Origin: a virus
IMG/VR virus record: IMGVR_UViG_3300045988_125893
Length of the DNA: 64,000 nucleotides
Direction: 5' to 3' (one strand)
In this document: in pieces, positions 1 to 64,000 of the stretch
How positions within the stretch are numbered: position 1 is the stretch's first letter
Layout of the letters: every line of letters starts with the position of its first letter
Translations under genes and position numbers: made by a program
The notes under the pieces: generated by a model
Databases searched by the model: none
The model's input: only the letters and a program-made list of their open reading frames with translations
Told to the model about the DNA's origin: nothing

Positions 1-270
1 ATGGACAATATGAACGTATATGATTTTGCACCTGATTTAGATTTAAGTAAAGAAGTAGCAGGTTCCATTTTTGGGGTAAGAGGAATGGAAGGTAGTGATG
101 GTATAGTGTATGCTAAGGTAGTTAGCTGTATAGACGTCAAGGATTACAGTTGTGAGAGATGTATTTTTTATGATTGTTATAAGGATACATGTTCGTTATG
201 GGGTAGTGATAGTTGTATAGATGGGGATTGGTTTTGTAGGTACGAACAGGCTGCCATAGAGGGGGAGTAG
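1..270 (+). CDS. hypothetical small Cys-rich protein (may be 5'-partial at window edge)
   Basis: ORF track; Cys pairs CERC..CYKDTC..C..C suggest metal binding. Confidence 0.5.
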   Translation: MDNMNVYDFAPDLDLSKEVAGSIFGVRGMEGSDGIVYAKVVSCIDVKDYSCERCIFYDCYKDTCSLWGSDSCIDGDWFCRYEQAAIEGE

Positions 271-275
271 GCGGC

Positions 276-332
276 GTCTTGGGCTAAGGCCTGCGGTTGT
301 AGGTGAAACGTAGGTCGGAGCAGAGCCGGGAC
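276..332 (+). other. imperfect long stem-loop E0 carrying the conserved loop motif GTGAAACGTAGG
   Basis: gtcttgg(276-282) pairs ccgggac(326-332) with G-U pairs; inner ctgc/gcag; loop motif shared with hairpins E1-E5. Confidence 0.35.
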
Positions 333-375
333 AGTTTATTGTGGAACGTAAAAATAAAAAGGAGGAGATAGCGAT

Positions 376-456
376 ATGAAAAAGGCATTTAAGATATTTT
401 CTATTATGTTCGTCATAGAAATAGTGCTGATAGCTATTTTAGATGCTATGGCGTAA
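376..456 (+). CDS. micro-ORF, 26 aa hydrophobic peptide MKKAFKIFSIMFVIEIVLIAILDAMA
   Basis: ATG at 376 preceded by aaaaaggaggagatagcgat (textbook SD, 7-nt spacer); lies in 330-nt structured noncoding region. Confidence 0.25.
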   Translation: MKKAFKIFSIMFVIEIVLIAILDAMA

Positions 457-497
457 GGGAGAAAAATTTCTTCATTAATTTTCTTATGCTTTAGACA

Positions 498-529
498 AAG
501 TGCTCCCGTCTGCGAAGATCGGAGCACTT
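498..529 (+). other. stem-loop E1: 9-bp stem aagtgctcc/ggagcactt, 14-nt loop cgtctgcgaagatc
   Basis: perfect complementarity read directly; loop shares CTG-GAAGAT core with E3/E4. Confidence 0.6.
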
Positions 530-534
530 GCTTT

Positions 535-603
535 ATGGGATTCATGGTGCGGTAGGTCGGTTCGATTCCGGCGATCTCACACAATATTAAAAACAAATGA
601 GGT
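535..603 (+). promoter_or_regulatory. tRNA T-arm/acceptor-like minihelix plus conserved leader, copy 1
   Basis: tgggatt(535-541)/gatctca(573-579) acceptor-like pairing around gtcgg-TTCGATT-ccggc T-arm; ~85% identical to 1806-1849; ends at ATG 604. Confidence 0.4.
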
Positions 604-1008
604 ATGTTAAAAGAAGAATTTGAAGACTTTATTAAAAGAGAGGTAAGTGATGAACTTTACAAAGATATAGAGGTGGTGTATAATGTTCTGCCTGAATATA
701 TGGATAAGTTGTATTTTGCAGACGCTATATTAAAAGATGTAGGGAAGACTGTAAATGTTTTGTCGGCTTTAGGAGTACACATACGTGAATTGAATAACGC
801 ACGCATAATCGAAAAAGAAAAGATTAGATCGTGTGCGTATGATTTGATACATAAGGCTCATGACGAAGATGATTTAACAGCAAGGGAGATTGCTGTTAAA
901 TTGATAGGAGAAAGGGAAACGGTAGCATATACTGTAAGGGAAGGTCTGCCATTATGGGAACAAGATAAAAAGTTTATAATAGAATTAATGAAGGAGGAAA
1001 GAAAATGA
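604..1008 (+). CDS. hypothetical protein
   Basis: ORF track 134 aa; SD-like tgaggt upstream. Confidence 0.6.
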   Translation: MLKEEFEDFIKREVSDELYKDIEVVYNVLPEYMDKLYFADAILKDVGKTVNVLSALGVHIRELNNARIIEKEKIRSCAYDLIHKAHDEDDLTAREIAVKLIGERETVAYTVREGLPLWEQDKKFIIELMKEERK

Positions 1009-1352
1009 AAGATGGCATTACATTGCATCCAGAACATGGATTGAACCCGTCTATAGAAGTCTGCATGATATGTGGTGCAGAGATGGGCATTGCCTTATTA
1101 GGGAATAATATTAAAGGTCAGGCGCCGCATCATATATGTACGGGCGGAGTATGTGACGATTGCAAAAAGATAATAGATGATGGTGGTTGTTTTATTATCG
1201 AGGTTGAAGATGGTTCAGATCAAAAGAATCCGTATCATACAGGAAGATATTGTGCGATAAAGAAAGGGGTAGCAAAGAAAATGTTTGGAAAGGAGCATAG
1301 TATTGTGTACATGGAAAAGTCTGCATTCAGTCAAATGATACCACAAAAATGA
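1005..1352 (+). CDS. hypothetical zinc-binding protein (CMICG...CDDC)
   Basis: ORF 115 aa; AAGGAGG SD upstream; ATGA overlap with previous gene. Confidence 0.6.
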   Translation: MKDGITLHPEHGLNPSIEVCMICGAEMGIALLGNNIKGQAPHHICTGGVCDDCKKIIDDGGCFIIEVEDGSDQKNPYHTGRYCAIKKGVAKKMFGKEHSIVYMEKSAFSQMIPQK

Positions 1353-1675
1353 AGAAGGATATGTTTACAAAAGAAGAAAGATTATTTATATGGAAACAAG
1401 TATATGATATAATCAATAGGTCAGAGAATGGGGAATACATATGCATTGCATTAAAAAATGTAGTATTTTATTTTTTCAAAAAACATAAAGAAATAGAAAT
1501 TATGAGTTTAGATGAAATGGTGAGAATATATTTCCCGGAATTGAGAGCAAGGAGAAGTATGGCTACAGAACCAGAGGAAATATGGAGGATATATGGATGG
1601 TTTGGTTGTATTAGTCCAGAAACGAAGGAGGTGAGACTGAATATTGTAAAAGATATTATAAAAGAATTAGAATAG
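1349..1675 (+). CDS. hypothetical protein
   Basis: ORF 108 aa, ATGA overlap. Confidence 0.6.
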   Translation: MKKDMFTKEERLFIWKQVYDIINRSENGEYICIALKNVVFYFFKKHKEIEIMSLDEMVRIYFPELRARRSMATEPEEIWRIYGWFGCISPETKEVRLNIVKDIIKELE

Positions 1676-1721
1676 TATTTTTGTTAACCTATTTTATTCA
1701 TCAAATTAAGTTTTGGGTTTT

Positions 1722-1759
1722 GGCATGTCGGTTCGTGAGGATAGGCATGCCTATTTTTA
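1722..1759 (+). terminator. stem-loop E2 (ggcatg/catgcc, 18-nt loop tcggttcgtgaggatagg) followed by tattttta
   Basis: perfect 6-bp GC stem plus T-run after gene ending 1675; loop motif GTGAGGATAGG. Confidence 0.55.
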
Positions 1760-1805
1760 TGTCATAGAGGGATGACGCGGCGTGCCGGCATGTATGTGCC
1801 GGTTC

Positions 1806-1849
1806 TGGTTCGATTCTGGGCATCTCACAAACAATAAAACAAAAGAGTT
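1806..1849 (+). promoter_or_regulatory. tRNA T-arm-like conserved leader, copy 2 (ctggTTCGATTctgggcatctcacaaacaataaaacaaaagagtt)
   Basis: near-identical to 556-603; preceded by hairpin gccggca/tgccggt (1784-1803); ends at ATG 1850. Confidence 0.4.
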
Positions 1850-2083
1850 ATGAGAATATACAAGAATGATATTATAAAGGCGTCAGCGATAAGCACCAGC
1901 GACGACAGGGGATTATTACTGTGTTCAATAACAGATTCGGGATTCACGTCTATAGCTGGTGTAATATCGGCTATTAAAGACAAGTTGCCAAACAAAGATC
2001 ATAAGAAGATGGTTTTTGAAATTTTGAATGATACGAAAAAAGAGTACGGAAGATATAATAATTGCGGAGGAAAAGTGTTATGA
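1850..2083 (+). CDS. hypothetical protein
   Basis: ORF 77 aa directly after conserved leader. Confidence 0.5.
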   Translation: MRIYKNDIIKASAISTSDDRGLLLCSITDSGFTSIAGVISAIKDKLPNKDHKKMVFEILNDTKKEYGRYNNCGGKVL

Positions 2084-2295
2084 GAAAAAATATAAAGAGC
2101 TTTTTATTGCCTTTAATATTGGCGAGTATGGTTGATGATCCTTATAGAGTAAGACGTATTCATAGTAACAATCATCCTAAACCAGTAAAAAGGGATGAAA
2201 AAAACAGGATAGAGAGGGAGTTTGATATTAATGGAAAGAAAATAATGGCTTATTCAAGAAAGGATGCCATTAAAAGATTAAAACATAAGAAGTAG
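2062..2295 (+). CDS. hypothetical basic protein
   Basis: ORF 77 aa. Confidence 0.45.
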   Translation: MRRKSVMRKNIKSFLLPLILASMVDDPYRVRRIHSNNHPKPVKRDEKNRIEREFDINGKKIMAYSRKDAIKRLKHKK

Positions 2296-2341
2296 AAAAC
2301 GGATTTTTATGTTAATGTTAGTTTTTTCATTTTTATTGAGA

Positions 2342-2382
2342 GGAGCGCCGGCCTGTGAAGGTATGCGCTCTTTGTATTTGTA
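2342..2382 (+). terminator. stem-loop E4 (ggagcgc/gcgctct, loop cggcctgtgaaggtat) plus ttgtatttgtat
   Basis: 7-bp stem with one G-U pair; 16-nt loop with conserved CTGTGAAGGTA. Confidence 0.55.
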
Positions 2383-2404
2383 TAATGCATAAAACAATAA
2401 TAAT

Positions 2405-2659
2405 ATGACAGAGAATAGTATAGACGTAAATATCGTACCTGTAAAGAATGGTATGAAACGTGTTGTGGTATCATATTACCATTATTCACGCAAGGAGAAA
2501 GATCGCATGAGTTCTCAAACGGATTACGTGTGGGAAACAGGGAATGAAGAGATGTTTAAATACTTTGAGGCCAGGAGGACAAAAGTATTTTATAGTCAGA
2601 TTCGTGCCATGTGTAGATTCTATGGCAAGAAAAATGTACGTAAATACAAAAAGCTATGA
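2405..2659 (+). CDS. hypothetical protein
   Basis: ORF 84 aa. Confidence 0.5.
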   Translation: MTENSIDVNIVPVKNGMKRVVVSYYHYSRKEKDRMSSQTDYVWETGNEEMFKYFEARRTKVFYSQIRAMCRFYGKKNVRKYKKL

Positions 2660-3465
2660 TATTAAAAACGACAACCAACGAGTTTTGTTTCATCAGCGTA
2701 AGTTTCTATGAAACAATAGCGGATCCTCGTCATTTCTTTGAACAGGATTATGAAGAGATGCCAGAATACGAGGAAGAAGCAGATTTTGATTTTGATTCTT
2801 ATTGCAATAAGTTTATTCCTTTTGTACAGGAATGGGCGAATAAGGTGGGCGAACACCTTTACGGATATGGTGTGAATAACATAAAGGTAACATCGGTCGG
2901 ACATCCGAGTGAATATAATTATGATACTGATTGGATGAATGTGGAGGTAGAATTTTGTGATAGATGGAGGCAAAGGATGTTATTTAATAGTGGTAAGATT
3001 GTCAATGATGATAAATGCAAGAAGTATATGGAAGCCAATTATAGGTCAGTATTAGGATACATCTTTTTAGGACCTGAAGATTTAAAGGAATTTGAAAAGG
3101 AAATAATAGAAAAGAAGTCGGATTCGAAATATGATATAACAATATTATTAAATATGTATCTAACTTTGGCTTTTGTAAAAGAATTTGGATTTGAAGCCGA
3201 AGAAGCGTGGAATGAAATAACAGGACATGCTTACGAATGTTTATCGTATTCTGATTTTGCAACAATAGAAACACTTATACCAGAAGGTTCGGAGTATTTA
3301 TTCAAAGACATTTACACGGCAAAGGCCGATGACTTATATCATCATGTCCTGGACAAATTTGGATGGGCGTGGCGTGATCCGAAATATAAGTCAGAAACAG
3401 AATTATGCGCGATGCTAAAGTGGGCAAAAGAAAAAGGCTTGACCATTGAAGAGTTAAGTATTTAA
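2656..3465 (+). CDS. hypothetical protein
   Basis: ORF 269 aa, ATGA overlap. Confidence 0.65.
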   Translation: MILKTTTNEFCFISVSFYETIADPRHFFEQDYEEMPEYEEEADFDFDSYCNKFIPFVQEWANKVGEHLYGYGVNNIKVTSVGHPSEYNYDTDWMNVEVEFCDRWRQRMLFNSGKIVNDDKCKKYMEANYRSVLGYIFLGPEDLKEFEKEIIEKKSDSKYDITILLNMYLTLAFVKEFGFEAEEAWNEITGHAYECLSYSDFATIETLIPEGSEYLFKDIYTAKADDLYHHVLDKFGWAWRDPKYKSETELCAMLKWAKEKGLTIEELSI

Positions 3466-3478
3466 TTGTTAAACATAA

Positions 3479-3525
3479 GGCAGTAGTGGTGCGTGAGTAT
3501 AGGTGCTGCCGTTAAATTATTTTAT
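3479..3525 (+). terminator. stem-loop E5 (ggcagta/tgctgcc, loop gtggtgcgtgagtatagg) plus T-rich tail
   Basis: 7-bp stem (one G-U); 18-nt loop with GTGAGTATAGG. Confidence 0.5.
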
Positions 3526-3528
3526 AAT

Positions 3529-3777
3529 ATGAAAAAGGAAGAGATTCAAACTATTTTATACACAATCAAAGAAGGAGACAGTATTAAGATCAAAGTACAA
3601 GACAAAAGTGAAGAAATAAGACTGCGGGATCATGTAAGAAGAACGCAGAAATACGGATACAGGTTTTGTTTGTCTCATTTGCATGATGGAATTTTCTATT
3701 TGGAGAAGTTGGAAGAGGGAGATAAAGATAAATACTATAGAGTAATCAACAGAGGAAATGGAAAGACCGGAGTATAA
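3529..3777 (+). CDS. hypothetical protein (start moved to ATG 3529; track ORF 3493 begins inside hairpin E5)
   Basis: ORF track frame; MKKEEIQ start after terminator. Confidence 0.5.
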   Translation: MKKEEIQTILYTIKEGDSIKIKVQDKSEEIRLRDHVRRTQKYGYRFCLSHLHDGIFYLEKLEEGDKDKYYRVINRGNGKTGV

Positions 3778-4051
3778 TAAGCTACGCAAAATGGCTAAGA
3801 CTACTCCAGGTCTGATAGTGGACGAGGCGCAAAACATGATGCGTGTATCGCTGTATGATAATGGAGAACTTAAGAAGATCGTAGTAGTAATGAAATGCGA
3901 TTCTTTTTTACAGTCAAAAAGTAACATAGAAAAGATAATGTTATTATCATCTTCTATAGAAGATAGAAAAAACAAAGAAAAAAATAAAACAAAATCAGAA
4001 AATGAACAGAATAACAAAAATAAGAGAAGAAATAGGAGGAAAACAGGTTGA
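3758..4051 (+). CDS. hypothetical Lys/Asn-rich basic protein
   Basis: ORF 97 aa; low complexity C-terminus. Confidence 0.4.
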   Translation: MERPEYNKLRKMAKTTPGLIVDEAQNMMRVSLYDNGELKKIVVVMKCDSFLQSKSNIEKIMLLSSSIEDRKNKEKNKTKSENEQNNKNKRRNRRKTG

Positions 4052-4385
4052 TTTGACCTTTTATGGGCGTTTTTGCAGCCTTATTGAAGGTGATAGAAAG
4101 ATAATACTAAAGGCAATAAAAAACGGTCGTAAGGAAGGTGTAATCGGAGCCATTCAGCCTGGAAGACATGATAGAATTTGGACCACATGGGCTATTGCTT
4201 TTGAGGATCTGAAGGTAGGGGATACGGTAGAGTTTAGTACATCCGGGAAATACAATCCAGGTTTTCATTCTACAGAAAAGTATGTAGGATGTGTAGAATG
4301 GATAAAAGGATCGGAATGTGCGATAAAAACCGGCAAAGGGATGGCAGTAGTATTAATTAAACACGTGGAAAGGGTAGTAAGATGA
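4002..4385 (+). CDS. hypothetical protein
   Basis: ORF 127 aa. Confidence 0.55.
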   Translation: MNRITKIREEIGGKQVDLTFYGRFCSLIEGDRKIILKAIKNGRKEGVIGAIQPGRHDRIWTTWAIAFEDLKVGDTVEFSTSGKYNPGFHSTEKYVGCVEWIKGSECAIKTGKGMAVVLIKHVERVVR

Positions 4386-4663
4386 AATTGAGAGAATTTG
4401 TAGAACTCTTTGATAAGAATGATGTAAAGGATTTGTTTAAGTCATTATCTTTATGTATGGAATATGTAAGGATAGATTTACATGTATTTAATGTAGGTGC
4501 TTATGTTACGTGCCTGTACAGTAATGATCTTGAACAGCTTTCAACGATGAAAGGGTGCGCTATATACGCGATAGTAGAAGTACCATGTTTATTTGAGGCA
4601 TTTATGGAATATGCTTCACCGGAATTGAAAGCATATTATGATAAACTAACGAAAGAAGTGTGA
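4382..4663 (+). CDS. hypothetical protein
   Basis: ORF 93 aa, ATGA overlap. Confidence 0.55.
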   Translation: MKLREFVELFDKNDVKDLFKSLSLCMEYVRIDLHVFNVGAYVTCLYSNDLEQLSTMKGCAIYAIVEVPCLFEAFMEYASPELKAYYDKLTKEV

Positions 4664-4664
4664 C

Positions 4665-5147
4665 ATGAAAGAGGAAGTAGAACGGATAAAGAAGTTGGTA
4701 GGCATAGATCATAATAGATGGGAGCAACCTTGTACATGTGATAAATGCAAGAACATGTGTAAGATTCCTTGTATTGGTACGCCAAAAGACATAGAGGCTA
4801 TCATAGATGCCGGATACGCTGATAGGTTAAAAGAAACAATGTGGATGGTAGGGTATCTTGCAGTGAAGGAAAAACCAATAGCGATGATCCAGCCGACAGA
4901 GAAAGACGGGTGGTGCGCATTCCGCCGGCCAGACGGTCTCTGCGAGCTGCATGACCGTGGACTAAAGCCGACCGAAGGAGTTCTGGCTTCCTGTAAGATG
5001 ATTGAAGAAGACAATGTTCCAACATACGAAACGTCTGTACTTAGAGCAGTGGCTAATGAGTGGGTTAAGGTGGAGAACTTTGGAGATATAATGAGGGTCG
5101 TTTTTAAATTTTTGCATGAAAATGAACGTAGAAAACAAATTAGATAA
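4665..5147 (+). CDS. hypothetical Cys-rich protein (CTCDKCKNMC...C motif, possible Fe/Zn chelating domain)
   Basis: ORF 160 aa; Cys cluster near N-terminus. Confidence 0.6.
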   Translation: MKEEVERIKKLVGIDHNRWEQPCTCDKCKNMCKIPCIGTPKDIEAIIDAGYADRLKETMWMVGYLAVKEKPIAMIQPTEKDGWCAFRRPDGLCELHDRGLKPTEGVLASCKMIEEDNVPTYETSVLRAVANEWVKVENFGDIMRVVFKFLHENERRKQIR

Positions 5148-5526
5148 AGTAGTTAAGATCCTAAAAGAAAAAGGATTTGTGGTATATAGAAAGGGCGGAA
5201 AGGAGCCGGGTGTATTTTACGCCAAAGAAGGTGACAGCCGGATAGGATTCGTTTATCCCAACAACGGATATATATATGATAGAATAAAAATGTGGTCTTT
5301 TTCAAGGATATATAAACCACATAAGAAAACCGGGTCTTCGTGTTTAATGAGCGTCAGCGACGAATTTACGATAGAGAATGCGATTAAGAACATAGAGGAT
5401 AGACTGTGGGTAAATTATGTAAAAGACGGTAACAGAAAACGACCAGAAGAATACAATAATATAAGAGAATTTGTTGGTAGCTTCACTAAATTCTACAACT
5501 CTGTAGAATTAGTTGAGGTTAAGTAG
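5116..5526 (+). CDS. hypothetical protein
   Basis: ORF 136 aa. Confidence 0.55.
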   Translation: MKMNVENKLDKVVKILKEKGFVVYRKGGKEPGVFYAKEGDSRIGFVYPNNGYIYDRIKMWSFSRIYKPHKKTGSSCLMSVSDEFTIENAIKNIEDRLWVNYVKDGNRKRPEEYNNIREFVGSFTKFYNSVELVEVK

Positions 5527-5547
5527 TTTTCCATGTAAGTTAGTTAC

Positions 5548-5583
5548 CGGCACTGGTCTGTGAAGATAGGTGTCGTTTTTTTT
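5548..5583 (+). terminator. stem-loop E3 (ccggcac/gtgtcgg, loop tggtctgtgaagatag) followed by T8
   Basis: 6-bp stem with one G-U pair, 16-nt conserved loop, tttttttt at 5576-5583. Confidence 0.7.
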
Positions 5584-5600
5584 AAGAAAGGAGGATAAAG

Positions 5601-5732
5601 ATGGAGAAAAGAGACAAGGAAATGCCTTACGAGGTAATCATACAGGAGAGAAACAAAGTGGATTTATACGGTAACGTAGTATATTATATCTATTGGTTTG
5701 ATAAATATGGGAACGATATTACAAACGAATGA
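5601..5732 (+). CDS. micro-ORF, 43 aa (MEKRDKEMPYEVIIQERNKVDLYGN...)
   Basis: ATG preceded by aaggaggataaag SD; not in track because <60 aa. Confidence 0.35.
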   Translation: MEKRDKEMPYEVIIQERNKVDLYGNVVYYIYWFDKYGNDITNE

Positions 5733-5939
5733 AAATTCTGGAGCAAGGGTCCGAAAAAGAAATATGATAGAGTCAATCGCTATTTAACGGATAGTTGGCT
5801 AAAGGAATACTGTAAGAACAACAATTTAAAAATAAGTAGAATAAAGGAATGAAGCCGGGAAAGCATGCTATGATAACAAACGAGTATGGTGTCTTGGATA
5901 TTATAAAAGAAAAATTTGACAACATAAATATAATGGAAT

Positions 5940-6308
5940 ATGGATCTAAATAAATTGTATAAAGAAATAGAAGAAGCGGAGGTCAATCTGAATGCAAAAA
6001 GATTAAAGTACATCAAAGAAGCATTAACGGAGAACGGTGGAAGCGTAAAGCTAAAATTTAAAGAGTTTAAAGAATGGCAAGAAGCTAATAACGTGTTTGA
6101 CTTTGATGATCAGTTTCCAGTGATAATAGAAATTGATGGAAATTCTATGTATTTAACGGAAGTGTATGTCAAAAAAAACGATTTTCGTGTAGTCATGCTG
6201 GATTATACTGATATGACTTTTTATGATTATAGCAATCCAGGGGAAAATGAACAGGTTGCTTATTTTATTAACTATTGCTTAAATCAAGACAAAGATGGGA
6301 AAGAGTAG
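5940..6308 (+). CDS. hypothetical protein
   Basis: ORF 122 aa. Confidence 0.55.
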   Translation: MDLNKLYKEIEEAEVNLNAKRLKYIKEALTENGGSVKLKFKEFKEWQEANNVFDFDDQFPVIIEIDGNSMYLTEVYVKKNDFRVVMLDYTDMTFYDYSNPGENEQVAYFINYCLNQDKDGKE

Positions 6309-6483
6309 AAAAGATTATGAGAAGTATCTTAACTCAATATCTCCAGATAGAGACGATGAGGCATGGATCATTGGAGGAAAGAACAGGTATTGCGGTAGAG
6401 AGAATTATGGCACTATGATCAAAAGGTATGATCCTATTGGTTTTAACGTGGGATACAGGGAGTGGGTGGAACAGCCAGAGTAA
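6295..6483 (+). CDS. hypothetical protein
   Basis: ORF 62 aa. Confidence 0.5.
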   Translation: MGKSRKDYEKYLNSISPDRDDEAWIIGGKNRYCGRENYGTMIKRYDPIGFNVGYREWVEQPE

Positions 6484-6485
6484 GG

Positions 6486-6539
6486 CGGAGCCCGCCCTGG
6501 CATGAGGTCAGCCTGGCTGTTTGTGGCCAGGCCCATATA
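6486..6539 (+). terminator. tandem GC hairpins (ggcgg-agc-ccgcc; gcctggc-tgtttgtg-gccaggc) with duplicated cctggc competing for one gccagg
   Basis: read directly; follows stop of 6295..6483. Confidence 0.5.
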
Positions 6540-6856
6540 TTAATCAGATAGTGAACAGCGAAAACAATATAAATATGAAAAATAAGTTAGTTCTTAATAG
6601 TGCAGAGGATGCTGAAATAATTTCAGTAAGATTAGATCCAGAGAGGTTTCCTATTGCATATGCAAACAAAGTAGAATGTTTGATGCTTTCCGGCTTAAGC
6701 GAAGAAGAAGCAAAGAAGGAGGCGATGATGCCAATAGACCTTGAATTGTATTATGAGGTAGGTGTAGGATTGATGGCCGTAGAGCCAGGGGCAGTAGAAT
6801 CTGGAACAATATACAGTCCATATACAAGAGAATTGTATGATAATGCAAAAGTTTGA
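6521..6856 (+). CDS. hypothetical protein (true start may be internal Met at ~6578)
   Basis: ORF 111 aa; first codons overlap the hairpin. Confidence 0.5.
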   Translation: MWPGPYINQIVNSENNINMKNKLVLNSAEDAEIISVRLDPERFPIAYANKVECLMLSGLSEEEAKKEAMMPIDLELYYEVGVGLMAVEPGAVESGTIYSPYTRELYDNAKV

Positions 6857-7332
6857 TAATTATGAGAGTAGAAGATTTAACTAAGTTTGAAGAAGAATGT
6901 CCCACCATAGTAGTATTTAATACATATATGGATATTAGGGTTCCACTAACGAAGAAATGGAAGAAAATCATTGACAAGAGAGAAGATAAGCCAAACACGT
7001 ATCATAATAATTTGATTAATTATATTTCAGAACAGATAGAGTTGTCCGGATTCAACATGAAAAGCGTCGGGAACCTATTAATAAAGAAAATAGTTTTCAA
7101 TAAAAACAATTACTACAGGTATAACAACATAGGAGGATTCCCTATAACTATCAACGATTTGGGATATTGGGATAAAAACAGAGTAAAGCTAAATGAAGAT
7201 TTTCACACTGTTAGGCTGTTTAATACGGTAAGTGTATATGGATTGATATTTGGATCCATAAAACAAAATAATTTCATTATGCTTGAAAACGATATAATGC
7301 AGATTAAGGTTGGCGGCATAACTTACATCTAA
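6853..7332 (+). CDS. hypothetical protein
   Basis: ORF 159 aa. Confidence 0.55.
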   Translation: MIIMRVEDLTKFEEECPTIVVFNTYMDIRVPLTKKWKKIIDKREDKPNTYHNNLINYISEQIELSGFNMKSVGNLLIKKIVFNKNNYYRYNNIGGFPITINDLGYWDKNRVKLNEDFHTVRLFNTVSVYGLIFGSIKQNNFIMLENDIMQIKVGGITYI

Positions 7333-7343
7333 AGGAATAGATC

Positions 7344-7811
7344 ATGAATTTATTATACGTAGTTGAATCAGGAGACTATAAGTACCTCGTCTTCGATGAA
7401 ATGCCTGATAAAATTAGTACAAAGTACGGAGATGATACCATTATTGGAAGGATAGGAGGTATATTCTATGATTTCCTTGCAAAGAGAAATGAGAGAAGAG
7501 AAGCTTTCGGAGGTAGAAAGTTCGATATCGTACTTGACAACGGAGAGATAGAGAAGTGTGAAGGGCAATGGTGGGATGCGGTGACAGAGAGAGCAAGAGA
7601 AGAATTGGAAAAAGAGGGAAATCCATTTTCCAAAATGATGTTGATTGGTGTTTCTTCAGTAGATAGATTATCGGATTGCTATGTGTATTATGGGTTATGG
7701 GCATCCAAAAGTAAGATTGAAGAAATGATAGCTGACTACAAAGGTCGTATATATGAGTATTACGAATTTAAGGAAGAGATCATTAATAAGATAAGGCAAT
7801 TATATACCTAA
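7344..7811 (+). CDS. hypothetical protein
   Basis: ORF 155 aa. Confidence 0.6.
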   Translation: MNLLYVVESGDYKYLVFDEMPDKISTKYGDDTIIGRIGGIFYDFLAKRNERREAFGGRKFDIVLDNGEIEKCEGQWWDAVTERAREELEKEGNPFSKMMLIGVSSVDRLSDCYVYYGLWASKSKIEEMIADYKGRIYEYYEFKEEIINKIRQLYT

Positions 7812-7822
7812 AATAATAGTTT

Positions 7823-8137
7823 ATGACATTCAAAGAATTTATGCAGGAGAACGGCTATGACCTAATAACCACCTTTTGGGGAGATTTCAGCATAGCCGAC
7901 AAGTATGGTATAGCAGGTGTCAAAGATACCTACAAAAGAGCGTTTAATGAATGGAAAGACGATTATAAGTTCTTTACAGAATTGACGCTGGTATTGAATC
8001 ATAAAATCTGGCAGCATTATGAAAGCAATCGTGAACTGGCTGCATTGTATGACCGGTTGTGGCGGGAAGCTGACGAGTATGCCATGAACAACTTTAAGGG
8101 AGAAGAGCTTGATTATTATTACAGAGTAACAGATTAG
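7823..8137 (+). CDS. hypothetical protein
   Basis: ORF 104 aa. Confidence 0.55.
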   Translation: MTFKEFMQENGYDLITTFWGDFSIADKYGIAGVKDTYKRAFNEWKDDYKFFTELTLVLNHKIWQHYESNRELAALYDRLWREADEYAMNNFKGEELDYYYRVTD

Positions 8138-8140
8138 AAA

Positions 8141-8599
8141 GTGATTATGAAAAATACGATAGTAACAGGTAGCCTAATTGTATTCAGTGACGGATTTGTT
8201 TGGAAAAGATTGTCCAACGAAAAAGCCTACAAGATATGGGTGTCGGCAGAAAATGAAGATTTTGAGTTATACAAGGTGAGAGTAGATGATGAGTCCGAGT
8301 CATTGATAGAAAGTTTGGAAGATTTACAGGATACCTTTAAACAAGGTCATCATGTATGTATAGAAGTAGGTAAGCTACCATATAGCATAGGTTTGAATTA
8401 CTTACGAAATCTACAAGAGTTATCGGTGGAAGCTGTGGAGTATCTAACAGGACCAAAAGGGTATAGCAGGGGACAGGCGTTTAACATCATTCGAGAGTGG
8501 GCTAAAGAGTTTACAGAGAAATATGGGAATTGTGATTTTGATGGATCATACTATGATGAAATAGATGAATTTATTGATAAAAAGTTAGGAACTATTTAA
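8141..8599 (+). CDS. hypothetical protein
   Basis: ORF 152 aa. Confidence 0.6.
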   Translation: MIMKNTIVTGSLIVFSDGFVWKRLSNEKAYKIWVSAENEDFELYKVRVDDESESLIESLEDLQDTFKQGHHVCIEVGKLPYSIGLNYLRNLQELSVEAVEYLTGPKGYSRGQAFNIIREWAKEFTEKYGNCDFDGSYYDEIDEFIDKKLGTI

Positions 8600-8610
8600 A
8601 ATATAAAGAC

Positions 8611-9453
8611 ATGGAAGACGGACTTATCACAACAAAAGAAGTAGGGAATTATCGTATAAAAATATACTATGATACTGACAGTGCATGTCCTTGTGAAAGT
8701 TGGGATATGGCAGCATGTTTCTTATGGGAATATAGCGATTTATCTCGACTGCAAGATGTGTGCGATTGGAGAGAAGTGTTTGGTAAATACGGAGATAGCC
8801 GACACTCACTTATAGATGCACTACATAAACTTATTAGTGAATATGTTGAATGGAAAGACTTGCTGAATTATTTTAAGAAAGGCAAGATTGACGGTTATCG
8901 AATGAGATATGATAACCATGATAAAATGCGGTATTTAGAATGGTATGACAATTACCAACACACTAAACATAAGGGATATAAAGAAATTTTTAGCATTTCT
9001 CCATCAGATCTTTACACGTATGATTATACGTATGAATTTATAGAAGACTTGGAACGAGAAGAATTGATTCAGATTCTTTCAAACTTAGGTAAGGATATAT
9101 TTGTCAAAGAATGGTCCACAAGAGGATATTGCCAAGGAGATTATATTGAAGGTATAGCTTTTTGTACAAAGGAAAGGTACACAAAAATGGTTAGTAATAA
9201 TACTTCCGATTGGGAAACCCAAATTGATAAATTGATTGATGATGAAGTGAAATCCATAGGTATGTGGATGTGGGGAGATGTAAAGGGGTATGTGCTTGAA
9301 AAGAAAGTGAAATTTGTCAAGAAATACGAAGATGAATCCAGGGAGGATGAAGAGGAAGAAGAATGGGAAGAGATTGATTCTTGTTGGGGATATTATATGG
9401 AAACAGACGAATTGATAGAAGAAATAATGGAAGAACATAACTTGAAAGAATAA
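8611..9453 (+). CDS. hypothetical protein with acidic C-terminal tail
   Basis: ORF 280 aa. Confidence 0.65.
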   Translation: MEDGLITTKEVGNYRIKIYYDTDSACPCESWDMAACFLWEYSDLSRLQDVCDWREVFGKYGDSRHSLIDALHKLISEYVEWKDLLNYFKKGKIDGYRMRYDNHDKMRYLEWYDNYQHTKHKGYKEIFSISPSDLYTYDYTYEFIEDLEREELIQILSNLGKDIFVKEWSTRGYCQGDYIEGIAFCTKERYTKMVSNNTSDWETQIDKLIDDEVKSIGMWMWGDVKGYVLEKKVKFVKKYEDESREDEEEEEWEEIDSCWGYYMETDELIEEIMEEHNLKE

Positions 9454-9457
9454 GGAG

Positions 9458-9850
9458 ATGGGGAGATCACGAGGGTGTATTATCAGAAAGAACACCAAAG
9501 AATTGAGAGAAAGCCTCATGTCATTAAGATATCGTTGGCTGGTGAAAGAAAAAGGAGCTAATTGCATAGTCACAAATCCAGAAATATTAAAATACATGGA
9601 ATTGCAAGAAAAATCAGCAAGAGCATGGAAGGATAAAGGATGGATAGATTGTGGAACCAATAATGATATGTTTCTGGCTATAGCAGCATTAGCAAATAAT
9701 ACTGACTTAGGTCAATGGCTGATAGTGACGGACGCCACAGGAGACAGGTGGGTAAAATGCGAAGAGTTCCGGTTCAGGGGAGACGCGGGCTGTATTACAT
9801 GGCGTAAGGCTACAGTAGATGAAATTATTGAACATTTTAAAAACAGATAA
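9458..9850 (+). CDS. hypothetical protein
   Basis: ORF 130 aa. Confidence 0.55.
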   Translation: MGRSRGCIIRKNTKELRESLMSLRYRWLVKEKGANCIVTNPEILKYMELQEKSARAWKDKGWIDCGTNNDMFLAIAALANNTDLGQWLIVTDATGDRWVKCEEFRFRGDAGCITWRKATVDEIIEHFKNR

Positions 9851-9852
9851 TT

Positions 9853-10266
9853 ATGGGATATATATGTACAAGATGTGGTGGAACAAATGTTGCCTGTGAA
9901 GCCATAGTAAATCCGAATACCGGAAAAATAATAGATTATTTTGATGGATCTTTCGCGCATGCTATTTGCGGGGATTGTGAAAACGAGGTGATAATATCCG
10001 ACATTGAAGAAGTCAAACATGAAATTGATTTAAGGTTTCATGAATTTATAGAAAGAACAGGTAGGGAGCCTGAATACGTAGAATGTCAGATTGTATGGAA
10101 AGGGACAGGAGATGATAAAAGAACGACAATCAAACTATCGCTGAGTATCAACGATGATGATAATGATGATGTTTTTTATTATTGTAATGGAATAGAATCG
10201 TTTAAGCAGCTTGCTGAATACGGGATGGGAGAATTTATCGTAACATATTGTTGGAGTTTCTTTTAG
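9853..10266 (+). CDS. hypothetical zinc-ribbon protein (CTRCGG...CGDC)
   Basis: ORF 137 aa. Confidence 0.55.
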   Translation: MGYICTRCGGTNVACEAIVNPNTGKIIDYFDGSFAHAICGDCENEVIISDIEEVKHEIDLRFHEFIERTGREPEYVECQIVWKGTGDDKRTTIKLSLSINDDDNDDVFYYCNGIESFKQLAEYGMGEFIVTYCWSFF

Positions 10267-10279
10267 AATTTATGCAAAT

Positions 10280-10639
10280 ATGAAAATAGTAAAAATTCCT
10301 ATCACAGAACAGAATAAAAAAGTATATTGGTCTAAAAATAAGAACAGTAATGCTTGGGAAAAGTTAGTAAGTGAATGCCCTTCTATGACGTCAGAAGAGT
10401 TTTGGAATAACGAATTGGAAGAATACGATAAGGGAGAAATGTATTGGTATTTTATCATCGGTAAACCTGAGTCGATAATAGATGAGTTGATTAATTTGAA
10501 GATAGGAGACACCGATATATCTTATCCATATATAAAGGAAAATAGACCTTGGGAAGTTGATAAAATGGATTGGTATGACCTTAGAGAACATGCTGATGCC
10601 ATGAGTGATTTTATTCAGAAATTATATAACTACATTTAA
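10280..10639 (+). CDS. hypothetical protein
   Basis: ORF 119 aa. Confidence 0.55.
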   Translation: MKIVKIPITEQNKKVYWSKNKNSNAWEKLVSECPSMTSEEFWNNELEEYDKGEMYWYFIIGKPESIIDELINLKIGDTDISYPYIKENRPWEVDKMDWYDLREHADAMSDFIQKLYNYI

Positions 10640-10651
10640 AAAAAATGCTTT

Positions 10652-11122
10652 ATGAATGGAATAATATTTGAATTAGAAGAAAAGTCAAAATATACAGGGA
10701 GATACATGGATGAGGAAATCTCCTATAATGACACATCTATAGATTACATGGAAGAAATACAAGAATGTGACAGAAATAGAGAGATTAAGGATTTACTAAA
10801 TGACCCTTGTCTTGGTAAAATATTTGACAAGGGGGAGATTGATGATGAAATTGTCTACAATGGTAACGTAGAGGATATAAAAGTAGACTGGATATGTGCT
10901 ATACAAAATGAGGTAGATAAAATGAATGCTGACAAAAGTATGACTAAACATAATATTATTAATGCAGTAAAATATGGGATTTGTGGATACCCATATCATT
11001 TTTACATTGATTCATATTCGGGATATATTGTAGAATACCCAATAACACTAATAGAATGGGTTCAAGGTTTAAAGCCTGGAACAGTCATTAAAATAGGAAA
11101 CGTATTCAGTTATCATTATTAA
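10652..11122 (+). CDS. hypothetical protein
   Basis: ORF 156 aa. Confidence 0.55.
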   Translation: MNGIIFELEEKSKYTGRYMDEEISYNDTSIDYMEEIQECDRNREIKDLLNDPCLGKIFDKGEIDDEIVYNGNVEDIKVDWICAIQNEVDKMNADKSMTKHNIINAVKYGICGYPYHFYIDSYSGYIVEYPITLIEWVQGLKPGTVIKIGNVFSYHY

Positions 11123-11133
11123 CAATATGCCTT

Positions 11134-11526
11134 ATGAAAACACAAGAAGAATATGCCCGTGAGATTGATGAGATTGTTCTCCGGGATGTAGAAAGTTGCC
11201 AGAGTGATTGGTTTAAGATTGATAAGGAAATATTTATGCTTCCTGAAAACAAGAACAAGATATTTATTTTGGGAACCAGAAAGACCGGATGCGATTTAAT
11301 TATGCTGGGTGGTACTAATTGTAATGAAATTACAATGGATAGAGTTTTTGGATGTCTTGGTAATGAGAAATTCTATGTTTGCCAACCAATATCTCTTTAT
11401 AAAACACAACAAAATATCCAGGAAAGACCTGCCTTGTACGTTTTTAAAATAGCGACCGCATATTTCAGAGAGCAGGGTTTGGTCCCTGTATTTGAAGATT
11501 GTCATTGTAAACTAATGAAGTTATGA
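11134..11526 (+). CDS. hypothetical protein
   Basis: ORF 130 aa. Confidence 0.55.
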   Translation: MKTQEEYAREIDEIVLRDVESCQSDWFKIDKEIFMLPENKNKIFILGTRKTGCDLIMLGGTNCNEITMDRVFGCLGNEKFYVCQPISLYKTQQNIQERPALYVFKIATAYFREQGLVPVFEDCHCKLMKL

Positions 11527-11759
11527 GTATAGAGATAATAATATACAGGCTTCCGGCTTATTGGGCTTGTGCTCTGATAAATGGTGATTATACTGGTTTA
11601 TCGGATGAAGAAGAAAAGGAAATTAATAATTTCTTGAAACAAGCAGAAGGATATCCCGTAGATGTAGACTGGGAAACAGAAGGATTTTATCGGTGCAATG
11701 ACGCTAATAATATAGCGGGAAATTGTGCCGATTTTATTTTTCACAAGTATAATGATTAA
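11523..11759 (+). CDS. hypothetical protein
   Basis: ORF 78 aa, ATGA overlap. Confidence 0.5.
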   Translation: MSIEIIIYRLPAYWACALINGDYTGLSDEEEKEINNFLKQAEGYPVDVDWETEGFYRCNDANNIAGNCADFIFHKYND

Positions 11760-11770
11760 ACTAAAATAAT

Positions 11771-12667
11771 ATGGAAACTGCAAACAAACTAATTTATTCA
11801 AGTACAAAATTCTTTACAGAAAACGGAAACGAATATAGAATACGAACCACAGTATTGTTGAACGACGATTGTCATAACAATATATGCGACTGGAGTATAA
11901 TAGCCGATATTAGATGGAAAAACAAATATGGAATATACGAAGAATACTTGAGTGGTTGCTATCACGATGTGATTATAAAACACTGCCCGGAATTAGCTAA
12001 ATTCATACCGTTGCATTGTTGTAATCATTATGGTGCTCCTCTGTATCCGGTAGAAAATGGAATATATCACGTTAAAAGAAGTGGCATGTCTGTGGCAATG
12101 AAGTATTTGCGTATATCAGAACAAGAATGCATAGAATTATATAAAGCCTATGAAGATAAGGTGTATTTCAAGTATATGCTTTTCAATCTTGGAATAGTGA
12201 ATAGATGGAAAAGAGAATCAGAAGAGCTTATTGCGGAACTTGAAAAGTTGTGTGGAAAGAAATGGGTAAATCCATATATGCCGGAAAAGGAAAGATTTAC
12301 CCTGACACTAACAGACGAGGAACGATCTCTTGTTGAAGAGTGCATTAAAGCAGGGTATTATTCCACAGAGAATATAGAAAAACGTAGGGAAGAGGCTCAT
12401 AAGGCAAAGATGATGAAAAAGCGTGCTGAAATTTGTGAGCGATACGATAAGAGAATCAGACAAGCAGAAGCAGAAAAGAAGATAATGCTCTGTGTGTTTG
12501 ATTATGGGTTGTCTACTGATAATGCTATATATTACCCTCATTCAAATACTTTATCTTTCAACTGGAATAATTGTGAAAACAAAATCACACAAAAAGAGTT
12601 TGATAATTTTGTAAATAACGTAAATAGATCTCAATTGTTGAAAGGAATCAAATTTGAACTTAAATAA
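11771..12667 (+). CDS. hypothetical protein
   Basis: ORF 298 aa. Confidence 0.65.
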   Translation: METANKLIYSSTKFFTENGNEYRIRTTVLLNDDCHNNICDWSIIADIRWKNKYGIYEEYLSGCYHDVIIKHCPELAKFIPLHCCNHYGAPLYPVENGIYHVKRSGMSVAMKYLRISEQECIELYKAYEDKVYFKYMLFNLGIVNRWKRESEELIAELEKLCGKKWVNPYMPEKERFTLTLTDEERSLVEECIKAGYYSTENIEKRREEAHKAKMMKKRAEICERYDKRIRQAEAEKKIMLCVFDYGLSTDNAIYYPHSNTLSFNWNNCENKITQKEFDNFVNNVNRSQLLKGIKFELK

Positions 12668-12678
12668 AAACATAGGAT

Positions 12679-12969
12679 ATGAAAAGATTGGATTTTGAAA
12701 CACTATTTCGTATTGTAAGATGGGATTATAATCGTTGTTTTAAAAATGAATCATTGGATAAGGATTTGTTCGTAGAAAAATACGGACGGGTAATGGGCGA
12801 GCATTATTACAACAAGTTTGTCCATGAGTTTGACGGAAATATCCTGAAGATGATTGGTTACTTCAGAGGTTCCGAAAAAGAGGGGCAAATCTTCTGCGAT
12901 ATGATAACCGAACGTATTGAAAAATACGAAAAGAGGGAGCAATACAACAGAAATGAGTTAAACAATTAA
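12679..12969 (+). CDS. hypothetical protein
   Basis: ORF 96 aa. Confidence 0.5.
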   Translation: MKRLDFETLFRIVRWDYNRCFKNESLDKDLFVEKYGRVMGEHYYNKFVHEFDGNILKMIGYFRGSEKEGQIFCDMITERIEKYEKREQYNRNELNN

Positions 12970-12981
12970 AAAGATACTTAT

Positions 12982-14046
12982 ATGAACAATTCAATGGTCG
13001 CTCACTTGTGGGCAAATGAAAGTCAAGAATCAGCAAATGGTAGTAACTTCTATTTTGAAGGAGAAAGTATTTACTCATATGGAAGGCATTTTGAGATTGG
13101 AAGAATCGTACGGAACAAGCGTGGGAGAAAGGCGTATTTGATTAATGATACATATTATTCTTCTACTACAAGCAAACATCAATATTATGTTCGTGAGGCA
13201 ATACCAACTGGTTCAAAGGTGTTCTTTGTTGGATATAATATGTCATATTATATCGGTAACATGATCTTTGTTACCAATAGGTTGGAATCTATTAAAGATG
13301 CTATTGAAAAATACAAGAAAGCCAGAACTGAATTGTCTTATCAGAATGTTTGGGGAGAGTTTAAAAATCTGATGAATTATATTGAGTTCTTCGATATGGG
13401 GACTCCCAAGAGTCTTCTTAAAAAGAGCGCAAACGAATGGTTTGGAAATAACCATGAATTATCATTGGAATCAGATAAGATTAAACGTGAACATGCCCGT
13501 GAATTGAAACGTATTTTCCAGATATTGTTGAATCATCAAGCACTGGAAGTCCTTGGAACCGTGAATGTGATTGTAGATGAAGTTTGTGGTGAAGGAACTT
13601 GGTTGAAATATCGGGAAAGAGTTGAAAAACATAGAATAAGTAGAGAAGTACAAGAGGTTGAAAAGTTAAGGAGACTGGGAGAAATAGAAGAAGAACGTAG
13701 TAGGGATTTCTATGAAAAATTAGAAAAATGGAAGTCAGGAGAACTTGATTTCTTGCATGCGTGTAGTCTTACTTCTTATGATAAACCAAATGTTTGGATG
13801 CGTATAAAAGGAGGGATTATTGAAACAAGCAAGGAAATAAAAATCGGGATAGAAGAGGCCAGAAGAATGTGGCAGGTTGTGTCACTGTTGCACCAGGGAG
13901 GTCAGTTCCGGCATGGCCTGGTAGAGGACGTAGACGGCAACAGGTGGAAAATAAACCGGTATGAAAACGATATGCTGACTGCTGGATGTCATCGTATTGC
14001 ATATAGCGAGATGGAAAGTATTGCGAAACAACTGGGATGGGTGTAA
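12982..14046 (+). CDS. hypothetical protein
   Basis: ORF 354 aa. Confidence 0.65.
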   Translation: MNNSMVAHLWANESQESANGSNFYFEGESIYSYGRHFEIGRIVRNKRGRKAYLINDTYYSSTTSKHQYYVREAIPTGSKVFFVGYNMSYYIGNMIFVTNRLESIKDAIEKYKKARTELSYQNVWGEFKNLMNYIEFFDMGTPKSLLKKSANEWFGNNHELSLESDKIKREHARELKRIFQILLNHQALEVLGTVNVIVDEVCGEGTWLKYRERVEKHRISREVQEVEKLRRLGEIEEERSRDFYEKLEKWKSGELDFLHACSLTSYDKPNVWMRIKGGIIETSKEIKIGIEEARRMWQVVSLLHQGGQFRHGLVEDVDGNRWKINRYENDMLTAGCHRIAYSEMESIAKQLGWV

Positions 14047-14066
14047 GTAACCCATCCTATTTTATA
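14035..14066 (+). terminator. hairpin ggatgggt-gtaagta-acccatcc plus tattttat (stop codon inside loop)
   Basis: 8-bp perfect stem read directly. Confidence 0.6.
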
Positions 14067-14088
14067 ATAACTAAAAACAAAAAAAAAT

Positions 14089-14826
14089 ATGGAAAATCCA
14101 ATTATTGTTCCGTTTGATTTAAATACGGCGAGAAAAATTAAAAGCGGAGAAATAGAAGGTTCGGTATTAATAAACAATATTGAAATAGAATTTGCATATG
14201 AGTCGAAAGACTGTGCAGATTCTTATAATTTACTTTTTGTAAAAAAAGATGGACGTGGAATAAGTGCTGTATATGCTAACACAGAAGGTTGCACTCTTGG
14301 TAACTCCACTCTGGAATTGAAAGTGGAGGCTGGAGCATATTTTAAGAAAGGAGATGTATTAACAAGTACTCAAGGATGTCAATTTATATATGATGGAATT
14401 ATTACCAAAGGGGTAATGGGATGTATATGCGGAATGACAGCATTTGGAGATATTGAATTTGGTTACAAATTATGGACTGATGTGTATAGCGAAGATAAAA
14501 ATCGGAATGTAAGAAAGGCTATAGAAGAAGAGAAGAAATTTTTAGCAGAAAAGATTATAAAAGTCGCAGACAGTAGAAAAATAGATATAATAAAACAATA
14601 TTTAAGCGAATATGAGTATCTATTAGATGAGATGCCGAAACATGACTTCAAACCATTTGAACGAGTCTTGGTAAGAAGAACTAACCAAGAGAGGTGGAAA
14701 TTGCATTTATTCTCCAGAGGATCAAGAACATATGACGAATATGAATGTTTGGGAGGCGTAACATTTAGTCAGTGTATCCCATACGAAGGAAACGAACATC
14801 TTTTAGGAACTAATAAAAACAAATAA
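14089..14826 (+). CDS. hypothetical protein, tandem paralog A
   Basis: ORF 245 aa; shares PFDLxTAxKIxxGE N-terminus and FKPFxxVLVR...CIPxEGNExLL C-terminus with 14831..15592. Confidence 0.65.
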   Translation: MENPIIVPFDLNTARKIKSGEIEGSVLINNIEIEFAYESKDCADSYNLLFVKKDGRGISAVYANTEGCTLGNSTLELKVEAGAYFKKGDVLTSTQGCQFIYDGIITKGVMGCICGMTAFGDIEFGYKLWTDVYSEDKNRNVRKAIEEEKKFLAEKIIKVADSRKIDIIKQYLSEYEYLLDEMPKHDFKPFERVLVRRTNQERWKLHLFSRGSRTYDEYECLGGVTFSQCIPYEGNEHLLGTNKNK

Positions 14827-14830
14827 GATT

Positions 14831-15592
14831 ATGGAACATAAAATGGTAACAATCCCGTTTGATTTAGAAACGGCAAAGAAAATAAGAAAAGGCGAAAGAT
14901 TAGGTCAGATTGTGGCAGAGAAAGGACGAAATAGAGCAGAAATAGTATATGAAGATGATTTGTGTAATGCATATCCTTTATTGGTTGTAATTCATTCGAT
15001 TCCTGTATTAGCGGATTGGTTTTCGTCCACGGGGAAAGCGTTTAACGACGCAAATCGTCTTCTTCTTGAAGTTCCAGAATATGTCACATTCAAAGATGGA
15101 GATGTGCTAAGCGACGAAGAAGGAAATTATATTTTTATCTTAAATACTAATGGGAAATATTTAACATCTTTGTATGCGAGTCTTGCAGCGGGAACAAGTC
15201 TTAATATATCGGATGATATTGCTGCAAACGAAAACAATATAGAACGTTATAGACTTGCAACAGATTCGGAAAAACAGAGGATAATTAAAGCGTTAAAGAA
15301 AAGCGAAAATCCTAAAGCAAAAAAATATCTAAAACGCTTCTTCGGAATTGAAGAAAAGCCGAAATGTGAGTTTAAGCCGTTTGACAAAGTGCTGGTAAGA
15401 AAAGAAGGAAATAAAAAATGGAATATCAGTTTGTTTGCAAGGGAAATTGTGGACGATTATAATGGATTGCCTTATAAGTATGAATGTTCCAATGGAACAT
15501 TATGGGACTATTGCATTCCTTTTGAGGGCAATGAATGTCTTTTAGAAACTGCTGAAAATCCAGAAAAAAATGAAAACGGTAAAATTATCTGA
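14831..15592 (+). CDS. hypothetical protein, tandem paralog B
   Basis: ORF 253 aa; see paralog A. Confidence 0.65.
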   Translation: MEHKMVTIPFDLETAKKIRKGERLGQIVAEKGRNRAEIVYEDDLCNAYPLLVVIHSIPVLADWFSSTGKAFNDANRLLLEVPEYVTFKDGDVLSDEEGNYIFILNTNGKYLTSLYASLAAGTSLNISDDIAANENNIERYRLATDSEKQRIIKALKKSENPKAKKYLKRFFGIEEKPKCEFKPFDKVLVRKEGNKKWNISLFAREIVDDYNGLPYKYECSNGTLWDYCIPFEGNECLLETAENPEKNENGKII

Positions 15593-15764
15593 TTTTTCTC
15601 CTTATGACAGAAACAAAGGAGGAATACAAGAATTGCATCATAAAATTGAGTCCAAAACACTTCAGTATTGGAGTGGAGATATTGGTATTCTGATTGGCAT
15701 CACTCCGATATATAAGAGACATTTGTGGAGCGAAGAAGTAAATGTTATAAATGATAAACAATAA
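15570..15764 (+). CDS. hypothetical protein
   Basis: ORF 64 aa. Confidence 0.4.
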   Translation: MKTVKLSDFSPYDRNKGGIQELHHKIESKTLQYWSGDIGILIGITPIYKRHLWSEEVNVINDKQ

Positions 15765-15766
15765 AT

Positions 15767-16045
15767 ATGAAAACAAGAACATACGAAGGAATACGGCATG
15801 GTGACTGGGTAAGATGTACTCAATGTGGAGCGCAAATGCTTCTTCCATGTGGAGCCGACAAGTGTCCCGAATGTTATGAATGTGGCACGTTGATGTGGGT
15901 AGACGAAGATAAGCAAGAAATGGACGATGAACATCTGGATTGTCTGGGTCCTATGCGTAAATTGAGACTGGAGGATTATTTGTCTTCAGACGTGTTGGCG
16001 ATAGAGTATAGTGAATATTACAGACAATTAAATAGGAGAGGATAG
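15767..16045 (+). CDS. hypothetical zinc-ribbon protein (CTQCG...CPECYECG)
   Basis: ORF 92 aa. Confidence 0.55.
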   Translation: MKTRTYEGIRHGDWVRCTQCGAQMLLPCGADKCPECYECGTLMWVDEDKQEMDDEHLDCLGPMRKLRLEDYLSSDVLAIEYSEYYRQLNRRG

Positions 16046-16050
16046 GTGAT

Positions 16051-16311
16051 ATGAAGAAGAAATATAATAAAGAATATATAGAACATTCCCGGAAACAAAT
16101 CCGGAATGTTCTGAACGATGAGGAAGAATATGATGATTGGACTCAGATTTGTTTCTCCATGAAAGATGTGGTTCAGGCGGCTGCGAACGTGTGGGGAATG
16201 TCCAGCGATGAAGAGATACATAAAATGCACAGATTCTTTCAGGAGTTGTGTTATATTGAACTAAAGCGTTTACAGACTTTTGATATAACCTTTAAAAAGA
16301 AGGAATCATAG
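16051..16311 (+). CDS. hypothetical protein
   Basis: ORF 86 aa. Confidence 0.5.
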   Translation: MKKKYNKEYIEHSRKQIRNVLNDEEEYDDWTQICFSMKDVVQAAANVWGMSSDEEIHKMHRFFQELCYIELKRLQTFDITFKKKES

Positions 16312-16346
16312 ATAAAACAAACATCGTGATATAATAGATAATTAAC

Positions 16347-16646
16347 ATGAAAATCGAATACATACAAAAATGTAAATGCGGAGCAGTCACTATCAGTTTT
16401 GATAATGGTGCTTCAAATAGCATGTTTTTGGAAACATTTGAAAAATTAGATTTGGATACTGGTGATGCCACATGGCTTCAACAGTCCTGCTGCTGCGATC
16501 ACTGCGTCAATCACTGGGGGATAGATCTGTGTGAGTGTGGATCAGGACAGAAGGTGGGAGAATGTGAATGTGGATCCCAAAAGGCACATGATACATTGGG
16601 AATTGAATATGATTCCTTTGGAGCAATTTTAAAAGCATTTAGATAG
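16347..16646 (+). CDS. hypothetical Cys-rich protein (CKCG...CCCDHC...CECG...CECG)
   Basis: ORF 99 aa. Confidence 0.55.
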   Translation: MKIEYIQKCKCGAVTISFDNGASNSMFLETFEKLDLDTGDATWLQQSCCCDHCVNHWGIDLCECGSGQKVGECECGSQKAHDTLGIEYDSFGAILKAFR

Positions 16647-16649
16647 ATT

Positions 16650-17132
16650 ATGTACATATTGAGTAAATATACAGCCCTTTTAGGGCAAAAAAAGTTAAAA
16701 GAAGATTTTGTAAAAGAGTTATCATTGATACTTTCAAAATCTGATGGATACCAAATAGTTCCAGGTAAATTAACTTTTGTGTATTTTTCGGAGTTAAAAG
16801 ATTGGTCAGTTAGAGATATGGGTAATCAAGGGAAATTATCAGAAGAAGATGAGGCTTTGATAAACAAAGTAACCCATATGTTATTTGATATCAATTGTGA
16901 TTTTGAATCTGTTATAAGAATGTTATACAGCTTTCGTAATGGTCCTAAATCGGGAATAAAAGTAGCGGATCCAGAAGATAACTACGAATGGACTAACAAG
17001 GATGGAAATGAAAAATATTCTACTAAGAATCTTCCGAAAGCACATTTTAGATGGAATTGGAGAAGATATACTTTATCAAAGGAATCTGTTGACAAAATAA
17101 CAGAGTTTGTAGACATTATATTAAAATCATAG
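16650..17132 (+). CDS. hypothetical protein
   Basis: ORF 160 aa. Confidence 0.55.
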   Translation: MYILSKYTALLGQKKLKEDFVKELSLILSKSDGYQIVPGKLTFVYFSELKDWSVRDMGNQGKLSEEDEALINKVTHMLFDINCDFESVIRMLYSFRNGPKSGIKVADPEDNYEWTNKDGNEKYSTKNLPKAHFRWNWRRYTLSKESVDKITEFVDIILKS

Positions 17133-17135
17133 CTT

Positions 17136-17540
17136 ATGAGAAACGAATTTAGAGAAATAGAAAAGACATTGCAATTAATCAACGAACAGAGAAAAGCGGC
17201 TGAAGAGAAGTTAAAATATATCGTAAACATGGCAATAGTAGATGCTTCGAAGGATTATCCTGTAAAGAGATTGGGACCAAATATTATATCAGTAAGGTTT
17301 TCAGATCTTATAGGGAATCCCTGGAACCAGCAGTATTATGACTGGGTGGAGGCTTCGAAAGTAGTAATGAAATATTTGAGCGAACAGGATGCCGACAAAT
17401 GGAAAGACAAATTGATCGAATTGTTGGGAGGAGACACAGAATCGAGAAAACCGGTTATGTTTAAAAACGGGAAAGGAGGATGCTTTTATCAAATACCAGT
17501 AAACAGAAAATTCATTGTTAAAATCATAGAGAAATTATGA
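17136..17540 (+). CDS. hypothetical protein
   Basis: ORF 134 aa. Confidence 0.55.
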   Translation: MRNEFREIEKTLQLINEQRKAAEEKLKYIVNMAIVDASKDYPVKRLGPNIISVRFSDLIGNPWNQQYYDWVEASKVVMKYLSEQDADKWKDKLIELLGGDTESRKPVMFKNGKGGCFYQIPVNRKFIVKIIEKL

Positions 17541-17791
17541 ACGAAGTAATTTTAAGCAACATGTTAGGATGTCAGACATATTGTATATCAGACAGTCCTT
17601 CGAATAGATACTGTCTTATTGGACCTATTGAGTGCAATGAGAAGTTAATAGAAATGTTTAAGAAGGGAATAATAGTAAAACTCAAACACGTGGAAAAACG
17701 GGTCCTGGATACATTTACGAATAATGGAATTGACCTGAGTAATTACACTCACTGTATTATTGTGAAGCGGGATTTTTATCTCGCCTGGTAA
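17537..17791 (+). CDS. hypothetical protein
   Basis: ORF 84 aa. Confidence 0.5.
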   Translation: MNEVILSNMLGCQTYCISDSPSNRYCLIGPIECNEKLIEMFKKGIIVKLKHVEKRVLDTFTNNGIDLSNYTHCIIVKRDFYLAW

Positions 17792-18029
17792 CAGAAAAAC
17801 ATAAATGACATGAACAATTTTGTAATAGATACTCCTGATAACTTCTGGCAAATAAGATGGCTTGACAAATACATGGAAGGTCATATAAGTATAAGGGATA
17901 TGGTTACAATACGTGTAGGGAGACAAAGAAAAAGCTTCTGCAAGCTCTTAAGGGTGTGAATGTAGAAGAGGAAGACGTATCTTTGTATGCTGATGGAGGA
18001 TAGGATTAATTGAAAAAAAATAGAATATT

Positions 18030-18866
18030 ATGAGTGCAAGTAAAGAATACAAAATAATAAGAAACTTCATATTAAATGAGCTTCACATTACAAAAGAAGA
18101 CATAATCAAAAACATAGAACCATTATTGGAAAAACTTGTAAAACAGTGTATGAATAATACATATGGGAATAACAATCAAATAGAGTATTGGATCAGATGT
18201 ATGGTTAATGACGAACTTAAACAAAGAGATTTTGATTTTGTAAGAAGAATATGTAAGGAGGTTATAAAAGATCATGTGTTGAATGAGTTGAACATAATTG
18301 TAAGTCCCAAAAATGAAAGATGCGTATGTGAAAATAGAGTACCATCAAGAAAAGATGGTTTGTATCTAATCTATGGAAACGGACACGCTGAGCCGTTTAC
18401 TAGAGAGAATTTCAAAAAGAATGTGTGTTATATCGGATTAAAACACAAAGACGTATCGTTTGCTATCTCGCTGACGGAGCATGATAGAGTACAATTGCTT
18501 GACGATGATAGCCGTAAAGAATCCGGAAGTGAGACATATTACGAACGTGAATGTGATGCGCTGTTTGACATTAATGGACGCGGCAATACGGAACGCCTTG
18601 TAGTCAGAAATCCAAAATTGAGAAATCTACTGAAAGATGGCGAATACATCCCTTCGTTGAGACAGCTCAATCTAATGGCGCATTACAAAGACAGTATAAA
18701 CGATGCGCTTAAATACATAGGCGCAGAACCGTTAGCCTCGGCGTGGTTTTGGTCCAGTACTGAGAGCAGTCAGTACAACGCGTGGTACGTGTACTTCTTC
18801 ATTGGCGACACGGGCAGCTACAGCAAGTACGGCAGTGGCAGGGTTCGGGCGGTAATTGATTTTTAA
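18030..18866 (+). CDS. hypothetical protein with DUF1566-like C-terminus (FWSSTESSQYNAWYVYFFIGDTGSYSKYGSGRVRAV)
   Basis: ORF 278 aa; C-terminal WSST..AW.V.F..G...K...VR.V pattern recalled from DUF1566 (Lcl-like) domains. Confidence 0.6.
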   Translation: MSASKEYKIIRNFILNELHITKEDIIKNIEPLLEKLVKQCMNNTYGNNNQIEYWIRCMVNDELKQRDFDFVRRICKEVIKDHVLNELNIIVSPKNERCVCENRVPSRKDGLYLIYGNGHAEPFTRENFKKNVCYIGLKHKDVSFAISLTEHDRVQLLDDDSRKESGSETYYERECDALFDINGRGNTERLVVRNPKLRNLLKDGEYIPSLRQLNLMAHYKDSINDALKYIGAEPLASAWFWSSTESSQYNAWYVYFFIGDTGSYSKYGSGRVRAVIDF

Positions 18867-18878
18867 AAAGGATTACAT

Positions 18879-19685
18879 ATGATAACATCAGTAAAAATAA
18901 AAGACAACACAAAAACTCCATTTGAATATGTTTCTGACATAGAGGCGTTTGAAAATGGCAGAGAATTTATTTTCAAGCCAGGAGTGAATGTGATTATAGG
19001 GAAAAACGGTAGTGGAAAATCAACTTTACTTAACATCATATCAATGTATGCGTTATGTGATAAGTCCATGTGCTCTGAAATGCCGGATGAGGCGCTGGAT
19101 TTTCCACCTATATTTGATGATGATGACAAGGTTCTTGATGGGATTGATATATCATCCGATTATATAGGGAAAGTATTCCGTTTATTGCCGTCAACGGAGA
19201 CAAATCGAGATAGTGTATTAAAAAACATCAGCAATTTCGATTTGTATGCGAATAGTATTCAAAAATCTTATGGGGAAAAAGTGGTGTTATCACTGGAATC
19301 GCTTTTCAATTTAATGTTCAACCAAAAGGATTATGCGTTTCCAATGCAAGATCTTGCAGAATACAAGAAAAAATCAAATGCGTTTTGGATTAAAAGAATT
19401 GACAACCTGTTGAAGTATTATAGAAGGAACTGCATAACATTAACAGAAAGCAGTTTTGAGTACACGGTTCTCATGGATGAGCCAGACAGGAACCTTGACA
19501 TTGACAACATAATGCAGATTCACAATGTATTGTCATTTCATAAACCACAAACACAAATTATAGCCATAATACACAATCCGGCATTGATTTACAAATTAAG
19601 CAAATTAGATTGTGTGAATTTCATAGAGATGACAGAAGGGTATCTAAAGGATATTACCAATTTTATAAACGAAACAAATAAATGA
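18879..19685 (+). CDS. compact ABC-type ATPase (RecF/OLD/AAA_21-like)
   Basis: Walker A GKNGSGKST; signature-like SYGEK; Walker B VLMDEPDRNLD; H-loop IIAIIHNP; 268 aa. Confidence 0.75.
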   Translation: MITSVKIKDNTKTPFEYVSDIEAFENGREFIFKPGVNVIIGKNGSGKSTLLNIISMYALCDKSMCSEMPDEALDFPPIFDDDDKVLDGIDISSDYIGKVFRLLPSTETNRDSVLKNISNFDLYANSIQKSYGEKVVLSLESLFNLMFNQKDYAFPMQDLAEYKKKSNAFWIKRIDNLLKYYRRNCITLTESSFEYTVLMDEPDRNLDIDNIMQIHNVLSFHKPQTQIIAIIHNPALIYKLSKLDCVNFIEMTEGYLKDITNFINETNK

Positions 19686-19691
19686 AAGATC

Positions 19692-20042
19692 ATGAGAAAA
19701 GAACTGAAAATGATAGGATCAAAAGATCGACACATATTCATAGCGACATTCATTCGTTTTGGATTTAGGGATGGGTATAAAGGATCCGTAGAGACAATAC
19801 TTTTGCAAGACGTGTTACTCGATGGTAAAGTGGTAACAGACCATTTGTGGTTTGATTTGACAAAAGGATTCAAAAGCGCCGATTTGTCACCAGGCGATGT
19901 GGTTGAGTTCTGCGCAAGGGTTAGTGTTTACGAGAAAGGATATAAAGGATACAGGAATGACGTATTTGATAGACCGATAGAAAAGGATTATCGATTGTCA
20001 AGACCAACAAAGATTAAGAAGATTGGGAAAAAATCAATATAA
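19692..20042 (+). CDS. hypothetical protein immediately downstream of ATPase
   Basis: ORF 116 aa. Confidence 0.55.
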   Translation: MRKELKMIGSKDRHIFIATFIRFGFRDGYKGSVETILLQDVLLDGKVVTDHLWFDLTKGFKSADLSPGDVVEFCARVSVYEKGYKGYRNDVFDRPIEKDYRLSRPTKIKKIGKKSI

Positions 20043-20065
20043 CATAAATAAAATCACTTATCGCA

Positions 20066-20449
20066 ATGGCTTATTTTGTCTTAATGGGAAGAAGAATCCC
20101 AAAACAAGCCGTAACAGGCTTCAAGTTTCAAAATGAAACAGATAACATTCGTCCTTTCCTGTCAATCAGGATAAGAGGGAAGGAGGAAATTATACCCCTT
20201 AAAGATAAAAGAGAAATACTGTCCGTGAAAGCACATCTGTGCTCTGTCTTCTCCGGGTTTGTGAAAATAGGCGACTGGTATCTCAAGATGTCGGAAGTTA
20301 AGGAATATAAGCCGGTGACTGCCGAAGACATGAACCCCTACATCTTGTTTAAGACATCTAAGTTCGGAAATATAAAAGTTCGTTTTCCGAAAGATGAAGA
20401 TATGAATGCGGAATTGTTGGTGCTAGATCAACTTTTTGACGTAGAATGA
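20066..20449 (+). CDS. hypothetical protein
   Basis: ORF 127 aa. Confidence 0.55.
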   Translation: MAYFVLMGRRIPKQAVTGFKFQNETDNIRPFLSIRIRGKEEIIPLKDKREILSVKAHLCSVFSGFVKIGDWYLKMSEVKEYKPVTAEDMNPYILFKTSKFGNIKVRFPKDEDMNAELLVLDQLFDVE

Positions 20450-20490
20450 ATTAGTAAGGTAATTATATACCTAAAATAATATAAAGAGAT

Positions 20491-20754
20491 ATGAGCAAAT
20501 ACAGAACAAAAGCCGGAATAGAATGCACGGAAGAAGAATGCAAGCTAATTGATTCATTTAAGAGGCTTGCCAAAAAATGGAAGAAAGATGGAAAACGATT
20601 GTGGATATATTCAGCAAGCGGAACATTACATGTAATGATGCATGGAGATACAAACTATAATCCCACACCGGAATTTACGCAATATGGAGGCAGTAACATT
20701 GAAAATAGTATAACCATCATTGATGGAATACCAAATGATGGCGGAGATTGGTAA
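20491..20754 (+). CDS. hypothetical protein
   Basis: ORF 87 aa. Confidence 0.5.
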   Translation: MSKYRTKAGIECTEEECKLIDSFKRLAKKWKKDGKRLWIYSASGTLHVMMHGDTNYNPTPEFTQYGGSNIENSITIIDGIPNDGGDW

Positions 20755-20781
20755 TAATATTCATTTTTAAAAGTTAGAGTT

Positions 20782-21018
20782 ATGAAAAAAGATTTAACAG
20801 ACAAAGAAAAAGAGGAAAGAATGAATTACCTTACCATCCATAAATGTAAAAACGAGGATGAACGTAAAGAGTTAAAAGAATTATGTGATTGGTATTTTAA
20901 GGATACTCCTACGTTAACTATGTCTTTTTCTTTAACAGAAGAAGATCTTTCGGGTAACAATGGAAGGGGACGTGGAGTTGTCGGCGGTAGTCGGAGCTGT
21001 GAAGCGTCAACACCTTAA
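20782..21018 (+). CDS. hypothetical protein
   Basis: ORF 78 aa. Confidence 0.45.
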   Translation: MKKDLTDKEKEERMNYLTIHKCKNEDERKELKELCDWYFKDTPTLTMSFSLTEEDLSGNNGRGRGVVGGSRSCEASTP

Positions 21019-21037
21019 GAAGAAAATTTGAAAGGTT

Positions 21038-21241
21038 ATGACTGACAGAGAACTTCTTGAAGAAAACAATAAGATGTTAAAGGAAATTCTAAGTTTTGTG
21101 AGAAAAGTCGATTCTACTGAATACAGGGATCATCAAGACTTTATGGAATTTCTTAGAAATGTGGCGGCCGATATATGGGTGGAATATACGGAGCCTGAAC
21201 AAAGAAGTAAGTTGTTTAATTTAATAAATAAAGAAAAATGA
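21038..21241 (+). CDS. hypothetical protein
   Basis: ORF 67 aa. Confidence 0.5.
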   Translation: MTDRELLEENNKMLKEILSFVRKVDSTEYRDHQDFMEFLRNVAADIWVEYTEPEQRSKLFNLINKEK

Positions 21242-21903
21242 AAACAGTTTTTGATTTAAGCAGAGATGAGATTACGGCATTGACAGACGAAGACATAAGT
21301 CTGTATATAGACAAAGAGCTTGCTAATAAAGGTATTCCAATTGAAGCTAAAAACTGGAATATAAAGAACAAAAAAGAAATCTCGTACCCCAAAACAGGAG
21401 TTCCATTATTTGTATTAAAAGATATCGGCATCGGTTTTAGAACCATAGAAGGTGCAACTGAGGTGGCCAATTTGCTTGTCAAGTATAATGCATTTAAAAC
21501 AGAATCGAGATATCTGGCAGGATCGTATGAACAGTTTTGGATCATGAAGGAGGGTGTTTGCCCGGCTGTTAAAGGAGAAACAGGATATAGCGAGGAAGAG
21601 TTTAATAAGATAGATGAGAAAAATAAAAACCCTGAATTGACAAGTATAAATACCTTCAATGACACCGTGAAAAAAGCCAATGAAATCAAAGATAGGGTAT
21701 TGAAATACGTGTACAATATAAAACAAGAGCGTTCATATAACAACGACATGGTTGGCATCTTTGAGAGGTATAAGGATATAGCAGATGGCGACATGGAGGT
21801 GGCTATGAATTTCATTAAGGAGGCTTATCCGTTTAATGAAGAAACAGAGGTATTTATCAGGAAAAAGTTCAACATGTCCATACCAGTTGAGCCAGAAGAG
21901 TAA
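21238..21903 (+). CDS. hypothetical protein
   Basis: ORF 221 aa, ATGA overlap. Confidence 0.6.
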   Translation: MKTVFDLSRDEITALTDEDISLYIDKELANKGIPIEAKNWNIKNKKEISYPKTGVPLFVLKDIGIGFRTIEGATEVANLLVKYNAFKTESRYLAGSYEQFWIMKEGVCPAVKGETGYSEEEFNKIDEKNKNPELTSINTFNDTVKKANEIKDRVLKYVYNIKQERSYNNDMVGIFERYKDIADGDMEVAMNFIKEAYPFNEETEVFIRKKFNMSIPVEPEE

Positions 21904-21982
21904 AAAAAATAAGCTAAATTAAGTTATTTAAAATCTTTTTTATTATCAAAAGACATATCTTTGTCCAAAAAAAACAAACAGG

Positions 21983-22237
21983 ATGGAAGAAAAAGAGATT
22001 AAAGAAGCCATGATTGAAGCCCTGACACATTTGGAGGGGTGTAAGTATTTCGTGGCTACGATAGTAAATGAAGAGGAAAGAAGATTTGATATGAGCCAAC
22101 GAATGTCACAGCATCAATTGGCGTTAGTTATAAAAGGTATCTTATCTAATAATGAGATGATGATGATGGACGTTTTGCAGTGGTGTTCTGAAAGATTTAA
22201 AAACAGTATAGAGAAAGGAAAGAAATCAACTAATTAA
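21983..22237 (+). CDS. hypothetical protein
   Basis: ORF 84 aa. Confidence 0.5.
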   Translation: MEEKEIKEAMIEALTHLEGCKYFVATIVNEEERRFDMSQRMSQHQLALVIKGILSNNEMMMMDVLQWCSERFKNSIEKGKKSTN

Positions 22238-22248
22238 ATATTAATACA

Positions 22249-22719
22249 ATGAATCGCTGGTTTGAAATTACGGTAAAAGCCGAGATTGATAATATCGAGA
22301 ACGGCAAAAAAAAGAAAGTAACTGAAAAGTATTTGGTAGATGCCTTTTCTTATACAGAGGCAGAATCAAGATCGTTGGAAATCTTTAAAGATTTGTACAA
22401 TTCTTTCGAGGTTGTAAAAATTAACCCTATTAAAGTGTCGGAAATCTTCTTCAACGGAGAAGCTGAGTACTGGTATAAGTGTAAGGTTAATTACATTACA
22501 CTGGATGAAAAGAAAGGTAAAGAAAAGAAAACGCCATGCTATATGTATGTCCAGGCCGGCAATCCGAAAGATGCTGAGGCTGTGTTAACTAAGGGCATGC
22601 AAGGTACGTTGGGCGACTGGAATTGCGAGTCTATTGCAGAAACGAAAATCATTGAAGTATTTAAATACGATCTGCAAAAAGGTGTAGAAAAATTGGGAGA
22701 AAAGAAAACTGATGAGTGA
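22249..22719 (+). CDS. hypothetical protein
   Basis: ORF 156 aa. Confidence 0.6.
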   Translation: MNRWFEITVKAEIDNIENGKKKKVTEKYLVDAFSYTEAESRSLEIFKDLYNSFEVVKINPIKVSEIFFNGEAEYWYKCKVNYITLDEKKGKEKKTPCYMYVQAGNPKDAEAVLTKGMQGTLGDWNCESIAETKIIEVFKYDLQKGVEKLGEKKTDE

Positions 22720-22942
22720 TGTTGTTTCCCGTGTAGCACTTGCGACGGCAATTGTATTATTGGTAGTAGCAGGTGCTACTTTGCTGATAGTGATTAAGAC
22801 CGAAGAAGTACCGAGATGGTTAATGAACTTACCATATACGTTATCTTTAACGGCAGTATCCTTTTCAATTATATCACTTGTATTGAAATATAGAGAGTGG
22901 AAAAGAAATTGTACGTCTGCGAAAGATGCGGACGAAAAGTGA
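22712..22942 (+). CDS. small membrane protein with two predicted TM helices (holin-like topology, unproven)
   Basis: ORF 76 aa; hydrophobic stretches ALATAIVLLVVAGATLLIVI and LTAVSFSIISLVL. Confidence 0.5.
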   Translation: MSDVVSRVALATAIVLLVVAGATLLIVIKTEEVPRWLMNLPYTLSLTAVSFSIISLVLKYREWKRNCTSAKDADEK

Positions 22943-23415
22943 TGATAAGAAGTCATGGCTTATGCCAGGCTTGCAGGAGTAAAGAGTTGACTCCGAAGAA
23001 AAAAGACAGAATTACATCCATTAAAAACAGCAGCAAGAAGAAAAAGTTAGAGAACCCGGATTTATCCGGGTTTTTTCGTCTTATGCTGGAAGAGTTAAAT
23101 AATAGTCGGATGTCTATGACCGGTAAGGCTATTCATTTTCCTACAGTATGTAACGTCTGTCACATACTTCCGAAAAGGATATATAAGTCGGTTGCTACTT
23201 GCAGGGATAATATAGTTTTCCTTCATGAATCGGAGCATACGGTATTCGACATGTATCTTGACCGGATGGAATTTGATAAACTTGAAACAGAATTTCCTTT
23301 TGTGTGGAAGTATGCGGTAAAGAAGGTACTGGATATGGAAAGCAGAGGAATGATCAAGGAAAGAGGTAGGTTGATTATTGAAATAATTGATAGGTATGAT
23401 AGAAGAAAAGATTAA
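22897..23415 (+). CDS. hypothetical zinc-ribbon protein (CERCG...CQAC)
   Basis: ORF 172 aa. Confidence 0.55.
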   Translation: MEKKLYVCERCGRKVMIRSHGLCQACRSKELTPKKKDRITSIKNSSKKKKLENPDLSGFFRLMLEELNNSRMSMTGKAIHFPTVCNVCHILPKRIYKSVATCRDNIVFLHESEHTVFDMYLDRMEFDKLETEFPFVWKYAVKKVLDMESRGMIKERGRLIIEIIDRYDRRKD

Positions 23416-24715
23416 AATATTAATAGATTTGGGGTTTGTACCTATGGTGGAAGGAGAAGGAAATACGTTGTTTAGAATGAACGACGTTGTGATGTCAGTA
23501 TCAGATCCTAACCAAACACCAGAGCAGTTGAAGAAGGAGGTTATGTCTTTAATAAAGAACAGAGACATAGCAGAAAGAGGCGGACAGGTTCCAGTAGTTG
23601 AAGAGCCGGCGCCTGAGCCAGAGCCGGTCCAGAAGGAGGAACCGGAAGCTCAGGCGGAGGAAGCCGCTCCTAACCCTGGAGAAGAAGATTCGAATCCGTT
23701 TACAGAAAATCAGGAAACATTAGAGCCGTTTTATATCTGTGATGAGTTAAAGAAGATTGAGACCCCCAAATTCGTAAGATTGACATTAGACGATAATCGT
23801 TTTTATGTAAGAAAGATGGATGATGGGACGGCTAAGATATATGCTTCGGTAACAACTTTAATCAAAGATGGGTATGTAGATGATAAGACAGCACTTCAGG
23901 AATGGAAGCAAGAGATAAAGATGCTTGGTCGCAATCCAGAAGAGGTAGCGCAGTATGAAGCCGATAAGGGAACGATCATGCACTACTTATACGGATTGTA
24001 CCTAACAGGTAGAGATATGGTCTTAAATCGAAGCTTTGTAGTTAAGACAGTGCAAGAAGGTAAGCTGAAGATATCGAAGAAAAATCTTGACCGATTCTTT
24101 AACAGCATAGATGATCTTGACGATATGATTGTCAGAGTTATGAAGTTTGCTAAATTTTGTTCGGAGTATAAGGTTAAGCCGATGATGATTGAAAGAATAT
24201 TGTCATTAGAAGATTATTTGGTAGCTACGCCGATAGATGCGATGGTTAAAATGACATTCAAATACAAAGAAGAAGGTTATTTTGGAGCCGTATATCAAAG
24301 GGCTACAGGGCAGTTCAAAAAAGGTGATCCGAAGAAGGAGGTAAGAGAAGTGGAGAAGGAAGAAGTGGTCATTCTTGACTTTAAATCGGGAGGAATATGG
24401 GAATCATATGCATTCCAATTGGAAGCTGAAAGAAGAATGGTTAAAGCATGGTATGGCATTGATGCACGTATTATGAACTTTTCTCCAAAAAGCACGAGCA
24501 GTAAAGGATATACGCTGAAAGAATGGACAGAAGACAGTGTGGCACTTGAAAAGGCGGACTGTGTGTTCCAACAAGGTATGTTGAATCACCTTAGAAAAGA
24601 TAAGAAGTTCAAAGTGAGAAAAGGAGTGTTGAATATCAATAAGCCGTACAATGAAGAAGATCATACGGTTGTATATGATATTGCAGAGGAAATGTCTAAA
24701 AGATTCGTAATATGA
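23387..24715 (+). CDS. hypothetical protein with acidic Pro/Glu-rich linker
   Basis: ORF 442 aa. Confidence 0.65.
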   Translation: MIGMIEEKIKILIDLGFVPMVEGEGNTLFRMNDVVMSVSDPNQTPEQLKKEVMSLIKNRDIAERGGQVPVVEEPAPEPEPVQKEEPEAQAEEAAPNPGEEDSNPFTENQETLEPFYICDELKKIETPKFVRLTLDDNRFYVRKMDDGTAKIYASVTTLIKDGYVDDKTALQEWKQEIKMLGRNPEEVAQYEADKGTIMHYLYGLYLTGRDMVLNRSFVVKTVQEGKLKISKKNLDRFFNSIDDLDDMIVRVMKFAKFCSEYKVKPMMIERILSLEDYLVATPIDAMVKMTFKYKEEGYFGAVYQRATGQFKKGDPKKEVREVEKEEVVILDFKSGGIWESYAFQLEAERRMVKAWYGIDARIMNFSPKSTSSKGYTLKEWTEDSVALEKADCVFQQGMLNHLRKDKKFKVRKGVLNINKPYNEEDHTVVYDIAEEMSKRFVI

Positions 24716-24945
24716 GCGATATTGTTATTCCTAAAGGAGATTATGTGGAAATCGTAAAACCGATACATATCAATCCTTTTGGTGATTATTTTATTAATAT
24801 CGAAAGGGGTTCGAGATTAAGATTATCGAAAGATTTGAGAATAGGAGATAAATATGCAATATGCGTACTTGCATCTCATAAGAAATATGGCAAGACCGTT
24901 GAAACAATAATGCCTATACTGGTCAGAAATACAAGAAGAGTATGA
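24712..24945 (+). CDS. hypothetical protein
   Basis: ORF 77 aa, ATGA overlap. Confidence 0.5.
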   Translation: MSDIVIPKGDYVEIVKPIHINPFGDYFINIERGSRLRLSKDLRIGDKYAICVLASHKKYGKTVETIMPILVRNTRRV

Positions 24946-25292
24946 AGAGAAAAATTAGAAAAACAGGAGAGATAATAGACGTAATCACCTTTAGTAGCTC
25001 AACTACAAGAAGCGACCATGACAGAATACAGTTCTATGGTAATAATGGGAGTGTGATAAGTGAGAGTTTAAATTTTTATCTCGATACCCTTCCTGTGGAT
25101 GATGAAAACAAAGATGTAGACTGGGAGCAACGTAGATTCGATCTTGTTAAGGCTTATTCTATTGAGTTTATTAAAGCACAAAATAGAAAAGGTGAAATAG
25201 ATTGCGGAGTATATGTACCGGATGTGGTGTCATGGTCTATAACTATAGCAGATAGAATCATAGAAGCAATGAGAGGAATTAAAAATGCTTGA
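24942..25292 (+). CDS. hypothetical protein
   Basis: ORF 116 aa. Confidence 0.55.
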   Translation: MKRKIRKTGEIIDVITFSSSTTRSDHDRIQFYGNNGSVISESLNFYLDTLPVDDENKDVDWEQRRFDLVKAYSIEFIKAQNRKGEIDCGVYVPDVVSWSITIADRIIEAMRGIKNA

Positions 25293-26298
25293 TTTTAGAA
25301 AATACGAAAACGTACCTCGGTTTCAACTTGACCGCAGGCCTGGCAGGAGCCGACTGAAGCTAACCTGCCCGGCTTGCGGGAAAAGCCGGTGCCTTACCCC
25401 TTATATTGATGTGGCGACCGGTCAGGTCGTTGGCAATGAGTTTGGAAGATGCGATCATGAACGAACTTGCGGTTATGATAAACGACCTACCGGCAAGGAT
25501 GTAGGTGACAAAGATCTTTGGATTTCGGGAAATAAGTGCATAAGAGCTTATCGTCCTCCTGTAAATCCTGACGTTGTAAATTACATACCTTTTAGCGAGT
25601 TTGAGAGGACTGTAGTTCCAGACGATAGAAACACCGTATTTAGATTTTTATCGTCTCTATGGGGAAAAGAAAGGGTATCTGACGTATTTAGAAGGTATCA
25701 TGTTGGAACAATGGACTTATGGGGATGGAAGGGGTGTTGTATATTCTGGCAGATAGATAAGGACTTTGTATGTAGAACCGGCAAGATTATGGATTTTTAC
25801 ATAAAGACCGACAGCCAGGGGAATGAGATTGATGTAAAAAGAGTGAAGGAAAAAGACGGTGACAATGAGCGGCCTCATGTTATGTTTTATCACTCGTTGC
25901 ATGCAAGAGACTTCTTGTTTAGACAATGCCTGTTCGGAGAGCATCTTTTAAGCCAGTATCCGGATAAGGTAGTTAATTTGGTGGAGTCAGAGAAGACGGC
26001 TATTATATGCGCCGTGAATAAACCGGATGAGTTATTTGTAGCTACCGGTGGGTTGCAGAACTTAAGACCGGAAGTGATAGATGTTTTAAAAGATAGAAAG
26101 ACTGTAGCTTTTCCGGACAAAGGACAAGCATTTGACACATGGAGTAAAAAGATAGATGGGATGATGATGAAGTCAAGGATAAAAGTATCGGACTATCTTC
26201 AGAGTGTTGAGAATGTAGGGGACGGAGATGATGTGGCAGATTTGATAATTAATAACAAAGTAAAAGAGAAATATTATGAGCCTGGACGTTTATATTAA
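25285..26298 (+). CDS. putative DNA primase (CHC2-type zinc finger plus Toprim-like region)
   Basis: N-terminal CPACG...C.HERTCGY; later LVESEKTAII and AFPDKGQA resemble Toprim E and D motifs; sits beside DnaB-like helicase. Confidence 0.45.
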   Translation: MLDFRKYENVPRFQLDRRPGRSRLKLTCPACGKSRCLTPYIDVATGQVVGNEFGRCDHERTCGYDKRPTGKDVGDKDLWISGNKCIRAYRPPVNPDVVNYIPFSEFERTVVPDDRNTVFRFLSSLWGKERVSDVFRRYHVGTMDLWGWKGCCIFWQIDKDFVCRTGKIMDFYIKTDSQGNEIDVKRVKEKDGDNERPHVMFYHSLHARDFLFRQCLFGEHLLSQYPDKVVNLVESEKTAIICAVNKPDELFVATGGLQNLRPEVIDVLKDRKTVAFPDKGQAFDTWSKKIDGMMMKSRIKVSDYLQSVENVGDGDDVADLIINNKVKEKYYEPGRLY

Positions 26299-26629
26299 GA
26301 GCAAGAAGAAAGAAGAGGATCGTAAATGGGTTGCAAACATCACCCACAACATGAACAAGATGGCACAAAAAATATTCGTATCAGAAAACAAAGAAACACT
26401 ATACGATTATGTTTGGAGACCGGAAGAATTGGGCAGGGAAATAGATACTAAGGAGATGGTGAAGATACTCACAAAAGGTATATATATTATGATCTCCAAG
26501 AGAAAGAGTCTTTTGAGATACGAACCAGAAAACGGATGGGGGTCTTATGATTCATTTCTTAAGTTTCTTATCGAATACAAAGAGGCATGTGAAGATAATC
26601 CAGGGTGTGTAATTGAAGCAAGCAGATAA
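26276..26629 (+). CDS. hypothetical protein
   Basis: ORF 117 aa. Confidence 0.55.
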   Translation: MSLDVYIKSKKKEEDRKWVANITHNMNKMAQKIFVSENKETLYDYVWRPEELGREIDTKEMVKILTKGIYIMISKRKSLLRYEPENGWGSYDSFLKFLIEYKEACEDNPGCVIEASR

Positions 26630-26888
26630 TATGGAAAATTACAAAAACACTTTAAATGAGGTAGTGGTGATCGAATCGTCACCAGAAACGTATTTTGTTT
26701 ACGCTATTCGTAATGCTATTCGTATCTCTAAATGTGCATATCCGACAGCCAAGAAAGTAATTTTCAAAAGAGAGGACGTAGAGGTAGAGATTTCGGAAAT
26801 GGAAACTGAAAGCAGTTTGTATGAAAAGTTTAAAGAAAAACAAAAGAATAGGGTATGGAACTTAATGAGCGCCAACAACGGGTTTTAA
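26613..26888 (+). CDS. hypothetical protein
   Basis: ORF 91 aa. Confidence 0.5.
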   Translation: MKQADNMENYKNTLNEVVVIESSPETYFVYAIRNAIRISKCAYPTAKKVIFKREDVEVEISEMETESSLYEKFKEKQKNRVWNLMSANNGF

Positions 26889-27421
26889 GAGGCGAAATTT
26901 GTCCTTATTGCGGAAAAGAAACCGAGCTGGTCAATGCCGATAAAATATATAACAGAAAAGGATTAGGGATGGTTATGATGTGTAAACCATGCAATGCTTA
27001 TGTCGGTGTTCATGAATCAGGGCCGAATAAGGGAAAAGCTAAAGGCCGGCTTGCGGGGCCATCACTGAGGTCTCTTAAGATAAGAGTCCATGCCGAACTT
27101 GACAGACTATGGTCTACGCCGGAGGAACGGGAAAGGATGTATAAAGATTTATCTGAATTTCTCTCTATACCGGAAGAGTACACACATATAGGTATGTTCG
27201 GAGAGAAGACGATGGGGAAAATCTTTCAGTTCTGTCATGTAAACAAAGAGCGATCAGGTTCGAGAATAGAATGGCATAAGCCTGGAGATAAGTGCCCTAA
27301 TAAGAACAACCAAATAGTGTCAGGCAGTAGCGCATGCAGAGGATGTCCTGAGTATCTTCATGATGAGAAAGACGGGTATGTCTGGTGTGATCCCGACATG
27401 AGCTACGGTAGGTTGAAATAG
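26855..27421 (+). CDS. hypothetical zinc-finger protein (CPYCG...CKPC; C-terminal CRGCPEY)
   Basis: ORF 188 aa. Confidence 0.6.
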   Translation: MELNERQQRVLRGEICPYCGKETELVNADKIYNRKGLGMVMMCKPCNAYVGVHESGPNKGKAKGRLAGPSLRSLKIRVHAELDRLWSTPEERERMYKDLSEFLSIPEEYTHIGMFGEKTMGKIFQFCHVNKERSGSRIEWHKPGDKCPNKNNQIVSGSSACRGCPEYLHDEKDGYVWCDPDMSYGRLK

Positions 27422-27450
27422 GGCGCGAATTGCCTATCTTTGTGCTATTA
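27417..27450 (+). terminator. imperfect hairpin atagggcgcgaattgcctatc plus tttgtgctattatt
   Basis: read directly after stop of 26855..27421. Confidence 0.4.
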
Positions 27451-27473
27451 TTAATCAAAAAAAATATAAGCAC

Positions 27474-27752
27474 ATGGGCAGATCAACAGAGTACTACAGG
27501 ACTCATCCCGAAGCCAGGAAGAAAAAGGCTAAAAAGGACAAGGAGATAAATGCCAGACCGGAACAGAAAGCCAAACGCCGAGAGCTTGGTCGTAAAAACT
27601 ACGAAACGGACAAGAAGAAGGGCAAGGGCTGGAGGAAAGGCAAGGATTGTTCTCATACCAAGAACGGTCTTAGGTATAAATCAGTAAAAGCTAATAGGGG
27701 ATCCAAATCGGATACAAAAGGTGACAAAAATGCACGAGGAGATAGCAAATAA
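27474..27752 (+). CDS. highly basic Lys/Arg-rich small protein (possible nucleic-acid binding)
   Basis: ORF 92 aa, >35% K/R; overlaps helicase start. Confidence 0.45.
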   Translation: MGRSTEYYRTHPEARKKKAKKDKEINARPEQKAKRRELGRKNYETDKKKGKGWRKGKDCSHTKNGLRYKSVKANRGSKSDTKGDKNARGDSK

Positions 27753-28848
27753 GATAGATATAAGAAGGATATTCAAGACCTCTAAACAGGTTATGGAGGA
27801 GGCGTATGAGAATATCTTGAAATACAGGCGGGGAGAGCTTATCCCCGCTAAAACCGGATACGATTATATTGATGAGGCTTTGCTTGGAGGTATTTTCCCT
27901 CAGCATGCTATTGCCATAGGAGCTCGGCCATCTGTGGGTAAATCGTATGTGGCTCAAAAGATATTGGAAAATGTGATGAATCCGATGATTAACCCGCAAG
28001 CAGAAGATTATTTTCTTGTCAATTGCGAGTTCGAAATGAATCCTCAAGATCTTCTTCTTCGTAGAATGAGCCAGGATATGAAAAAAAGAGCTCCTGAAAT
28101 ATTAAGAAGGCAGGAATCTAATACGATAGAAGAGACGAGAATGTTTGAAATCCTTCAAGGTGAAATCAGAAATAATATAATATACATTGATGCTCCATGT
28201 ACGGTAAAAGAGTTTGAGGCGGCTGTGTATCATATAGCTACCAAACACAAAGACAAACGTCTTATAATATTTAAAGTCGATCATATTGCTTTGATAAAAA
28301 GAATGGGATTGGATCCTAAGTCGGCTATAGATGATTTGGTGGCGGTTATGAACGAGGCTAAATTAGTGTATAAAAACATATTTTTTCTCATTATATCCCA
28401 ATTCAACAGAGAGATAGAAGGACGGATAAAAAGTCCCCAAGAGCAGCCTCCCCGTCTTTCTGACTTTTATCAGTCTGATACGCTGGGACAACTATGTACG
28501 TTAATGATAGGCTTGCATAATCCTCGCAGATACGGACTGGATAAGTATATGATATTTGGGAAAGATTGGTATCAGACTCTTGACCGGTTTAAAACTGAAA
28601 ACAAAACATCATTCAGGACAGCCGGACTGGTGTTTCATCATATACTGAAGGTAAGGCAAGTTAGTATGGAAGAGCTTACTAATACAATCCACCCAGAGAT
28701 CCTGCCGGGGCATGGATGGATGTACGGGGAGGGCGGGACGAAGTTCGTGAACCCCAACCAGCCGCCGACGCCGCCCAAGATCTATACTGTGGAAGATGTT
28801 ACGGACAATCAAGAACAAGAAACAAAGGAAGAACAGTCAGTATATTAA
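27721..28848 (+). CDS. DnaB-family replicative helicase (RecA-like C-terminal domain only)
   Basis: KTGYDYIDEALLGGIFPQHAIAIGARPSVGKSYVAQ matches DnaB linker plus Walker A (ARPSxGKS); 375 aa. Confidence 0.8.
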   Translation: MTKMHEEIANKIDIRRIFKTSKQVMEEAYENILKYRRGELIPAKTGYDYIDEALLGGIFPQHAIAIGARPSVGKSYVAQKILENVMNPMINPQAEDYFLVNCEFEMNPQDLLLRRMSQDMKKRAPEILRRQESNTIEETRMFEILQGEIRNNIIYIDAPCTVKEFEAAVYHIATKHKDKRLIIFKVDHIALIKRMGLDPKSAIDDLVAVMNEAKLVYKNIFFLIISQFNREIEGRIKSPQEQPPRLSDFYQSDTLGQLCTLMIGLHNPRRYGLDKYMIFGKDWYQTLDRFKTENKTSFRTAGLVFHHILKVRQVSMEELTNTIHPEILPGHGWMYGEGGTKFVNPNQPPTPPKIYTVEDVTDNQEQETKEEQSVY

Positions 28849-28860
28849 AAAAAGAAACGT

Positions 28861-29463
28861 ATGAGACTTACCGTAGAAGAAAACGAGTACCTGATAAGTA
28901 AGTTCCTTTTGGTTCTTACTGAGTTTGCAGGGGATGAGAGAGAGATGTTTTTAATCAACTCCATACATGACAAGGCGGTAGCGGATATGAATTATCGTCT
29001 TCCGTCTTTAATAAGCAGAGAGCGTAAAAGACGAGTCATTGAGCTTCTTAAAGAAGGAACCAGAATAATCAAGGACTTTTCAGGTTATGCAGGTGATATG
29101 GGTATGATTAACGAATACGATCGTCTAAAGAAAGAAATAGGAACCGTCCAAGACCAACTTGGTGACGTAGAAGGTCAACTTCGGGCAGCAGGAGAAGTTA
29201 TTAAAAAAGAACTTGATATGATTGCTGACCGAATAAAAGAAGATCTTCTTGATCGGGAACTGGCTAAAAGTAATGCCGAGGCTGAAAGAAAAGCCAAAGT
29301 AGATCCGAGATACGAAGTGGCTTTAGGCGATTACAAGGAAATGTTGGAAGTAATTTTTACAACCAGGAACAAGTATTCTACGGTAGATTCTGTACATGAC
29401 GATCTTCGCCAGTCGGTATCTACCGGTAGAAATTCGATTATTAAAGAAGGATACAACAGTTAA
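28861..29463 (+). CDS. hypothetical coiled-coil protein
   Basis: ORF 200 aa. Confidence 0.6.
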   Translation: MRLTVEENEYLISKFLLVLTEFAGDEREMFLINSIHDKAVADMNYRLPSLISRERKRRVIELLKEGTRIIKDFSGYAGDMGMINEYDRLKKEIGTVQDQLGDVEGQLRAAGEVIKKELDMIADRIKEDLLDRELAKSNAEAERKAKVDPRYEVALGDYKEMLEVIFTTRNKYSTVDSVHDDLRQSVSTGRNSIIKEGYNS

Positions 29464-29477
29464 AACAAGGAGGAAAT

Positions 29478-29675
29478 ATGGAAAAGAAGGAACTTAAAGT
29501 AGGAGAAACGTTTACTGCCGGATTTATAAGATTGAAATGTGTGGAAGGTGATACATGCGATGGGTGTATATTCGAAGATTACGATTCTTGTTCATGTACA
29601 GACATAATTATTGGTTCATGTGGACATATTGATAGACAAGATGGCAAGAATGTTATTTTTATTAAAGCTGATTAG
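29478..29675 (+). CDS. hypothetical Cys-containing small protein
   Basis: ORF 65 aa; AAGGAGG SD upstream. Confidence 0.5.
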   Translation: MEKKELKVGETFTAGFIRLKCVEGDTCDGCIFEDYDSCSCTDIIIGSCGHIDRQDGKNVIFIKAD

Positions 29676-29677
29676 GT

Positions 29678-30391
29678 ATGTACATCAATTTCAGACAACT
29701 TGCAGCATCAGACATGACTCCTAATGATCTTGCTAATCTTCTTGCCATAAGACAGAAGGATGCGGTTATGATCGAAGTCATGCCGGAAGAAGATGCTGGT
29801 AGATATATAGAACTTGGCCTGGTTGAGAAATTAAAATCAGGTGTGATGAGATTAACCAACAAAGGAACGTCTTTTGTGAATTATATAGAGACACCGGAAA
29901 TGACGGACGAGGTTCTGGAAACGTTGAAGATTATGATAGGAATGTACGAATCATATTCGAAAGACATAGGTGTCAGCAGAAAAGAAGCAGAATCCAGGTT
30001 ATGTTGGTTTATGGGTAATACTTCATTTAAGAAAGAGGTCATACTTCAGGTAACGGAGTCTTATATAGCAGAGTCAGGAGATTACACAATGAGCTTATGT
30101 AACTTCATATGGAAACCGCCTTCTCAAGCTTTTTCAGTCCATATGAACCTTAAAAACTCAAAGCTCTTTGACTTAATAGCTGAAAAATTTAAGATCGCTA
30201 CCGAGCCTTATTTGGAGCCTAAGAAGAATAAGGAAATGGATTGGTTGTTTGCTGTATCTAAATTGCCTACGCCTCCGGCTAAAGGCAATCCGGATTATTT
30301 GTTTACCGGAAGTTCGGAAACAGACAAAGAGCGATTGAAAAACATAAAAACGTATTTATTTAACAAAATTAGAAAGCAATGGAAAAAGTAA
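29678..30391 (+). CDS. hypothetical protein
   Basis: ORF 237 aa. Confidence 0.6.
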   Translation: MYINFRQLAASDMTPNDLANLLAIRQKDAVMIEVMPEEDAGRYIELGLVEKLKSGVMRLTNKGTSFVNYIETPEMTDEVLETLKIMIGMYESYSKDIGVSRKEAESRLCWFMGNTSFKKEVILQVTESYIAESGDYTMSLCNFIWKPPSQAFSVHMNLKNSKLFDLIAEKFKIATEPYLEPKKNKEMDWLFAVSKLPTPPAKGNPDYLFTGSSETDKERLKNIKTYLFNKIRKQWKK

Positions 30392-30732
30392 AAATCAGAG
30401 AGATAATAGAGGATATAGTTATTACTCATTTTCTCTATTCAGTAATAGAGCTGGTTCATGAAGAAGATGTATCATTTGAAGAGCTTGAATTAGATTCTCT
30501 TGATAAAATTGAACTTGTGGTGGAGGTAGAAAAAGAGTTTGGTATTCTTATTTATGATAACGAGATGGATAATATTAAATCCATTAAAGATATGACTGAT
30601 CTTGTTTACAAAATAAAAACAGAAGGACATGGGAAGTGGTATAATTTTATGCATGGCTTTGATAGCATCATTTGCTTTTATCATACAATTCTTACTATCG
30701 GTGTTAGGGTCCGATTTAGATACAGATATTGA
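30379..30732 (+). CDS. acyl carrier protein-like protein
   Basis: LELDSLDKIELVVEVEKEFGILIYDNE...SIKDMTDLVYKI aligns with AcpP [28 protein letters not shown]...TVQAAIDYI, including the DSL phosphopantetheine serine; C-terminal ~35 aa overlaps next gene. Confidence 0.7.
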   Translation: MEKVKIREIIEDIVITHFLYSVIELVHEEDVSFEELELDSLDKIELVVEVEKEFGILIYDNEMDNIKSIKDMTDLVYKIKTEGHGKWYNFMHGFDSIICFYHTILTIGVRVRFRYRY

Positions 30733-31123
30733 TATTGATGATGCTTCGGATTTAAGTATGTCCTTATCAGACATCATATCATTTAAAGGGATCACACATT
30801 TTATTCTTGGATATAGTTGGACCACATACTTTTCGGGCTCTCATTTGGTAGGGGTCATAATAGGGTCATTTTTCTTTATCGTTTTGTTTTATGTATATAA
30901 GTTGCTTCTTAAGCTAAAACAAGAAACAATATACGAATGTCCAGAAGATTTAAATGGTAGAGAAGTGGAAATAGTATTTAGATCAGGGAAAGATCATTAT
31001 ATGGTAAATATTACCAGAAATGGAAGACAGGAACAAATAAGAGTAAGATGCTTGTCTGGGAAAAATTACAAAAACGGTGACAAGGTGAATATAAAATACG
31101 AAGAAGGAGAATTAAGTATCTAA
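30629..31123 (+). CDS. NfeD-like membrane protein (YuaF/YqiJ-type partner of flotillin)
   Basis: two TM segments, acidic linker DLDTDIDIDD, C-terminal beta-barrel-like EVEIVFRSG..MVNITRNG..IRVRC..GDKVNIKYEEGELSI; directly upstream of SPFH gene; alternative start 30653. Confidence 0.7.
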   Translation: MGSGIILCMALIASFAFIIQFLLSVLGSDLDTDIDIDDASDLSMSLSDIISFKGITHFILGYSWTTYFSGSHLVGVIIGSFFFIVLFYVYKLLLKLKQETIYECPEDLNGREVEIVFRSGKDHYMVNITRNGRQEQIRVRCLSGKNYKNGDKVNIKYEEGELSI

Positions 31124-31157
31124 TTTTTTTATATCAACAAATTAAATTTTAAAAGTT

Positions 31158-32858
31158 ATGACAACAATTATGTACGTATCAGCAATTTTAGCTGTAGTGA
31201 TTATTTTGACGATCATCGGGATCTTATCAAGGTATCGTAGATGTAAGCCTAATCAGGTCTTGGTCGTTTATGGTAAGACAGGTGGGGAAAAGAAATCGGC
31301 GAAATTGTATCATGGTGGAGCGGCATTTGTATTGCCTATTATTCAAAGCTATGATATTTTGTCTATGGAACCTATGCAAATAGATTGCAGGCTTACCGGC
31401 GCTTTGTCATCTCAAAATATCAGAGTGGATGTACCTACTACTATTACGGTAGCGATCAGCACAAATCCTGAAATCATGCAGAATGCAGCAGAAAGACTTT
31501 TGGGGATGGATACTGAATCTACTGAAAATCTTATTACGGATATCGTTTATGGCCAAATGCGTTTGATCATTGCTGAAATGACGATTGAAAAACTTAATTC
31601 TGATAGGGATGAGTTTTTAGACAAAGCAAGAAAGAACATTGATAACGAGCTTAACAAGTTGGGTCTTTACCTTTTGAATATTAACATCAGCGACATCAGG
31701 GACGAAGCTGGCTATATCATGAATCTTGGCAAAGAAGCTGAAAGTAAGGCCCTGAACGAAGCACAGGCTAATATCGAAGAACAGGAAAAGCTGGGTGCTA
31801 TTAAAATTGCTGTACAACAGAAAGAAAAAGAAACGGCTGTAGCCAATACCCAAAAAGAACAAGAGATTCAAATTGCTTATACTGAAAAAGAAAAGGAAAC
31901 GGTAGTAGCTGAAACAAGGAAAGAAAAAGAAGTAGCTTTGGCTTTAACCGACAAAGAAAAACAGATTGGTGTAGCCCAAGCAGACAGAGATAGGGCTGCG
32001 GTTATTGCAAAGACTTTGGCTGACAAAGAATCGGCGATCGCAAGATCTAAGGCAGAACTTGAGGTAAACAAAGCTGAGGCTGAAAGAATGGAAGAAGTCG
32101 GGAAGAATAAGGCTGAGGCTGATAAACAAGCAGCTATAGCAATCCAAGATTCCGAAGCTCAGATCAAGAAAGCCGAAGCTGAGAAAAACGCATCTGTGGG
32201 TTATAACAATGCCCAGAAAGAGGTTGCTATATCAGAATCAGAATTACAGGTTATCAAAGCTCAATCAGAAAAGAAGGCCGGAGAAGAGAGAGTTAAGTCG
32301 GAAGCGGCTGTAAAAACGGCAAAAGAGCTTGCTGATAAAGAAGTGGAAGAGGCTAAGGCTGAGAAAGTTCAAGCTGCGCTTCGAGCTGAAAAGATTGTGC
32401 CGGCTGAAACCCAAAAGCAAGAAGCCATTCTGCAAGCTGATGCTGAAGCAGAAAAGATTAAACGCCGGGCTGCCGCTGAAGCAGCAGCTAATTTGGCAAA
32501 AGCAGAAGCCGAAGCAAAGGCTATTAAGATGAAGTTGGAAGCAGAAGCCGAAGGTAAGAAAAAGTCGTTGATGGCAGAAGCAGAGGGATTTAAGGCTATG
32601 GTGGAAGCAGCAGAATCGAATCCTCAGATTGCTATCCAGTATAAGATGGTTAATCAGTGGAAAGAAATAGCCGGAGAACAGGTCAAGGCATTTGAACACA
32701 TTAATCTTGGAAATATTACGGTATTTGATGGAGGTCAGAATAGTACCGGTAATTTCCTTAACAATGTTGTTAAAACCGTCGCTCCGGCATTGGGAGTAAT
32801 TGATCAGCTTCCTATTGCAGATACTTTAAAGAAGTTAAAAGGAGATGATAAGAAATAA
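31158..32858 (+). CDS. flotillin-like SPFH/band-7 protein (FloT/YqiK-like)
   Basis: N-terminal TM helix, SPFH core, long Ala/Glu/Lys-rich KEKE coiled-coil repeats; 566 aa. Confidence 0.85.
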   Translation: MTTIMYVSAILAVVIILTIIGILSRYRRCKPNQVLVVYGKTGGEKKSAKLYHGGAAFVLPIIQSYDILSMEPMQIDCRLTGALSSQNIRVDVPTTITVAISTNPEIMQNAAERLLGMDTESTENLITDIVYGQMRLIIAEMTIEKLNSDRDEFLDKARKNIDNELNKLGLYLLNINISDIRDEAGYIMNLGKEAESKALNEAQANIEEQEKLGAIKIAVQQKEKETAVANTQKEQEIQIAYTEKEKETVVAETRKEKEVALALTDKEKQIGVAQADRDRAAVIAKTLADKESAIARSKAELEVNKAEAERMEEVGKNKAEADKQAAIAIQDSEAQIKKAEAEKNASVGYNNAQKEVAISESELQVIKAQSEKKAGEERVKSEAAVKTAKELADKEVEEAKAEKVQAALRAEKIVPAETQKQEAILQADAEAEKIKRRAAAEAAANLAKAEAEAKAIKMKLEAEAEGKKKSLMAEAEGFKAMVEAAESNPQIAIQYKMVNQWKEIAGEQVKAFEHINLGNITVFDGGQNSTGNFLNNVVKTVAPALGVIDQLPIADTLKKLKGDDKK

Positions 32859-32865
32859 ATGTAAC

Positions 32866-32890
32866 GGCCCAAGGTTAAACTTGGGCCTAA
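32866..32890 (+). terminator. hairpin ggcccaag-gttaaa-cttgggcc after flotillin gene
   Basis: perfect 8-bp stem; weak T-tract. Confidence 0.5.
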
Positions 32891-33075
32891 TTGAAGAACT
32901 AAAAAGAGGGATTATAGATTTTATGCCAGCAGGAATAGTGATTTTTAGTGCTTCCTTATTTACGATATTTATAATATGGATTTCGGACAAGATTTAGAAC
33001 CAGAAGAACTAACTGAACATTATGATCAGTGTTATGATATTGATTTTGAAACAAAAGAAGTAGAAGAAGAGGAAT

Positions 33076-33384
33076 ATGACTGACGAGGAATTTGCATTAG
33101 ATAATAAAAATGATAAGATAATTATCAAGAAAAAGATATCTTACTTAAGTAAGGGTGATAAGGTGTGGATCGTGTCTTCGGATGGGTATCTGTTGCACAC
33201 AGACATTGTGCGTAGGGATCGTGGCAGATCTTATGTGGACATAGACGGAATACTGTATTGGAAACGAGGATTGGATGGCAAACATCGTAATCGTAGCAAC
33301 TATATGCAGTTTGCTATGACACCAGAAGACGGAAAGAAATATGTTACTTGTTATCCTGAAGGATTTAAAGATGATAGTTTATGA
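33076..33384 (+). CDS. hypothetical protein
   Basis: ORF 102 aa. Confidence 0.55.
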   Translation: MTDEEFALDNKNDKIIIKKKISYLSKGDKVWIVSSDGYLLHTDIVRRDRGRSYVDIDGILYWKRGLDGKHRNRSNYMQFAMTPEDGKKYVTCYPEGFKDDSL

Positions 33385-34400
33385 TAGTACCTAATACACA
33401 TCTGCTATATAAGGAATTTAATGGCATAAAACGTCTTGCTATATCTTATTCTCAGATAGATACGTTTTTAACATGCCCAATGAAATGGTATAAAACTTAT
33501 ATAGAAGGAAAGAGATCTACAGAAAAGCAGGAGGCTACATCTTATGGTACGGTCATTCACAAGACATTGGAATACTTTTTTAAAAACGGGAAACAGCCTT
33601 CTGGTAAAGATCTTGGGGAAGCTATAAGTTACTATGCTTACCAAGAAGACATACCTTGGCAATCGCCAGAGAATATGATGATAGCCATGAAGCAATCTGG
33701 AGAGCTTCTTGCTTGGATTGTGGATCTTTTTAAAAAAGACGGGAATAGGTTTATGATAGCTGATAGTGATCTTAATCCTTGTGAGAAACTTATAAGACAT
33801 GGTGATATAGTTGGAGTCGAAGAAGATTTTGTGCTGCCGTACCGCCTTCCTGAGCCAGTTGATATAAATGGGACCGTTCATACTCATGTGTATATAGTGG
33901 GGTCGGTGGACCTTCATCTGGCTATAAAAAGCAAAGGAGTGATCCATCATTATGTCATAGATTGGAAATCGGGGAATAAGGTTTTTGATTCTAAGAAGCT
34001 GGAAACAAATTTACAGCATCCTATATATTCGTTTTACATCTATAGAAGATATGGTGGGGTTCTACCAGATATGAACATCTATTTCTTTACCAGGACAAGG
34101 CAGTACCAAAAGGTTAAAGTAGATGAAGAACGTAAAATAAAATCTATAGAGATGCTAAATGACACTTTATCTAAAATGTATGATTTTGAAGATAATAGTG
34201 TAAAAACATTTCAAGCATACATCCAGGGAGCAGAAGGGGCCAGGTATAGCAAGCGGCGTGCCACCCTAAGCGAGCCTGTTCCGCAAAACAAGCTGCCCTG
34301 CCCGTCGGCACTGTGTTATTATTGCGATTTTGGATTACATAACAAAAATGAATGCCCTTTCTCTTCAGATTGGGATCCGTCTAAAAAGGTAAAACAATGA
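33381..34400 (+). CDS. Cas4-like / RecB-family PD-(D/E)XK exonuclease with Cys cluster
   Basis: N-terminal SYSQIDTFLTCPMKWY; VGSVDL, IDWKSG (D..K), QHPIY (QxxxY) motifs; C-terminal CPSALCYYC...ECPF matching the 1+3 Cys arrangement of Cas4-like nucleases. Confidence 0.65.
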   Translation: MIVPNTHLLYKEFNGIKRLAISYSQIDTFLTCPMKWYKTYIEGKRSTEKQEATSYGTVIHKTLEYFFKNGKQPSGKDLGEAISYYAYQEDIPWQSPENMMIAMKQSGELLAWIVDLFKKDGNRFMIADSDLNPCEKLIRHGDIVGVEEDFVLPYRLPEPVDINGTVHTHVYIVGSVDLHLAIKSKGVIHHYVIDWKSGNKVFDSKKLETNLQHPIYSFYIYRRYGGVLPDMNIYFFTRTRQYQKVKVDEERKIKSIEMLNDTLSKMYDFEDNSVKTFQAYIQGAEGARYSKRRATLSEPVPQNKLPCPSALCYYCDFGLHNKNECPFSSDWDPSKKVKQ

Positions 34401-34570
34401 AATACGAAGACATTCAAAAGTTAAGAACAAAATACCGGCAAGATCCGGAAGTTATAAACATAGAAGACATGCGAAACGTTGCTGTAAGATGCGGGAATTT
34501 CAAGAAAGCATTTGAGCTTCAAGAAAAGCTGGAGGATATATGGTTTAACTACTTAAAAGGAATACAATGA
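34397..34570 (+). CDS. micro-ORF, 57 aa (MKYEDIQKLRTKYRQDPEVINIED...)
   Basis: fills gap between 34400 and 34567, ATGA-type coupling on both sides. Confidence 0.35.
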   Translation: MKYEDIQKLRTKYRQDPEVINIEDMRNVAVRCGNFKKAFELQEKLEDIWFNYLKGIQ

Positions 34571-34887
34571 AAGAAGTTTTAATGGTTGGAGTAATGGCCT
34601 TTTTCTCATCATACTTGTTTATGACAGCTCTTATAAAAATAAGTAGAGCAGTAGATCGTTATAAGATGAAGAAGAAAACTGACAAAATCAAAGTTGGGCA
34701 ACGATATGAATCAAGAAACTTTTTTATGGATCCGTATGAAAGAGGGAAGCATATTGTTAGGATACTGGATATAAACAACGGATATGCGTTGTATAAGTAC
34801 GAATCTGGTTCTAATACGTTATATTCTACAGAACTTGAAGATATTGTTAAAAGATATGTTTTAATTACCGACGTTAAACACAAGTAA
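34567..34887 (+). CDS. hypothetical protein with N-terminal TM helix
   Basis: ORF 106 aa. Confidence 0.5.
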   Translation: MKEVLMVGVMAFFSSYLFMTALIKISRAVDRYKMKKKTDKIKVGQRYESRNFFMDPYERGKHIVRILDINNGYALYKYESGSNTLYSTELEDIVKRYVLITDVKHK

Positions 34888-34890
34888 GTC

Positions 34891-35268
34891 ATGAAAAAAG
34901 AAGTTACAATCAAGGAGGACATGGCTGCGTTTTATAGAAATGCAGGAAAGGAACTATGGATTTATAACGGACTTTTTAGAAACAAGGTATTGTCTATAAA
35001 AAAAGATAAAGCCATTATCATGTGTGAAACTGATGCTGAATATTCTGTGCTGATAGAAGATAATCAGTTTATTGCCGTAGCAAAAAACATGGATTATGAT
35101 TACTGCTGCGCATTCACATTAGGTAATGCCGAGGCTTATGGAGATCGTATGGGTATATCGTGCAGTGTATGCTTGCTTGAGGATAACGAAGATAAAGCAA
35201 GAGAGATGCTAAAGGAGGCAATAATAGAACTTTCAAAAAACAGTAAAATAGATTGCGATGGGCTTTGA
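34891..35268 (+). CDS. hypothetical protein
   Basis: ORF 125 aa. Confidence 0.55.
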   Translation: MKKEVTIKEDMAAFYRNAGKELWIYNGLFRNKVLSIKKDKAIIMCETDAEYSVLIEDNQFIAVAKNMDYDYCCAFTLGNAEAYGDRMGISCSVCLLEDNEDKAREMLKEAIIELSKNSKIDCDGL

Positions 35269-37627
35269 ACTTAGACCTTACCAAAAAGAGGCAGTAGATG
35301 CCGGGCTTAAGTTTCTTACAGGAAGATCTAAGAAGCCTGGCATAATAGTAGCTCCATGCGGATGTGGAAAGAGCCTTCTGATATCCAAGATAGCACATGA
35401 AATAAATAGACCGACGTTAGTGTTACAGCCCTCAAAAGAGATTCTGGAGCAGAATTATGCAAAGGCTGTATCATTCGGTTCTAAACCTACCATATATTCT
35501 GCCTCATGTGGCGTAAAGGAATTATCGGCTATGACTTATGCTACACTTAAAAGCATAAAGAAAGACGTAGCAAGGTTGAAAGATATAGGGATAGATACGA
35601 TCCTGATAGATGAATGTTTTACTGGAGATGTGGAGATATTAACCGAAAAAGGGTTTGTTCAATTTAATAAATTAGAACAAAATGTAAGGGTAGCTCAATA
35701 TGATAAAGGATTTATTGATTTTGTGATGCCTATCAGATATATCAACAAGCCGCACGATGGTGACATTTGTTTACTTCATATTAAACATGGAATAGATCTT
35801 CCAGTGACAAAGAATCATGATTTCTTGTTTTATGATAAGAAATACGGTAAATGGTATAAACAGAAAATATCTGAAGCTTCTTTTAAATCTGGGAAATGCA
35901 TTCCGGTATCAGGGATATCACGTGTAGATAGCGAAGGCGATTCCTTATCTGACATGGAGAGGTTGTTTATAGCAACACAAGCAGATGGAAGTATTCATAA
36001 CAAAAACGAAAATGACACAATTATATCTTTCTCATTTTCAAAAGAAAGAAAAATAAAAAGGATTCATTATTTATGTAAGAATGCAAACGTTGAGATATGG
36101 GAAGTTAAAGGAAAAATAGAAAAAGAAGGAAATACGAAAAACAGAAGAAGGTTTATGGTAAGAATGCCAAAGTTTACAACAAAGGATATTCGAAATCATA
36201 TATCATTCCCAATGTCTTACGAAAAAGCAAGATCGGTAATAGAAGAGTGTTCTTTATGGGACGGCAGTATTATAGGGAATACGATGCTTTATTATTCATC
36301 GACCGATAAAACGCAGGTGGATTTTTATAATTCTGTAGCCACAATAGCTGGCCACGGATGTTATGTTTCTATTGAAAAGGATGGCAGAAAAGAAACATAT
36401 TCGGATGTTTATAGGCTTTTTATAACAAAAGACAAAAAACTAAGAGGCACTAACTCTATGTATAAACGATATGAAAAATACACCGGACAAGTTTATTGCG
36501 TAGAGGTTCCATCTGGATGTATAGTACTAAGATATAAAGGATATACATTTGTTTCTGGAAATTGTCATTCAGGATATTCTCCTGAAGAAGGTTCTGAGTT
36601 TATAGAGTTTATGAGCGAGTTTCCCGAGGCGAAGGTGCTGGGCTTCACCGCCACTCCCTGCCGCCTCCGAACCTACAGTTCCATGCTGGAAGGAAACTAC
36701 AGCAAGCTCAATATGCTGACGAAAGACGAGCATAATTTCTTCAAGAAAATAGTTCATGTGACTCAAATACAAGAATTAACTTCTCAAGGGTTTTGGTGTC
36801 CACTTAAGTACGAACGATGGTCTTTTGATGAATCGGCTCTGATGTTGAACAGCACCGGAGCTGAATACACCAACGAATCTATTAAAGAAAGTATTGTACG
36901 AAATGGCTTAAACAACTCTATCTACAAGCGCCTTCTTCAACTTATGAACGAACGTAAAGCCATTTTGGTTTGCATGGATTCTATTGAATCATGTAATAGA
37001 ATATCAGAGTTCATGAATGCCAAGATGGGAGCCATAACCGGTGTCGTAACATCGCTAACAACCAAAAAGAAAAGAGAGCAAATTATATCCGATTTCAAAG
37101 AAGGAAAGTTGAAGGTGGTTTTTAATTATTCAACGCTTGCTACCGGATTTGATTTTCCTGAACTTGATTGCGTGATGTTTGGTCGCCCAACATTCTCATA
37201 TTCAACATATTACCAAATATTAGGCCGCGCCGTCCGCATCCATCCTGACAAGAAAGAGGCGCTGATAGTTGATTGCTGCGACAACATGAGGCGTTTTGGT
37301 CGGATAGAAGACTTGACAATCGAACAATTCCCTTCTAAGGGCTGGTGTATGTTTGCCGGAGATCAACTTCTGTCCAATATAAGGATGGGTGATATTATTA
37401 CCAAAGACGAGATCCTTCGCCGGGCAGCCTCGCTTAAATCTGTGAATGGAGATGGTAGGAGAGAAGACGATCTTGACAGTATAATAATGTGGTTTGGAAA
37501 ATATGAAGGAATTAGATTCAAGGACATACCGGTGTCGTATTTTAGGTTCTTGGCTGAGAATATGGCAATAAAACCAGGAGACAGGAAAGAAAAGATTATC
37601 GAATATTATAATAGGATAAAGGCATGA
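35258..37627 (+). CDS. SF2 DExH-box helicase (ResIII/UvsW-like) interrupted by an intein
   Basis: LRPYQKEAV (Q motif), APCGCGKS (Walker A), DE|CH motif II restored after intein removal, TATP motif III, QILGRAVR motif VI. Confidence 0.85.
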   Translation: MGFELRPYQKEAVDAGLKFLTGRSKKPGIIVAPCGCGKSLLISKIAHEINRPTLVLQPSKEILEQNYAKAVSFGSKPTIYSASCGVKELSAMTYATLKSIKKDVARLKDIGIDTILIDECFTGDVEILTEKGFVQFNKLEQNVRVAQYDKGFIDFVMPIRYINKPHDGDICLLHIKHGIDLPVTKNHDFLFYDKKYGKWYKQKISEASFKSGKCIPVSGISRVDSEGDSLSDMERLFIATQADGSIHNKNENDTIISFSFSKERKIKRIHYLCKNANVEIWEVKGKIEKEGNTKNRRRFMVRMPKFTTKDIRNHISFPMSYEKARSVIEECSLWDGSIIGNTMLYYSSTDKTQVDFYNSVATIAGHGCYVSIEKDGRKETYSDVYRLFITKDKKLRGTNSMYKRYEKYTGQVYCVEVPSGCIVLRYKGYTFVSGNCHSGYSPEEGSEFIEFMSEFPEAKVLGFTATPCRLRTYSSMLEGNYSKLNMLTKDEHNFFKKIVHVTQIQELTSQGFWCPLKYERWSFDESALMLNSTGAEYTNESIKESIVRNGLNNSIYKRLLQLMNERKAILVCMDSIESCNRISEFMNAKMGAITGVVTSLTTKKKREQIISDFKEGKLKVVFNYSTLATGFDFPELDCVMFGRPTFSYSTYYQILGRAVRIHPDKKEALIVDCCDNMRRFGRIEDLTIEQFPSKGWCMFAGDQLLSNIRMGDIITKDEILRRAASLKSVNGDGRREDDLDSIIMWFGKYEGIRFKDIPVSYFRFLAENMAIKPGDRKEKIIEYYNRIKA
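35615..36562 (+). other. intein (316 aa) with LAGLIDADG-like homing endonuclease core, inserted in helicase motif II
   Basis: begins CFTGDVEILTEKG (block A), VTKNH (block B TxxH), LFIATQADGSIH (LAGLIDADG-like), ends FVSGN followed by +1 Cys (CHS). Confidence 0.7.
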
Positions 37628-37980
37628 ACAACAAGAGAAGAAAAAAAATATCGGATGTTATTAACAACGTAAATAAGTATAAAACAGATTTTGAATACAT
37701 CAAATCAAAGTTATCGGAGTTGAAGTACAACATAAATTCAGCCAAGGATGATGTTGATATGATTTTAGATGAAGAGACGGAGGCGAGAGATAATATACCG
37801 GAATCGTTACAAGACTCAGAAAAATATTGGGAATCAGATCAGGCTGTAACTGATATGGAGGAGGTGGTTGATGACATGGAAAGTATTATAAATGATATAG
37901 ATGATGTGATTTCAACCATAGATGAGAGCATTAAAACCATAAATGGTTCTATAAAAGTGAATTTAGTAGGAGTGATGTAA
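37624..37980 (+). CDS. hypothetical acidic protein
   Basis: ORF 118 aa, Asp/Glu-rich. Confidence 0.55.
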   Translation: MNNKRRKKISDVINNVNKYKTDFEYIKSKLSELKYNINSAKDDVDMILDEETEARDNIPESLQDSEKYWESDQAVTDMEEVVDDMESIINDIDDVISTIDESIKTINGSIKVNLVGVM

Positions 37981-38016
37981 GTCCATAAAAAAAACACTAT
38001 AAGTAAAATTTAACAT

Positions 38017-38082
38017 AATACGCTTGTATTAAAATTACACAATCTATATTTTTACGTCGTGTAATTTTAATACAAGCGTATT
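38017..38082. repeat. 24-bp perfect inverted repeat (aatacgcttgtattaaaattacac / gtgtaattttaatacaagcgtatt) with 18-nt spacer
   Basis: read directly; intergenic between 37980 and 38104; T-rich tail follows. Confidence 0.85.
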
Positions 38083-38103
38083 TTATTAAATAATTTAAAG
38101 GGT

Positions 38104-38841
38104 ATGATTTCTAAAGACAGGTTATTGTATGGAGTGGTAATCAGACAGGACATTAAAACTTCCTTTATGTCATTAACTGGATTACAAGAGGCATATACAA
38201 GAAAAAGAGTGGAGATGGGGTGGAATGATAAGAGAATAGAAAATATTCTTTCGAACAAGGAGAGCGCAGAAAGGATATTTTATATTCTTAAAAAACAGAA
38301 ATACATAAAAAGTGAAACCCTGAAAGAGTTTATGGATATAGTGGAAAACAACTCTTTGATAAAAGTAATGAAGTGGTATAATGCCTATAAGACTACAGGA
38401 AGAGGAACAAACAGAAATGTTATGTGTGATCCCTACATATGGGTATTAGTCGCTATAGAATTAAATCCTATGCTGTATGCAGAAGTCACTGGATGGTTAA
38501 ATGATAAACTTATTTTGGATAGAATAGAGATAGGGGATAAATACAATACTCTTTCAAGGTCTGTATCAAAATTTGAAGATGTTGATTACATAGAAATGGC
38601 TGATAAATTAAACTGGATTGTATTCAATAAACATAAATATGTTTTAGATAACAGGGCAACTCAAGAGCAGTTAAAAGAACTTGAAATGCTTCAATCCAAT
38701 CTTGCATTTTGTATAGAAATGGGAACCATATCTTCTTTTTCTGATTTAATAAACATGATGGGGACTATATATAAGAAAAAGTGGGGATCGGGAGCAGTAT
38801 CTTCTAAAAATATAAAATCTTCAAATAATGAAAACAAGTGA
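38104..38841 (+). CDS. hypothetical protein
   Basis: ORF 245 aa. Confidence 0.6.
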   Translation: MISKDRLLYGVVIRQDIKTSFMSLTGLQEAYTRKRVEMGWNDKRIENILSNKESAERIFYILKKQKYIKSETLKEFMDIVENNSLIKVMKWYNAYKTTGRGTNRNVMCDPYIWVLVAIELNPMLYAEVTGWLNDKLILDRIEIGDKYNTLSRSVSKFEDVDYIEMADKLNWIVFNKHKYVLDNRATQEQLKELEMLQSNLAFCIEMGTISSFSDLINMMGTIYKKKWGSGAVSSKNIKSSNNENK

Positions 38842-39115
38842 ATTAAGGGAAATACTTAAATTGTATGGTCTTCAGCATGATGTTGTTATCAACAAAAGTT
38901 CAAAAAGGTATTCTATTGTCTTAGATAATAACATAATAGGAACCAATCACGCTGAAGATAGGGTGGTTGTATTCCGTCCTATACCAGAAGGGAAAAACAC
39001 GTTCTGCATGGAACGAGATAGGTTCTATACGGAGTTTGAAGAGGCTTTTGATGATGATAAGGCTATAGAAGCTGTAAGACAATATTTTGAAAACAACAAA
39101 AACAGAAAGTCATGA
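38828..39115 (+). CDS. hypothetical protein
   Basis: ORF 95 aa. Confidence 0.5.
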   Translation: MKTSELREILKLYGLQHDVVINKSSKRYSIVLDNNIIGTNHAEDRVVVFRPIPEGKNTFCMERDRFYTEFEEAFDDDKAIEAVRQYFENNKNRKS

Positions 39116-39459
39116 AAGAAAACGAAATATTTAGGTTGAAGGGCAGAATAGCCATATCTAACCTATCACGTGAGGATAAGAACATGATAAATAGCATCCT
39201 TGATGGTGTCAACAAAAAGGATGAAGAGGAAAAAGGATATGTCTATACCGTGAGAGTAAAACTAAACAACGGAAAGGTTGTACATGCTACTTTATTTTTT
39301 AAAGGCAAGACAGGTCCCACATTTGAAGAATTAAAGAAGGAGCTTGATGATATGGGAGTTAAAGATGATGATTATAGCAATAACGGCATAATTATCATTA
39401 ACCGCATTGTTATGAGCGGAGAAGAATTTGATCGCTTTATAGGCGAAGAAGAAAAATAA
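39112..39459 (+). CDS. hypothetical protein
   Basis: ORF 115 aa, ATGA overlap. Confidence 0.55.
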   Translation: MKENEIFRLKGRIAISNLSREDKNMINSILDGVNKKDEEEKGYVYTVRVKLNNGKVVHATLFFKGKTGPTFEELKKELDDMGVKDDDYSNNGIIIINRIVMSGEEFDRFIGEEEK

Positions 39460-39503
39460 TGGACTATATCATTATACTAATTGATTAAAACAACGATAAA
39501 ACG

Positions 39504-40070
39504 ATGAAAAAAATGGACAATAATACTAAAAACATCCTTTATCCAAAAGGATCTATTTTTCAAACACTGAGAGATGATAAGATAGATAAAAACATTATAA
39601 TATACAAAGGATCTTTAGTGACTTCAGCAACAAACATAAAAGAAAATGACAAGTTTGCTGAAGTTTATTACAATGGAGACGCAATTATTATAGAAACAGA
39701 CATTATGGAACTTATTCGTGTAGGAGATCCAGAAAAAAGTACTTCAATAAAATCAGTGAAAAATGACATCATTGACGACAAACTACGATGGGATTTGCTT
39801 CCGATGGAAGAGATTGAAGACATTGTAAGAGTCTATCATGCCGGAGCCAAGAAATATGGTCCTAATACTTGGCAGGATCTTGACGACGGATTTGAACGGT
39901 ATCGAGCTGCAATGTTTAGACACCTGATGGAATACATGAAAGGAGAAAGAGTGGATTCCGATACAGGATGTTTTCATCTTGCACAATGCGCATGGAACTG
40001 TATAGCTATGCTGTGGTATGACAAGCACGGAAAAGGGTTAATGCCTTTAAGTAAGGAGGAAAAGAAATGA
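39504..40070 (+). CDS. protein with C-terminal DUF550-like (dATP/dGTP diphosphohydrolase N-terminal-type) domain
   Basis: LRWDLLPMEEIEDIVRVYHAGAKKYGPNTWQDL...FRHLMEYMKGERVDSDTGCFHLAQCAWNCIAMLWY matches remembered GAxKYG..NW / RHL..GE.D.ESG.HLAH pattern. Confidence 0.5.
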   Translation: MKKMDNNTKNILYPKGSIFQTLRDDKIDKNIIIYKGSLVTSATNIKENDKFAEVYYNGDAIIIETDIMELIRVGDPEKSTSIKSVKNDIIDDKLRWDLLPMEEIEDIVRVYHAGAKKYGPNTWQDLDDGFERYRAAMFRHLMEYMKGERVDSDTGCFHLAQCAWNCIAMLWYDKHGKGLMPLSKEEKK

Positions 40071-40378
40071 CAATAGAACAACTAAATTATTTATTAAGAA
40101 AAGAGCTTCGTGCTATAAAAAACCATAAAGACAATATTGATAGAATCAAAAAAGAATATTTTGATTCCAATTATGGGTTAAAAGAAGGAGATAAGATCCG
40201 TATTTTACACGAAGCAGGAGATGAAATGATAGGCTTCTTGAAAAAAGTTGAAGTATGTGAAGACGGAGATCTGTACTTGACAATCCAAAAACAAAACGAA
40301 AAAGGTGACAGAGGCAGAGGAAAATGGAATATGTATCTATCATCAAAATTAATTAAAATAGAAAAATTATTAGATTAG
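40067..40378 (+). CDS. hypothetical protein
   Basis: ORF 103 aa. Confidence 0.5.
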   Translation: MTIEQLNYLLRKELRAIKNHKDNIDRIKKEYFDSNYGLKEGDKIRILHEAGDEMIGFLKKVEVCEDGDLYLTIQKQNEKGDRGRGKWNMYLSSKLIKIEKLLD

Positions 40379-40385
40379 CAACGAT

Positions 40386-40916
40386 ATGATTAGAGCAAGA
40401 TTTTACATTAAAAAATCCGACTGCGACAACGACTACCGTCCAGTCAAATGGCCTATAAAATATCCATATTGGTGTAGTGCAGAATCCGATAATTCATTTG
40501 TATTGGTAGCGTATGCTGAAGATGAAGACAGCATAAAAGAATTGTGGCCGGAGGCGTATGATATTAATGTCTTAGAGAAAGATACCGAAATTAGATTCAC
40601 ATTAAGATTTCCTAAGCCGGAATGGTATGAATTGTACGAAAAGGAATTAGAAAAATATAATAGATTCATATGGATTACAGATGCGTGCATGAGAGACGGT
40701 ATAATAAGAAAAGTAAAAGCTAAGATAGAAGAGTATGATGGTCTTTTGTTAGCCGACATTCCTGATAGGTTTACTCCTTATGAAATAGGAAGGGATGCTT
40801 TTGAGAGCAAAGAAGAAGCTTTAAAACATGCAGAGAAACGGAGAACGTACCTGATCGAGTCTACTAAGAAACAATTGAATGAACTTGAAAATCTAAAATT
40901 CGAATGTGATGATTAA
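40386..40916 (+). CDS. hypothetical protein
   Basis: ORF 176 aa. Confidence 0.55.
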   Translation: MIRARFYIKKSDCDNDYRPVKWPIKYPYWCSAESDNSFVLVAYAEDEDSIKELWPEAYDINVLEKDTEIRFTLRFPKPEWYELYEKELEKYNRFIWITDACMRDGIIRKVKAKIEEYDGLLLADIPDRFTPYEIGRDAFESKEEALKHAEKRRTYLIESTKKQLNELENLKFECDD

Positions 40917-41622
40917 CTACGCAGCAAAAGCAAGAAAAGCTTATTTGATAAACAATTTCGATAAGATTCTTAACAGTCTTAACACGCTTCATTCAACGGT
41001 TGAGACCATGACGTTGTTCGTAAACGACCAGGCTTATAATTACATTCTTAAGCTAAAGGAAGTAATTAAAACCAGTCCTATGTATAAGCACAATATCAAG
41101 CGTCTTTTAAATGATATGGACAAAGAGATAAAGAGGTACAATGCTTCTATCTACTACATAAATAAAGAGCGTAGTGAGGTTATAGCTGATATAACACAAG
41201 CGATGGAAGATTGCCTCATGCCATACATAGACGATCTGGCCGGCGCTATAAGGGCAGCCGTGTGGTCGAGGGGTGTGTCCGAGGAGCGGACGGAAGCGGC
41301 GGTACTGTCCCTAATCGTATCCTCCTTGGCCACGACATCAGGCAGACTTATCTCAGGTGGATATCAGATCATGAAAGAAATGGGTGGAGGCTTGGGTGGT
41401 AATCCATTTACGTTTATGAGCATTGATAAGATAAGACACTTATCTACATCATTGTCTGATGCTATTACCGGTGGAGAAATAGCTCTTGAAGAAAAAGAAG
41501 CCAATGACATAACTAAGGCAATGGATGTTTTTATTGAGAAAATGTCTGATTCGGATATTGTTGACAAGGTGATCAGCATACTCGAAGAGGCAGAACCTAA
41601 AAACAAGGAGGAACGATCATGA
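40906..41622 (+). CDS. hypothetical protein
   Basis: ORF 238 aa. Confidence 0.6.
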   Translation: MMINYAAKARKAYLINNFDKILNSLNTLHSTVETMTLFVNDQAYNYILKLKEVIKTSPMYKHNIKRLLNDMDKEIKRYNASIYYINKERSEVIADITQAMEDCLMPYIDDLAGAIRAAVWSRGVSEERTEAAVLSLIVSSLATTSGRLISGGYQIMKEMGGGLGGNPFTFMSIDKIRHLSTSLSDAITGGEIALEEKEANDITKAMDVFIEKMSDSDIVDKVISILEEAEPKNKEERS

Positions 41623-41810
41623 ATTACTTAGATGGGTACGTAGAAGAGGTTCTTTCTGAGCCGTACTATGATGATTACGGCTCTGGGATTTTTAGGTGGT
41701 GGGTGAAAGTATCTTACGTTTGTGAAGGCATAGGAGCTGTCACTACCTTAATGTTTGATACGAGAGAAGAAGCAGAGGCCGTAAAACCAGGTTACAAATT
41801 TTTATGCTGA
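41619..41810 (+). CDS. hypothetical protein
   Basis: ORF 63 aa, ATGA overlap. Confidence 0.45.
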   Translation: MNYLDGYVEEVLSEPYYDDYGSGIFRWWVKVSYVCEGIGAVTTLMFDTREEAEAVKPGYKFLC

Positions 41811-41817
41811 AAATAAT

Positions 41818-42051
41818 ATGAGGTATTTTGTTTTATTGATGGCACTTGTGTTATCATCATGTTCGCATGATATTCGGGTTAATGACAGATGGGTTATATA
41901 TGATCTACGTCCTTTAGATGGTGGATGTATAATGTATTATGGTGAAGACGGAAGATTTTCAATATTTAACAGTAATAGATTTATAAAATTCGTTGGATAC
42001 CAAGGGGAATACAATATCGGAGATTCTATTAAGATCGTAAAAGTGAAATAA
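41818..42051 (+). CDS. small putative lipoprotein (signal peptide plus lipobox LSSC)
   Basis: MRYFVLLMALVLSSCSHD N-terminus; 77 aa. Confidence 0.55.
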   Translation: MRYFVLLMALVLSSCSHDIRVNDRWVIYDLRPLDGGCIMYYGEDGRFSIFNSNRFIKFVGYQGEYNIGDSIKIVKVK

Positions 42052-42052
42052 T

Positions 42053-42532
42053 ATGGAAAAGAATTTAAAACTCGTATGCCCAAAATGTGGCACCCCTCAC
42101 CAGCCTCATTCTCCGCACACGATGGATGCAGATGGATTTGAAAGGTGTGAGATAAGAACTATCATGGAAGACAAGGGATGGTGCTACGAATGCTCTTTTT
42201 GGCAAAATATGTACGACAAGCACAAAGACGATCCTGGATGGATTAGGATAGACGGTGAAAGCTGGGTGCTTAAGCCTATGGTAGAAAACGTACCAAGAGG
42301 ATGGAATAGCCTTGGATGCGGTGGAAGAAAAATGTATGTCAATATCGAAGGGAAGGGTATTGTTGCATCAAACAATTGCTGGTGTCAGGGTGATGTTTCG
42401 GATGCATTTAAGGATCTGATGCCTGATAATGCTACTTGGGCTACGAAGGAGGAATTTGACAAAGCTCCTGTAGTAGGATATATTATGAATGGCGTTGGTT
42501 TAGTTTTTACGGATAGGGTACATTTTTTATAA
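42053..42532 (+). CDS. hypothetical Cys-containing protein
   Basis: ORF 159 aa. Confidence 0.6.
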   Translation: MEKNLKLVCPKCGTPHQPHSPHTMDADGFERCEIRTIMEDKGWCYECSFWQNMYDKHKDDPGWIRIDGESWVLKPMVENVPRGWNSLGCGGRKMYVNIEGKGIVASNNCWCQGDVSDAFKDLMPDNATWATKEEFDKAPVVGYIMNGVGLVFTDRVHFL

Positions 42533-42687
42533 ATCAATTAATTATTTACTTTTAAAAGTTACAATTATGAAAACATCAAAAGAAAATGGACAACAAGAAT
42601 TGAATCGTCTTATCAAAATGAGAGAAATTTGTAAGGAAAAACTTAAAAATTACGATTCTCCTCACGACCGAAAACTGCTTGATTCTA

Positions 42688-42996
42688 TCAATGATCTAAT
42701 CGCAAAGAAAGCAACATCATAGCGATATCCAATGAAATGTTTTGAGAAGGATAAGCATTAGGGATGTTTAAAATCTCATTTATTCTAAATTTAACAACAG
42801 TGTCTAATGGGCAATGTTCTTTTAAATAAAGCATTTCTATTTCCTCTGATTTATAAGGGTATTCTTTTATGAATGTTTTAACAGAAGATTCTATTTTTAA
42901 ACGCAATTTATCAACTTGTTCGATTGAGGTTGATGAACAAATTTTGGTAAGAAGATTTTTTATTTCTTCTTCAATTTCGCTTGAAAAATTTTCCAT
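42688..42996 (-). CDS. hypothetical protein, the only minus-strand gene inside the + array, just upstream of the IS1595 transposase
   Basis: ORF 102 aa; 3' end converges with a 51-aa + strand micro-ORF (42568..42723). Confidence 0.5.
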   Translation of the reverse strand: MENFSSEIEEEIKNLLTKICSSTSIEQVDKLRLKIESSVKTFIKEYPYKSEEIEMLYLKEHCPLDTVVKFRINEILNIPNAYPSQNISLDIAMMLLSLRLDH

Positions 42997-43019
42997 GATA
43001 TTAGTATTATTAAGTTAGA

Positions 43020-44080
43020 CAATCCTCAAAAATAGAAAAGAATTAGAAATTTAACAACAAAAAAAATAATTCGAAATCAGATATTCGATGAATTTAATTG
43101 ATTTTTAGTTGGTTATATGAATATATTTTTGTATTTTTATAATCCAATATAAAGATAAGAAGTATGTTCGATTTTAAATCACTTCCTGAATTTTCAAAAT
43201 TGTTTCCTGATGAGCAAGCGTGTATAACCTTTCTTGAAAAAGAAAGGTGGGGAAATCACGTTGTTTCTCCTTTTGATCCGGAATCTAAGGTGTATAAATG
43301 CAAAGGAAATAGGTACAAGTGTAAAAACACGGGTAAATACTTCAATGTTCGTACAGGAACGATTTTTGAAAATTCAAAGGTTTCATTACGAAAATGGATG
43401 CTGGCTTGTTATTTTGTTGTTGAAATGAAAAGAGGAGTATCATCTTTACAGTTATCTAAAATCGTGGGAGTAACACAGAAAACGGCTTGGTTTATGCTTC
43501 AACGTATTCACAATTGTTTTAGTATTGAAATAAAAGAGCCGTGTTTGAAAGGCGAGATTGAAGTGGATGAAACTTATATTGGTGGCAAAAACAAGAATAG
43601 ACATAGTAAGGATAAAGTTAAAGATGCACAGGGGAGATCTTTAAAAGATAAAACCCCTGTGTTTGGGACACTCCAACGAGAAGGATTTGTTGTCGCTTAT
43701 GTCGTTACAGACACAAAAGGTAAAACCTTACTTCCTTTGATATACAATATCGTTCATCCTAATTCTACCATATATTCTGACGAATGGTATGCGTATAACG
43801 GGATCGACAAAGAAAAGTTTGATCATCAAAAAGTATATCACAAAAAGGGAGCGTATGTAATAGGCAGAAGATCAACAAACACAATCGAAGGATATTGGAG
43901 CCATTTGAAGAAAATGATTTCTGGAACCCATTTCTGGGTGTCGAGAAAACATCTTCAAAGATATGTAGATTGCGAATCTTTCAGATATAACACGAAACAT
44001 CTATCGGAATCTGAAAGATTCGATGTATTTTTGCAGAATACCAAACGACGATTAAGGTATTCACAAATTAATTAATGCAA
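43020..44080 (+). mobile_element. IS1595-family element (boundaries not resolved; no terminal inverted repeats found by eye)
   Basis: transposase gene; A/T-rich upstream; next gene starts 4 nt after transposase stop, so right end may include a passenger. Confidence 0.35.
43164..44075 (+). CDS. IS1595-family (ISXO2-like) DDE transposase
   Basis: N-terminus FPDEQACITFLEKERWGNHVVSP...SKVSLRKWMLACYFVV...SSLQLSKIVGVTQKTAWFMLQRIH closely matches IS1595 transposase pattern; 303 aa. Confidence 0.85.
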   Translation: MFDFKSLPEFSKLFPDEQACITFLEKERWGNHVVSPFDPESKVYKCKGNRYKCKNTGKYFNVRTGTIFENSKVSLRKWMLACYFVVEMKRGVSSLQLSKIVGVTQKTAWFMLQRIHNCFSIEIKEPCLKGEIEVDETYIGGKNKNRHSKDKVKDAQGRSLKDKTPVFGTLQREGFVVAYVVTDTKGKTLLPLIYNIVHPNSTIYSDEWYAYNGIDKEKFDHQKVYHKKGAYVIGRRSTNTIEGYWSHLKKMISGTHFWVSRKHLQRYVDCESFRYNTKHLSESERFDVFLQNTKRRLRYSQIN

Positions 44081-45114
44081 TGGAAAAAATAGATAATAAA
44101 ATCAAGTACGAAGGAGAATTAGACCTCAATGGTTTAAAAATTCCTTGTTACGTTTTGGAGGATGGTAGAAGAGTCCTATCTACTACCGGAATGCAAAACG
44201 TTTTAGGACTTGACGATCCTAATGATAGATCGGGTACAAAATTAGTAAAAATACTATCCTCCAAAGCTATAAGCGACTGTATTCCAAATGGTTATTTATC
44301 GGTAAAAGATAAGTCATTTCCTTGTTTTAAAGGAAATAGAAGAATAATGGCTTATGAAGCTACAATATTACCTGATATTTGCGAAATCATGCTTAATGCC
44401 AGAGATTGTGCATTAAGCAAAAAAACATCTTTAGGTGTCAATCAACAAACAGTCATAAATAGATGTGATATAATTGTTAGAGCACTAGCGAAAGTTGGTA
44501 TCATAGCATTAGTGGATGAAGCCACAGGGTATCAAGAAGACAAAAATAGGGCGAAAGACGAACTACAGAAATTCCTAAATCAATTCCTTACAGAGGAAGC
44601 AAGTAAATGGGTGAAAACATTTAATGATAGCTTTTTTGAAATGATTTACAAGATGAGGGGATGGGATTGGGAAAATATACATAAGAGGCCCGCCGTTGTT
44701 GGTCAGTGGATCAATGATATTGTTTATAAAAGACTTGGACCGGGAGTTCTTGAAGAACTTAAGATAAGAAACCCTAAAAACGAGAAAGGGTATAAACCTA
44801 AAAAAGATCATCAATTCTTATCAGAGGATCTTGGAAAGCCTAAATTAAAAGAACATTTAGCTGCAATAGAGGCATTGGGAAGGGCTTCAGACTACAATTG
44901 GGATAAGTTCAAAGAAATGTTAGATAAGGCTTTACCAGTACAAGATAAGTTGTATGACGAGATAATGAGGGGAGAATGTGGAGATCCAAACATAGAAGAA
45001 GATATGAAGAGAATAGCTAAAGGCATATTTAGCTATAATCCCAAAACAGATCCTAACGACCCTCTTTTTGATAAAACCACCTCTAAAAAAGGTGGTAACG
45101 AAAAAGAATTTTAA
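44080..45114 (+). CDS. P63C-domain-like protein
   Basis: central region ...WVKTFNDSFFEMIYKMRGWDWEN..KRPAVVGQWINDIVYKRLGPGVLEELKIRNPKNEKGYKPKKDHQFLSEDLGKPKLKEHLAAIEALGRAS matches remembered P63C pattern; 344 aa. Confidence 0.6.
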   Translation: MEKIDNKIKYEGELDLNGLKIPCYVLEDGRRVLSTTGMQNVLGLDDPNDRSGTKLVKILSSKAISDCIPNGYLSVKDKSFPCFKGNRRIMAYEATILPDICEIMLNARDCALSKKTSLGVNQQTVINRCDIIVRALAKVGIIALVDEATGYQEDKNRAKDELQKFLNQFLTEEASKWVKTFNDSFFEMIYKMRGWDWENIHKRPAVVGQWINDIVYKRLGPGVLEELKIRNPKNEKGYKPKKDHQFLSEDLGKPKLKEHLAAIEALGRASDYNWDKFKEMLDKALPVQDKLYDEIMRGECGDPNIEEDMKRIAKGIFSYNPKTDPNDPLFDKTTSKKGGNEKEF

Positions 45115-45120
45115 CCATAT

Positions 45121-45170
45121 AAAACAGAAGCCGGATATACGTTAATCATTATCCGGCTTCTGTTTTATAT
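45121..45170. terminator. 17-bp perfect hairpin aaaacagaagccggata...tatccggcttctgtttt, bidirectional (A-run before, T-run after)
   Basis: read directly; between convergent genes ending 45114 (+) and 45416 (-). Confidence 0.85.
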
Positions 45171-45244
45171 AGATGGTGCAAAGTTGTATATAATCACCTT
45201 TATTTTTTTTTGCAAGATAGCATTTTTTTTTCATAACAAAAGAA

Positions 45245-45278
45245 ACCAGTTCTCTATCATCGCTGACTGAGAACTGGT
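45245..45278 (-). terminator. 10-bp hairpin accagttctc/gagaactggt with T-rich tail on minus strand
   Basis: read directly; downstream of giant minus-strand gene. Confidence 0.6.
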
Positions 45279-45415
45279 AAGAAAACAATTTCAGAAAAAA
45301 TTAAACCTACATAACCTTTAAAGTAAGAACAAAAAAACGTATAGTCTACTCTTTGACAATGCTAAGATAGCATATTAGAGCCATATTGTAGTAATATAAG
45401 CCCAATATTCTTCGT

Positions 45416-48400
45416 CTACTTGTAGCTCACATCATCGTCTCCTTCTGAATCAGGAGTGGCACCGATGAAAAACATCATTGACTTGTTGTTCGTCTGCTGC
45501 CACCAGTTATAGGCACGTGCTACGTCTTCCGGCGTCTTAATGTTATACCATTGTTTGATAAACGTCTGTTTAGCGAGTTGTCTAAATAACTTAGACTCAC
45601 CTTTATATGTACCAGATGTTACTTTATCAAGTGAGTAGTTCCTGAGATCGGTGAGATCCTTCAGTTTCCGTCCCATGACAAATGGGTCATTAATGATATC
45701 CACCACATTAAGCTCCATAATAAACGGCATCTGTGAAGCTATTTCATTTATGGTTCTAAATCCTACATAAGATCCGAATTGAGTAAGCCAGCTTTCCTCG
45801 TTTTCATCATCATCACGCCATCCGGCAAGAAGCATAGACACGGCCTGCATGATGAGGAACGTGCCGGCATAAACACTGAGGCGTTTAAGATTAGTCTTTT
45901 CCACCTCACCCATCTTATCTTTATTTTCGTTCCAGGCATCTATGATATTTTTCATACCAGGCTCGGAAGCTAAGCTAAATGTTTTAGCTATCATATTCTT
46001 TAACGTAATTGACAGCCCTTCCTCTTCTTGCATTGTCTGGAAATTGAATCCCCTTCTTTTCCACAGACGTTGAGCCGCCAGCACCAGCCATCCTCGGTGG
46101 GCAGTCATGAACCTGGCTATCCAGTTACGTGATGCGGCGGTTCGGTTTTCTTCATTCAAAGATCCGTTACATATCTGTGACAAGCTACGAACCTGATTAC
46201 GGGTTATAGCCATCTGGGTTTCAACTTCCTCAACAGTAACACCCGATCCTGGTTTCACAACCACCTTGCCGTCTACAACATCTACCATACTCCATAAAGT
46301 ACGATCTCTTAATGCATCCCATTCTCTTTTTATAGTGCTCTGTTCTTTATTGCGTTCTTTTTCCATCTTGAAATCCTGGAACGTGTAGAACCGACCTTTG
46401 TAATAACGAACGTTATCCATCGTAGCGATCATAACCTGCGGATCAAGAGGGTAGTTCATGATTTCCATAAAAGCATACATCGGTGAACGCATTAAGGTCC
46501 TGGCCGCCCTATTATATCCGGCACCATACATACGATTTCGGATATTGAATATCCCCATTCTCTCACCTATGACATATAATTTGCTTTTTCTATCTATGTC
46601 TCCGGTTTCTGCTATACAAGATGGCGCAAGACGTGAAAACTCAGCCGATGCGTATTTAAGGGAATCTTTGCTTATATATTGTCCTACGGCAGATTCCATG
46701 ATGAGGTTAATATGACCTGTCAGAGCGCCGGTAGCTGCCACAAACGGGGACAGCGCTAAGTTCATGACCGACATAAACCTTTCAACGGCCATCATAATTC
46801 TTGTAAGATCTATCGTGTATCCACCGATGTTAACCGTAAGTTTCTTGGTGTTCATCCTAATGCCATAATAATGGTCATTAAAGAAGTCTCTAAACATCTG
46901 GTATGCTTGAGTTGCCTCAGCTTTCTTACCGCCTTCAAATTGCTTATTCAGTAACATCTGCTCCAGTCCTTGGGCAAGCTCTATAGACTTCTGCTTTTCG
47001 TTGTATAACGATGATTGCATCATAAGCATCGAATAAGAATAACCAAAATCATGAGATACGTCATCTTGGTTCTCTAATTCATATATGTAGTATTTAGGTA
47101 TAGACCTAATCCTATCTTCTGGATCATATACTTCCCCTTGTCTGGTTTTACCGTATAGAGAATCGTCTACTCTGTCCAGACAGAGATCTGATACAAAATT
47201 ACGAACCGTATTTTTGAAGTTGATACCCAATCCCTCCATACGTTCTATATCTTGTTTGGATATCTGTGGAATAGCATACAAATTGGGGCTCTGCTCTTTG
47301 TATAAGGAAAGGGATTGTCTTTTTATTTCCTTAAGTTTTTGAATCATATTCCATTGCTCTACGTTTTTAGTAGCAATCTCATTACCATCAGCATCATATC
47401 TAATGCCGAAGTCATTGAAATACGATTCATCACGATACAGGCTCTTCTTGGGCATACGATAACCATACCCATGATCTTTTACATAATCTGGGTTACGACC
47501 GCTATTTTCAGCTTCAGATTCAGCCACCCACGCTCTTGCAGGGTCGAAAGATAGGTACGATATATTCATACCATAATCTTGTGTGGATGTCCCGTTCTGT
47601 ACGTCTTTAACCATCTGTGCCACGTCTATCTCACCTCGACCTATTTTACCAAGCATAGCCGCATATCCGGTAGGAGCCATGCGTTTGTAATATGAAAAGA
47701 CTTGACTTCTGGCAAATTCATTAACAATAGCATTAGCCTCTTCTATACCTGATTCTCTTGTGTTATTTAAAAACAAGCTGGCCATCTTAGTATTGACAGC
47801 ATTCCTAAAATCTCTACCGTCTAATTCTTTGTTTATTCCAAGCTTTTCTGACAAGTAGTTGGTTTCAGATACAGTAAACAAATATCGGTTATCAGCAGCC
47901 TTAAATAGTTTATCCCTTAAGGCTTGAATCCTTTTTGCTTTCTTTGCCGTAGTATGACGTTGCACAAACTTCCATTCCACTTCCTTGGAGTCAGCAAGAG
48001 CATTTAAATAAGATTGATTGACTTCGTTTTCAGCCTTACTGCTTTTAGTAAGGTATTTATCAATATCTTCAAGACCCACCATCTTAGCATAATCTATTAA
48101 AATAGCGTAATCGGTTTCAATAGCTTCAGATGCAGCCCTAAAAGCATCTCTTTCAGATGAGGTAAATGTCGCTTCATTGATTTCTCCGATGTCAGCCACA
48201 TCGCGGTTATTCCCAATTATTTCCTTGATGATAGCCCTGTTTTTTTCTATATCTTTCACAATAGCTTCTACGTCTGTCGCATCTCTATCACTTGTCGTAG
48301 AATTAATGATATCATGCGCCATTTTAAGATACGAAGCCTTGTTGTTTGATTCGGTGCGTGCCGACTGATCTGACTCTATATCATTCCAAAACTGATCATT

Positions 48401-51400
48401 AAAAGCCAGGTGTCCTCCTAACATAAGCGTTCTCAGTGCAGCCTCCCCTCCAGACTCACGCTGAATCGTTCTCAATCTTTCCAAAAATGATTCTGATACG
48501 GCATTAGTAACATTATTTGATTCTTTTCTCCATACTTCATTTATAGCTTGTATTTCTTTAGCCATCTTGAGTTGATCACCGGTTTTATCGACTCTTCTGG
48601 TTCCTACATATATGTATTCTGAAGCTGCTTCCTTACGTTGTTTACGAAGCAGTCCTTCTTCTTCATAATTACTGCTCTTGAAGTAAGCAACTTCATCAAA
48701 ATTACCATTGCTATCAATAAAAGGTTGCCTCAATATCCGTTTTTGCCGGGAAAGAGCATTAAGATATTCTTTAGTTGTTTGAGAAACCGGATACCCCAAT
48801 TCTTCTTCAGCCTTTTTGTATATGGATTCCATTCTTGTGGCATAACTTTCACTAAATTCCAGTTCTGAATTTTCAGCATCCCACTTCTCCATCTGTTCTG
48901 TATAAATCCTTTCCTGCTCGATGGTAAAGATGTCGGTATTAACCCTATCAGAAGAAGGTTTGAATTTAGCGTTCTCAGTAACCGTATTTCCATCCTTGTC
49001 AACTACTTCTCTTTTAAACACATAATTACGGTTATTGTCAACCACATCATTGATTTCTTCTTCTGATATCTCTATGTTCATGGCAGTTGCAAACGCTCGC
49101 ATCTGCGCCAGCTTCTTATTACGATCGTATTTAGCCATATCAAGAGCACTACGAAGATAATTAGAAGTCTTGCCGTCTACTTTCTGAAGCAGTTTTTCAA
49201 ATTCAGATTTATTGAAACCATGTTTTTTCGCATATGCCAGGAAGTCGGATATGGCTGGCTGGGCATTCACCATCGCATTATAATTGTCTTTGGCAATCAT
49301 AGCTCCAAGAGCGTTATTAAACGGGCTGGAAGAATGTTCTAATATACCAAACCACCTACTTATCCAGGACACATCGTGTTGAACTTTATCAAAGAACTCT
49401 TTTACTTTCTTTACCTTATCTGCCGGCACATGAAGTTCGTTCATTAACTTGTCAAGCAACGTACTTTCATCAAGATCTTGTACTGATTTAATATCAGACT
49501 GAATACCATTGATGTCGGCAATGACGGTATTGATCCTATTTGTATAATCTTGCTTTTCACGTTCGTCAAATTCGGTACTTCTGTTACGGATATATCCTCG
49601 AAGATCGTTCATGATCGGAAGAACCTGATTGTTGATAATATCTACGTTCTTTCGATCATTGGTATTGAAATGAAGTTTACCGTCTTTGGTATCACCATGA
49701 AGGATAGTATTTACTACATTGCTTAAGTATCTGACCTGAGCTTCGGCTGTGGAGATCATGCTATTCATGGCAGCCGCCATCTCATTTTTGTCTATTTCGG
49801 TCTCTACCTTATTTATCTTATCTTCTATGGTCTTAAGTTGAGCAAGGGTCATAGATGTAGTTACAGCCCTATCAGAGCTTATCTGACGTAAGTCTCTCAA
49901 TGTTTTTCTCAATGCCCGGATCTTAGACTCAAGAAACTTGTTCTTGTTCATAGAGGAAAGAGAGTATAATGTAAAATCATTATCCTTTAAAAGAGAAGTA
50001 TCAAATCCTTTATCTATGTCGGTAATAGCAAGATCACGAATGTTTTTAATAACGTTATTCAAATCTTGTCTTTGGGTAGATAAAGCTGATTTAAGCCAGT
50101 TTACGATTCCAGAGAGAAGCTGCCGGACGCGTCCCAGGAAGGAGGTGGGCTCTATGGGCGCCGTTCTGTCCTGCATCTCCCTGGCAAGGATCTTTCCAAG
50201 AATTTCTTTCCTAACTACATTGTCAAGTTCAGTTCCTTCATATACCTTACCGTATGTATTATAATACTGATTTGCATACTGATTCCATTCTTCAGTGCCT
50301 TCTACGTCTTGCAAAACAGATTCAACAGCATTCTGATCTCTGTACGCCTCTACAAGGAAGTGGGCTGTTTCTTCTACTAAGTCAGACAAAGTAGCATCTT
50401 CACCGACTGCTATTACGTTATTGGCAATATCCGCCAATGCTTTAGCAGAAGGTTCGTGTCCGTATTTAGTTTGGTACTTCTCTATATAATCGGTCATGCC
50501 AACGACACTAACGCCCAGCGTTTTCAGTATCTCAACAATAGAATTTCGTTGATTACGTTCCTCTTGGCTATAATCCGATACTATCTTAGCTTTAGTATCA
50601 GCATAAAGATCATTGTCTTCTAATATAAATGAAACTACAAGCGCATCAAAGTGATCGTATTTAGCATCCAATTCATTGTATCTTCCAGACTTAAGATCGC
50701 TCTTTATCTGCTCCTTGCTAACTCTTTCTGTTCCTCCGGTGGCGAGTCTCATAGTCACCTTACTATTATCCAATGAATTTATGGTTATCATGCCTTGATC
50801 ATTCATGGAAACATCAGAACTGAAATGATTACGAAGTTCGGTATAAGCTAAGGCTGAATTGAAAAGTCTAATTTGTCCTGCATGTCCTTCTCCTGTAAGA
50901 TAATAGCTTCTTGTTTCCGGATCGAATATCTTGGATCCTGACAAAAGACCTTTCTTTATAAGGTAGTTTATTATCCCACCTTTTGTTGATAAAGAAGTGG
51001 AAGCAGAGGCGGTCATAACAGGTATAAAAGATTTGGGGTTGTTAAGGACATACTTTCCAGCCTTGTAAGTAATGTCTGCCACGCCATCCCAGGCAGATTC
51101 TTGAACGGTGCCAGATAAGAATCCTATTCTGATATCATTCCCGCCAGAGCGAAGAGCTTCTCCGTAATCTTCAAATAATTGATTACGATCATTCATAAAA
51201 AACAAACGAGGTTCTCCAGTCTGATACGTTACACCCACAGGATTAGAATCTGTTTCTGGTAGCTCTTCTGGACTAAATATCTTAAGACCGTCTTTTATAA
51301 CCATATAATTAACATCATTATCCTGTACCATAGATACGGGAGTGAAGTCCGAAGATATAGCATCTTGTAGATACTGCCCTGAGTCTATTCCTGGTTCTTC

Positions 51401-51832
51401 CGGCACGGAGATCCTTGACGGAACCATAGCATCCACCAACATAATATTATCACCCAGATCTTGGCTATAGAATCCAAAGCCTGATTCTTGAATCCCATAA
51501 GGTGCATCTGATTTCGACACAAGAATAGGGTTGCTCATCTTAGAAGCCTTATCCAGCACCCTTTCTCTATAGGTCTCTGGAATAAGGCCGATGTTAGATT
51601 TTACCTTATTGTAAGCCTGTTTGTTGATAGGCACATTCCTTCTCCAGTCACCAAAAGCCTTTAAGAACTTATTAGAAAATACGGTTTTAAAAACAGTAGT
51701 AGCCCGTTCCCTATTTTCCATAAGAGGAATAGATGCTATCTTATCGAATAACATAGACCTGTCCCCTGATCTGGTAGAGACAGAAACAACTTTCTTTTTA
51801 TTATCTCTTTTAATAATACACGTTGATACCAT
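45416..51832 (-). CDS. giant 2138-aa protein, probably virion-associated (tape-measure/ejection/cargo-type); function unknown
   Basis: uninterrupted 6.4-kb ORF heading the minus-strand block with structural-like genes; no Walker or polymerase motifs recognised by eye. Confidence 0.9.
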   Translation of the reverse strand: MVSTCIIKRDNKKKVVSVSTRSGDRSMLFDKIASIPLMENRERATTVFKTVFSNKFLKAFGDWRRNVPINKQAYNKVKSNIGLIPETYRERVLDKASKMSNPILVSKSDAPYGIQESGFGFYSQDLGDNIMLVDAMVPSRISVPEEPGIDSGQYLQDAISSDFTPVSMVQDNDVNYMVIKDGLKIFSPEELPETDSNPVGVTYQTGEPRLFFMNDRNQLFEDYGEALRSGGNDIRIGFLSGTVQESAWDGVADITYKAGKYVLNNPKSFIPVMTASASTSLSTKGGIINYLIKKGLLSGSKIFDPETRSYYLTGEGHAGQIRLFNSALAYTELRNHFSSDVSMNDQGMITINSLDNSKVTMRLATGGTERVSKEQIKSDLKSGRYNELDAKYDHFDALVVSFILEDNDLYADTKAKIVSDYSQEERNQRNSIVEILKTLGVSVVGMTDYIEKYQTKYGHEPSAKALADIANNVIAVGEDATLSDLVEETAHFLVEAYRDQNAVESVLQDVEGTEEWNQYANQYYNTYGKVYEGTELDNVVRKEILGKILAREMQDRTAPIEPTSFLGRVRQLLSGIVNWLKSALSTQRQDLNNVIKNIRDLAITDIDKGFDTSLLKDNDFTLYSLSSMNKNKFLESKIRALRKTLRDLRQISSDRAVTTSMTLAQLKTIEDKINKVETEIDKNEMAAAMNSMISTAEAQVRYLSNVVNTILHGDTKDGKLHFNTNDRKNVDIINNQVLPIMNDLRGYIRNRSTEFDEREKQDYTNRINTVIADINGIQSDIKSVQDLDESTLLDKLMNELHVPADKVKKVKEFFDKVQHDVSWISRWFGILEHSSSPFNNALGAMIAKDNYNAMVNAQPAISDFLAYAKKHGFNKSEFEKLLQKVDGKTSNYLRSALDMAKYDRNKKLAQMRAFATAMNIEISEEEINDVVDNNRNYVFKREVVDKDGNTVTENAKFKPSSDRVNTDIFTIEQERIYTEQMEKWDAENSELEFSESYATRMESIYKKAEEELGYPVSQTTKEYLNALSRQKRILRQPFIDSNGNFDEVAYFKSSNYEEEGLLRKQRKEAASEYIYVGTRRVDKTGDQLKMAKEIQAINEVWRKESNNVTNAVSESFLERLRTIQRESGGEAALRTLMLGGHLAFNDQFWNDIESDQSARTESNNKASYLKMAHDIINSTTSDRDATDVEAIVKDIEKNRAIIKEIIGNNRDVADIGEINEATFTSSERDAFRAASEAIETDYAILIDYAKMVGLEDIDKYLTKSSKAENEVNQSYLNALADSKEVEWKFVQRHTTAKKAKRIQALRDKLFKAADNRYLFTVSETNYLSEKLGINKELDGRDFRNAVNTKMASLFLNNTRESGIEEANAIVNEFARSQVFSYYKRMAPTGYAAMLGKIGRGEIDVAQMVKDVQNGTSTQDYGMNISYLSFDPARAWVAESEAENSGRNPDYVKDHGYGYRMPKKSLYRDESYFNDFGIRYDADGNEIATKNVEQWNMIQKLKEIKRQSLSLYKEQSPNLYAIPQISKQDIERMEGLGINFKNTVRNFVSDLCLDRVDDSLYGKTRQGEVYDPEDRIRSIPKYYIYELENQDDVSHDFGYSYSMLMMQSSLYNEKQKSIELAQGLEQMLLNKQFEGGKKAEATQAYQMFRDFFNDHYYGIRMNTKKLTVNIGGYTIDLTRIMMAVERFMSVMNLALSPFVAATGALTGHINLIMESAVGQYISKDSLKYASAEFSRLAPSCIAETGDIDRKSKLYVIGERMGIFNIRNRMYGAGYNRAARTLMRSPMYAFMEIMNYPLDPQVMIATMDNVRYYKGRFYTFQDFKMEKERNKEQSTIKREWDALRDRTLWSMVDVVDGKVVVKPGSGVTVEEVETQMAITRNQVRSLSQICNGSLNEENRTAASRNWIARFMTAHRGWLVLAAQRLWKRRGFNFQTMQEEEGLSITLKNMIAKTFSLASEPGMKNIIDAWNENKDKMGEVEKTNLKRLSVYAGTFLIMQAVSMLLAGWRDDDENEESWLTQFGSYVGFRTINEIASQMPFIMELNVVDIINDPFVMGRKLKDLTDLRNYSLDKVTSGTYKGESKLFRQLAKQTFIKQWYNIKTPEDVARAYNWWQQTNNKSMMFFIGATPDSEGDDDVSYK

Positions 51833-51890
51833 GATAAAACATTTTTGTTATGAGACAAAGGTAGCCAAAAATCAAGCATATCATAAAAAA

Positions 51891-51930
51891 TTAAGCCATC
51901 TAACTTCTCAGTCTGATGGCTTAAAAATAA
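51891..51930 (-). terminator. hairpin taagccatc...gatggctta followed on minus strand by ttttttatga, upstream of giant gene start
   Basis: 9-bp perfect stem read directly. Confidence 0.6.
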
Positions 51931-51973
51931 TATGAAAAAAAATTATAATCTGACGCAAATCGTCAAGTTACGC

Positions 51974-52296
51974 TTATGCATTGTATTTGTACCCATTTCT
52001 ATGAATAAACCTTCCCGATTCAAAACGTTCAATATCTTCAGGGCAAATAGGGCCCGAATCTTCTCTCCTGGCTTCAAACCAAAGCCCTGGCTTGCGAAGT
52101 CGGCAAGTTATGATATAATTGAAGCAATTGTGTGTAAAATGGAAAACAGATCCTACAGGGAAATATCTATCAGCTTGAAATACGATTCTTTTTCGTTTAG
52201 TATCAAACGTGATATCCCCTACTATCTTAGCCACGTAATAGCTTCTGCCATTTAACGTTTCATCTGTTTGTGGTATCCAATAATAACCTTTTGTCA
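51974..52296 (-). CDS. hypothetical protein (start moved to internal Met MTKGYYW; track ORF start 52366 would span a terminator hairpin)
   Basis: ORF track frame. Confidence 0.45.
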
Positions 52297-52318
52297 TGCC
52301 ACAAATATATAAAAAAAG

Positions 52319-52349
52319 TCGGACAAGATACATGTCCGACCTTTTTTTA
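52319..52349. terminator. hairpin gtcggac-aagatacat-gtccgac flanked by A7 and T8 (bidirectional)
   Basis: read directly. Confidence 0.7.
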
Positions 52350-52529
52350 CTTTGATTCGTTTTCAAACCGCTTTATAAGAGAAGCAATATCATCACCACA
52401 AATAAACATCATTCTACGTTCTTCTTTTGGTTTATGAGACGTTGGGATGGTTTTGTTTATTTTAATCTGATTCGCCAGACCTCTGCCTAAACGAATATCA
52501 GCTTTTTTACCTTTAATGTTGAACTTCAT
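52347..52529 (-). CDS. hypothetical small basic protein
   Basis: ORF 60 aa ending at terminator. Confidence 0.4.
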   Translation of the reverse strand: MKFNIKGKKADIRLGRGLANQIKINKTIPTSHKPKEERRMMFICGDDIASLIKRFENESK

Positions 52530-52842
52530 AGATTATTTGTTTAAACAGACCAATTCCGTCTATTATAATATGACCGCTTCGCATACGACCATTATTAAGA
52601 TTGTAAAGGAAATTAAAACCACTTTCTTTTTCTTGTCTTTCAAAAGAACTGATATCCTTTCCTCTACGAGCTCTTCCAAAAGCCTTCTTGAACAACTTTC
52701 CTCTGAAGGTCTTGACAAGGTTCTTGGTAGCTTTATTACCGGCTCTTATCGTTACTTTCCTTGCCTGGTTTTCTGAGACAAAACTGCTTCGGAAAATATA
52801 CGATGCTGCTGCTTGTATATCTTGTTTAGTAATCATATGCAT
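52513..52842 (-). CDS. hypothetical basic protein
   Basis: ORF 109 aa. Confidence 0.5.
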   Translation of the reverse strand: MHMITKQDIQAAASYIFRSSFVSENQARKVTIRAGNKATKNLVKTFRGKLFKKAFGRARRGKDISSFERQEKESGFNFLYNLNNGRMRSGHIIIDGIGLFKQIIYEVQH

Positions 52843-53189
52843 ATGCCAAACATTTCTTTCAGAATACTGATCTTTATTCCGTATATCAATTTCATCTCAT
52901 CTCTATCATATACGTCAAAAAAGGATTTACTGGGGTCCTTTGGATTTGCGTTCAATTGAATTATGCAATTACCAGTATAAACCTTAAGCCTATAATTATC
53001 GGAGTATATATCCTGCATGGTCTCAAATGTCTCAATTAAATTTTCAACAAGAACTCTGTTAAATGAAAAAGATTCTTTGCCATCACCTTTAAATGTGATA
53101 TGATCTAAATTCTTGTTGTCAAATTCGTACTCTAACTGATTGCCGTCCATCATATCATAAAAGATTGACTTTTTGATTCTAAATCCCAT
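52833..53189 (-). CDS. hypothetical protein
   Basis: ORF 118 aa. Confidence 0.55.
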   Translation of the reverse strand: MGFRIKKSIFYDMMDGNQLEYEFDNKNLDHITFKGDGKESFSFNRVLVENLIETFETMQDIYSDNYRLKVYTGNCIIQLNANPKDPSKSFFDVYDRDEMKLIYGIKISILKEMFGICI

Positions 53190-53205
53190 ATTATTTTGTT
53201 TTTAG

Positions 53206-53511
53206 TTAATATAAATCTTCCGAATACAATTGTTCTCTAATGGCATTCCTATCTACTACCATTTCTTGATTATTGTTTCTAACAAGTTCAGATGCTTCCT
53301 CTCTTGTTAGAAACCGGTTCTTGCTTGTCAAAAATCCTTGAATACTACGGTTTTTATGGGCTATGCCATATGCAGCAAGTTGCGATATTATAGAACAGTG
53401 TCTCAATCCACAAAATACGGTTCCAGATGGTATATTTACGGGACCGTGAGGCTTGTTCTTGTGATCTTGAACCCATATAGCTGCGCATACAACAATTTCC
53501 TTATCGCACAT
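53206..53511 (-). CDS. hypothetical protein
   Basis: ORF 101 aa. Confidence 0.55.
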   Translation of the reverse strand: MCDKEIVVCAAIWVQDHKNKPHGPVNIPSGTVFCGLRHCSIISQLAAYGIAHKNRSIQGFLTSKNRFLTREEASELVRNNNQEMVVDRNAIREQLYSEDLY

Positions 53512-53514
53512 AAA

Positions 53515-53790
53515 TCAATAATTTAAAATACCGTTTTTACCAATATGCTTCTTTTCTTCTTCAGTAGGCCATTCTTTCTTGAACTTACCGTGCCACGTTC
53601 CAGGAACCACCACCAGTTGGTCTTCCTTATCATATTCAATAGCAGCACATTCAGAACAAAGAGGCTTGCCTTCATACCCTTTTAAAGATTCATCATAAAC
53701 ACGACCTATACAAGGTCTTATGAGAAACCAGTAATATGATGTGGCTGTATTATCTATACAGCCACACTTTGAACATACAAACAAACTCAT
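53515..53790 (-). CDS. hypothetical zinc-ribbon protein (CSKCG...CSEC)
   Basis: ORF 91 aa. Confidence 0.55.
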   Translation of the reverse strand: MSLFVCSKCGCIDNTATSYYWFLIRPCIGRVYDESLKGYEGKPLCSECAAIEYDKEDQLVVVPGTWHGKFKKEWPTEEEKKHIGKNGILNY

Positions 53791-54539
53791 CCCGCAATCT
53801 CCCAGTCATTAGACATAATATCATGTTCGGTTGGATTCCAATTTGATGCTACTTTTTGACCTGTATCTACCATCAATATATTTACGTCAGATTCTGCAAT
53901 AAACATACAGATATACTTTTTACCCCAATCGATTCTTTTTATCTTACGACCTAATTTAAGCTGTTCTAAAGCCTTTTCGAATGTCATGCCATGACGAGGC
54001 AGTTTGAGATACTTTTCAAGTCTGTCGGCGGCTTCATTTGGTGTATGGCCATCATATTCGAAAGCGGTTTCTCTTTCAGGAACATCAAACAAATCCCAGT
54101 ATTTGCTTTTATAGTGATTAGATACCTGACCGGTAGGCAGGATCGCCATCACAATAAACCAGTCATCAGAACCGAAGCATTTTTCTCCGTCGCTGTGTCT
54201 CCTTGATTTGCAAACTTCAACCTGTCCGTTTCTGGCTAATAGATTAAAGAAGGCAGCGTTGTACAACATGCGGTACCGATACAATTCATTGAAAGTATGG
54301 TATCCGTCAGAAACTTCTCCCATGTCTCCTGGTTCTGCTTTAGGTTCAGGATGATTAGGATAATAGTAGTCCACTGATGCTTCTAACACAGACTTGATGT
54401 GTTCTACTATCCTCGTAGCATCATCATGTCTTAAGAAATACTTGAATCCTTCAACGAATTTAATATCTTCATTGATTGTTGATTCGAACTCTTCTTTTGT
54501 CATTGCTCTAACTACATCTTTAAAATCTTTTAATTCCAT
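53787..54539 (-). CDS. fusion protein with C-terminal DUF2829 (Tad2-like, anti-Thoeris sponge family) domain
   Basis: C-terminal MTFEKALEQLKLGRKIKRIDWGKKYI ... NWNPTEHDIMSNDWEI matches remembered DUF2829 signature (MxFxEAL..LK.GKK..R..W ... W.PSQ.DLLAEDWEI); N-terminal 170 aa unknown. Confidence 0.65.
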   Translation of the reverse strand: MELKDFKDVVRAMTKEEFESTINEDIKFVEGFKYFLRHDDATRIVEHIKSVLEASVDYYYPNHPEPKAEPGDMGEVSDGYHTFNELYRYRMLYNAAFFNLLARNGQVEVCKSRRHSDGEKCFGSDDWFIVMAILPTGQVSNHYKSKYWDLFDVPERETAFEYDGHTPNEAADRLEKYLKLPRHGMTFEKALEQLKLGRKIKRIDWGKKYICMFIAESDVNILMVDTGQKVASNWNPTEHDIMSNDWEIAG

Positions 54540-54562
54540 AATTTGTTTTAAATTAGTTGTTA

Positions 54563-55195
54563 TTATGCTTTCTTTATCTTACAATACAAATCCCACAAAA
54601 ACTCAGCAGAAAAACCACCCCATGCATTATTCTGCCAAATATCTACTTTGTTAATAAACCAAGACCATGTAGGACCATCATATGAAGAATCAGATGATGA
54701 TCCCAATCCGATTTTCTCCATTTCATTCGCCACATCAGAATAAGGATCTAAATCGACTCCCCTAATCATGTTAATAATATCATCCTTGTCTAACGTAAAT
54801 TGAAACCGCTCCTCGTTAGTAGGCGGATCTTGATTCAATTTACCAGTCGCAAGCCATTCTCCATCATGATACAATTCGGCAAGTTTCTTTACCTTATTTT
54901 TAAGAAAAGAATACTCTTGTATGACTTCCATAAAGTCAGCTTCGTTAGCTTTACCCTCTATGAAGATAACGGTTTTGCTTCCAGGTCTATGATCGTCTAA
55001 GCTTGCCGGGATTCCCAATATCGTCCATCCTTTAAACTCAGCTATCTTAAAACGCATGACATCAAACACCTTATAGAAATCATCACAATCTACAGATTCT
55101 ATTACCTTAACATCCTCTTCCGTAAATTTACCTCGTATTGGAATAACGTGATGACCAGGGCAGCCATTGGTTCCGAAATATGCGATTCTAACCAT
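54563..55195 (-). CDS. hypothetical protein
   Basis: ORF 210 aa. Confidence 0.6.
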   Translation of the reverse strand: MVRIAYFGTNGCPGHHVIPIRGKFTEEDVKVIESVDCDDFYKVFDVMRFKIAEFKGWTILGIPASLDDHRPGSKTVIFIEGKANEADFMEVIQEYSFLKNKVKKLAELYHDGEWLATGKLNQDPPTNEERFQFTLDKDDIINMIRGVDLDPYSDVANEMEKIGLGSSSDSSYDGPTWSWFINKVDIWQNNAWGGFSAEFLWDLYCKIKKA

Positions 55196-55196
55196 A

Positions 55197-55400
55197 TTAT
55201 CTATAATATTTTAATTGTTCTGAAATCCTATATTTACTTATATCATCACACAAGTTACACCCTCCTGTGCATCCATAAATCGAACAATACGAGTCTCTTT
55301 CTGCCTTCGATCTGGATTGGAAATCTCTTACGGCTTTAATCCAGGTAGGAGAAACTATCTTACCAGAGAAAGAAGGTACGTTTAAAAGTAGTGTTTTCAT
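55197..55400 (-). CDS. hypothetical small protein with CxxxCxxC motif (CTGGCNLC)
   Basis: ORF 67 aa; separated from next gene by TAAtATG. Confidence 0.5.
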   Translation of the reverse strand: MKTLLLNVPSFSGKIVSPTWIKAVRDFQSRSKAERDSYCSIYGCTGGCNLCDDISKYRISEQLKYYR

Positions 55401-55615
55401 GATTTCGCTGAAACATTCGTATAATACGGTACATCTACCACATCTCTTCTATGAAGTTCCTTCTCAAAATAAGAAACCATATAGGTATTTTTACCTTCGT
55501 GATCAGGCCTGGGATCAAAGCATTCAAAAACGAATCTTGTTCTACCTTCAAGATGACCAAACATGAAAACAAACTCACCACCGTATCTTTTGTTAGCCAA
55601 TTCTTCTACTGTCAT
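55397..55615 (-). CDS. hypothetical protein
   Basis: ORF 72 aa. Confidence 0.5.
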   Translation of the reverse strand: MTVEELANKRYGGEFVFMFGHLEGRTRFVFECFDPRPDHEGKNTYMVSYFEKELHRRDVVDVPYYTNVSAKS

Positions 55616-55839
55616 AACCTGTCTCCTCCCAATCCCGAATTGATGCTAACGTACTTAACACGGACATCGTTTCCACGTCCAAGCTGACCCCAGCCGGGCG
55701 ATGGCGTTCCCTTTGCCGGAGCAGCGACAGCCCTAAGCCGAGGCCAGTCCTGATTTTGTCTTATGGCCTCCGCCTCTTTGTAATATTGGTTACACAGCTC
55801 TTGATCTTCGTACCCAATGTAATCTTCTTTATTTTCCAT
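55612..55839 (-). CDS. doubtful ORF; its 3' half is the GC-rich segment that may instead be the IS right end/omega RNA
   Basis: ORF 75 aa; second half Pro/Gly/Ala-rich from locally GC-rich DNA. Confidence 0.3.
   Translation of the reverse strand: MENKEDYIGYEDQELCNQYYKEAEAIRQNQDWPRLRAVAAPAKGTPSPGWGQLGRGNDVRVKYVSINSGLGGDRL
55665..55742 (-). ncRNA. candidate TnpB omega-RNA (reRNA) 3' scaffold / IS right end
   Basis: abrupt ~60% GC island in ~35% GC genome, 130-210 nt downstream of tnpB stop on same strand; position typical of IS605-family right end. Confidence 0.35.
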
Positions 55840-55872
55840 AGTTGGAAATTTTATAGTAAAACATAATAATTA

Positions 55873-57016
55873 CTACTCCATTATAGACGCTTCATTGAGA
55901 TTCGTAACCTCATCCCTCTGCATCCGATTATAGAGGATATCAACTCCTACCCTCTGTATGTTTATTGCAGCATTCAAATCTCTATCTATTTCAATGCTGC
56001 AATTTTCACACTTGAAAACTCTATCTGATAAAGTTAAGTCTTCTTTCTTCCATCCGCATTTGGAACACGTCTTTGATGATGGAAAAGAACCTGTCTATTA
56101 CGACAAGTTCTTTTCCATACCAATTACATTTGTATTCCAACATGCTTCTAAACATTGAGAAACTTGTATCGGATATAGCTTTAGCCAATTTGTGATTCGA
56201 TAACATTCCAGAAACATTTAAATCCTCTATACAAATAACATCATAATTATTTACAAGTGAAGTGGTAACATTATGAAGAAAGTTGTTTCTCTTATTAGCA
56301 ATCTTGTTATACAATCTTGCTATTTTTATTTTATTCTTTCTATGCCTGTTACTTCCTTTACTCTTTCTACTTAAATGTCTTTGTATTTTAGCTATTTCAG
56401 ATTGTTTCTCTCTGAAAAACTTGATATTATCAATCACAATTCCGTCAGACAATGTAGCAAAAGATTTCAATCCTAAATCTATACCAACCGTTTTACCAGT
56501 CTTTCCCTTGTGATGCATGACCGTATCTACGAGAATAGAAACAAAGTACTGATTGCAACAATTTTTAGATATCGTACATGACAGCATCTTTGAATTATTA
56601 GGTATATTCCTATCAATAGACATCTTAACCCATCCTATTTTCTCTAATCTTATCTTATTATCTTTTAATGAGAATTTTTGATTAGGTAATCTATAAGATT
56701 GGTTTCCAGATTTCTTTTTAAAAGAAGGTCTGCCTATTTTCTTCTTTCTTGTTTTAGAGAAAAACTGGTTGGTAATTTCTTGAAAATCCCTTATCTTTTG
56801 TTGTATAGCAGCGGCAGAGATTTCATTCAACCACGGCTTGTCAATTATTAAATCAGATTTAATAATGATTTTAGGTTTAGGATTACTATCCTTATCATAA
56901 GAATTGAAAGATTCGACATTAGCATTCCAAATTACACGAATACATCCAAAAGTCTTAGAAAGCAACCCCTTCTGAGACTTATTAGGATATATTCTGTATT
57001 TGAAAGCTTTATGCAT
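55873..57016 (-). pseudogene. tnpB: IS200/IS605-family tnpB (RNA-guided nuclease) disrupted by +1 frameshift in a T-run
   Basis: main frame MHKAFKYRIYPNK...VVIDRFF then SIIKDVF...*; alternate frame just downstream reads [42 protein letters not shown] (zinc finger plus RuvC-III); shift at ttcttttcc (~56088-56096). Confidence 0.8.
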
Positions 57017-57113
57017 CGTTTAATTATTTAAAAGCAAATATAGTTACAATTCTATGATTATACAATATTCATAAATTAATTAGATTTAAAATAATACAAT
57101 GTATATTAAAATA

Positions 57114-57150
57114 AAAACCCGATACGTTAAAGCATATCGGGTTTGGCATC
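57114..57150 (-). terminator. hairpin aaacccgata-cgttaaagca-tatcgggttt followed on minus strand by tttttatttt
   Basis: read directly; also plausible IS left-end hairpin. Confidence 0.6.
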
Positions 57151-57165
57151 AAGCATAAAACATAG

Positions 57166-57348
57166 TCAGATCTTAGGTAAAGATTCAAGATACTTTTTAA
57201 TGTCTTTATATTTAGGATCTTTATCTATTCTGTTTTTCAGTTCATGCAATGCCGAGTCCATAACTGTATTCGGTACGCCAATCAATTCTCCTATTAAATA
57301 CAAGGGGGTTTTATTCGATTTAGATTCGTATGCCATATTCATATCCAA
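57166..57348 (-). CDS. hypothetical small protein
   Basis: ORF 60 aa ending just before terminator. Confidence 0.4.
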   Translation of the reverse strand: MDMNMAYESKSNKTPLYLIGELIGVPNTVMDSALHELKNRIDKDPKYKDIKKYLESLPKI

Positions 57349-57509
57349 AAAAAAGTTATGTAAAACAAACCGGCCACGGGTATTCTATCGCCCGCCGACC
57401 GGTATCATATTTTTTTATTCTTTTTATTCCCTTTCGGGAAAAACGGGAATGCGGGAATCATATTTTTTACTATGGCTCCCGCACCGCCGGAAGGACTTGG
57501 GTCTGGATC

Positions 57510-57803
57510 TCAGGTCAGATCCTTCCAGCTTATTTTTTCGCCGAGGTAATCTTGCACGGCAAGCCATCTTATAAAGGCTACTCCTTCGGGGGCATCCGGA
57601 TCATTCAAATACATTAACGTAGCTTTCACCAGCTCGTTCTCACATTTGAAGATCTTCGGGAAGCCATCCGAATAGTACATTGCAAAGACATATTGGACAT
57701 CGCCCCATGTCGCTTTATCCGGCTTCTTCGCTCCGCACTTTTCAAAAATATCTTTTATCTCCGACTGCTTCCAGATCCTTTTAGATCCATCGACGTTAAC
57801 CAT
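57510..57803 (-). CDS. hypothetical protein
   Basis: ORF 97 aa. Confidence 0.55.
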   Translation of the reverse strand: MVNVDGSKRIWKQSEIKDIFEKCGAKKPDKATWGDVQYVFAMYYSDGFPKIFKCENELVKATLMYLNDPDAPEGVAFIRWLAVQDYLGEKISWKDLT

Positions 57804-57896
57804 TTTCTTAACCGCTTCGTCAGCAAGTTCATTAGAGAAATGATAGCCGTAAGTGTCTACATATTTCTGATAAGCTGGATCCTCTGCGTCTGCTCC

Positions 57897-58268
57897 TCAA
57901 TAAGAACGACCACGACCTCTTCCCCTACCTCTACGCATCTGGGGACCATCACCGTAGTATCTGTCGTCTCCATAATAATCGGTCGGGTAAGATTCGTAAC
58001 CCATCCTCCGGTATTCCCGGTCCTCCATTTCATGACGGCGTTCGCGTTCTTCGAGTCTTCTTTCTCTTTCTTCCAACTCGTTTTCACGTTCTTCCATCTC
58101 TTTCATTTTTTCATGCATACCATAATGGTCATAAGGAGGAAGGAATCCATGTCCGTAACCCATGTACGTCCCATCAGAACGACGACTACGACCTCTGCCT
58201 CGTCTATCTTCTATCTCGTCATATCCAGGATATTCTCTTTGTCCTGAATTTAAATCATATACTATCAT
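57897..58268 (-). CDS. low-complexity Arg/Glu/Gly-rich protein (RGRGRG tracts, ERERRLEERERR repeats)
   Basis: ORF 123 aa. Confidence 0.5.
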   Translation of the reverse strand: MIVYDLNSGQREYPGYDEIEDRRGRGRSRRSDGTYMGYGHGFLPPYDHYGMHEKMKEMEERENELEERERRLEERERRHEMEDREYRRMGYESYPTDYYGDDRYYGDGPQMRRGRGRGRGRSY

Positions 58269-58275
58269 ATTATAC

Positions 58276-58764
58276 TTATTTCAAACGTTCTACAATCAAC
58301 TTCTTTAAATCTTCAAATGAATCGGTAAGATCATTGACCTTATTTTCTATACCAGCTATTTTACGATCTTGCTCTCTTGTCTGTTTAAATGCTGGGTTAA
58401 CTTCTTCCAATATGGATTCACAAGCTTCGATCTTTGCACGATGAGTATCTACGCTATCTATTATTTCCTGACTGGTGTTTTTTATAGCATTCAATTCATT
58501 CATAATAGGATCTATGCTTGTAGACAATGTTATTCCCATTGCTTTAGCCACATTCTGGGATTCGGGAACTGTATAGGTCTTGGTTTCTCCTGTAAGCTCC
58601 ACTGTAAGATCCACCACGCGCGTCTGCATGGTCTGGTATTGTCCAGGCTGCGGAGGAAGGTATCTTGGTTCCGATACGGCTACCACTCTTCCCAATTCGT
58701 ATTTAGGTACTGTATTAGTATCAAGGGTATGTACCTGAAACCCTTTCTTTAAATCTGAAAACAT
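58276..58764 (-). CDS. hypothetical protein with C-terminal coiled coil (scaffold-like?)
   Basis: ORF 162 aa. Confidence 0.6.
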   Translation of the reverse strand: MFSDLKKGFQVHTLDTNTVPKYELGRVVAVSEPRYLPPQPGQYQTMQTRVVDLTVELTGETKTYTVPESQNVAKAMGITLSTSIDPIMNELNAIKNTSQEIIDSVDTHRAKIEACESILEEVNPAFKQTREQDRKIAGIENKVNDLTDSFEDLKKLIVERLK

Positions 58765-58792
58765 GACCGAAATATTTATCTGTTAGAAAAAT

Positions 58793-58830
58793 AGGGTGAT
58801 AGTCCCTATGACCAGGTTTATCACCCTACT
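58793..58830 (-). terminator. 9-bp hairpin agggtgata...tatcaccct followed on minus strand by tatttttct
   Basis: read directly, just downstream of 58836 stop. Confidence 0.7.
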
Positions 58831-58835
58831 AAAAA

Positions 58836-59249
58836 TCATTTGCTTACATTAGTTTCAGACGCCTGGGCTGCCGTAGTTGGAACACAGCAATCCATTAATC
58901 TTAACACGCCACGAACTTTATTGAAGTACAGAAGGCGTTCTGTGCCATTTACCATAGCAGCACCCGTTACAGCTACGTTAATAGGGTTCACGACATTCAC
59001 TCCCGTAACCGAGCAACAGGTGTCGGCTCCTACTGTTGAAACTGTGCTGTTTGCCGGGACCGCAATCTGTACCGGTAGAGCACTTCCGGCTGTGGGGACT
59101 ACTTGCCTTATCTTAAGAAGGATAAGACCCTCACACGGAAGGGCGATCCAAGCCCGTGGGTTAATACCGAAGATTGTATTTGTCGTACTGACAATAACAT
59201 TCTTCGTAACCATCTCATACAACGATCCTATTTTAGAAACACAAGCCAT
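58836..59249 (-). CDS. beta-rich Ser/Thr/Val-rich protein with two CC dipeptides (structural-like)
   Basis: ORF 137 aa; strong terminator downstream suggests high expression. Confidence 0.6.
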   Translation of the reverse strand: MACVSKIGSLYEMVTKNVIVSTTNTIFGINPRAWIALPCEGLILLKIRQVVPTAGSALPVQIAVPANSTVSTVGADTCCSVTGVNVVNPINVAVTGAAMVNGTERLLYFNKVRGVLRLMDCCVPTTAAQASETNVSK

Positions 59250-59272
59250 ATTAGCCTCCTCTCTTAATAAAA

Positions 59273-60280
59273 TCAGACAGCAGCGTTGTTATTGCAACAT
59301 CCGTTGTTACATCCACATCCGTTATTGCAGTAACCTCCTCCGAATACCTGTCCCCAAGAATAAGCCTGGTAAGGAGAACAAGAGGGGTAGGCTGGGACGG
59401 CCGTCGGGCGTAATTGACCAACGATATTCTGGGTTTGTTGCTGAGATAATGCCGAAGCTGTCAAAGCCGCTTTTTCTTCACGAAGTTGAGCAATAGTGTT
59501 CTGCATCTCCCTCATTTCCAACTGACAGAATTTGTCGTTGATCATAACGGTTTGAGCGTCAAGTTTCGCAGACAAGATATTGAATTGGCTTGTAGCTTGC
59601 TCACGATTGTTAGCCAGACCTTGGTTGAGACCGTTCTGCAAGATATTGGTTTGTTCCAACGTGCGAAGCTGGTTATCAAAACCTTGCTGAGTAATCATTC
59701 CCTGAGTCTGGCAAGTGCTTTGATTGATCAACGAACTCAGATTGCAGCAGCAAGAGCTGATTTGATTTCCGATTTCACAACCTTGTTGTTGAACTGCGTT
59801 GATAACAGCCTGAGAAGTCATACCTACCTGACCAGCTACTTTATCAATAGCACCCTGTACGTTGCAGATAGCGTTCTGAAGTTGAGTAGTAGAACAGTTC
59901 AAAGCAGAAGCGATCTGATCTATGGCACTGCGATTACCTTGAATTGCCTGCATCAAAAGTTCACGACCGTAATCGTTATTCAACTGAGCCGGCAAACCAT
60001 TGGCGCAACAATCACCACCATTTCCAAAACCGTTACCGAAGCCGCGTCCACCCCACAGCCAGAACAAAACAATTATCCAGAGCCACCAACCGTTAGCCCC
60101 ACCGAAACCGTCCTGGTTGTTACGACCGTTCATCAAAGCCGCCACCAGATTCGGATCCATTTTATTACCACCTATTAAATTAGCAAACATGCCGGGAATC
60201 ATTGAAAGAAGACCGTTAGCGGCTGCACCACCACCGTTAGCCCCGGCTCCATCTAAAAGGACGATTTTATCACCACCCAT
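59273..60280 (-). CDS. unusual Gly/Asn/Gln-rich protein: Gly-rich N-terminus, Trp-rich TM helix (WWLWIIVLFWLW), Q/N-rich coiled coil, C-terminal CNNGCGCNNGCCNNN
   Basis: ORF 335 aa; composition read directly. Confidence 0.65.
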   Translation of the reverse strand: MGGDKIVLLDGAGANGGGAAANGLLSMIPGMFANLIGGNKMDPNLVAALMNGRNNQDGFGGANGWWLWIIVLFWLWGGRGFGNGFGNGGDCCANGLPAQLNNDYGRELLMQAIQGNRSAIDQIASALNCSTTQLQNAICNVQGAIDKVAGQVGMTSQAVINAVQQQGCEIGNQISSCCCNLSSLINQSTCQTQGMITQQGFDNQLRTLEQTNILQNGLNQGLANNREQATSQFNILSAKLDAQTVMINDKFCQLEMREMQNTIAQLREEKAALTASALSQQQTQNIVGQLRPTAVPAYPSCSPYQAYSWGQVFGGGYCNNGCGCNNGCCNNNAAV

Positions 60281-60502
60281 AATTTATAGTATTTAATTGT
60301 TAAACATACGTGCATGAAGCACGTAACAAAGATCATGATTGTAGAGTGGAATACAGGTGTGTTTATTTCCTATAGAAGAGAAGTATTTTCAGCAAAAACG
60401 GAAGTATAATACACAATAATTAATTTTCCCCATTTAATGTGAAAACCTGATAATCAGAAACTTACGCTTTTCCCATTTTGGGTAAAGCGCTGTAAATCAA
60501 AC

Positions 60503-60528
60503 CAGGGCCCGCATCACTGCGAGCCCTG
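60503..60528 (-). terminator. hairpin cagggc-ccgcatcactgcga-gccctg with tttgattt on minus strand
   Basis: read directly, 75 nt downstream of small ORF 60605..60802. Confidence 0.45.
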
Positions 60529-60604
60529 ATCTCTAAACTAATACCATGAAAAAACTTAAATCTAAAAACTAAAGAATACACAAATGTATGAAAATGTACG
60601 CTTT

Positions 60605-60802
60605 TCACAAAGAATCTGTATCCTGTTCTTTTGTGTGATTCAAGACATGGGATATAGTTCTGATACTTAATCTGGTTTGATTTCGTATCAGATTATAAAT
60701 ATAGGATTTTGAAACTACAGTTCTTAATTGACCTAAATCATTCATAATGTCTTTATACATAAGATGAATGCTGTTGTTACGTTTGATGGTACTGATTCTC
60801 AT
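60605..60802 (-). CDS. hypothetical small protein
   Basis: ORF 65 aa within 740-bp noncoding stretch. Confidence 0.35.
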   Translation of the reverse strand: MRISTIKRNNSIHLMYKDIMNDLGQLRTVVSKSYIYNLIRNQTRLSIRTISHVLNHTKEQDTDSL

Positions 60803-60957
60803 TTCCTACCGTTATTAGTTACGTTCCGTTCTTACTTTTTCCCTTTTTCCATAATCCCTTCCTGAAACTAATATTGCAAACTTAATGAAAATAATCCAAA
60901 AACAACGAAAGTCTGACTTTTCTTGTATGTTGCTGATATACGTGCATATATAAGAAA

Positions 60958-60990
60958 AGTGAGACTTTAACAAGCCTCACTCCCAGAAGT
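60958..60990 (-). terminator. hairpin agtgag-actttaacaagc-ctcact followed on minus strand by ttttcttatatat
   Basis: read directly, ~45 nt downstream of 61025 stop. Confidence 0.55.
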
Positions 60991-61024
60991 GTAAATGTAA
61001 AAAACTAATTATATTACATGAAAA

Positions 61025-63283
61025 TTACCTACATTCTAATTTATTAAGATCACCTAATTCAGACTTGCTTACAGTCATGTCTTGCGTCAGACCGGATCTG
61101 TTTTGGTATGGAGCGTAATCGGTTTCTACTGTCTTAGCCTTCTGAGTAGAATCGTATTTCACCTCCGATTCGGTCCCTGTCAGATTTTGGTAGATAGATC
61201 CGGAACTGCTCTCGCTTACTTTAGACCATATCTTATTACCTACTCTTATAAAATTATCATAAATACCTTCGGCTGTTATAACACCATCTTGCTCTACGAT
61301 ATTAGGACCCGATTTTTCTTTTAACAAATACGGGTGCCTGGTGTAAAAATAGTGTTCAAAATCATTCCCGGCATACGAAGGGTCATACCTCTCTAAATAA
61401 AACAATTTTGATAAAGAAGGGTCGGTGCTGGTCATGCTATAATCAAACAACATCAACCTGTCTTTTCCAGATAAAGATAATTCTATTGATTTCAAAATAT
61501 CAGGATCATCAGAAATAAGACCCAAAGATGGACCAGGTTTGAAGTCAAGATACTTATAGGCATTATCATATAATTTTGTTTTATGGAGTTTGTTGTCAAG
61601 GTAAGATTGGTATAAATCGAATAAGGATAATGGGTTTTCGCTATCTTGTTTTTTGTTCATGTATCGACTATACTCCCGATCCACATCCATGTAAGAAACG
61701 TCAAGTACCGCCGGGTGCCCAAACGCCATCCTGGTCATTATCATGTCCTCCGTGTTCTGAGGATCCATGAACGATCTGACGTATTTTTTAATGGAATCCA
61801 TGAGCGTATTATCATCTACGTTCCGTACTTTCTCTTTATCCAAAACGCCGTTCTTAAAACAAGATTCAGGATATATTTTAGCAGGAAAGTGAGTTAGGTT
61901 GTGCTTGGCTAACACTGTTGATATTTGATACATCTCGTTAAGATCATCTTTGCTGATCCTTTGATATAGATTATCTCCTACCTTAAGCAATGAGTGTTTC
62001 TCAAATGCTTCTACTGGGTCTATATTGGATTCAGAATAAACGATATTCAAATTATCCATATACTCCGGTAATAATCCAAAATAATAATCTGTGCTATCAC
62101 CAAGAACATCATCAATAGAAGATGCCAACGTAGGAGCATAATTTACATCATTGAGCCTGGCCACATAAATATCAAGATCCAGCATCAAATTATCTATCTT
62201 AGCCAAAGATTCTTCTGTACCATCATAAGTCTCTGACGCCCCTACTATATCTATGCCAAACCACGTACAAGCCTCTTCTATATCCCATATCATGCTTCTT
62301 AAATCGGATTCAGTGTCAGCGTTAGCCCTATGTAAATAAGCTGATATACGATCTCTTAGGAACTCTATTTTGCCGGGATTGTAATAAGACAGATCTTGTA
62401 GCTTAGACAAGGATCTTCTCTTGCCTTCTACCACATCATCCCCTTCTATGTTTATTACCGGAATCTTATTCGTAGATGAAAACTCATCAAACATAGATTC
62501 GGCAAATTTTTTATCAGAAATAAATTTCTCGACCAGCTCAGGATACAGGTTCCTCAACGATTCAAAAGCAGATGAAAATTCAGAAAAGTTTTTTATGCCG
62601 CCTACTGTTTTGCACATAGCCCAATAAAGCTCAGAAGGATTATATGGTACTTTTTTACCAAATTGGTTAAACACTCCCTCCTTGTAAACAATAGGACCAT
62701 ACTGATAGTCAACAGACATAAAATAATTATCTTTTTCCCTATCATGTTCGTTATTGGAATAATCCAATAACTTCCTCATGGATGTCGAAACTTCATTAAG
62801 AACAGAAGGATCAGATAAGATTCTACTTATCTCTGTTTCATTATACAAGCCTGATCTTCTTAAATTCTGCTCATTCAGTATCAAACTACCATCTACATAA
62901 AAATAATGAAGAATGATGTTGGATAATGATGGTGCCGTATAAACACCATAGGTAGATAAAAGAAAATCCCTTACATCCTTAACATCCTGAGCCGTTAGAG
63001 GATTGGCAAAATAAGTTTGACGCTTCATATACGACAGTACGTCTTCTAAAAGAGGTTCACCATTGGAATCGGTATTAAACATCTCCCCTGGAGCCGGGTT
63101 ATTCCAATGACCGTAATACGACAAAAAACCAGGAGTGTAAGCCTTAGCCCATACCTGAAGAGCCCGCTCACTGTTTCCTAATAATTTTAAGGCACTTTCG
63201 TAAAGAACGGAAGACTCCCCGTTAGGAGACTCAACCCGTTCTATTTTATTTTCCTTCTTTTCTATCTGACATTTGACACCCAT
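61025..63283 (-). CDS. large 752-aa protein, structural candidate (portal-sized); no ATPase motifs
   Basis: uninterrupted ORF; no Walker A seen. Confidence 0.8.
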   Translation of the reverse strand: MGVKCQIEKKENKIERVESPNGESSVLYESALKLLGNSERALQVWAKAYTPGFLSYYGHWNNPAPGEMFNTDSNGEPLLEDVLSYMKRQTYFANPLTAQDVKDVRDFLLSTYGVYTAPSLSNIILHYFYVDGSLILNEQNLRRSGLYNETEISRILSDPSVLNEVSTSMRKLLDYSNNEHDREKDNYFMSVDYQYGPIVYKEGVFNQFGKKVPYNPSELYWAMCKTVGGIKNFSEFSSAFESLRNLYPELVEKFISDKKFAESMFDEFSSTNKIPVINIEGDDVVEGKRRSLSKLQDLSYYNPGKIEFLRDRISAYLHRANADTESDLRSMIWDIEEACTWFGIDIVGASETYDGTEESLAKIDNLMLDLDIYVARLNDVNYAPTLASSIDDVLGDSTDYYFGLLPEYMDNLNIVYSESNIDPVEAFEKHSLLKVGDNLYQRISKDDLNEMYQISTVLAKHNLTHFPAKIYPESCFKNGVLDKEKVRNVDDNTLMDSIKKYVRSFMDPQNTEDMIMTRMAFGHPAVLDVSYMDVDREYSRYMNKKQDSENPLSLFDLYQSYLDNKLHKTKLYDNAYKYLDFKPGPSLGLISDDPDILKSIELSLSGKDRLMLFDYSMTSTDPSLSKLFYLERYDPSYAGNDFEHYFYTRHPYLLKEKSGPNIVEQDGVITAEGIYDNFIRVGNKIWSKVSESSSGSIYQNLTGTESEVKYDSTQKAKTVETDYAPYQNRSGLTQDMTVSKSELGDLNKLECR

Positions 63284-63309
63284 AATAATTAACTTTTTTG
63301 CAAAGTTAA

Positions 63310-63849
63310 TTATAAAACCGACTTATACAATGACGGATCCCAAACTCCTTCTATATAAATCTCTGGAAAACTCAAACCACCATCACGAAGAGTAGTGACT
63401 TCCAAGCTGGGAATGTTGAAAACAGTGCAAACATCACCAAACTCACGGCTCAACTTAATAGCATTTCCGCTGTTATCAGCTTCATAATAACAATAACAAT
63501 AATTTTCATTAATGCTTGGATCATATTCGTACCAATATGTTAGATCTTGTATATGGTCTTCTATATTACCAATTTTATTTTCACCTAATATAAAAATGCC
63601 ACTATTGCTATGATGATAAACCATAGATTCATAACCACCATAATTCCAATCACTATTAAACATTATGTAACTAACATCGGAATCATGATCTTTTAATACA
63701 GGTCCTATATGTATATGAATTTTATTAAACTGACATACATAAGGTCTTTTTCCTCCAAGCCTTTTTATATCTTCATTAGATAACTTATTATAACATCCTC
63801 CCGCGAAATTATCCGTAGCATTAAAGAATCTCCTTCTCATACTCAACAC
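63310..63849 (-). CDS. hypothetical protein (start may be ATG at ~63837)
   Basis: ORF 179 aa. Confidence 0.6.
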   Translation of the reverse strand: MLSMRRRFFNATDNFAGGCYNKLSNEDIKRLGGKRPYVCQFNKIHIHIGPVLKDHDSDVSYIMFNSDWNYGGYESMVYHHSNSGIFILGENKIGNIEDHIQDLTYWYEYDPSINENYCYCYYEADNSGNAIKLSREFGDVCTVFNIPSLEVTTLRDGGLSFPEIYIEGVWDPSLYKSVL

Positions 63850-64000
63850 TCTTTGTTTAACTCATTTATCGAATCCGAATTATCAGAACCTTCTACAAGA
63901 TTCTTATTCCTATCTATCTCTTCCTGGCTCATGTTTCTTATCATGTTCTGTATTTCTCTTCCAGATTGTAATAAGGAACGTATAAATTCACTGGAACTTA
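63843..64000 (-). CDS. 3' end of a gene whose start lies beyond the window (...SINELNKEC*)
   Basis: open minus-strand frame to window edge; TGTTGAgtATGA coupling with next gene. Confidence 0.4.
   Translation of the reverse strand, partial: SSSEFIRSLLQSGREIQNMIRNMSQEEIDRNKNLVEGSDNSDSINELNKEC

Follow-up and report, generated by a model that had tools for sequence, protein, structure and literature searches.

Flotillin/NfeD pairs are found widely in bacteria, yet little is understood of them. The locus described here raises the question of what such a pair does in a bacteriophage, and whether the acyl carrier protein (ACP) gene directly upstream of it belongs to the same functional unit. The DNA analysed is a 64,000-nt stretch from IMG/VR record IMGVR_UViG_3300045988_125893 (hereafter, the window), in which an earlier note had described three + strand open reading frames (ORFs) as an ACP–NfeD–flotillin operon that might manipulate host membrane microdomains or lipid metabolism. 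All three ORFs are present where the note had placed them, and they and their surroundings are as follows:

29678..30391, + strand: upstream gene, function not recognised, 237 aa; backbone context, outside the cassette
30379..30732, + strand: ACP ORF as it stands in the window, 117 aa
30379..30639, + strand: stand-alone ACP gene in its normal extent, 86 aa; PF00550, PHROG 5934
30637..30639, + strand: TGG codon (ACP codon 87) at the position of the relatives' TGA stop, from comparison of related loci
30640..30732, + strand: ACP read-through tail, 30 sense codons and a stop at 30730–30732, in an alternative frame of the NfeD-like 5′ end
30629..31123, + strand: NfeD-like flotillin partner, 164 aa
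31158..32858, + strand: flotillin, 566 aa
32845..32997, + strand: small transmembrane ORF, 50 aa, overlapping the flotillin stop; hypothetical in csAssE-Sib
30560..32960 (approximate), no strand assigned: present/absent module comprising the 3′ part of the ACP gene, the NfeD-like and flotillin genes, and the beginning of the small transmembrane ORF

The reading favoured here, and considered probable, is that of a real and uncommon auxiliary membrane-scaffold cassette—the NfeD-like and flotillin genes—situated beside a stand-alone ACP gene.

The source phage is crAss-like, around 150 kb in size, and common in the human gut. Across 3.8 kb, the window shares 88.9% nucleotide identity with csAssE-Sib, a 151-kb crAss-like phage encoding terminase, portal, capsid, ring, and muzzle proteins, and the gene order from DnaB to a PD-(D/E)XK nuclease recurs in around 80 IMG/VR viral contigs of 77–154 kb. 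The earlier note had allowed for the operon lying on a host-derived contaminant contig; the flanks, the identity to csAssE-Sib, and the IMG/VR synteny all indicate phage instead. Genes at the locus are packed tightly and in the same direction inside a long co-directional block, and the spacing usual in relatives is an 11-nt overlap between the ACP and NfeD-like genes and a 34-nt gap between the NfeD-like and flotillin genes. From DnaB (27721) to position 35500, no + strand terminator-like site was found, and promoter-like sites were not in excess in a sigma-70 scan, which may not suit Bacteroidales or crAss-like promoters. The 3′ end of the 237-aa upstream gene overlaps the ACP start by 13 nt. 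This gene is 98% identical in relatives lacking the cassette (dN/dS 0.048); profile searches gave no family match for its product, the single-sequence AF2 model of which has a pLDDT of 35.

Identification of the third gene product as an SPFH protein of the flotillin type is borne out by matches above the gathering cutoffs to both PF01145 Band_7 (90 bits; cutoff 23.6) and PF15975 Flot (38.3 bits; cutoff 27). The protein begins with an N-terminal hydrophobic anchor—the one hydrophobic segment in its hydropathy profile, centred at residues 10–19—followed by the SPFH/Band_7 domain, an A/E/K-rich coiled-coil region (53 A, 41 E, and 35 K among the 235 residues 216–450), and the Flot C-terminal domain. 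Among phage relatives, flotillin length ranges from 408 to 659 aa with a coiled-coil of variable length, and three genomes carry a premature TAG in the gene. The dN/dS of the gene as a whole is 0.035, and that of its SPFH domain 0.015. A PHROG search returned no match for the flotillin.

The earlier assignment of the middle gene to NfeD stood in part. Profile PF01957 NfeD does not match the window protein at E ≤ 1 and is matched by only 2 of the 78 members of its family (best 6e-5); what upholds the assignment is the fold, a set of remote sequence links, and a conserved gene context. Kyte–Doolittle hydropathy gives two strong transmembrane (TM) segments, in agreement with the two TM helices described previously, and the AlphaFold model has a weaker third helix and a C-terminal β-barrel, the best structural matches of which are NfeD structures; this barrel is a putative counterpart of the five- or six-stranded OB-type barrels of YuaF, PH0471, and 1510-C. 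The protein runs from TM1 through a conserved acidic DxDxDxD loop and an SFKGxxHF helix to TM2, with the putative OB barrel starting from an L-x-G-R motif. The best PDB match of the family profile is the soluble domain of YuaF, and a viral homologue with 36% identity bears the UniProt name 'NfeD-like C-terminal domain-containing protein'. On fold, remote links, and context together, the middle gene can be called an NfeD-like flotillin partner, a name that can replace the GenBank label 'transmembrane protein'. It is intact in 82 of 82 genomes, with a dN/dS of 0.065, and its family is an unnamed Bacteroidales family. Membership of the YqiJ family was also considered: neither PF21001 YqiJ_N nor PF07290 YqiJ_OB is matched, whereas E. 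coli YqiJ matches both, and hhalign of the 78-member family against E. coli YqiJ gave no significant similarity (probability 1%, E 0.05), although the alignment is collinear.

The conserved context is found on host chromosomes. Members of the middle family lie directly upstream of a flotillin gene in 78 of 80 Bacteroidales chromosomal loci, with a gap of about 20–25 nt, and upstream of a Band_7 gene in three of three metagenomic members; in Phocaeicola vulgatus ATCC 8482, the locus reads ybeY–[NfeD-like]–[flotillin]–mnmG and is core chromosome. The resemblance to yuaF–floT and yqiJK that had been pointed out thus extends to homology with a two-gene operon of Bacteroides, Phocaeicola, and Parabacteroides chromosomes. 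Phage and chromosomal copies share the same two genes in the same order across a ~20–30-nt spacer, a 566-aa flotillin of the same domain architecture, and a partner (164–177 aa) built from the same TM, acidic-loop, SFKGxxHF, and OB elements. The phage copy differs in lying inside a phage replication-gene block, preceded by an ACP gene and followed by a small TM ORF, neither of which accompanies the host operon. Flotillins encoded on Bacteroidales chromosomes share 63–66% identity with that of the phage, so the NfeD-like/flotillin pair is a host-derived two-gene cassette, the likely hosts being Bacteroides, Phocaeicola, and Parabacteroides. The phage partner is 33–43% identical to host partners, and the phage copy is no closer to one sampled host genus than to another, so that a donor cannot be singled out. 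As a separate observation, the likely hosts already encode the same pair, which counts against a benefit to the phage.

A pair so clearly of host origin, missing from some genomes and carrying nonsense codons in others, might also be host-DNA contamination, a misassembly, or a decaying passenger without function, an explanation that is extremely improbable. The cassette has an identical insertion point, with identical flanking genes, in 80 IMG/VR contigs, in a complete GenBank phage, and in a clade of ~72% identity, and the distance of both proteins from any sampled host copy means that the cassette is not a recent contamination. Both genes are under strongly purifying selection, and their dN/dS values of 0.035–0.065 across the phage population show that selection acts within the phage lineage.

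In nature, the cassette is dispensable, which, like the three premature TAG codons, speaks against the favoured reading. It is missing in four close relatives (L173–L176; in L173 and L174, both genes are missing from the gene tables), and ~155 bp stands in place of the module in these otherwise 91%–93% identical phages. In blastn of the window against the four, homology stops on the left at 30413–30609 and restarts on the right at 32958–32968, and the right boundary of the variable module falls inside the 50-aa TM ORF. The full trio is retained in the clade of L082, in which nucleotide identity of the backbone is merely ~72%.

The ACP-like character of the first gene is supported by a match to PF00550 PP-binding over residues 27–76 of the window ORF (33.2 bits; gathering cutoff 20.8). 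The 86-aa form, P0310, which is present in exact copy on 36 contigs, scores 34.7 bits and the L082 homologue 32.7 bits, and PHROG 5934 'acyl carrier protein' matches the window ACP at 1.7e-13. The putative phosphopantetheine-attachment residue is Ser40 within ELDSLD. The earlier note had named non-conservation of this serine as grounds for rejecting an ACP: it is kept, within a DS[LIV]D motif, in every full-length ACP of 81 close relatives (and in L082, as DDLGLDSLDEV), but is lost in a divergent allele carried by L173–L176, where Y or F replaces it (FDYLD, FDYFD, or FDFFK) and the PF00550 score is 18–19 bits, under the cutoff. A housekeeping AcpP orthologue was sought with TIGR00517 and PRK00982, the best scores being 35.8–36.4 bits against equivalog cutoffs of 70–106. 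By these profiles, the window protein is a divergent ACP and not an AcpP orthologue.

In the window, the ACP and NfeD-like ORFs overlap by 104 nt (30629–30732), and the earlier note had taken an overlap of this size as a coupling of the two genes. The overlap is real in the window but reflects a rare single-base stop loss. Codon 87 reads TGA in 80 of the 81 related loci, and a TGG occurs only in the window and L054, which are on different haplotypes; the ACP of 80 of the 81 relatives is 83–86 aa long and overlaps its neighbour by 11 nt, rather than continuing to 30732. In the NfeD-like protein, the same base change also replaces D with G at residue 4. The frame of the tail is open for just 24 codons in 79 relatives and for 30 codons in three, its peptide is not conserved, and the tail is probably not a functional extension. 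For annotation, the 117-aa ORF is better taken to be an 86-aa protein whose stop codon has been lost through a private mutation.

Constraint on the ACP is of a different order from that on its neighbours. Its pooled dN/dS of 0.36 corresponds to evolution about 5–10 times faster than that of the NfeD-like and flotillin genes, and frameshift or nonsense lesions break it in 5 of 81 genomes, all of which retain the cassette. None of the 81 + strand ORFs of the window has a recognised domain of a PPTase (PF01648), acyltransferase, Fab enzyme, or acyl-ACP synthetase, and the annotation of the complete relative csAssE-Sib contains no PPTase or lipid enzyme; the role in lipid metabolism put forward earlier is unsupported. 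Since no phage PPTase was found, host AcpS would be required to produce holo-ACP.

These findings bear on a rival explanation in which the trio works as one module: holo phage ACP would carry acyl groups or dock host lipid enzymes at flotillin microdomains, thereby remodelling membrane lipids during infection. Such a module would be consistent with the tight, co-directional packing (11-nt overlap, 34-nt gap), with retention of the trio in two clades, the window's and that of L082, and with exchange of the ACP allele along with the cassette in otherwise 91%–93% identical phages. The serine-containing ACP always occurs with the cassette and the serine-less allele always without it (83 versus 4 loci); a cassette-less allele devoid of the attachment serine fits a carrier role that depends on the cassette, and the ACP could be functionally tied to the cassette after all. 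This co-variation, however, goes back in essence to a single recombination between neighbouring genes, the 100-nt overlap is a private mutation, and neither the host operon, with no ACP, nor the missing lipid enzymes fit the proposal. We consider it quite unlikely. Its most specific form is very unlikely: that the serine ACP, NfeD-like, and flotillin genes constitute one exchangeable module, with holo-ACP acting at phage-built flotillin platforms, for instance by supplying acyl chains or by bringing in host lipid enzymes so that the inner membrane of Bacteroides is remodelled, and with the ACP serine lost along with the cassette, as in the L173–L176 allele. If true, it would represent an undescribed link between an ACP and an SPFH scaffold in a very abundant group of human-gut phages. 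A three-gene functional unit, as assumed in the earlier note, is doubtful because host operons are without an ACP and the phage ACP is weakly constrained and broken in 5 of 81 genomes. Such a unit is not established, and adjacency of the ACP and the cassette is poor evidence for shared function. As far as can be judged from these comparisons, the ACP is a loosely constrained part of the phage backbone and of the same orphan type as the ACPs of numerous other large phages.

The cassette without the ACP, as favoured here, has cellular counterparts in the SPFH2–NfeD2 operons yuaFG and yqiJK (Hinderhofer et al. 2009, PMC2636767). In B. subtilis yuaF (nfeD2)–floT/yuaG and E. coli yqiJ–yqiK, as in the phage, a small membrane protein with a C-terminal β-barrel is encoded directly upstream of a flotillin of ~500–570 aa, and E. 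coli YqiK and the phage flotillin can be aligned over their full lengths (25% identity, E 8e-20). Unlike the members of the Pfam NfeD and YqiJ families, the phage partner matches none of NfeD, YqiJ_N, and YqiJ_OB. Orthology of the flotillin to FloT was rejected on a score of 148.5 bits to NCBIfam NF058507 against an equivalog cutoff of 700. A mechanistic model can be borrowed from the flotillin and NfeD pair of S. aureus, FloA–NfeD, for which an ATP-independent role in holding unfolded membrane proteins and stabilising them during stress has been proposed (Ukleja et al. 2024, PMC11222466). It differs from the phage pair in being a cellular system of a Gram-positive bacterium and in having been examined by experiment.

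On the favoured reading, the cassette pairs an SPFH2-type flotillin with an NfeD2-type partner that has two TM anchors and a putative cytoplasmic OB barrel, and would be transcribed within the long co-directional replication-gene block of the phage. In the most likely mechanism, the flotillin would enter the inner membrane via its N-terminal hydrophobic segment, oligomerise via the coiled-coil and Flot regions, and bind its partner's OB domain, which is how cellular flotillin–NfeD pairs behave. The phage pair may then supplement or remodel the host's own flotillin assemblies, the presumed benefit being that membrane proteins and membrane integrity are stabilised in a stressed, energy-drained infected cell until progeny are made. 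A scaffold for a membrane-associated phage process and the exclusion of competing phages are other possible roles. The neighbouring ACP would be made holo by host AcpS.

Conflict, rather than housekeeping support, is the core of another rival explanation, in which the phage flotillin co-assembles with or displaces host flotillin and thereby blocks superinfection or blunts either abortive-infection effectors aimed at the membrane or host processes that depend on flotillin. Through its control of FtsH, the SPFH pair HflK/C affects the stability of lambda CII, an example of SPFH proteins affecting phage outcomes. Mixed oligomers are plausible, given that the SPFH and C-terminal oligomerisation regions are highly similar to those of host flotillin, and presence/absence polymorphism and a variable coiled-coil (408–659 aa) are typical of accessory conflict genes. 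Such a role is unlikely, however, given zero matches to PADLOC defence models and purifying selection that is very strong, the SPFH and C-terminal domains showing no trace of diversifying change (dN/dS 0.015).

On the favoured reading of an auxiliary membrane-scaffold cassette, an abundant gut phage keeps a complete flotillin/NfeD-like pair under very strong purifying selection while its likely hosts already have the operon. This provides a natural gain-of-function setting for what flotillin/NfeD scaffolds do for a stressed cell, with the cassette-minus phage variants as natural controls, and extends the list of host-like auxiliary genes in crAss-like phages by a set for membrane homeostasis. 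A literature search found no paper pairing 'crAss-like' with 'flotillin'; one 2026 Crassvirales preprint mentions SPFH once.

Few phages encode a true flotillin homologue: 9 of 50,697 GenBank phage records have one. SPFH/Band 7 genes are reported in the T4-like phages 44RR, Aeh1, and RB43 (PMC1524935, table 3), and the Vi01-like phage Sajous1 has an SPFH gene with a putative ACP elsewhere in its genome (PMC10892097); the record of Vibrio phage KIT04 lists a 'flotillin family protein'. As here, these are phage-encoded SPFH-superfamily proteins with no assigned role, but in the records examined, no recognised NfeD-type partner adjoins the SPFH gene. ACP-like genes alone occur in 99 GenBank phage records, including Vibrio ICP1, Prochlorococcus P-HM2, Yersinia fHe-Yen9, and Achromobacter Motura. 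These orphan ACPs (PHROG 5934) are, like that of the window, small, acidic PP-binding proteins without an obvious synthase or PPTase partner. Among the records examined, only the present crAss-like lineage differs in placing the ACP directly upstream of an NfeD-like/flotillin pair, and in this lineage a serine-less allele also circulates.

The three consecutive + strand ORFs reported in the earlier note are all present exactly as described there, within a long series of + strand ORFs reaching ~45.1 kb:

30379..30732, + strand: ACP ORF, 117 aa
30629..31123, + strand: NfeD-like gene, 164 aa
31158..32858, + strand: flotillin gene, 566 aa

Window positions 29600-33400 are 88.9% identical to csAssE-Sib, a complete 151-kb crAss-like phage genome from the human gut. 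This genome encodes the typical crAss-like set of terminase, portal, capsid, 'ring', and 'muzzle' proteins, and labels the trio 'acyl carrier protein', 'transmembrane protein', and 'flotillin family protein'. In a scan of IMG/VR, relatives of the flotillin are encoded in 166 stretches; among the best 80 of these loci, many on contigs of 77-154 kb, identity is 96% or more and the gene order is the same. Because the order of the trio recurs in csAssE-Sib and in these 80 loci, origin from a host-contaminant contig is excluded and residence in a phage is borne out. A scan for sigma-70 promoters and terminators, using a model that may not apply to these organisms, gave nothing over shuffled expectation. 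At 45200-45420, long ORFs change from the + to the − strand, the first being a 2138-aa ORF (45416-51832), and the sign of the GC skew flips at the same place.

The flotillin assignment was upheld by the Pfam Band_7 profile (90 bits) and by Flot (38 bits), both above the cutoff; the protein has a single N-terminal hydrophobic anchor and a middle region rich in A, E, and K. For the middle protein of the trio, no match was found in Pfam, PHROGs, NCBIfam, or PADLOC, and membership of PF01957 was rejected on the first three of these; YqiJ-family membership was rejected by Pfam and hhalign. When 1.84 billion representatives were searched with a profile, however, 435 related proteins came up, most of them 155-190 aa long; 2 of 78 full-length members of this family match PF01957 NfeD (6e-5), and among PDB entries the family profile scores best against the YuaF soluble domain of B. 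subtilis (2k14, E = 0.05), in an alignment covering the whole C-terminal domain. The AlphaFold model (pLDDT 73 overall, 80-88 in the barrel) predicts helices at the N-terminus, a beta-barrel at the C-terminus, and an acidic loop that is disordered, and a viral homologue in BFVD, 36% identical, carries the name 'NfeD-like C-terminal domain-containing protein'. By fold, family links, and context, the middle protein is probably NfeD-like, as the earlier note named it, rather than an established PF01957 member. In the loop from the first TM segment to the SFKGxxHF helix (residues 27-48), aspartates alternate with other residues in a D-x-D-x-D-x-D motif. Three of them (D31, D33, and D35) are the same in every phage and Bacteroidales member aligned, and this loop, disordered in the model, might bind cations.

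The NfeD-like family is also found in chromosomes of Bacteroides, Phocaeicola, Parabacteroides, and the Prevotella group. When one genome per species was scanned with a 10-member NfeD-like alignment, a flotillin was the next gene in 78 of 80 chromosomal loci, mostly 10-30 nt downstream; of the two loci without a flotillin match, one comes from a contig of just 1.2 kb, and the second runs for only ~650 bp past the gene. Host flotillins are 63-66% identical to the phage flotillin over their full length in all but three of the 78 loci. The pair lies between ybeY and mnmG in P. vulgatus ATCC 8482, where the flotillin is also 566 aa, and in all three of the more distant metagenomic members, a Band_7 gene directly follows the NfeD-like gene. 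The Bacteroidales and phage pair is of the same operon type, SPFH2-NfeD2, as that described for yuaF-yuaG and yqiJ-yqiK (PMC2636767); the likeness to cellular yuaF-floT/yqiJK operons that had been proposed is therefore confirmed by the host loci. Some Phocaeicola/Bacteroidaceae genomes carry two paralogous cassettes (loci L096 and L098 of one Bacteroidaceae MAG; L101 of P. vulgatus), one type with a 165-aa partner and a 544-aa flotillin, the other with a 177-aa partner and a 566-aa flotillin; between the types, identity is just ~71-74% for the flotillin and 42-50% for the partner.

In global alignments of phage against host, the partner is 33-43% and the flotillin 66-70% identical, compared with 42-50% and 71-74%, respectively, between host genera. 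As the partner diverges faster between host genera too, no special acceleration has occurred in the phage. The phage pair is equidistant from the Bacteroides, Phocaeicola, Parabacteroides, and Prevotella copies; this points to an old capture or an unsampled donor, and no donor genus can be named.

The phage encodes a host-type flotillin with its NfeD-like partner, and strong selection acts on both genes in the phage. All 82 genomes have the NfeD-like gene as an undisrupted ORF of 164 aa, and pooled pairwise dN/dS, an estimate that ignores phylogenetic non-independence, is 0.065 for this gene, 0.035 for the whole flotillin, and 0.015 for the SPFH and C-terminal domains. The cassette adds no new class of system; it is an auxiliary gene set derived from the host and provides a good experimental handle. 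Listings of SPFH genes in T4-like phages go back to 2006 (PMC1524935), and in a Vi01-like phage an SPFH lipoprotein gene and a putative ACP gene lie apart from each other (PMC10892097). An annotated flotillin also occurs in Vibrio phage KIT04. True flotillin homologues are rare (9 of 50,697 GenBank phage records, two of the nine with the NfeD-like partner), and no PHROG matches the flotillin. No paper pairing 'crAss-like' with 'flotillin' was found in the literature searched; one bioRxiv preprint from 2026 that treats a Segatella Crassvirales genus mentions SPFH once.

The coiled coil of the flotillin (residues 216-450, window 31803-32507) is variable in length, the complete proteins of phage relatives spanning 408-659 aa, and positions 31882-31937 within this region hold a tandem repeat of a 27-nt unit (x2.1), which suggests that the scaffold coiled coil expands and contracts through repeats. 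Three genomes have a late in-frame TAG in the flotillin gene (position 7498 in L029, 7468 in L047 and L048; codon ~490-500), where the window has a Gln codon. These may be ordinary nonsense mutations; amber-to-Gln recoding, known in some crAss-like phages, is the other possibility.

The ACP-like identity of the first gene was confirmed by Pfam PP-binding (33.2 bits; gathering cutoff 20.8), and the protein matches PHROG 5934, 'acyl carrier protein'; with scores far under the NCBIfam AcpP equivalog cutoffs, the protein counts as a divergent ACP. It is acidic (D+E = 23, K+R = 10), its serine lies in the context ELDSLD, and the exact 86-aa ACP is recorded on 36 contigs. The ~100-nt overlap that had been taken to couple this gene to nfeD did not survive comparison with relatives. 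In csAssE-Sib, the ACP ends in ...EGYGK-TGA and the NfeD-like start lies in ATGGGAAGTGA, an overlap of 11 nt; at 30637-30639, the window reads TGG in place of TGA. The frame stops at this TGA, and so does not continue to 30732, in 80 of 81 related loci. The exception, L054, has TGG on a different haplotype from the window, and the change therefore arose twice. The read-through frame is open for 24 codons in 79 relatives and for 30 codons in three, and its peptide is unconserved. These alignments show the long ACP ORF to be the product of a private loss of the stop codon (or of a sequencing variant), not a conserved coupling device. Dual-coding constraint in the overlap was also rejected: synonymous diversity across the initial 102 nt of the NfeD-like gene is 0.089, against 0.088-0.107 in the upstream genes, a pattern that reads as a regional gradient and gives no evidence for dual coding. 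The ACP is broken in 5 of 81 genomes, by frameshifts (L036, L051), TAA (L059, L074), or TGA (L071). Stop-codon recoding was rejected as the cause of the long ACP ORF and of in-frame stops, since these lesions are mixed, TGA is kept in nearly all loci, and read-through soon closes.

Pooled pairwise dN/dS is 0.36 for the ACP and 0.048 for the upstream 237-aa gene, and the five- to ten-fold contrast between the ACP and its neighbours is large even though the estimate ignores kinship. That the ACP, NfeD-like, and flotillin genes form one three-gene functional module is improbable. In favour of such a module, the trio is kept in the separate clade of L082, where backbone nucleotide identity is only ~72% and the ACP is very canonical (DDLGLDSLDEV). 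Four relatives, L173-L176, have flanks 91-93% identical to the window on both sides (98% for the upstream 237-aa protein) and about 155 bp in place of window ~30.56-32.96 kb; lacking the NfeD-like and flotillin genes, they also carry an ACP allele that is only 39-45% identical, has Y or F for the serine (FDYLD, FDYFD, FDFFK), and scores under the Pfam PP-binding cutoff. The DSL serine is thus conserved in homologues including the L082 clade but not in this allele, and it co-varies with the cassette (83 loci with, 4 without). The genes are adjacent, however, and a single recombination event may account for the co-variation; moreover, the host operons are without an ACP (blastp within ±4 kb in 80 loci; Pfam on neighbours in one locus), and in GenBank, 99 phage records have an ACP-like gene standing alone, among them ICP1, P-HM2, fHe-Yen9, and Motura. 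No PPTase, acyltransferase, Fab, or AMP-binding domain occurs in the 81 + strand ORFs of the window or in the csAssE-Sib annotation, which argues against the module and leaves the suggested role in lipid metabolism unsupported. The upstream 237-aa gene was considered as a divergent Sfp-type PPTase ('SRKEAESR' motif), but this is unsupported, with no Pfam match and a single-sequence AF2 model of pLDDT 35.

By analogy with cellular systems, the flotillin would anchor in the inner membrane, oligomerise, and bind the OB domain of its NfeD-like partner, and the resulting assemblies would, under stress, stabilise membrane proteins or preserve membrane integrity. Extra scaffold made with the replication genes could then keep the membrane of the infected cell working until release. 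Such stabilisation under stress is reported for S. aureus FloA-NfeD (PMC11222466), and B. subtilis yuaG belongs to the stress-induced sigma-W regulon (PMC2636767). A rival explanation has the cassette serving superinfection exclusion or interference with host flotillin; PADLOC, however, gave no defence-model match for any of the four proteins (the trio and the upstream 237-aa protein).

Elsewhere in the window, the ResIII/Helicase_C helicase (35258-37627) is 789 aa versus 472-473 aa in several relatives; an insertion at ~35615-36562 adds 316 aa, beginning CFTGDVEIL and ending FVSGN directly before CHSG, so that the helicase motif is split between DE and CH in the manner of an intein, albeit with no intein Pfam match at E <= 0.01. 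The insertion is absent in L001, L002, L174, and L176, and present in L173 and, as far as the contig extends, L175. An IS1595-family transposase (DDE_Tnp_IS1595, 3e-42, plus a zinc ribbon; 43164-44075) adjoins a P63C-domain protein (44080-45114), and csAssE-Sib instead has TnpB/IS605-type genes elsewhere. Two segments, ~24713-25264 (~550 bp) and ~37980-38827 (~850 bp), the second with a 245-aa ORF (38104-38841) without a Pfam match, have no blastn match in L001, L002 (where covered), L173, L174, or L176, and resemble additional small variable modules within the early-gene block.

Follow-up and report, generated by a model that had tools for sequence, protein, structure and literature searches.

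A LAGLIDADG-bearing intein in the DECH box of a RadD-like helicase of a human-gut phage is one of a large phage intein family that is mostly unannotated

The DECH box of a RadD-like phage helicase is split by a 316-aa element that is very probably a functional intein, composed of a HINT domain with a nested double-motif LAGLIDADG endonuclease, which splices and homes. The element lies in a 64,000-nucleotide stretch of viral DNA (IMG/VR record IMGVR_UViG_3300045988_125893), the whole of which is called the window here. Its surroundings are a replication/recombination module, and the phage, from the human gut, is a close relative of csAssE-Sib. The intein interpretation is upheld by a gapless empty allele, by colinearity with RadD, by purifying selection and by the occurrence of the element as a minority presence/absence allele; the order of the splicing steps, the role of Cys295 and present endonuclease activity are what we infer from the sequence. 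The features of the locus are as follows.

35258-37627, plus strand: precursor ORF (789 aa and a stop codon); SF2 DExH DNA helicase of RadD-like type, intein-interrupted, with ResIII and Helicase_C domains
35258-35614, plus strand: N-extein, aa 1-119; motif I/Walker A APCGCGKS at 35351-35374, D-E of motif II (LIDE) at 35603-35614
35597-35614, plus strand: 5' flank haplotype ACG ATC CTG ATA GAT GAA, linked to intein presence
35615-36562, plus strand: intein, 316 aa, 36.6 kDa, HINT and LAGLIDADG fold; missing in the csAssE-Sib allele
35615-35926, plus strand: HINT N-terminal lobe, intein aa 1-104; Cys1 at 35615-35617, block A CFTGDVEILTEKG
35807-35809 and 35816-35818, plus strand: Thr65 and His68 of block B (LPVTKNHDFLF)
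35927-36427, plus strand: homing-endonuclease domain of LAGLIDADG type, about aa 105-271 of the intein
35957-35998, plus strand: LAGLIDADG motif 1, ERLFIATQADGSIH, with Asp124
36236-36274, plus strand: LAGLIDADG motif 2, VIEECSLWDGSII, with Asp216
36428-36562, plus strand: C-terminal lobe of the HINT domain, aa 272-316 of the intein; block F QVYCVEVPSGCIVLRYKG, which contains the F:4 residue Cys295 (36497-36499) and Pro299
36554-36562, plus strand: Ser314-Gly315-Asn316 of block G (YTFVSGN)
36563-37627, plus strand: C-extein, aa 436-789; Cys+1 (36563-36565) and the following His complete DECH
36641-36658, plus strand: motif III, GFTATP
37214-37237, plus strand: motif VI, QILGRAVR
37481-37561, plus strand: small C-terminal domain of the C-extein

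A preliminary description of this DNA had placed the insert exactly between the D-E and C-H of motif II, and its coordinates (35615-36562) and quoted peptides proved correct to the base; the ORF runs from 35258 to 37627. The insert occupies aa 120-435 in frame; its left junction reads ...GIDTILIDE followed by CFTGDVEILTEKG..., and its right junction ...YTFVSGN followed by CHSGYSPEE. Conceptual excision restores DECH in a protein that also contains motifs I (GCGKS), III (TATP) and VI (QILGRAVR). The Pfam ResIII match, which ends at aa 120 in the precursor, runs unbroken after excision (2-163/164, 73 bits), with motifs III and VI downstream, bearing out the view that the host protein is complete only after splicing. 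The predicted masses are 90.4 kDa for the precursor, 53.8 kDa for the spliced helicase and 36.6 kDa for the intein, close to the ~54 and ~36 kDa anticipated. At the DNA level, TGT opens both the intein and the C-extein, so the insertion boundary carries a 3-nt ambiguity; Cys1...Asn316/Cys+1 is the only chemically valid one.

The spliced product was colinear across DECH with E. coli RadD (YejH, PDB 6jde; E=4e-41). The two proteins share an SF2 DNA helicase core (aa 2-361) and a DECH motif II, which is native in RadD, whereas their C-terminal regions are unlike. Given that the NCBIfam RadD model (NF053632) gave 187 bits, under its 720-bit equivalog cut-off, we consider the host a RadD-like phage helicase and no RadD orthologue. 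The identical 789-aa protein is encoded on at least 24 public contigs, and no intein annotation was found on this exact protein. Scanning the window for Rfam families and tRNAs returned no matches and thus gave no sign of self-splicing introns in it.

The insert has a HINT fold and carries the signature residues of an intein, namely Cys1, Thr65-x-x-His68 in block B, and Asn316 followed by Cys+1. The peptide VTKNH had rightly been read as block B (T65, H68), and LFIATQADGSIH as the first LAGLIDADG motif; the second motif, VIEECSLWDGSII, is missing from the preliminary description. The two LAGLIDADG helices end in acidic residues (...IATQADGSI, Asp124; ...CSLWDGSI, Asp216), and the domain follows the alpha-beta-beta-alpha-beta-beta-alpha order of I-DmoI or PI-SceI domain II. 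By its fold, the element earlier called LAGLIDADG-like is a double-motif LAGLIDADG endonuclease. The penultimate His (G:6), which is common and not obligatory, is missing, with Gly315 in its place, and the canonical Asp at F:4 is also missing, being replaced by Cys295. Functional inteins without a penultimate His are on record (PMC7891396, PMC5050341).

In the search against intein and LAGLIDADG profiles that had been proposed as a check, the curated Pfam and NCBIfam thresholds were not reached (PF14890, 14.5 vs 35.8 bits; TIGR01445, 21.6 vs 24.5; LAGLIDADG PF14528, 14.1 vs 22.5). Relatives of the window intein likewise score below threshold on the curated models. We attribute the two intein-model scores to model coverage, and they are no evidence against a HINT fold.

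The window intein is a member of a large, mostly unannotated phage family. An exhaustive HMMER search with the window intein as query found 3,586 relatives at E<=1e-3. Cluster representatives numbered 1,528 at the E<=1e-10 cut-off, and 224 representatives were left at E<=1e-30. The search overturned the idea of a rare lineage, which had come from a word-indexed protein search (10 relatives). Insertion at DE/CH was seen in 119 of the best 146 full-length representatives. Conservation among 149 representatives is nearly complete at the splicing positions (Cys1 in 148, Thr65 in 146, His68 in 149, F:4 Cys in 148, Gly315 in 148, Asn316 in 147) and at the catalytic aspartates of the endonuclease (Asp124 in 148, Asp216 in 146), while position +1 holds Cys in 139/146. 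The penultimate Gly noted earlier as uncommon is therefore real but no oddity of a single copy. The signature C1...TxxH...(V/I)(Y/W)C-x-x-V-P...x-G-N followed by C or S was found in 147/149 representatives and in seven cultured-phage inteins. The hosts of the family are unrelated to one another and include RNR R2/NrdHF, NAMPT, DnaB, RecA, TOPRIM, DNA polymerase and Thy1; NrdF/NrdHF genes are occupied by the relatives P0007 and P0025.

Among the matches listed from deposited phage genomes (about 70 of 112), three were in DnaB-type primase/helicase genes and none carried an SF2 DExH helicase annotation; for motif II helicase inteins and csAssE-Sib, nothing specific was found in the literature. 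The suggestion that the intein and its host gene might be unreported thus holds for the present allele and the helicase-motif-II clade, and fails for the wider superfamily, which includes inteins already recognised.

How the element splices was considered next to its closest relatives. A single-sequence search of PDB sequences gave nothing meaningful, but a HINT-only family profile matched the AceL NrdHF intein (PDB 6zgq; E=3.9e-13), the closest solved relative of the family. AceL NrdHF, a split intein for which class 3 splicing is proven by experiment, comes from a contig of putative phage origin; the work that describes it covers 1,701 class 3 inteins (Hoffmann et al. 2021, PMC7891396). Class 3 inteins, as defined in PMC2807308 and PMC7891396, have no nucleophile at position 1 and bear the WCT triplet (B:12 Trp, F:4 Cys, G:5 Thr). 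The window intein has the F:4 Cys (Cys295), but it has Cys1, as do 148/149 representatives, and Phe70 and Ser314 at B:12 and G:5. Because Cys1 is present and B:12 is not Trp, we rejected class 3 membership. Cys1, the position that serves as nucleophile in class 1, is invariant, and the F:4 Cys replaces the Asp that is usual in that class. With Cys1 and the F:4 Cys both conserved, the active site of the family mixes features of two known splicing mechanisms.

Motif II is not intact in the 90-kDa precursor, and we propose that autocatalytic splicing would remove the 36.6-kDa intein, joining ...LIDE to CHSG... to yield an active 53.8-kDa helicase. Splicing would begin with an N-S acyl shift by Cys1, aided by Thr65 and His68. 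The N-extein would then be passed to Cys+1, with Cys295 possibly involved as a relay nucleophile or as a catalytic partner replacing the F:4 Asp. Asn316 would cyclise without a penultimate His on a scaffold that presumably needs Gly315, and an S-N shift would form the peptide bond. The role of Cys1 as initiating nucleophile is insecure, since splicing in the closest solved relative follows the class 3 mechanism; either Cys1 or Cys295 may be the thiol that starts the reaction.

An alternative, to which we give a good deal less than even chances, is a class 3-type route in which Cys295 attacks the Glu119-Cys1 bond to form a block-F branched thioester that passes to Cys+1, Cys1 not being the initiator. 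This route draws on the alignment of Cys295 with the AceL branch-point Cys124, on the AceL-like Pro kink at F:8, missing F:13 His, penultimate Gly and Ser/Thr at G:5 (PMC7891396), on the F:4 Cys in 148/149 representatives, and on three WCT inteins with Ser or Cys at position 1 (Tori et al., PMC2807308). However, a dispensable Cys1 would be expected to drift, as in class 3 inteins, and it is kept in 148/149. Trp never occurs at B:12 in the family (M/L/Q/I/F/V), and at G:5 (T 59, V 33, S 24, I 16) roughly one member in three has Val or Ile, with which no Cys-His-Thr triad is possible. Cys+1 in 139/146 also departs from the Ser/Thr typical of class 3 (PMC5222942), and P0007 combines Gly at F:4 with Cys1.

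Splicing could also run through a two-cysteine relay, from a Cys1 thioester to an F:4 Cys branched thioester and on to Cys+1, or start at either cysteine. That the family would then be a missing natural intermediate is a tentative suggestion, to which we give less than even chances. If true, class 3 would have diverged from class 1, the F:4 Cys being gained first and Cys1 lost later, possibly repeatedly, which would count against the convergent, protease-derived origin of class 3 proposed by Beyer et al. 2020 (PMC7664689). The nearest characterised relatives straddle the class boundary, the mycobacteriophage Bethlehem RDF intein having Cys1 and the proven class 3 AceL NrdHF intein Ala1. For class 3 inteins with an N-terminal nucleophile, the key paper is probably that of Tori & Perler 2011.

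A natural empty allele is provided by csAssE-Sib (recorded as Caudoviricetes only), whose allele shows 96% nucleotide identity and is 948 nt shorter. Its helicase is identical to the conceptually spliced product at 465/473 aa with zero gaps, and csAssE-Sib-type empty sites read GATACCTTATTGATAGACGAA followed by TGTCATTCAGGATATTCTCCT. The alignment across DECH that had been suggested as a check is thus gapless here and colinear with RadD; the other condition that would have spoken against an intein, homologues keeping the segment as a non-splicing domain, did not refute it either, the closest homologue being without it entirely. Thirteen IMG/VR contigs are intein-plus, and 78 among 80 helicase loci are intein-minus; in the phage population, the filled allele is the minority state of a presence/absence polymorphism. 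The helicase has roughly 245 alleles in IMG/VR. Purifying selection acts on both domains of the intein and on both exteins, with dN/dS at 0.08-0.11 in the HINT and endonuclease domains alike, and the splicing residues are all present and invariant in 14 phage alleles as well as in some 149 representatives of the family.

Under the proposed explanation, the endonuclease of the free intein would cut intein-less alleles at the DE/CH-coding site during co-infection, and repair would copy the intein in; through such homing, the intein would persist as a minority presence/absence polymorphism. Flank variants at -16, -15, -13 and -4 were found in 85-100% of intein-plus alleles vs 0-3% of intein-minus alleles, and this 5' flank haplotype is probably a co-conversion tract or a founder haplotype. 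The linkage of the four variants is consistent with homing, but it could also reflect a single origin followed by recombination, with repeated homing not required. A co-conversion tract had also been read from 25/56 substitutions clustered at the insertion site. Comparisons between intein-minus alleles undercut this reading: the gene is mosaic in general over its 5' half, so the clustering is only partly site-specific, and of the flank substitutions we retained the four-variant linkage alone as evidence. Homing has indirect support from that linkage, from the presence/absence polymorphism, from the dN/dS of the endonuclease domain (0.08-0.10) and from an intein that has diverged less than its exteins. 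Likewise, 20 'recoded' intein-minus alleles (TTGGTGGACGAA followed by TGCCACTCGGGG) were considered as endonuclease-resistant; their differences span the whole 5' region, which leaves site-specific resistance unsupported. Helicase alleles with DEVH or DEAH also exist, which could neither allow splicing there nor, probably, be cut.

Alternatively, splicing may be retained while the endonuclease is dead, the element being vertically inherited and tolerated. The LAGLIDADG Pfam match is below threshold, and the single flank haplotype of most intein-plus alleles is compatible with one ancient insertion. We nevertheless consider this reading improbable, as both catalytic Asp residues are conserved and the endonuclease domain, with dN/dS of 0.08-0.10, is as constrained as the splicing domain. 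Moreover, the intein occurs on at least three distinct flank/extein backgrounds, including the intein-plus allele L014, which matches intein-minus L026 exactly in its 5' flank and N-extein, and divergence between the window and L010 is smaller in the intein (dS 0.14) than in the extein (0.41).

Splicing might also be conditional, disulfides among Cys1, Cys295 and Cys+1 gating helicase maturation by redox state in an anaerobic gut host. Three invariant active-site cysteines and the precedent of the Msm DnaB intein, a helicase intein presented as an oxidative stress sensor (PMC6195587), favour this idea, but it is purely speculative for the window intein, and the Bethlehem RDF and AceL NrdHF inteins splice fast and constitutively (PMC5050341, PMC7891396); we regard it as very unlikely. 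The reading of the insert as an accessory domain that does not splice, or as a pseudogenising event, the helicase being inactive or working with the domain in place, can be practically dismissed despite the sub-threshold standard intein HMMs, as it would leave the Walker B/DExH motif split while exteins and intein are under purifying selection, homologous inserts sit at catalytic sites of unrelated enzymes, and two relatives (Bethlehem RDF and AceL NrdHF) splice experimentally.

The functional intein proposed here bears on annotation. Like the window helicase, hundreds of comparable metagenomic helicases stand in the records as one protein of 700-1300 aa each, and no intein is called in them, as the family escapes the curated intein models; with an HMM of its own, many phage gene models would be put right. 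The filled and the empty allele form a clean natural pair in an abundant phage of the human gut, which offers a system for intein homing dynamics in the gut virome. Within the family, a single structural scaffold links inteins that have Cys1 with one that is proven class 3. The family is also of interest for protein engineering, as a source of fast-splicing inteins without a penultimate His that are tolerant at junction-proximal positions.

Compared with known systems, the setting recalls crAss-like gut phages, which also have large genomes with conserved genes interrupted by inteins or introns (Yutin et al. 2021, PMC7886860), such as TerL with its Hint-Hop inteins and the MCP, PolB and primase genes with group I introns; we found no mention of a helicase intein of the window type in that study. 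The class 1 endonuclease inteins TliVMA (7qsu), PI-PfuI (1dq3) and PI-SceI (1vde) share the HINT domain with a nested LAGLIDADG domain, Cys1, TxxH, the terminal Asn and a +1 nucleophile. Their identity to the window intein is 9-14%, and unlike it they have a penultimate His, typically an F:4 Asp, and extra DNA-recognition regions. Canonical class 3 inteins (WCT: MP-Be DnaB, Dra Snf2, Msm/Mch DnaB-1) share the F:4 Cys, the association with phages and helicases and frequent LAGLIDADG domains (PMC2807308, PMC7891396), whereas their position 1 holds no nucleophile, B:12 is Trp, G:5 is almost always Thr, the penultimate residue is usually His, and +1 is Ser or Thr.

AceL NrdHF has block B at identical residue numbers (Ser/Thr65, His68), the F:4 Cys and a C-terminal Thr/Ser-Gly-Asn, and its penultimate Gly is obligatory, G145H abolishing splicing (PMC7891396). 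It differs in Ala1, which leaves it no N-terminal nucleophile, in Ser+1, in Arg69/Met70 vs Asp69/Phe70, and in its host, an RNR instead of a helicase; it occurs split in nature and its GIY-YIG endonuclease is free-standing, whereas the window intein is contiguous and carries its LAGLIDADG domain in frame. The Bethlehem RDF (metallophosphoesterase) intein scored 80 bits on the family HMM, its similarity being too low for a single-sequence search to pick up. Its points of likeness are a length of 317 aa, Cys1, TxxH, VWCLRVPNG (F:4 Cys with the Pro), a C-terminal TGN and a LAGLIDADG domain; it differs in host protein, insertion site and Ser+1. Assigned to class 1, it spliced to completion in experiments, its endonuclease was toxic in E. 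coli, and G316H impaired or slowed splicing (Kelley et al. 2016, PMC5050341). An intein with a homing endonuclease is an already known kind of element, of which the present one is a new member.

The intein-bearing helicase gene of the window has the following features:

35258-37627, + strand: helicase precursor ORF (ORF call), 789 aa
35615-36562, + strand: intein insert, residues 120-435 of the precursor, 316 aa, in-frame within the 789-aa ORF

The insert starts with CFTGDVEILTEKG and ends with YTFVSGN, with ...GIDTILIDE before it and CHSGYSPEE after it; all peptides quoted in the preliminary description were found in the ORF where it had placed them. Removal of the insert leaves a 473-aa protein with motifs I (GCGKS), II (DECH), III (TATP) and VI (QILGRAVR). 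The claim that conceptual removal restores motif II to DECH holds. Pfam ResIII stops matching at residue 120 of the precursor, and only in the conceptually spliced product is the match unbroken (2-163 of 164, 73 bits), with a DEAD-domain match now seen. The nearest NCBIfam model for the host is RadD, and since the score (187 bits) is far under the equivalog cut-off (720 bits), the host is a RadD-like phage SF2 DNA helicase. The spliced product is colinear with E. coli RadD (PDB 6jde; residues 2-361, E=4e-41), which also carries DECH. The gene sits in a replication/recombination module, where a PD-(D/E)XK exonuclease adjoins it.

Megablast against deposited phages revealed one close relative only, csAssE-Sib (OR575929.1; human gut, Russia; 151 kb). 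The match falls into two pieces totalling 1,422 nt, precisely the 2,370 nt of the ORF less the 948 nt of the insert. Moreover, the csAssE-Sib 'ATP-dependent DNA helicase' (WOZ57338.1, 473 aa) aligned gap-free with the spliced product (465/473 residues identical), the junction lying exactly at DE|CH. The window segment is an insertion. The alignment to intein-less homologues that the preliminary description had called for is thus colinear across DECH in both csAssE-Sib and RadD.

Curated intein and LAGLIDADG profiles, the HMM check also proposed there, did match the segment, but all below threshold (PF14890 14.5 bits, TIGR01445 21.6 bits, LAGLIDADG_3 14.1 bits). The segment matches inner parts of two PHROG families with unrelated hosts, ribonucleotide reductase (RNR) and PhoH-like protein. 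An AlphaFold2 model from ten relatives was confident (mean pLDDT 91.1, pTM 0.88); its top PDB matches in Foldseek were all endonuclease-bearing inteins (TliVMA 4e-13, PhoVMA, PI-SceI, PI-PfuI), and its central domain matched I-DmoI. We regard these PHROG matches and the predicted fold as the decisive evidence, beyond the sub-threshold HMMs, for an intein with a homing endonuclease, whose elements are:

Position 1: Cys1
Thr65 and His68: block B
ERLFIATQADGSIH, with Asp124: LAGLIDADG motif 1
VIEECSLWDGSII, with Asp216: LAGLIDADG motif 2
QVYCVEVPSG: block F
Ser314-Gly315-Asn316: end of block G
First residue after the intein: Cys+1

Overall, we consider it very probable that the segment works as an intein and carries a homing endonuclease. 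The empty allele, the RadD colinearity and the fold matches support the original reading of an intein with a LAGLIDADG-type endonuclease at DE|CH of an SF2 helicase.

Independent metagenome assemblies contain at least 24 contigs that encode this exact 789-aa protein, with ResIII and Helicase_C as its only precomputed annotation. In IMG/VR, 13 distinct viral contigs carry the intein (94-100% identical). Searching with the C-extein only gave 245 matching stretches, and 78 of the 80 best loci were without the intein, which is therefore a minority allele. The catalytic residues are all retained in 14/14 intein copies, and dN/dS is 0.08-0.11 in the splicing and endonuclease domains alike.

Intein-plus alleles have a distinct 5' flank (ACG ATC YTG ATA GAT GAA), with variants at -16, -15, -13 and -4 found in 85-100% of plus versus 0-3% of minus alleles. 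A divergent intein copy, L014, has another background: in 5' flank and N-extein it matches the intein-minus contig L026 exactly, and the C-exteins of the two have diverged (dS about 0.3-0.5). Between the window and the related locus L010, dS is lower in the intein (0.14) than in the exteins (0.41). All these population data fit homing, without proving it. Raw substitution clustering near the site was dropped as evidence of homing because the gene shows general mosaicism in its 5' half, also in the controls between intein-minus alleles.

Twelve of the 80 helicase alleles (L041, L048, L055, L058, L064, L066, L068, L082, L087, L088, L091 and L095) have DEVH (11) or DEAH (1) where the rest have DECH (GATGAG|GTGCATAGCGGG), and their N-extein, which contains indels, is more divergent (about 86% nt identity). 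The +1 Cys nucleophile, which the intein requires, is missing from them, and the target DNA differs; they could not host the window intein productively.

Downstream of the helicase, an 846-nt segment (37981-38826) absent from csAssE-Sib forms a clean insertion between two genes (csAssE-Sib locus position 7775/7776). Its 245-aa ORF (38104-38841), which also follows the helicase in other contigs encoding the identical precursor, showed a weak PHROG 'amidase' match only (2.6e-5) and no Pfam match. A second gene-content difference near the helicase is a roughly 1.1-kb DNA (cytosine-5)-methyltransferase gene of csAssE-Sib (9299-10436 of its locus L001), missing from the window (about 40367-40386). 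Another mobile element within the phage genome is a 303-aa ORF (43164-44075, + strand) that combines a transposase zinc ribbon with an IS1595/ISXO2-like DDE transposase domain (PF12762, 3e-42), followed by a P63C-domain protein (44080-45114). As a further mobile-element polymorphism of the neighbourhood, an ENA contig with the identical precursor (L107, from ERZ28596408) has at 1-427, on the opposite strand, an IS605 OrfB/TnpB (Cas12f1-like_TNB) gene in place of the small ORFs that elsewhere precede the helicase, the contig being otherwise syntenic.

A 2,138-aa virion structural protein (45416-51832, - strand; PHROG 37651, 8e-76) starts the minus-strand gene block; GC skew and AT skew both flip sign at about 45 kb, the border of two divergent transcription blocks. 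A 566-aa SPFH/Band-7 and flotillin-domain protein (31158-32858, + strand; Pfam 2.5e-25 and 1.6e-9), annotated in csAssE-Sib too, is unusual cargo near the phage replication region. Over positions 1-64000, ARAGORN found zero tRNA genes and Rfam no family at gathering score. Recognisable introns, whether group I or group II, are absent from the window, in contrast to related large gut phages reported to be intron-rich. Introns and inteins are known to abound in the large crAss-like phages of the gut (PMC7886860).

A word-indexed search found ten relatives only, and the Pfam intein model scored below threshold in 10/10 family members tested with it. Exhaustive HMMER against 1.84 billion cluster representatives gave 3,586 at E<=1e-3, of which 1,528 reached E<=1e-10 and 224 reached E<=1e-30; family cluster members are essentially unnamed, and none bears an intein label. 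The best full-length representatives, roughly 146-149 in number, have Cys1 in 148/149, B:7 Thr in 146/149, B:10 His in 149/149, F:4 Cys in 148/149 (together with Cys1 in 147), F:8 Pro in 140/149, the two LAGLIDADG Asp residues in 148/149 and 146/149, terminal Asn in 147/149 and +1 Cys in 139/146. The penultimate Gly that the preliminary description flagged as uncommon is indeed present; rather than an oddity, it is an obligatory trait of the family (148/149). Insertion is at exactly DE|CH in 119/146; other members lie in RNR R2, NrdH-F, NAMPT, DnaB, RecA/UvsX and further DE|C Walker-B-like sites.

Deposited phage genomes yielded 112 records with relatives (24-34% identity), among whose hosts are Tenacibaculum PTm1 RNR beta, Staphylococcus Kayvirus and Silviavirus RNR and NAMPT, a Vequintavirus DNA polymerase, mycobacteriophage TOPRIM primases, Corynebacterium phage P1201 Thy1, Lak megaphages and PhoH-like proteins. 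Among the matches listed (about 70 of the 112), three are in DnaB-type primase/helicase genes and no feature annotated as an SF2 DExH helicase covers any of them. The signature C1 / TxxH / VYC-x-x-VP / x-G-N | C or S was common to 6/6 deposited-phage relatives retrieved. A 1,042-aa ENA metagenomic helicase (P0011) has two inteins, one Hom_end_hint-type near the N-terminus (from aa 33, Pfam 64.5 bits) and one of the window family at DE|CH (aa 461-766). RNR small subunits with family inteins (P0007, P0008, P0009, P0025, P0113, P0152-P0159) carry them within di-iron ligand motifs (FME|CVHAKSY, RDEx|CH, FSE|CIHEQSY); the local likeness of RDEx|CH to the helicase DE|CH suggests ectopic jumps between look-alike targets.

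One of these hosts, the glutaredoxin-R2 (NrdH-F) fusion P0025, is of the same type as that of AceL NrdHF, a class 3 intein by experiment (Hoffmann et al., PMC7891396). AceL NrdHF has Ala1, a branch-point nucleophile at F:4 (Cys124) and, as other key residues, Ser65, His68, Arg69, Met70, a Pro128-Gly129 kink and Thr144-Gly145-Asn146; it is without F:13 His and penultimate His, and G145H abolishes its activity (PMC7891396). In a profile alignment, window Cys295 falls exactly on Cys124, Thr65/His68 on Ser65/His68, Pro299 on Pro128 and Ser314-Gly315 on Thr144-Gly145; a direct count of residues confirmed this numbering. The family HMM also matches the Bethlehem RDF intein (HD|CSWTN...EVWCLRVPNG...LTGN|S, 317 aa; 80 bits), which splices to completion, is impaired by G316H, has an endonuclease toxic in E. 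coli and was assigned to class 1 by Kelley et al. (PMC5050341).

In the window family, the class 3 nucleophile, F:4 Cys, is conserved as strictly as Cys1, which argues that both thiols are needed. We lean towards splicing initiated by Cys1 with Cys295 as essential partner, where Cys295 would act as a relay branch point or stand in for the usual F:4 Asp. A class 3-type direct attack by Cys295 is considered less likely. Natural variants exist on both sides: AceL NrdHF (Ala1 with F:4 Cys) is in its favour, and the NrdF/NrdHF intein of P0007, with Cys1 and F:4 Gly, speaks against it. Class 3 inteins are defined by B:12 Trp, a nearly invariant G:5 Thr, usually Ser/Thr at +1 and the lack of a position-1 nucleophile (PMC2807308, PMC7891396, PMC5222942), and membership of the window intein was rejected given its invariant Cys1, a B:12 that is never Trp, a G:5 that a third of family members fill with Val or Ile, and Cys at +1. 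It should be noted that Tori et al. described three WCT inteins with N-terminal Ser or Cys (PMC2807308).

Inteins are known in catalytic ATPase motifs of replication/repair proteins, SF2 helicases and sites close to Walker B among them (PMC4760082), so that their presence in helicase catalytic motifs is not new, as had been recognised at the outset; penultimate-Gly phage inteins have also been described (PMC5050341). The window allele with its filled/empty population structure is new, as are a large clade that specialises in DE|CH and is essentially unannotated, and its link, with Cys1 kept, to an intein proven to be class 3. Taken alone, the window intein is ordinary; what deserves follow-up is the hybrid active site seen at family level. 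For class 3 inteins, Beyer et al. proposed a convergent origin from a protease (PMC7664689), and a clade linked to them with Cys1 kept bears on how class 3 inteins arose.

What the first reader, a model, noticed from the sequence alone, without database searches (positions are those of the whole stretch)
52347..55839. Island of small minus-strand genes with a Tad2/DUF2829-like fusion: candidate anti-defense locus
Between the giant virion gene and the TnpB insertion lie about 10 short genes. One, 53787..54539, ends with ...MTFEKALEQLKLGRKIKRIDWGKKYI...NWNPTEHDIMSNDWEI. This matches the DUF2829 signature as I recall it. DUF2829 is the family of Tad2, a phage sponge for Thoeris gcADPR signals. 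Here that domain is fused to an uncharacterised ~170-aa N-terminal domain (YHTFNELYRYRMLYNAAFFNL...CFGSDDWFIVMAIL). Neighbours are also small: a 67-aa protein with CTGGCNLC (CxxxCxxC), a 91-aa zinc ribbon, and 101-, 118- and 210-aa unknowns. This is the typical architecture of phage counter-defense cargo. The fused N-domain and the neighbours could be new sponge or inhibitor modules.
Basis: partly seen in the sequence, partly recalled or inferred. Interest (0 to 1): 0.75.

Follow-up and report, generated by a model that had tools for sequence, protein, structure and literature searches.

The report
Tad2-like fusion gene in crAss-phage island
A dispensable cluster of ten small genes in a human-gut crAss-like phage includes a protein whose tail end really is a Tad2-type domain (a fold phages use to soak up bacterial alarm molecules). 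That domain is an atypical version fused to a widespread, very conserved domain of unknown function, and nothing yet shows that it blocks immunity.

Summary
Ten same-strand ORFs (52347-55839) are real genes (pN/pS 0.09-0.41), and the cluster ends at a strong terminator-like hairpin. The window is an epsilon crAss-like phage, 91% identical to CrAssE-Sib.

The "uncharacterised N-domain" is a helical hairpin plus the Pfam WDGH domain (PF25311, E 1e-36). The fusion is not new: more than 1,000 database proteins share it, and GenBank already labels the CrAssE-Sib orthologue DUF2829.

The Tad2 module is atypical. It keeps the Trp/Trp/Asp ligand contacts, but it lacks the Asn of the WNGK loop found in every solved Tad2, and it lacks the β2-β3 insertion that forms the dimer interface.

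The island is genuinely variable: the gene is present in 49 of 75 near-identical phages. However, the variation draws on only about 12 gene families plus TnpB/IscB insertions. The neighbouring genes have no informative homologues.

An anti-defence role is plausible but untested.

The parts
52311..52347 (-). Terminator-like hairpin (15-bp stem, then a T run) directly after the stop codon of the last island gene. It probably marks the 3' end of the island transcription unit.
   Evidence: This is a consensus scan only; function is inferred.
52347..52529 (-). 60-aa ORF with no homologues of known function. Variable.
   Evidence: Present in 43/75 close relatives. pN/pS 0.41. No family hits.
52513..52842 (-). 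109-aa basic protein of unknown function.
   Evidence: Present in 61/75. pN/pS 0.20. Only sub-threshold Pfam hits.
52833..53189 (-). 118-aa protein of unknown function.
   Evidence: Present in 60/75. pN/pS 0.30. No Pfam, PHROG or PDB hit.
53206..53511 (-). 101-aa protein, member of PHROG 839 (function unknown). Homologues occur in T4-like Acinetobacter phages and in jumbo phages.
   Evidence: (E 7e-17). Present in 60/75. pN/pS 0.09. No PDB hit.
53515..53790 (-). 91-aa protein with two CxxC pairs (probable zinc ribbon), PHROG 11861 (function unknown).
   Evidence: (E 1.7e-13). Present in 40/75. pN/pS 0.24.
53787..54539 (-). 250-aa three-part protein: helical hairpin, WDGH domain and Tad2-like domain.
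   Evidence: Present in 49/75 close relatives. pN/pS 0.22.
53796..53987 (-). Tad2-like (PF11195/DUF2829) domain, residues 185-248. This is a minimal version with DWGKKY in place of GWNGK and without the β2-β3 insertion.
54012..54320 (-). WDGH domain (PF25311), residues 74-176. Topology is α-β-β-β-α-α, with invariant His, Asp, Glu, Lys and Arg residues. Function is unknown.
54360..54539 (-). N-terminal helical hairpin (residues ~1-60), followed by a variable linker that carries a ~40-aa insertion in many alleles.
54563..55195 (-). 210-aa protein restricted to this phage group. It is part of an 805-bp indel (54572-55376) that CrAssE-Sib lacks.
   Evidence: 84 hits, all close relatives. Present in 30/75. 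No Pfam or PDB hit.
55197..55400 (-). 67-aa Cys-rich protein (CxxxxCxxxCxxC), in the same indel.
   Evidence: Present in 26/75. pN/pS 0.21.
55397..55615 (-). 72-aa protein of unknown function.
   Evidence: Present in 59/75. pN/pS 0.21.
55612..55839 (-). 75-aa protein of unknown function. It is the first gene of the cluster.
   Evidence: Present in 68/75. pN/pS 0.13.
55841..57060 (-). IS605-type insertion carrying a frameshifted tnpB, placed 1 nt upstream of the first island gene. It is the flank of the island, not part of the cassette.

Best explanation
The region is a non-essential accessory cassette of an Epsilonunovirus (epsilon crAss-like, human-gut) phage. Ten small co-directional genes are probably transcribed as one unit that ends at the hairpin at 52311-52347.

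The largest gene encodes a modular protein. A nearly invariant WDGH domain of unknown activity is joined through a variable linker to a C-terminal Tad2-like module.

The Tad2-like module most likely binds a small nucleotide-derived molecule. It would do so in a pocket built around two conserved Trp residues and one Asp (W205, W234, D240). The best guess for the ligand is a TIR-produced ADP-ribose derivative used as an immune signal by a Thoeris-type system of the Bacteroidales host. In that case the protein would act as a counter-defence factor.

Because the module lacks the phosphate-binding Asn and the dimerising insertion of characterised Tad2 proteins, its ligand and assembly probably differ from those of SPO1 Tad2.

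Shown here: domain identity, fold, residue conservation, dispensability, and swapping of the Tad2-like module. Inferred: ligand binding, the ligand's identity, any effect on immunity, and operon structure.
For: - Pfam Tad2-like match at 47.6 bits against a cutoff of 25.
- PDB sequence hits only to Tad2 proteins: SPO1 Tad2, ModTad2, HgmTad2/AcrIIA7 and SptTad2.
- SPO1 Tad2 contact residues W25, W73 and D79 align with W205, W234 and D240. T65 is kept, and I63 is replaced by V. These Trp and Asp residues are at least 90% conserved across the fusion family.
- Tad2 relatives are known in Bacteroides phages and bind several different signals: gcADPR, cGG and His-ADPR (PDB 9eib).
- The gene is dispensable among near-identical phages, present in 49/75, yet it is under purifying selection.
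- The Tad2 module is exchanged between alleles whose WDGH domain stays 96-98% identical (Tad2 identity 39-62%). This is expected if the module sets specificity in an arms race.
Against: - N26 of SPO1 Tad2 (N22 of HgmTad2) contacts the diphosphate, and the W21A/N22A mutant loses binding. Here that position is Gly (DWGKKY against GWNGK in every solved Tad2).
- T78 is replaced by His.
- The β2-β3 insertion with helix α2, which forms the V-shaped dimer of the tetramer, is absent. The ligand pocket of Tad2 exists only between protomers.
- No characterised Tad2 is a fusion protein. Published surveys analysed only short stand-alone versions.
- WDGH, not the Tad2 module, is the constrained core. Only 3 of 147 diverse WDGH proteins carry a Tad2-like domain.
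- No neighbour matches a known anti-defence or defence family.
- Whether the host carries Thoeris was not tested.
Confidence: 0.42

Rival explanations
1. WDGH is the working part of the protein, either an enzyme or a binder of a universally conserved host component. The Tad2-like module would then be one of several interchangeable accessory modules for ligand sensing, targeting or oligomerisation. On this view the protein is not a stoichiometric sponge. Its role could be host takeover, or enzymatic destruction or modification of a metabolite or signal.
For: - WDGH is far more conserved than the rest of the protein: 95-100% against 59-100% within the phage group.
- It is 60-79% identical between 50%-identity clusters whose flanking regions are unrelated.
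- It is 66-75% identical in Vibrio, Clostridium, Prevotellaceae and Bacteroides contigs.
- It has 21 invariant columns, including three His, two Asp, one Glu, one Lys and one Arg, and a repeated DG(x)HTxNE motif.
- 144 of 147 diverse WDGH proteins lack a Tad2 domain. Their partners include GNAT, sigma-70 region 4, Bro-N and crAss001_48.
- In P22-like phages and pneumococcal phages, WDGH proteins are stand-alone morons inside late operons.
Against: - There is no literature on the domain in the held library.
- Conservation alone does not show catalysis.
- The Tad2 module keeps its ligand-contact Trp/Trp/Asp residues, which argues that it still binds something.
Confidence: 0.3
2. The cluster is an ordinary set of phage morons or host-takeover genes with no counter-defence role. 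Here the DUF2829 fold would serve another purpose, such as protein or nucleic-acid binding.
For: - Nine of the ten genes have no informative homologue.
- The pan-island repertoire is small and fixed, about 12 families, rather than the diverse alternative cargo seen at classical anti-defence hotspots.
- Much of the variability could be collateral deletion around TnpB/IscB insertions.
- Key Tad2 features are missing.
Against: - Every DUF2829 protein with a known function binds immune signalling nucleotides.
- The ligand-contact residues are retained.
- The pattern of dispensability combined with purifying selection fits conditionally useful genes.
Confidence: 0.2
3. The protein is an AcrIIA7-like anti-CRISPR acting on Cas9 of the host.
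Against: AcrIIA7 is the same protein as HgmTad2. It has since been shown to be a gcADPR/cGG sponge, and binding to Cas9 was never demonstrated. The query lacks the insertion domain of HgmTad2.
Confidence: 0.04

Closest known systems
SPO1 Tad2 (Gp34.65; PDB 8SME/8SMF/8SMG), the founding anti-Thoeris gcADPR sponge
   Same: Same Pfam family (PF11195). Same α1 plus antiparallel-sheet plus C-terminal-helix core (Foldseek E 2e-5, TM 0.78, rmsd 1.9 Å). The W25, W73, D79 and T65 equivalents are conserved.
   Different: About 24% identity. N26 is replaced by G and T78 by H. The 24-residue β2-β3 insertion (α2, the dimer interface) is missing. The domain is the C-terminus of a 250-aa fusion rather than an 89-aa stand-alone protein. 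Oligomeric state and ligand are unknown.
ModTad2 (PDB 9EIB/8V3E; binds His-ADPR) and HgmTad2 = AcrIIA7 (PDB 8KBI-8KBM; binds gcADPR plus cGG; encoded by Bacteroides phages)
   Different: Both have the GWNGKG loop and long insertions. The HgmTad2 insertion (residues 32-72) forms the cyclic-dinucleotide pocket. The query has neither, so cyclic-dinucleotide binding of the HgmTad2 type is excluded by anatomy.
WDGH-domain proteins (Pfam PF25311), for example ORF54/gp56 of P22-like Salmonella phages ST104 and SE1, and proteins of Listeria A511-like, Bacillus Tsamsa-like, Lactococcus and pneumococcal phages
   Same: Residues 74-176 match the profile end to end (E 1.4e-36). All invariant residues are present.
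   Different: Most family members lack a Tad2-like domain. None has a described function, so membership says nothing about mechanism.
WOZ57315.1 of phage CrAssE-Sib (OR575929.1), annotated 'protein of unknown function (DUF2829)'
   Same: Orthologue, 92% amino-acid identity, in the same position in a syntenic island.
   Different: The CrAssE-Sib island lacks the 210-aa and 67-aa genes and the TnpB insertion. The published paper does not discuss the gene.
Anti-defence gene hotspots (anti-CRISPR loci; the Gad1/Gad2 locus of SPbeta-like phages)
   Same: Short co-directional genes whose presence differs among otherwise near-identical phages.
   Different: No validated inhibitor and no Aca-type regulator were recognised. 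Variation is presence or absence of a small fixed gene set, plus IS elements, rather than many alternative genes.

Membership tests
Tad2 / DUF2829 (Pfam PF11195) | Profile match above Pfam's gathering score | tested here: met
   47.6 bits against 25, E 2.4e-12, profile positions 1-72 of 73.
Tad2 / DUF2829 (Pfam PF11195) | Tad2 core fold (N-terminal helix, antiparallel β-sheet, short C-terminal helix) | tested here: met
Tad2 as gcADPR sponge | Aromatic and acidic ligand contacts (SPO1 W25, W73, D79) | tested here: met
   W205, W234 and D240 align with them. They are at least 90% conserved in the fusion family.
Tad2 as gcADPR sponge | Asn of the WNG(K) loop that binds the diphosphate (SPO1 N26, HgmTad2 N22) | tested here: not met
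   The query has DWGKKY. All four solved Tad2 types have GWNGK. The position is variable (G, K or N) in the fusion family.
Tad2 as gcADPR sponge | β2-β3 insertion with helix α2 forming the V-shaped dimer; homotetramer with inter-protomer pockets | tested here: not met
   The insertion is absent. SPO1 residues ~41-59 have no counterpart, and the segment is 11 residues, against up to 46 in the WNG-type fusion relatives. Oligomeric state itself cannot be tested with these tools.
Tad2 as gcADPR sponge | Binds gcADPR or a related signal and relieves Thoeris defence | not testable with these tools
   Needs biochemistry and infection assays.
Tad2 as gcADPR sponge | Short stand-alone protein (~90-170 aa) | tested here: not met
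   250-aa three-part fusion.
WDGH domain (Pfam PF25311) | Profile match above the gathering score, with conserved motifs including (W/Y)DGH | tested here: met
   125.1 bits against 27. YDGH at residues 162-165. All 21 invariant columns of 147 diverse members are present.
Known ADP-ribose or nucleotide-processing folds and nuclease folds, considered for WDGH | Structural similarity to a solved representative | tested here: not met
Phage anti-defence island | Gene content differs among otherwise near-identical phages | tested here: met
   75 loci with at least 95% identical flank. Individual genes are present in 26 to 75 of 75 loci. Island length is 1.6-6.6 kb.
Phage anti-defence island | Contains at least one experimentally validated inhibitor family, or many alternative cargo genes | tested here: inconclusive
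   The only lead is the atypical Tad2-like domain. The pan-island repertoire is about 12 families plus TnpB/IscB. No anti-defence HMM library was available.

The most novel reading that the evidence does not exclude
WDGH could be a previously unrecognised effector or enzyme fold that phages of many phyla deploy. In the crAss-like lineage it would be coupled to interchangeable Tad2-type ligand-binding cassettes. The protein would then capture TIR-derived or related immune signals and also process them, or act on a conserved host target. That would make it a modular 'sensor plus effector' counter-defence protein rather than a passive sponge, with cassette swapping retuning its signal specificity.
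Probability: 0.15. Interest if true: 0.8.

Novelty: new variant of a known kind. Interest (0 to 1): 0.45.

Why it matters
CrAss-like phages are among the most abundant viruses of the human gut, and almost nothing is known about how they evade Bacteroidales immunity.

If this atypical fused Tad2 module binds an immune signal, two things would follow. It would place Thoeris/TIR-type signalling and its suppression in the crAss-host arms race. It would also extend the Tad2 family to minimal, Asn-less, fused forms that published surveys excluded.

Separately, WDGH is a large family (at least 3,700 clusters at 50% identity). It is unusually conserved, has no solved structural relative and has no known function. 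The fusion to Tad2-like modules gives a first functional handle on it.

Tried and rejected
- PADLOC and NCBIfam scans of all island proteins gave nothing meaningful.
- An Rfam scan of 51-60 kb found no family, and no ωRNA model matched.
- PDB sequence searches with the 101-, 118- and 210-aa proteins found nothing.
- Literature searches for WDGH returned only noise. Searches for Tad2 fusions or crAss returned nothing relevant.
- I first read the low overall identity of the 250-aa protein among relatives (75-80%) as fast evolution. Per-domain analysis showed it is mostly a ~40-aa linker indel plus N-terminal variation. The real signal is the swapping of the Tad2 module in more distant alleles.
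- The homologue search with the 210-aa protein found only the same phage group.
- The scan of bacterial genomes gave no host assignment, only WDGH-only relatives in diverse phyla.


Full report
**What the window is**

The 4.2 kb around the finding is 91% identical to phage CrAssE-Sib (OR575929.1, 151 kb, human gut). This is an epsilon crAss-like phage of the proposed genus Epsilonunovirus (PMC11054128). Its hosts are thought, from CRISPR spacers, to be Bacteroides, Parabacteroides or Porphyromonas. Dozens of IMG/VR contigs of 80-155 kb carry the same locus.

**Checking the observation**

I compared each ORF with its ungapped alleles in 161 related loci. This gave pN/pS of 0.09-0.41 for every ORF, so even the 60-75-aa ORFs are real coding genes under purifying selection.

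A 15-bp-stem hairpin followed by a T run lies on the minus strand at 52347-52311, directly after the last gene. This suggests the ten genes form one transcription unit, which is an inference.

Upstream, the window carries a 1.2-kb IS605-type insertion (55841-57060) that CrAssE-Sib lacks. It begins one base before the first gene's ATG. Its tnpB is frameshifted.

**The 250-aa protein**

Pfam gives two significant domains:
- WDGH (PF25311), residues 74-176, E 1.4e-36.
- Tad2-like (PF11195, formerly DUF2829), residues 185-248, E 2.4e-12, 47.6 bits against a gathering score of 25.

The AlphaFold2 model (mean pLDDT 84) shows a helical hairpin (residues 15-59), a disordered linker, the WDGH domain and the Tad2-like domain.

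The architecture is not new. A search of 5.8 billion proteins found 1,170 homologues, and nearly all of the 120 best listed carry PF25311+PF11195. GenBank already labels the CrAssE-Sib orthologue as DUF2829, although the paper does not discuss it.

**Is the Tad2-like module a gcADPR sponge?**

The SPO1 Tad2 structure paper names W25, N26, W73 and D79 as the main contacts, with T78, I63 and T65 near the adenine. It also describes a tetramer in which helix α2 of the β2-β3 insertion makes the V-shaped dimer, and in which the pocket lies between protomers. In HgmTad2, the W21A/N22A mutant loses binding.

The HMMER alignments map these residues as follows:

| SPO1 Tad2 | Query | Status |
|---|---|---|
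| W25 | W205 | kept |
| W73 | W234 | kept |
| D79 | D240 | kept |
| T65 | T226 | kept |
| I63 | V224 | conservative change |
| N26 | G206 | lost |
| T78 | H239 | changed |

All four solved Tad2 types read GWNGK, whereas the query reads DWGKKY.

About 19 residues of the SPO1 insertion have no counterpart in the query, so the module is a minimal 66-residue core. This rules out the cyclic-dinucleotide pocket of HgmTad2, which the insertion builds. It also leaves the oligomeric assembly open.

Overall, family membership is established, but the sponge function is only plausible.

**The WDGH domain**

This is the most constrained part of the protein. Within the phage group it is 95-100% identical, while the N-terminus is 75-100% and the Tad2 module 59-100%.

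A full HMMER scan of 1.84 billion cluster representatives found 3,736 clusters (E ≤ 1e-3). The top hits are 60-79% identical over about 108 residues, in proteins of 140-638 aa with unrelated flanking regions.

Of 147 such representatives, only 3 carry a Tad2-like domain. Single cases carry GNAT, sigma-70 region 4 or crAss001_48, and the rest have no second Pfam domain. Bro-N and RRXRR partners appear among closer relatives.

Twenty-one columns are invariant. In query numbering they include D78, H81, E85, R90, N99, K111, S112, H115, Q138, N141, H142, D163 and H165.

WDGH occurs in 197 cultured-phage records, including Listeria, Bacillus, P22-like Salmonella, Streptococcus and Lactococcus phages. 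It is annotated as hypothetical wherever annotation was shown. In phage SE1 it sits between the coat gene and gp4. In a pneumococcal phage it sits between the portal and the MuF-like gene. Both positions make it a moron inside a late operon.

Relatives at 66-75% identity occur in Vibrio, Clostridium, Faecousia, Prevotellaceae and Bacteroides assemblies.

**Module swapping**

Among the 120 closest homologues, the Tad2 module falls into distinct types. I named them after the loop following the first Trp:

| Type | Count | Tad2 identity to query | WDGH identity to query | Note |
|---|---|---|---|---|
| WGK (query type) | 29 | 95% | 97% | |
| WKN | 24 | 39% | 96% | |
| WGG | 9 | 62% | 98% | |
| WND | 9 | 34% | 81% | |
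| WNG (canonical) | 13 | 32% | 77% | 46-residue insertion |

The C-terminal module is therefore exchanged on a constant WDGH scaffold. This is what one expects if the module determines specificity for a ligand or target. It fits both the sponge reading and the reading in which WDGH is the effector.

**Is it an island?**

I retrieved loci with the neighbouring giant protein's N-terminus rather than with the gene itself, which gave 75 phages at least 95% identical in that flank. Presence at 70% coverage or more was:

| Gene | Present in |
|---|---|
| 130 aa | 75/75 |
| 75 aa | 68 |
| 109 aa | 61 |
| 118 aa | 60 |
| 101 aa | 60 |
| 72 aa | 59 |
| 250 aa | 49 |
| 60 aa | 43 |
| 91 aa | 40 |
| 210 aa | 30 |
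| 67 aa | 26 |

The distance between the conserved flanks ranges from 1.6 to 6.6 kb. The cassette is therefore dispensable and polymorphic.

Clustering all island ORFs from 63 loci gave only about 12 gene families, plus mobile nucleases: two or three TnpB types and a 410-aa IscB-like protein found in 15 loci. The variation is loss or retention of a fixed set, possibly driven by these elements. It is not a market of alternative cargo. Relative to CrAssE-Sib, the window has an 805-bp indel that carries the 210-aa and 67-aa genes.

**The neighbours**

None of the other nine proteins matches Pfam, NCBIfam or PADLOC at a meaningful level.
- The 101-aa protein belongs to PHROG 839 (function unknown). 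It has about 31-35% identical relatives in T4-like Acinetobacter phages and in jumbo phages.
- The 91-aa protein, with two CxxC pairs, belongs to PHROG 11861 (function unknown) and has relatives in enterobacterial phages.
- The 210-aa protein is confined to this phage group.
- The three PDB sequence searches were empty.

Nothing supports or refutes an inhibitor role for any of them.

**Verdict**

- The Tad2 family assignment is right.
- The "new fusion" claim is wrong.
- The "anti-defence island" label is reasonable but unproven.

The most likely mechanism is binding of a nucleotide-derived immune signal by an atypical Tad2 module. I put this at about 0.4.

The main rival, at about 0.3, is that WDGH is the functional core and the Tad2 module an accessory cassette.

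The most interesting lead for follow-up is the WDGH domain itself and its swappable Tad2 partners.

Noticed in passing
window 55841-57060 (tnpB ORF 56021-57016, minus strand): IS605-type insertion that CrAssE-Sib lacks, starting 1 nt upstream of the ATG of the first island gene. Its tnpB is frameshifted: the zinc-finger/RuvC-III part (…[18 protein letters not shown]…) continues in another frame to ~55872, and the Pfam TNB domain is cut at 27/60. No Rfam ωRNA match.
   Followed up: partly
L119 ~7896 and 14 other related loci; L120 ~7363; L127 ~4553: The same island in related phages hosts a 410-aa IscB-like (RRXRR-type) protein (15/63 loci) and two other TnpB types. The island is therefore a hotspot for OMEGA-nuclease elements, which may drive its deletions.
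   Followed up: partly
L164-L168 (Vibrio olivae, Prevotellaceae, Faecousia, Clostridium and Bacteroides assemblies): WDGH domains 66-75% identical to the crAss-like phage copy occur in contigs assigned to different bacterial phyla. This is unusually high conservation for a phage accessory domain.
   Followed up: no
proteins P0106, P0279, P0283, P0291: Database proteins that combine most of the 210-aa protein with a Tad2-like domain or with fragments of the 250-aa protein. They suggest recombination or deletion junctions, or frameshifted gene calls, inside the island.
   Followed up: no
window 60404-60492 vs L001 12577-13681: The antirepressor gene annotated in CrAssE-Sib (L001 12629-13513) is absent from the window. 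About 1.1 kb is replaced by 89 bp.
   Followed up: no
window 53206-53511 (101-aa protein): Homologues at about 31-35% identity occur in T4-like Acinetobacter phages, Sphingomonas phage PAU and Tenacibaculum phage pT24. One record (PhaR5) calls its copy 'putative anti-restriction nuclease', but there is no supporting evidence and no PDB sequence hit.
   Followed up: partly
P0116-type relatives (346 aa): Some crAss-like relatives have a three-domain form, WDGH + crAss001_48-related domain (PF21825) + a canonical Tad2-like domain (69 bits).
   Followed up: no
window 45416-51832 (minus strand): The 2,138-aa 'structural protein' next to the island has no Pfam match at all. In CrAssE-Sib the region corresponding to its N-terminus is annotated as a separate 282-aa CDS overlapping the large structural-protein CDS. 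GC skew changes sign at ~45 kb, where gene orientation flips.
   Followed up: no
window 57897-58268 (minus strand): 123-aa low-complexity protein rich in Arg, Glu and Gly (EERERRLEERERR…RGRGRGRGR). Only about 40% of it aligns in relatives.
   Followed up: no
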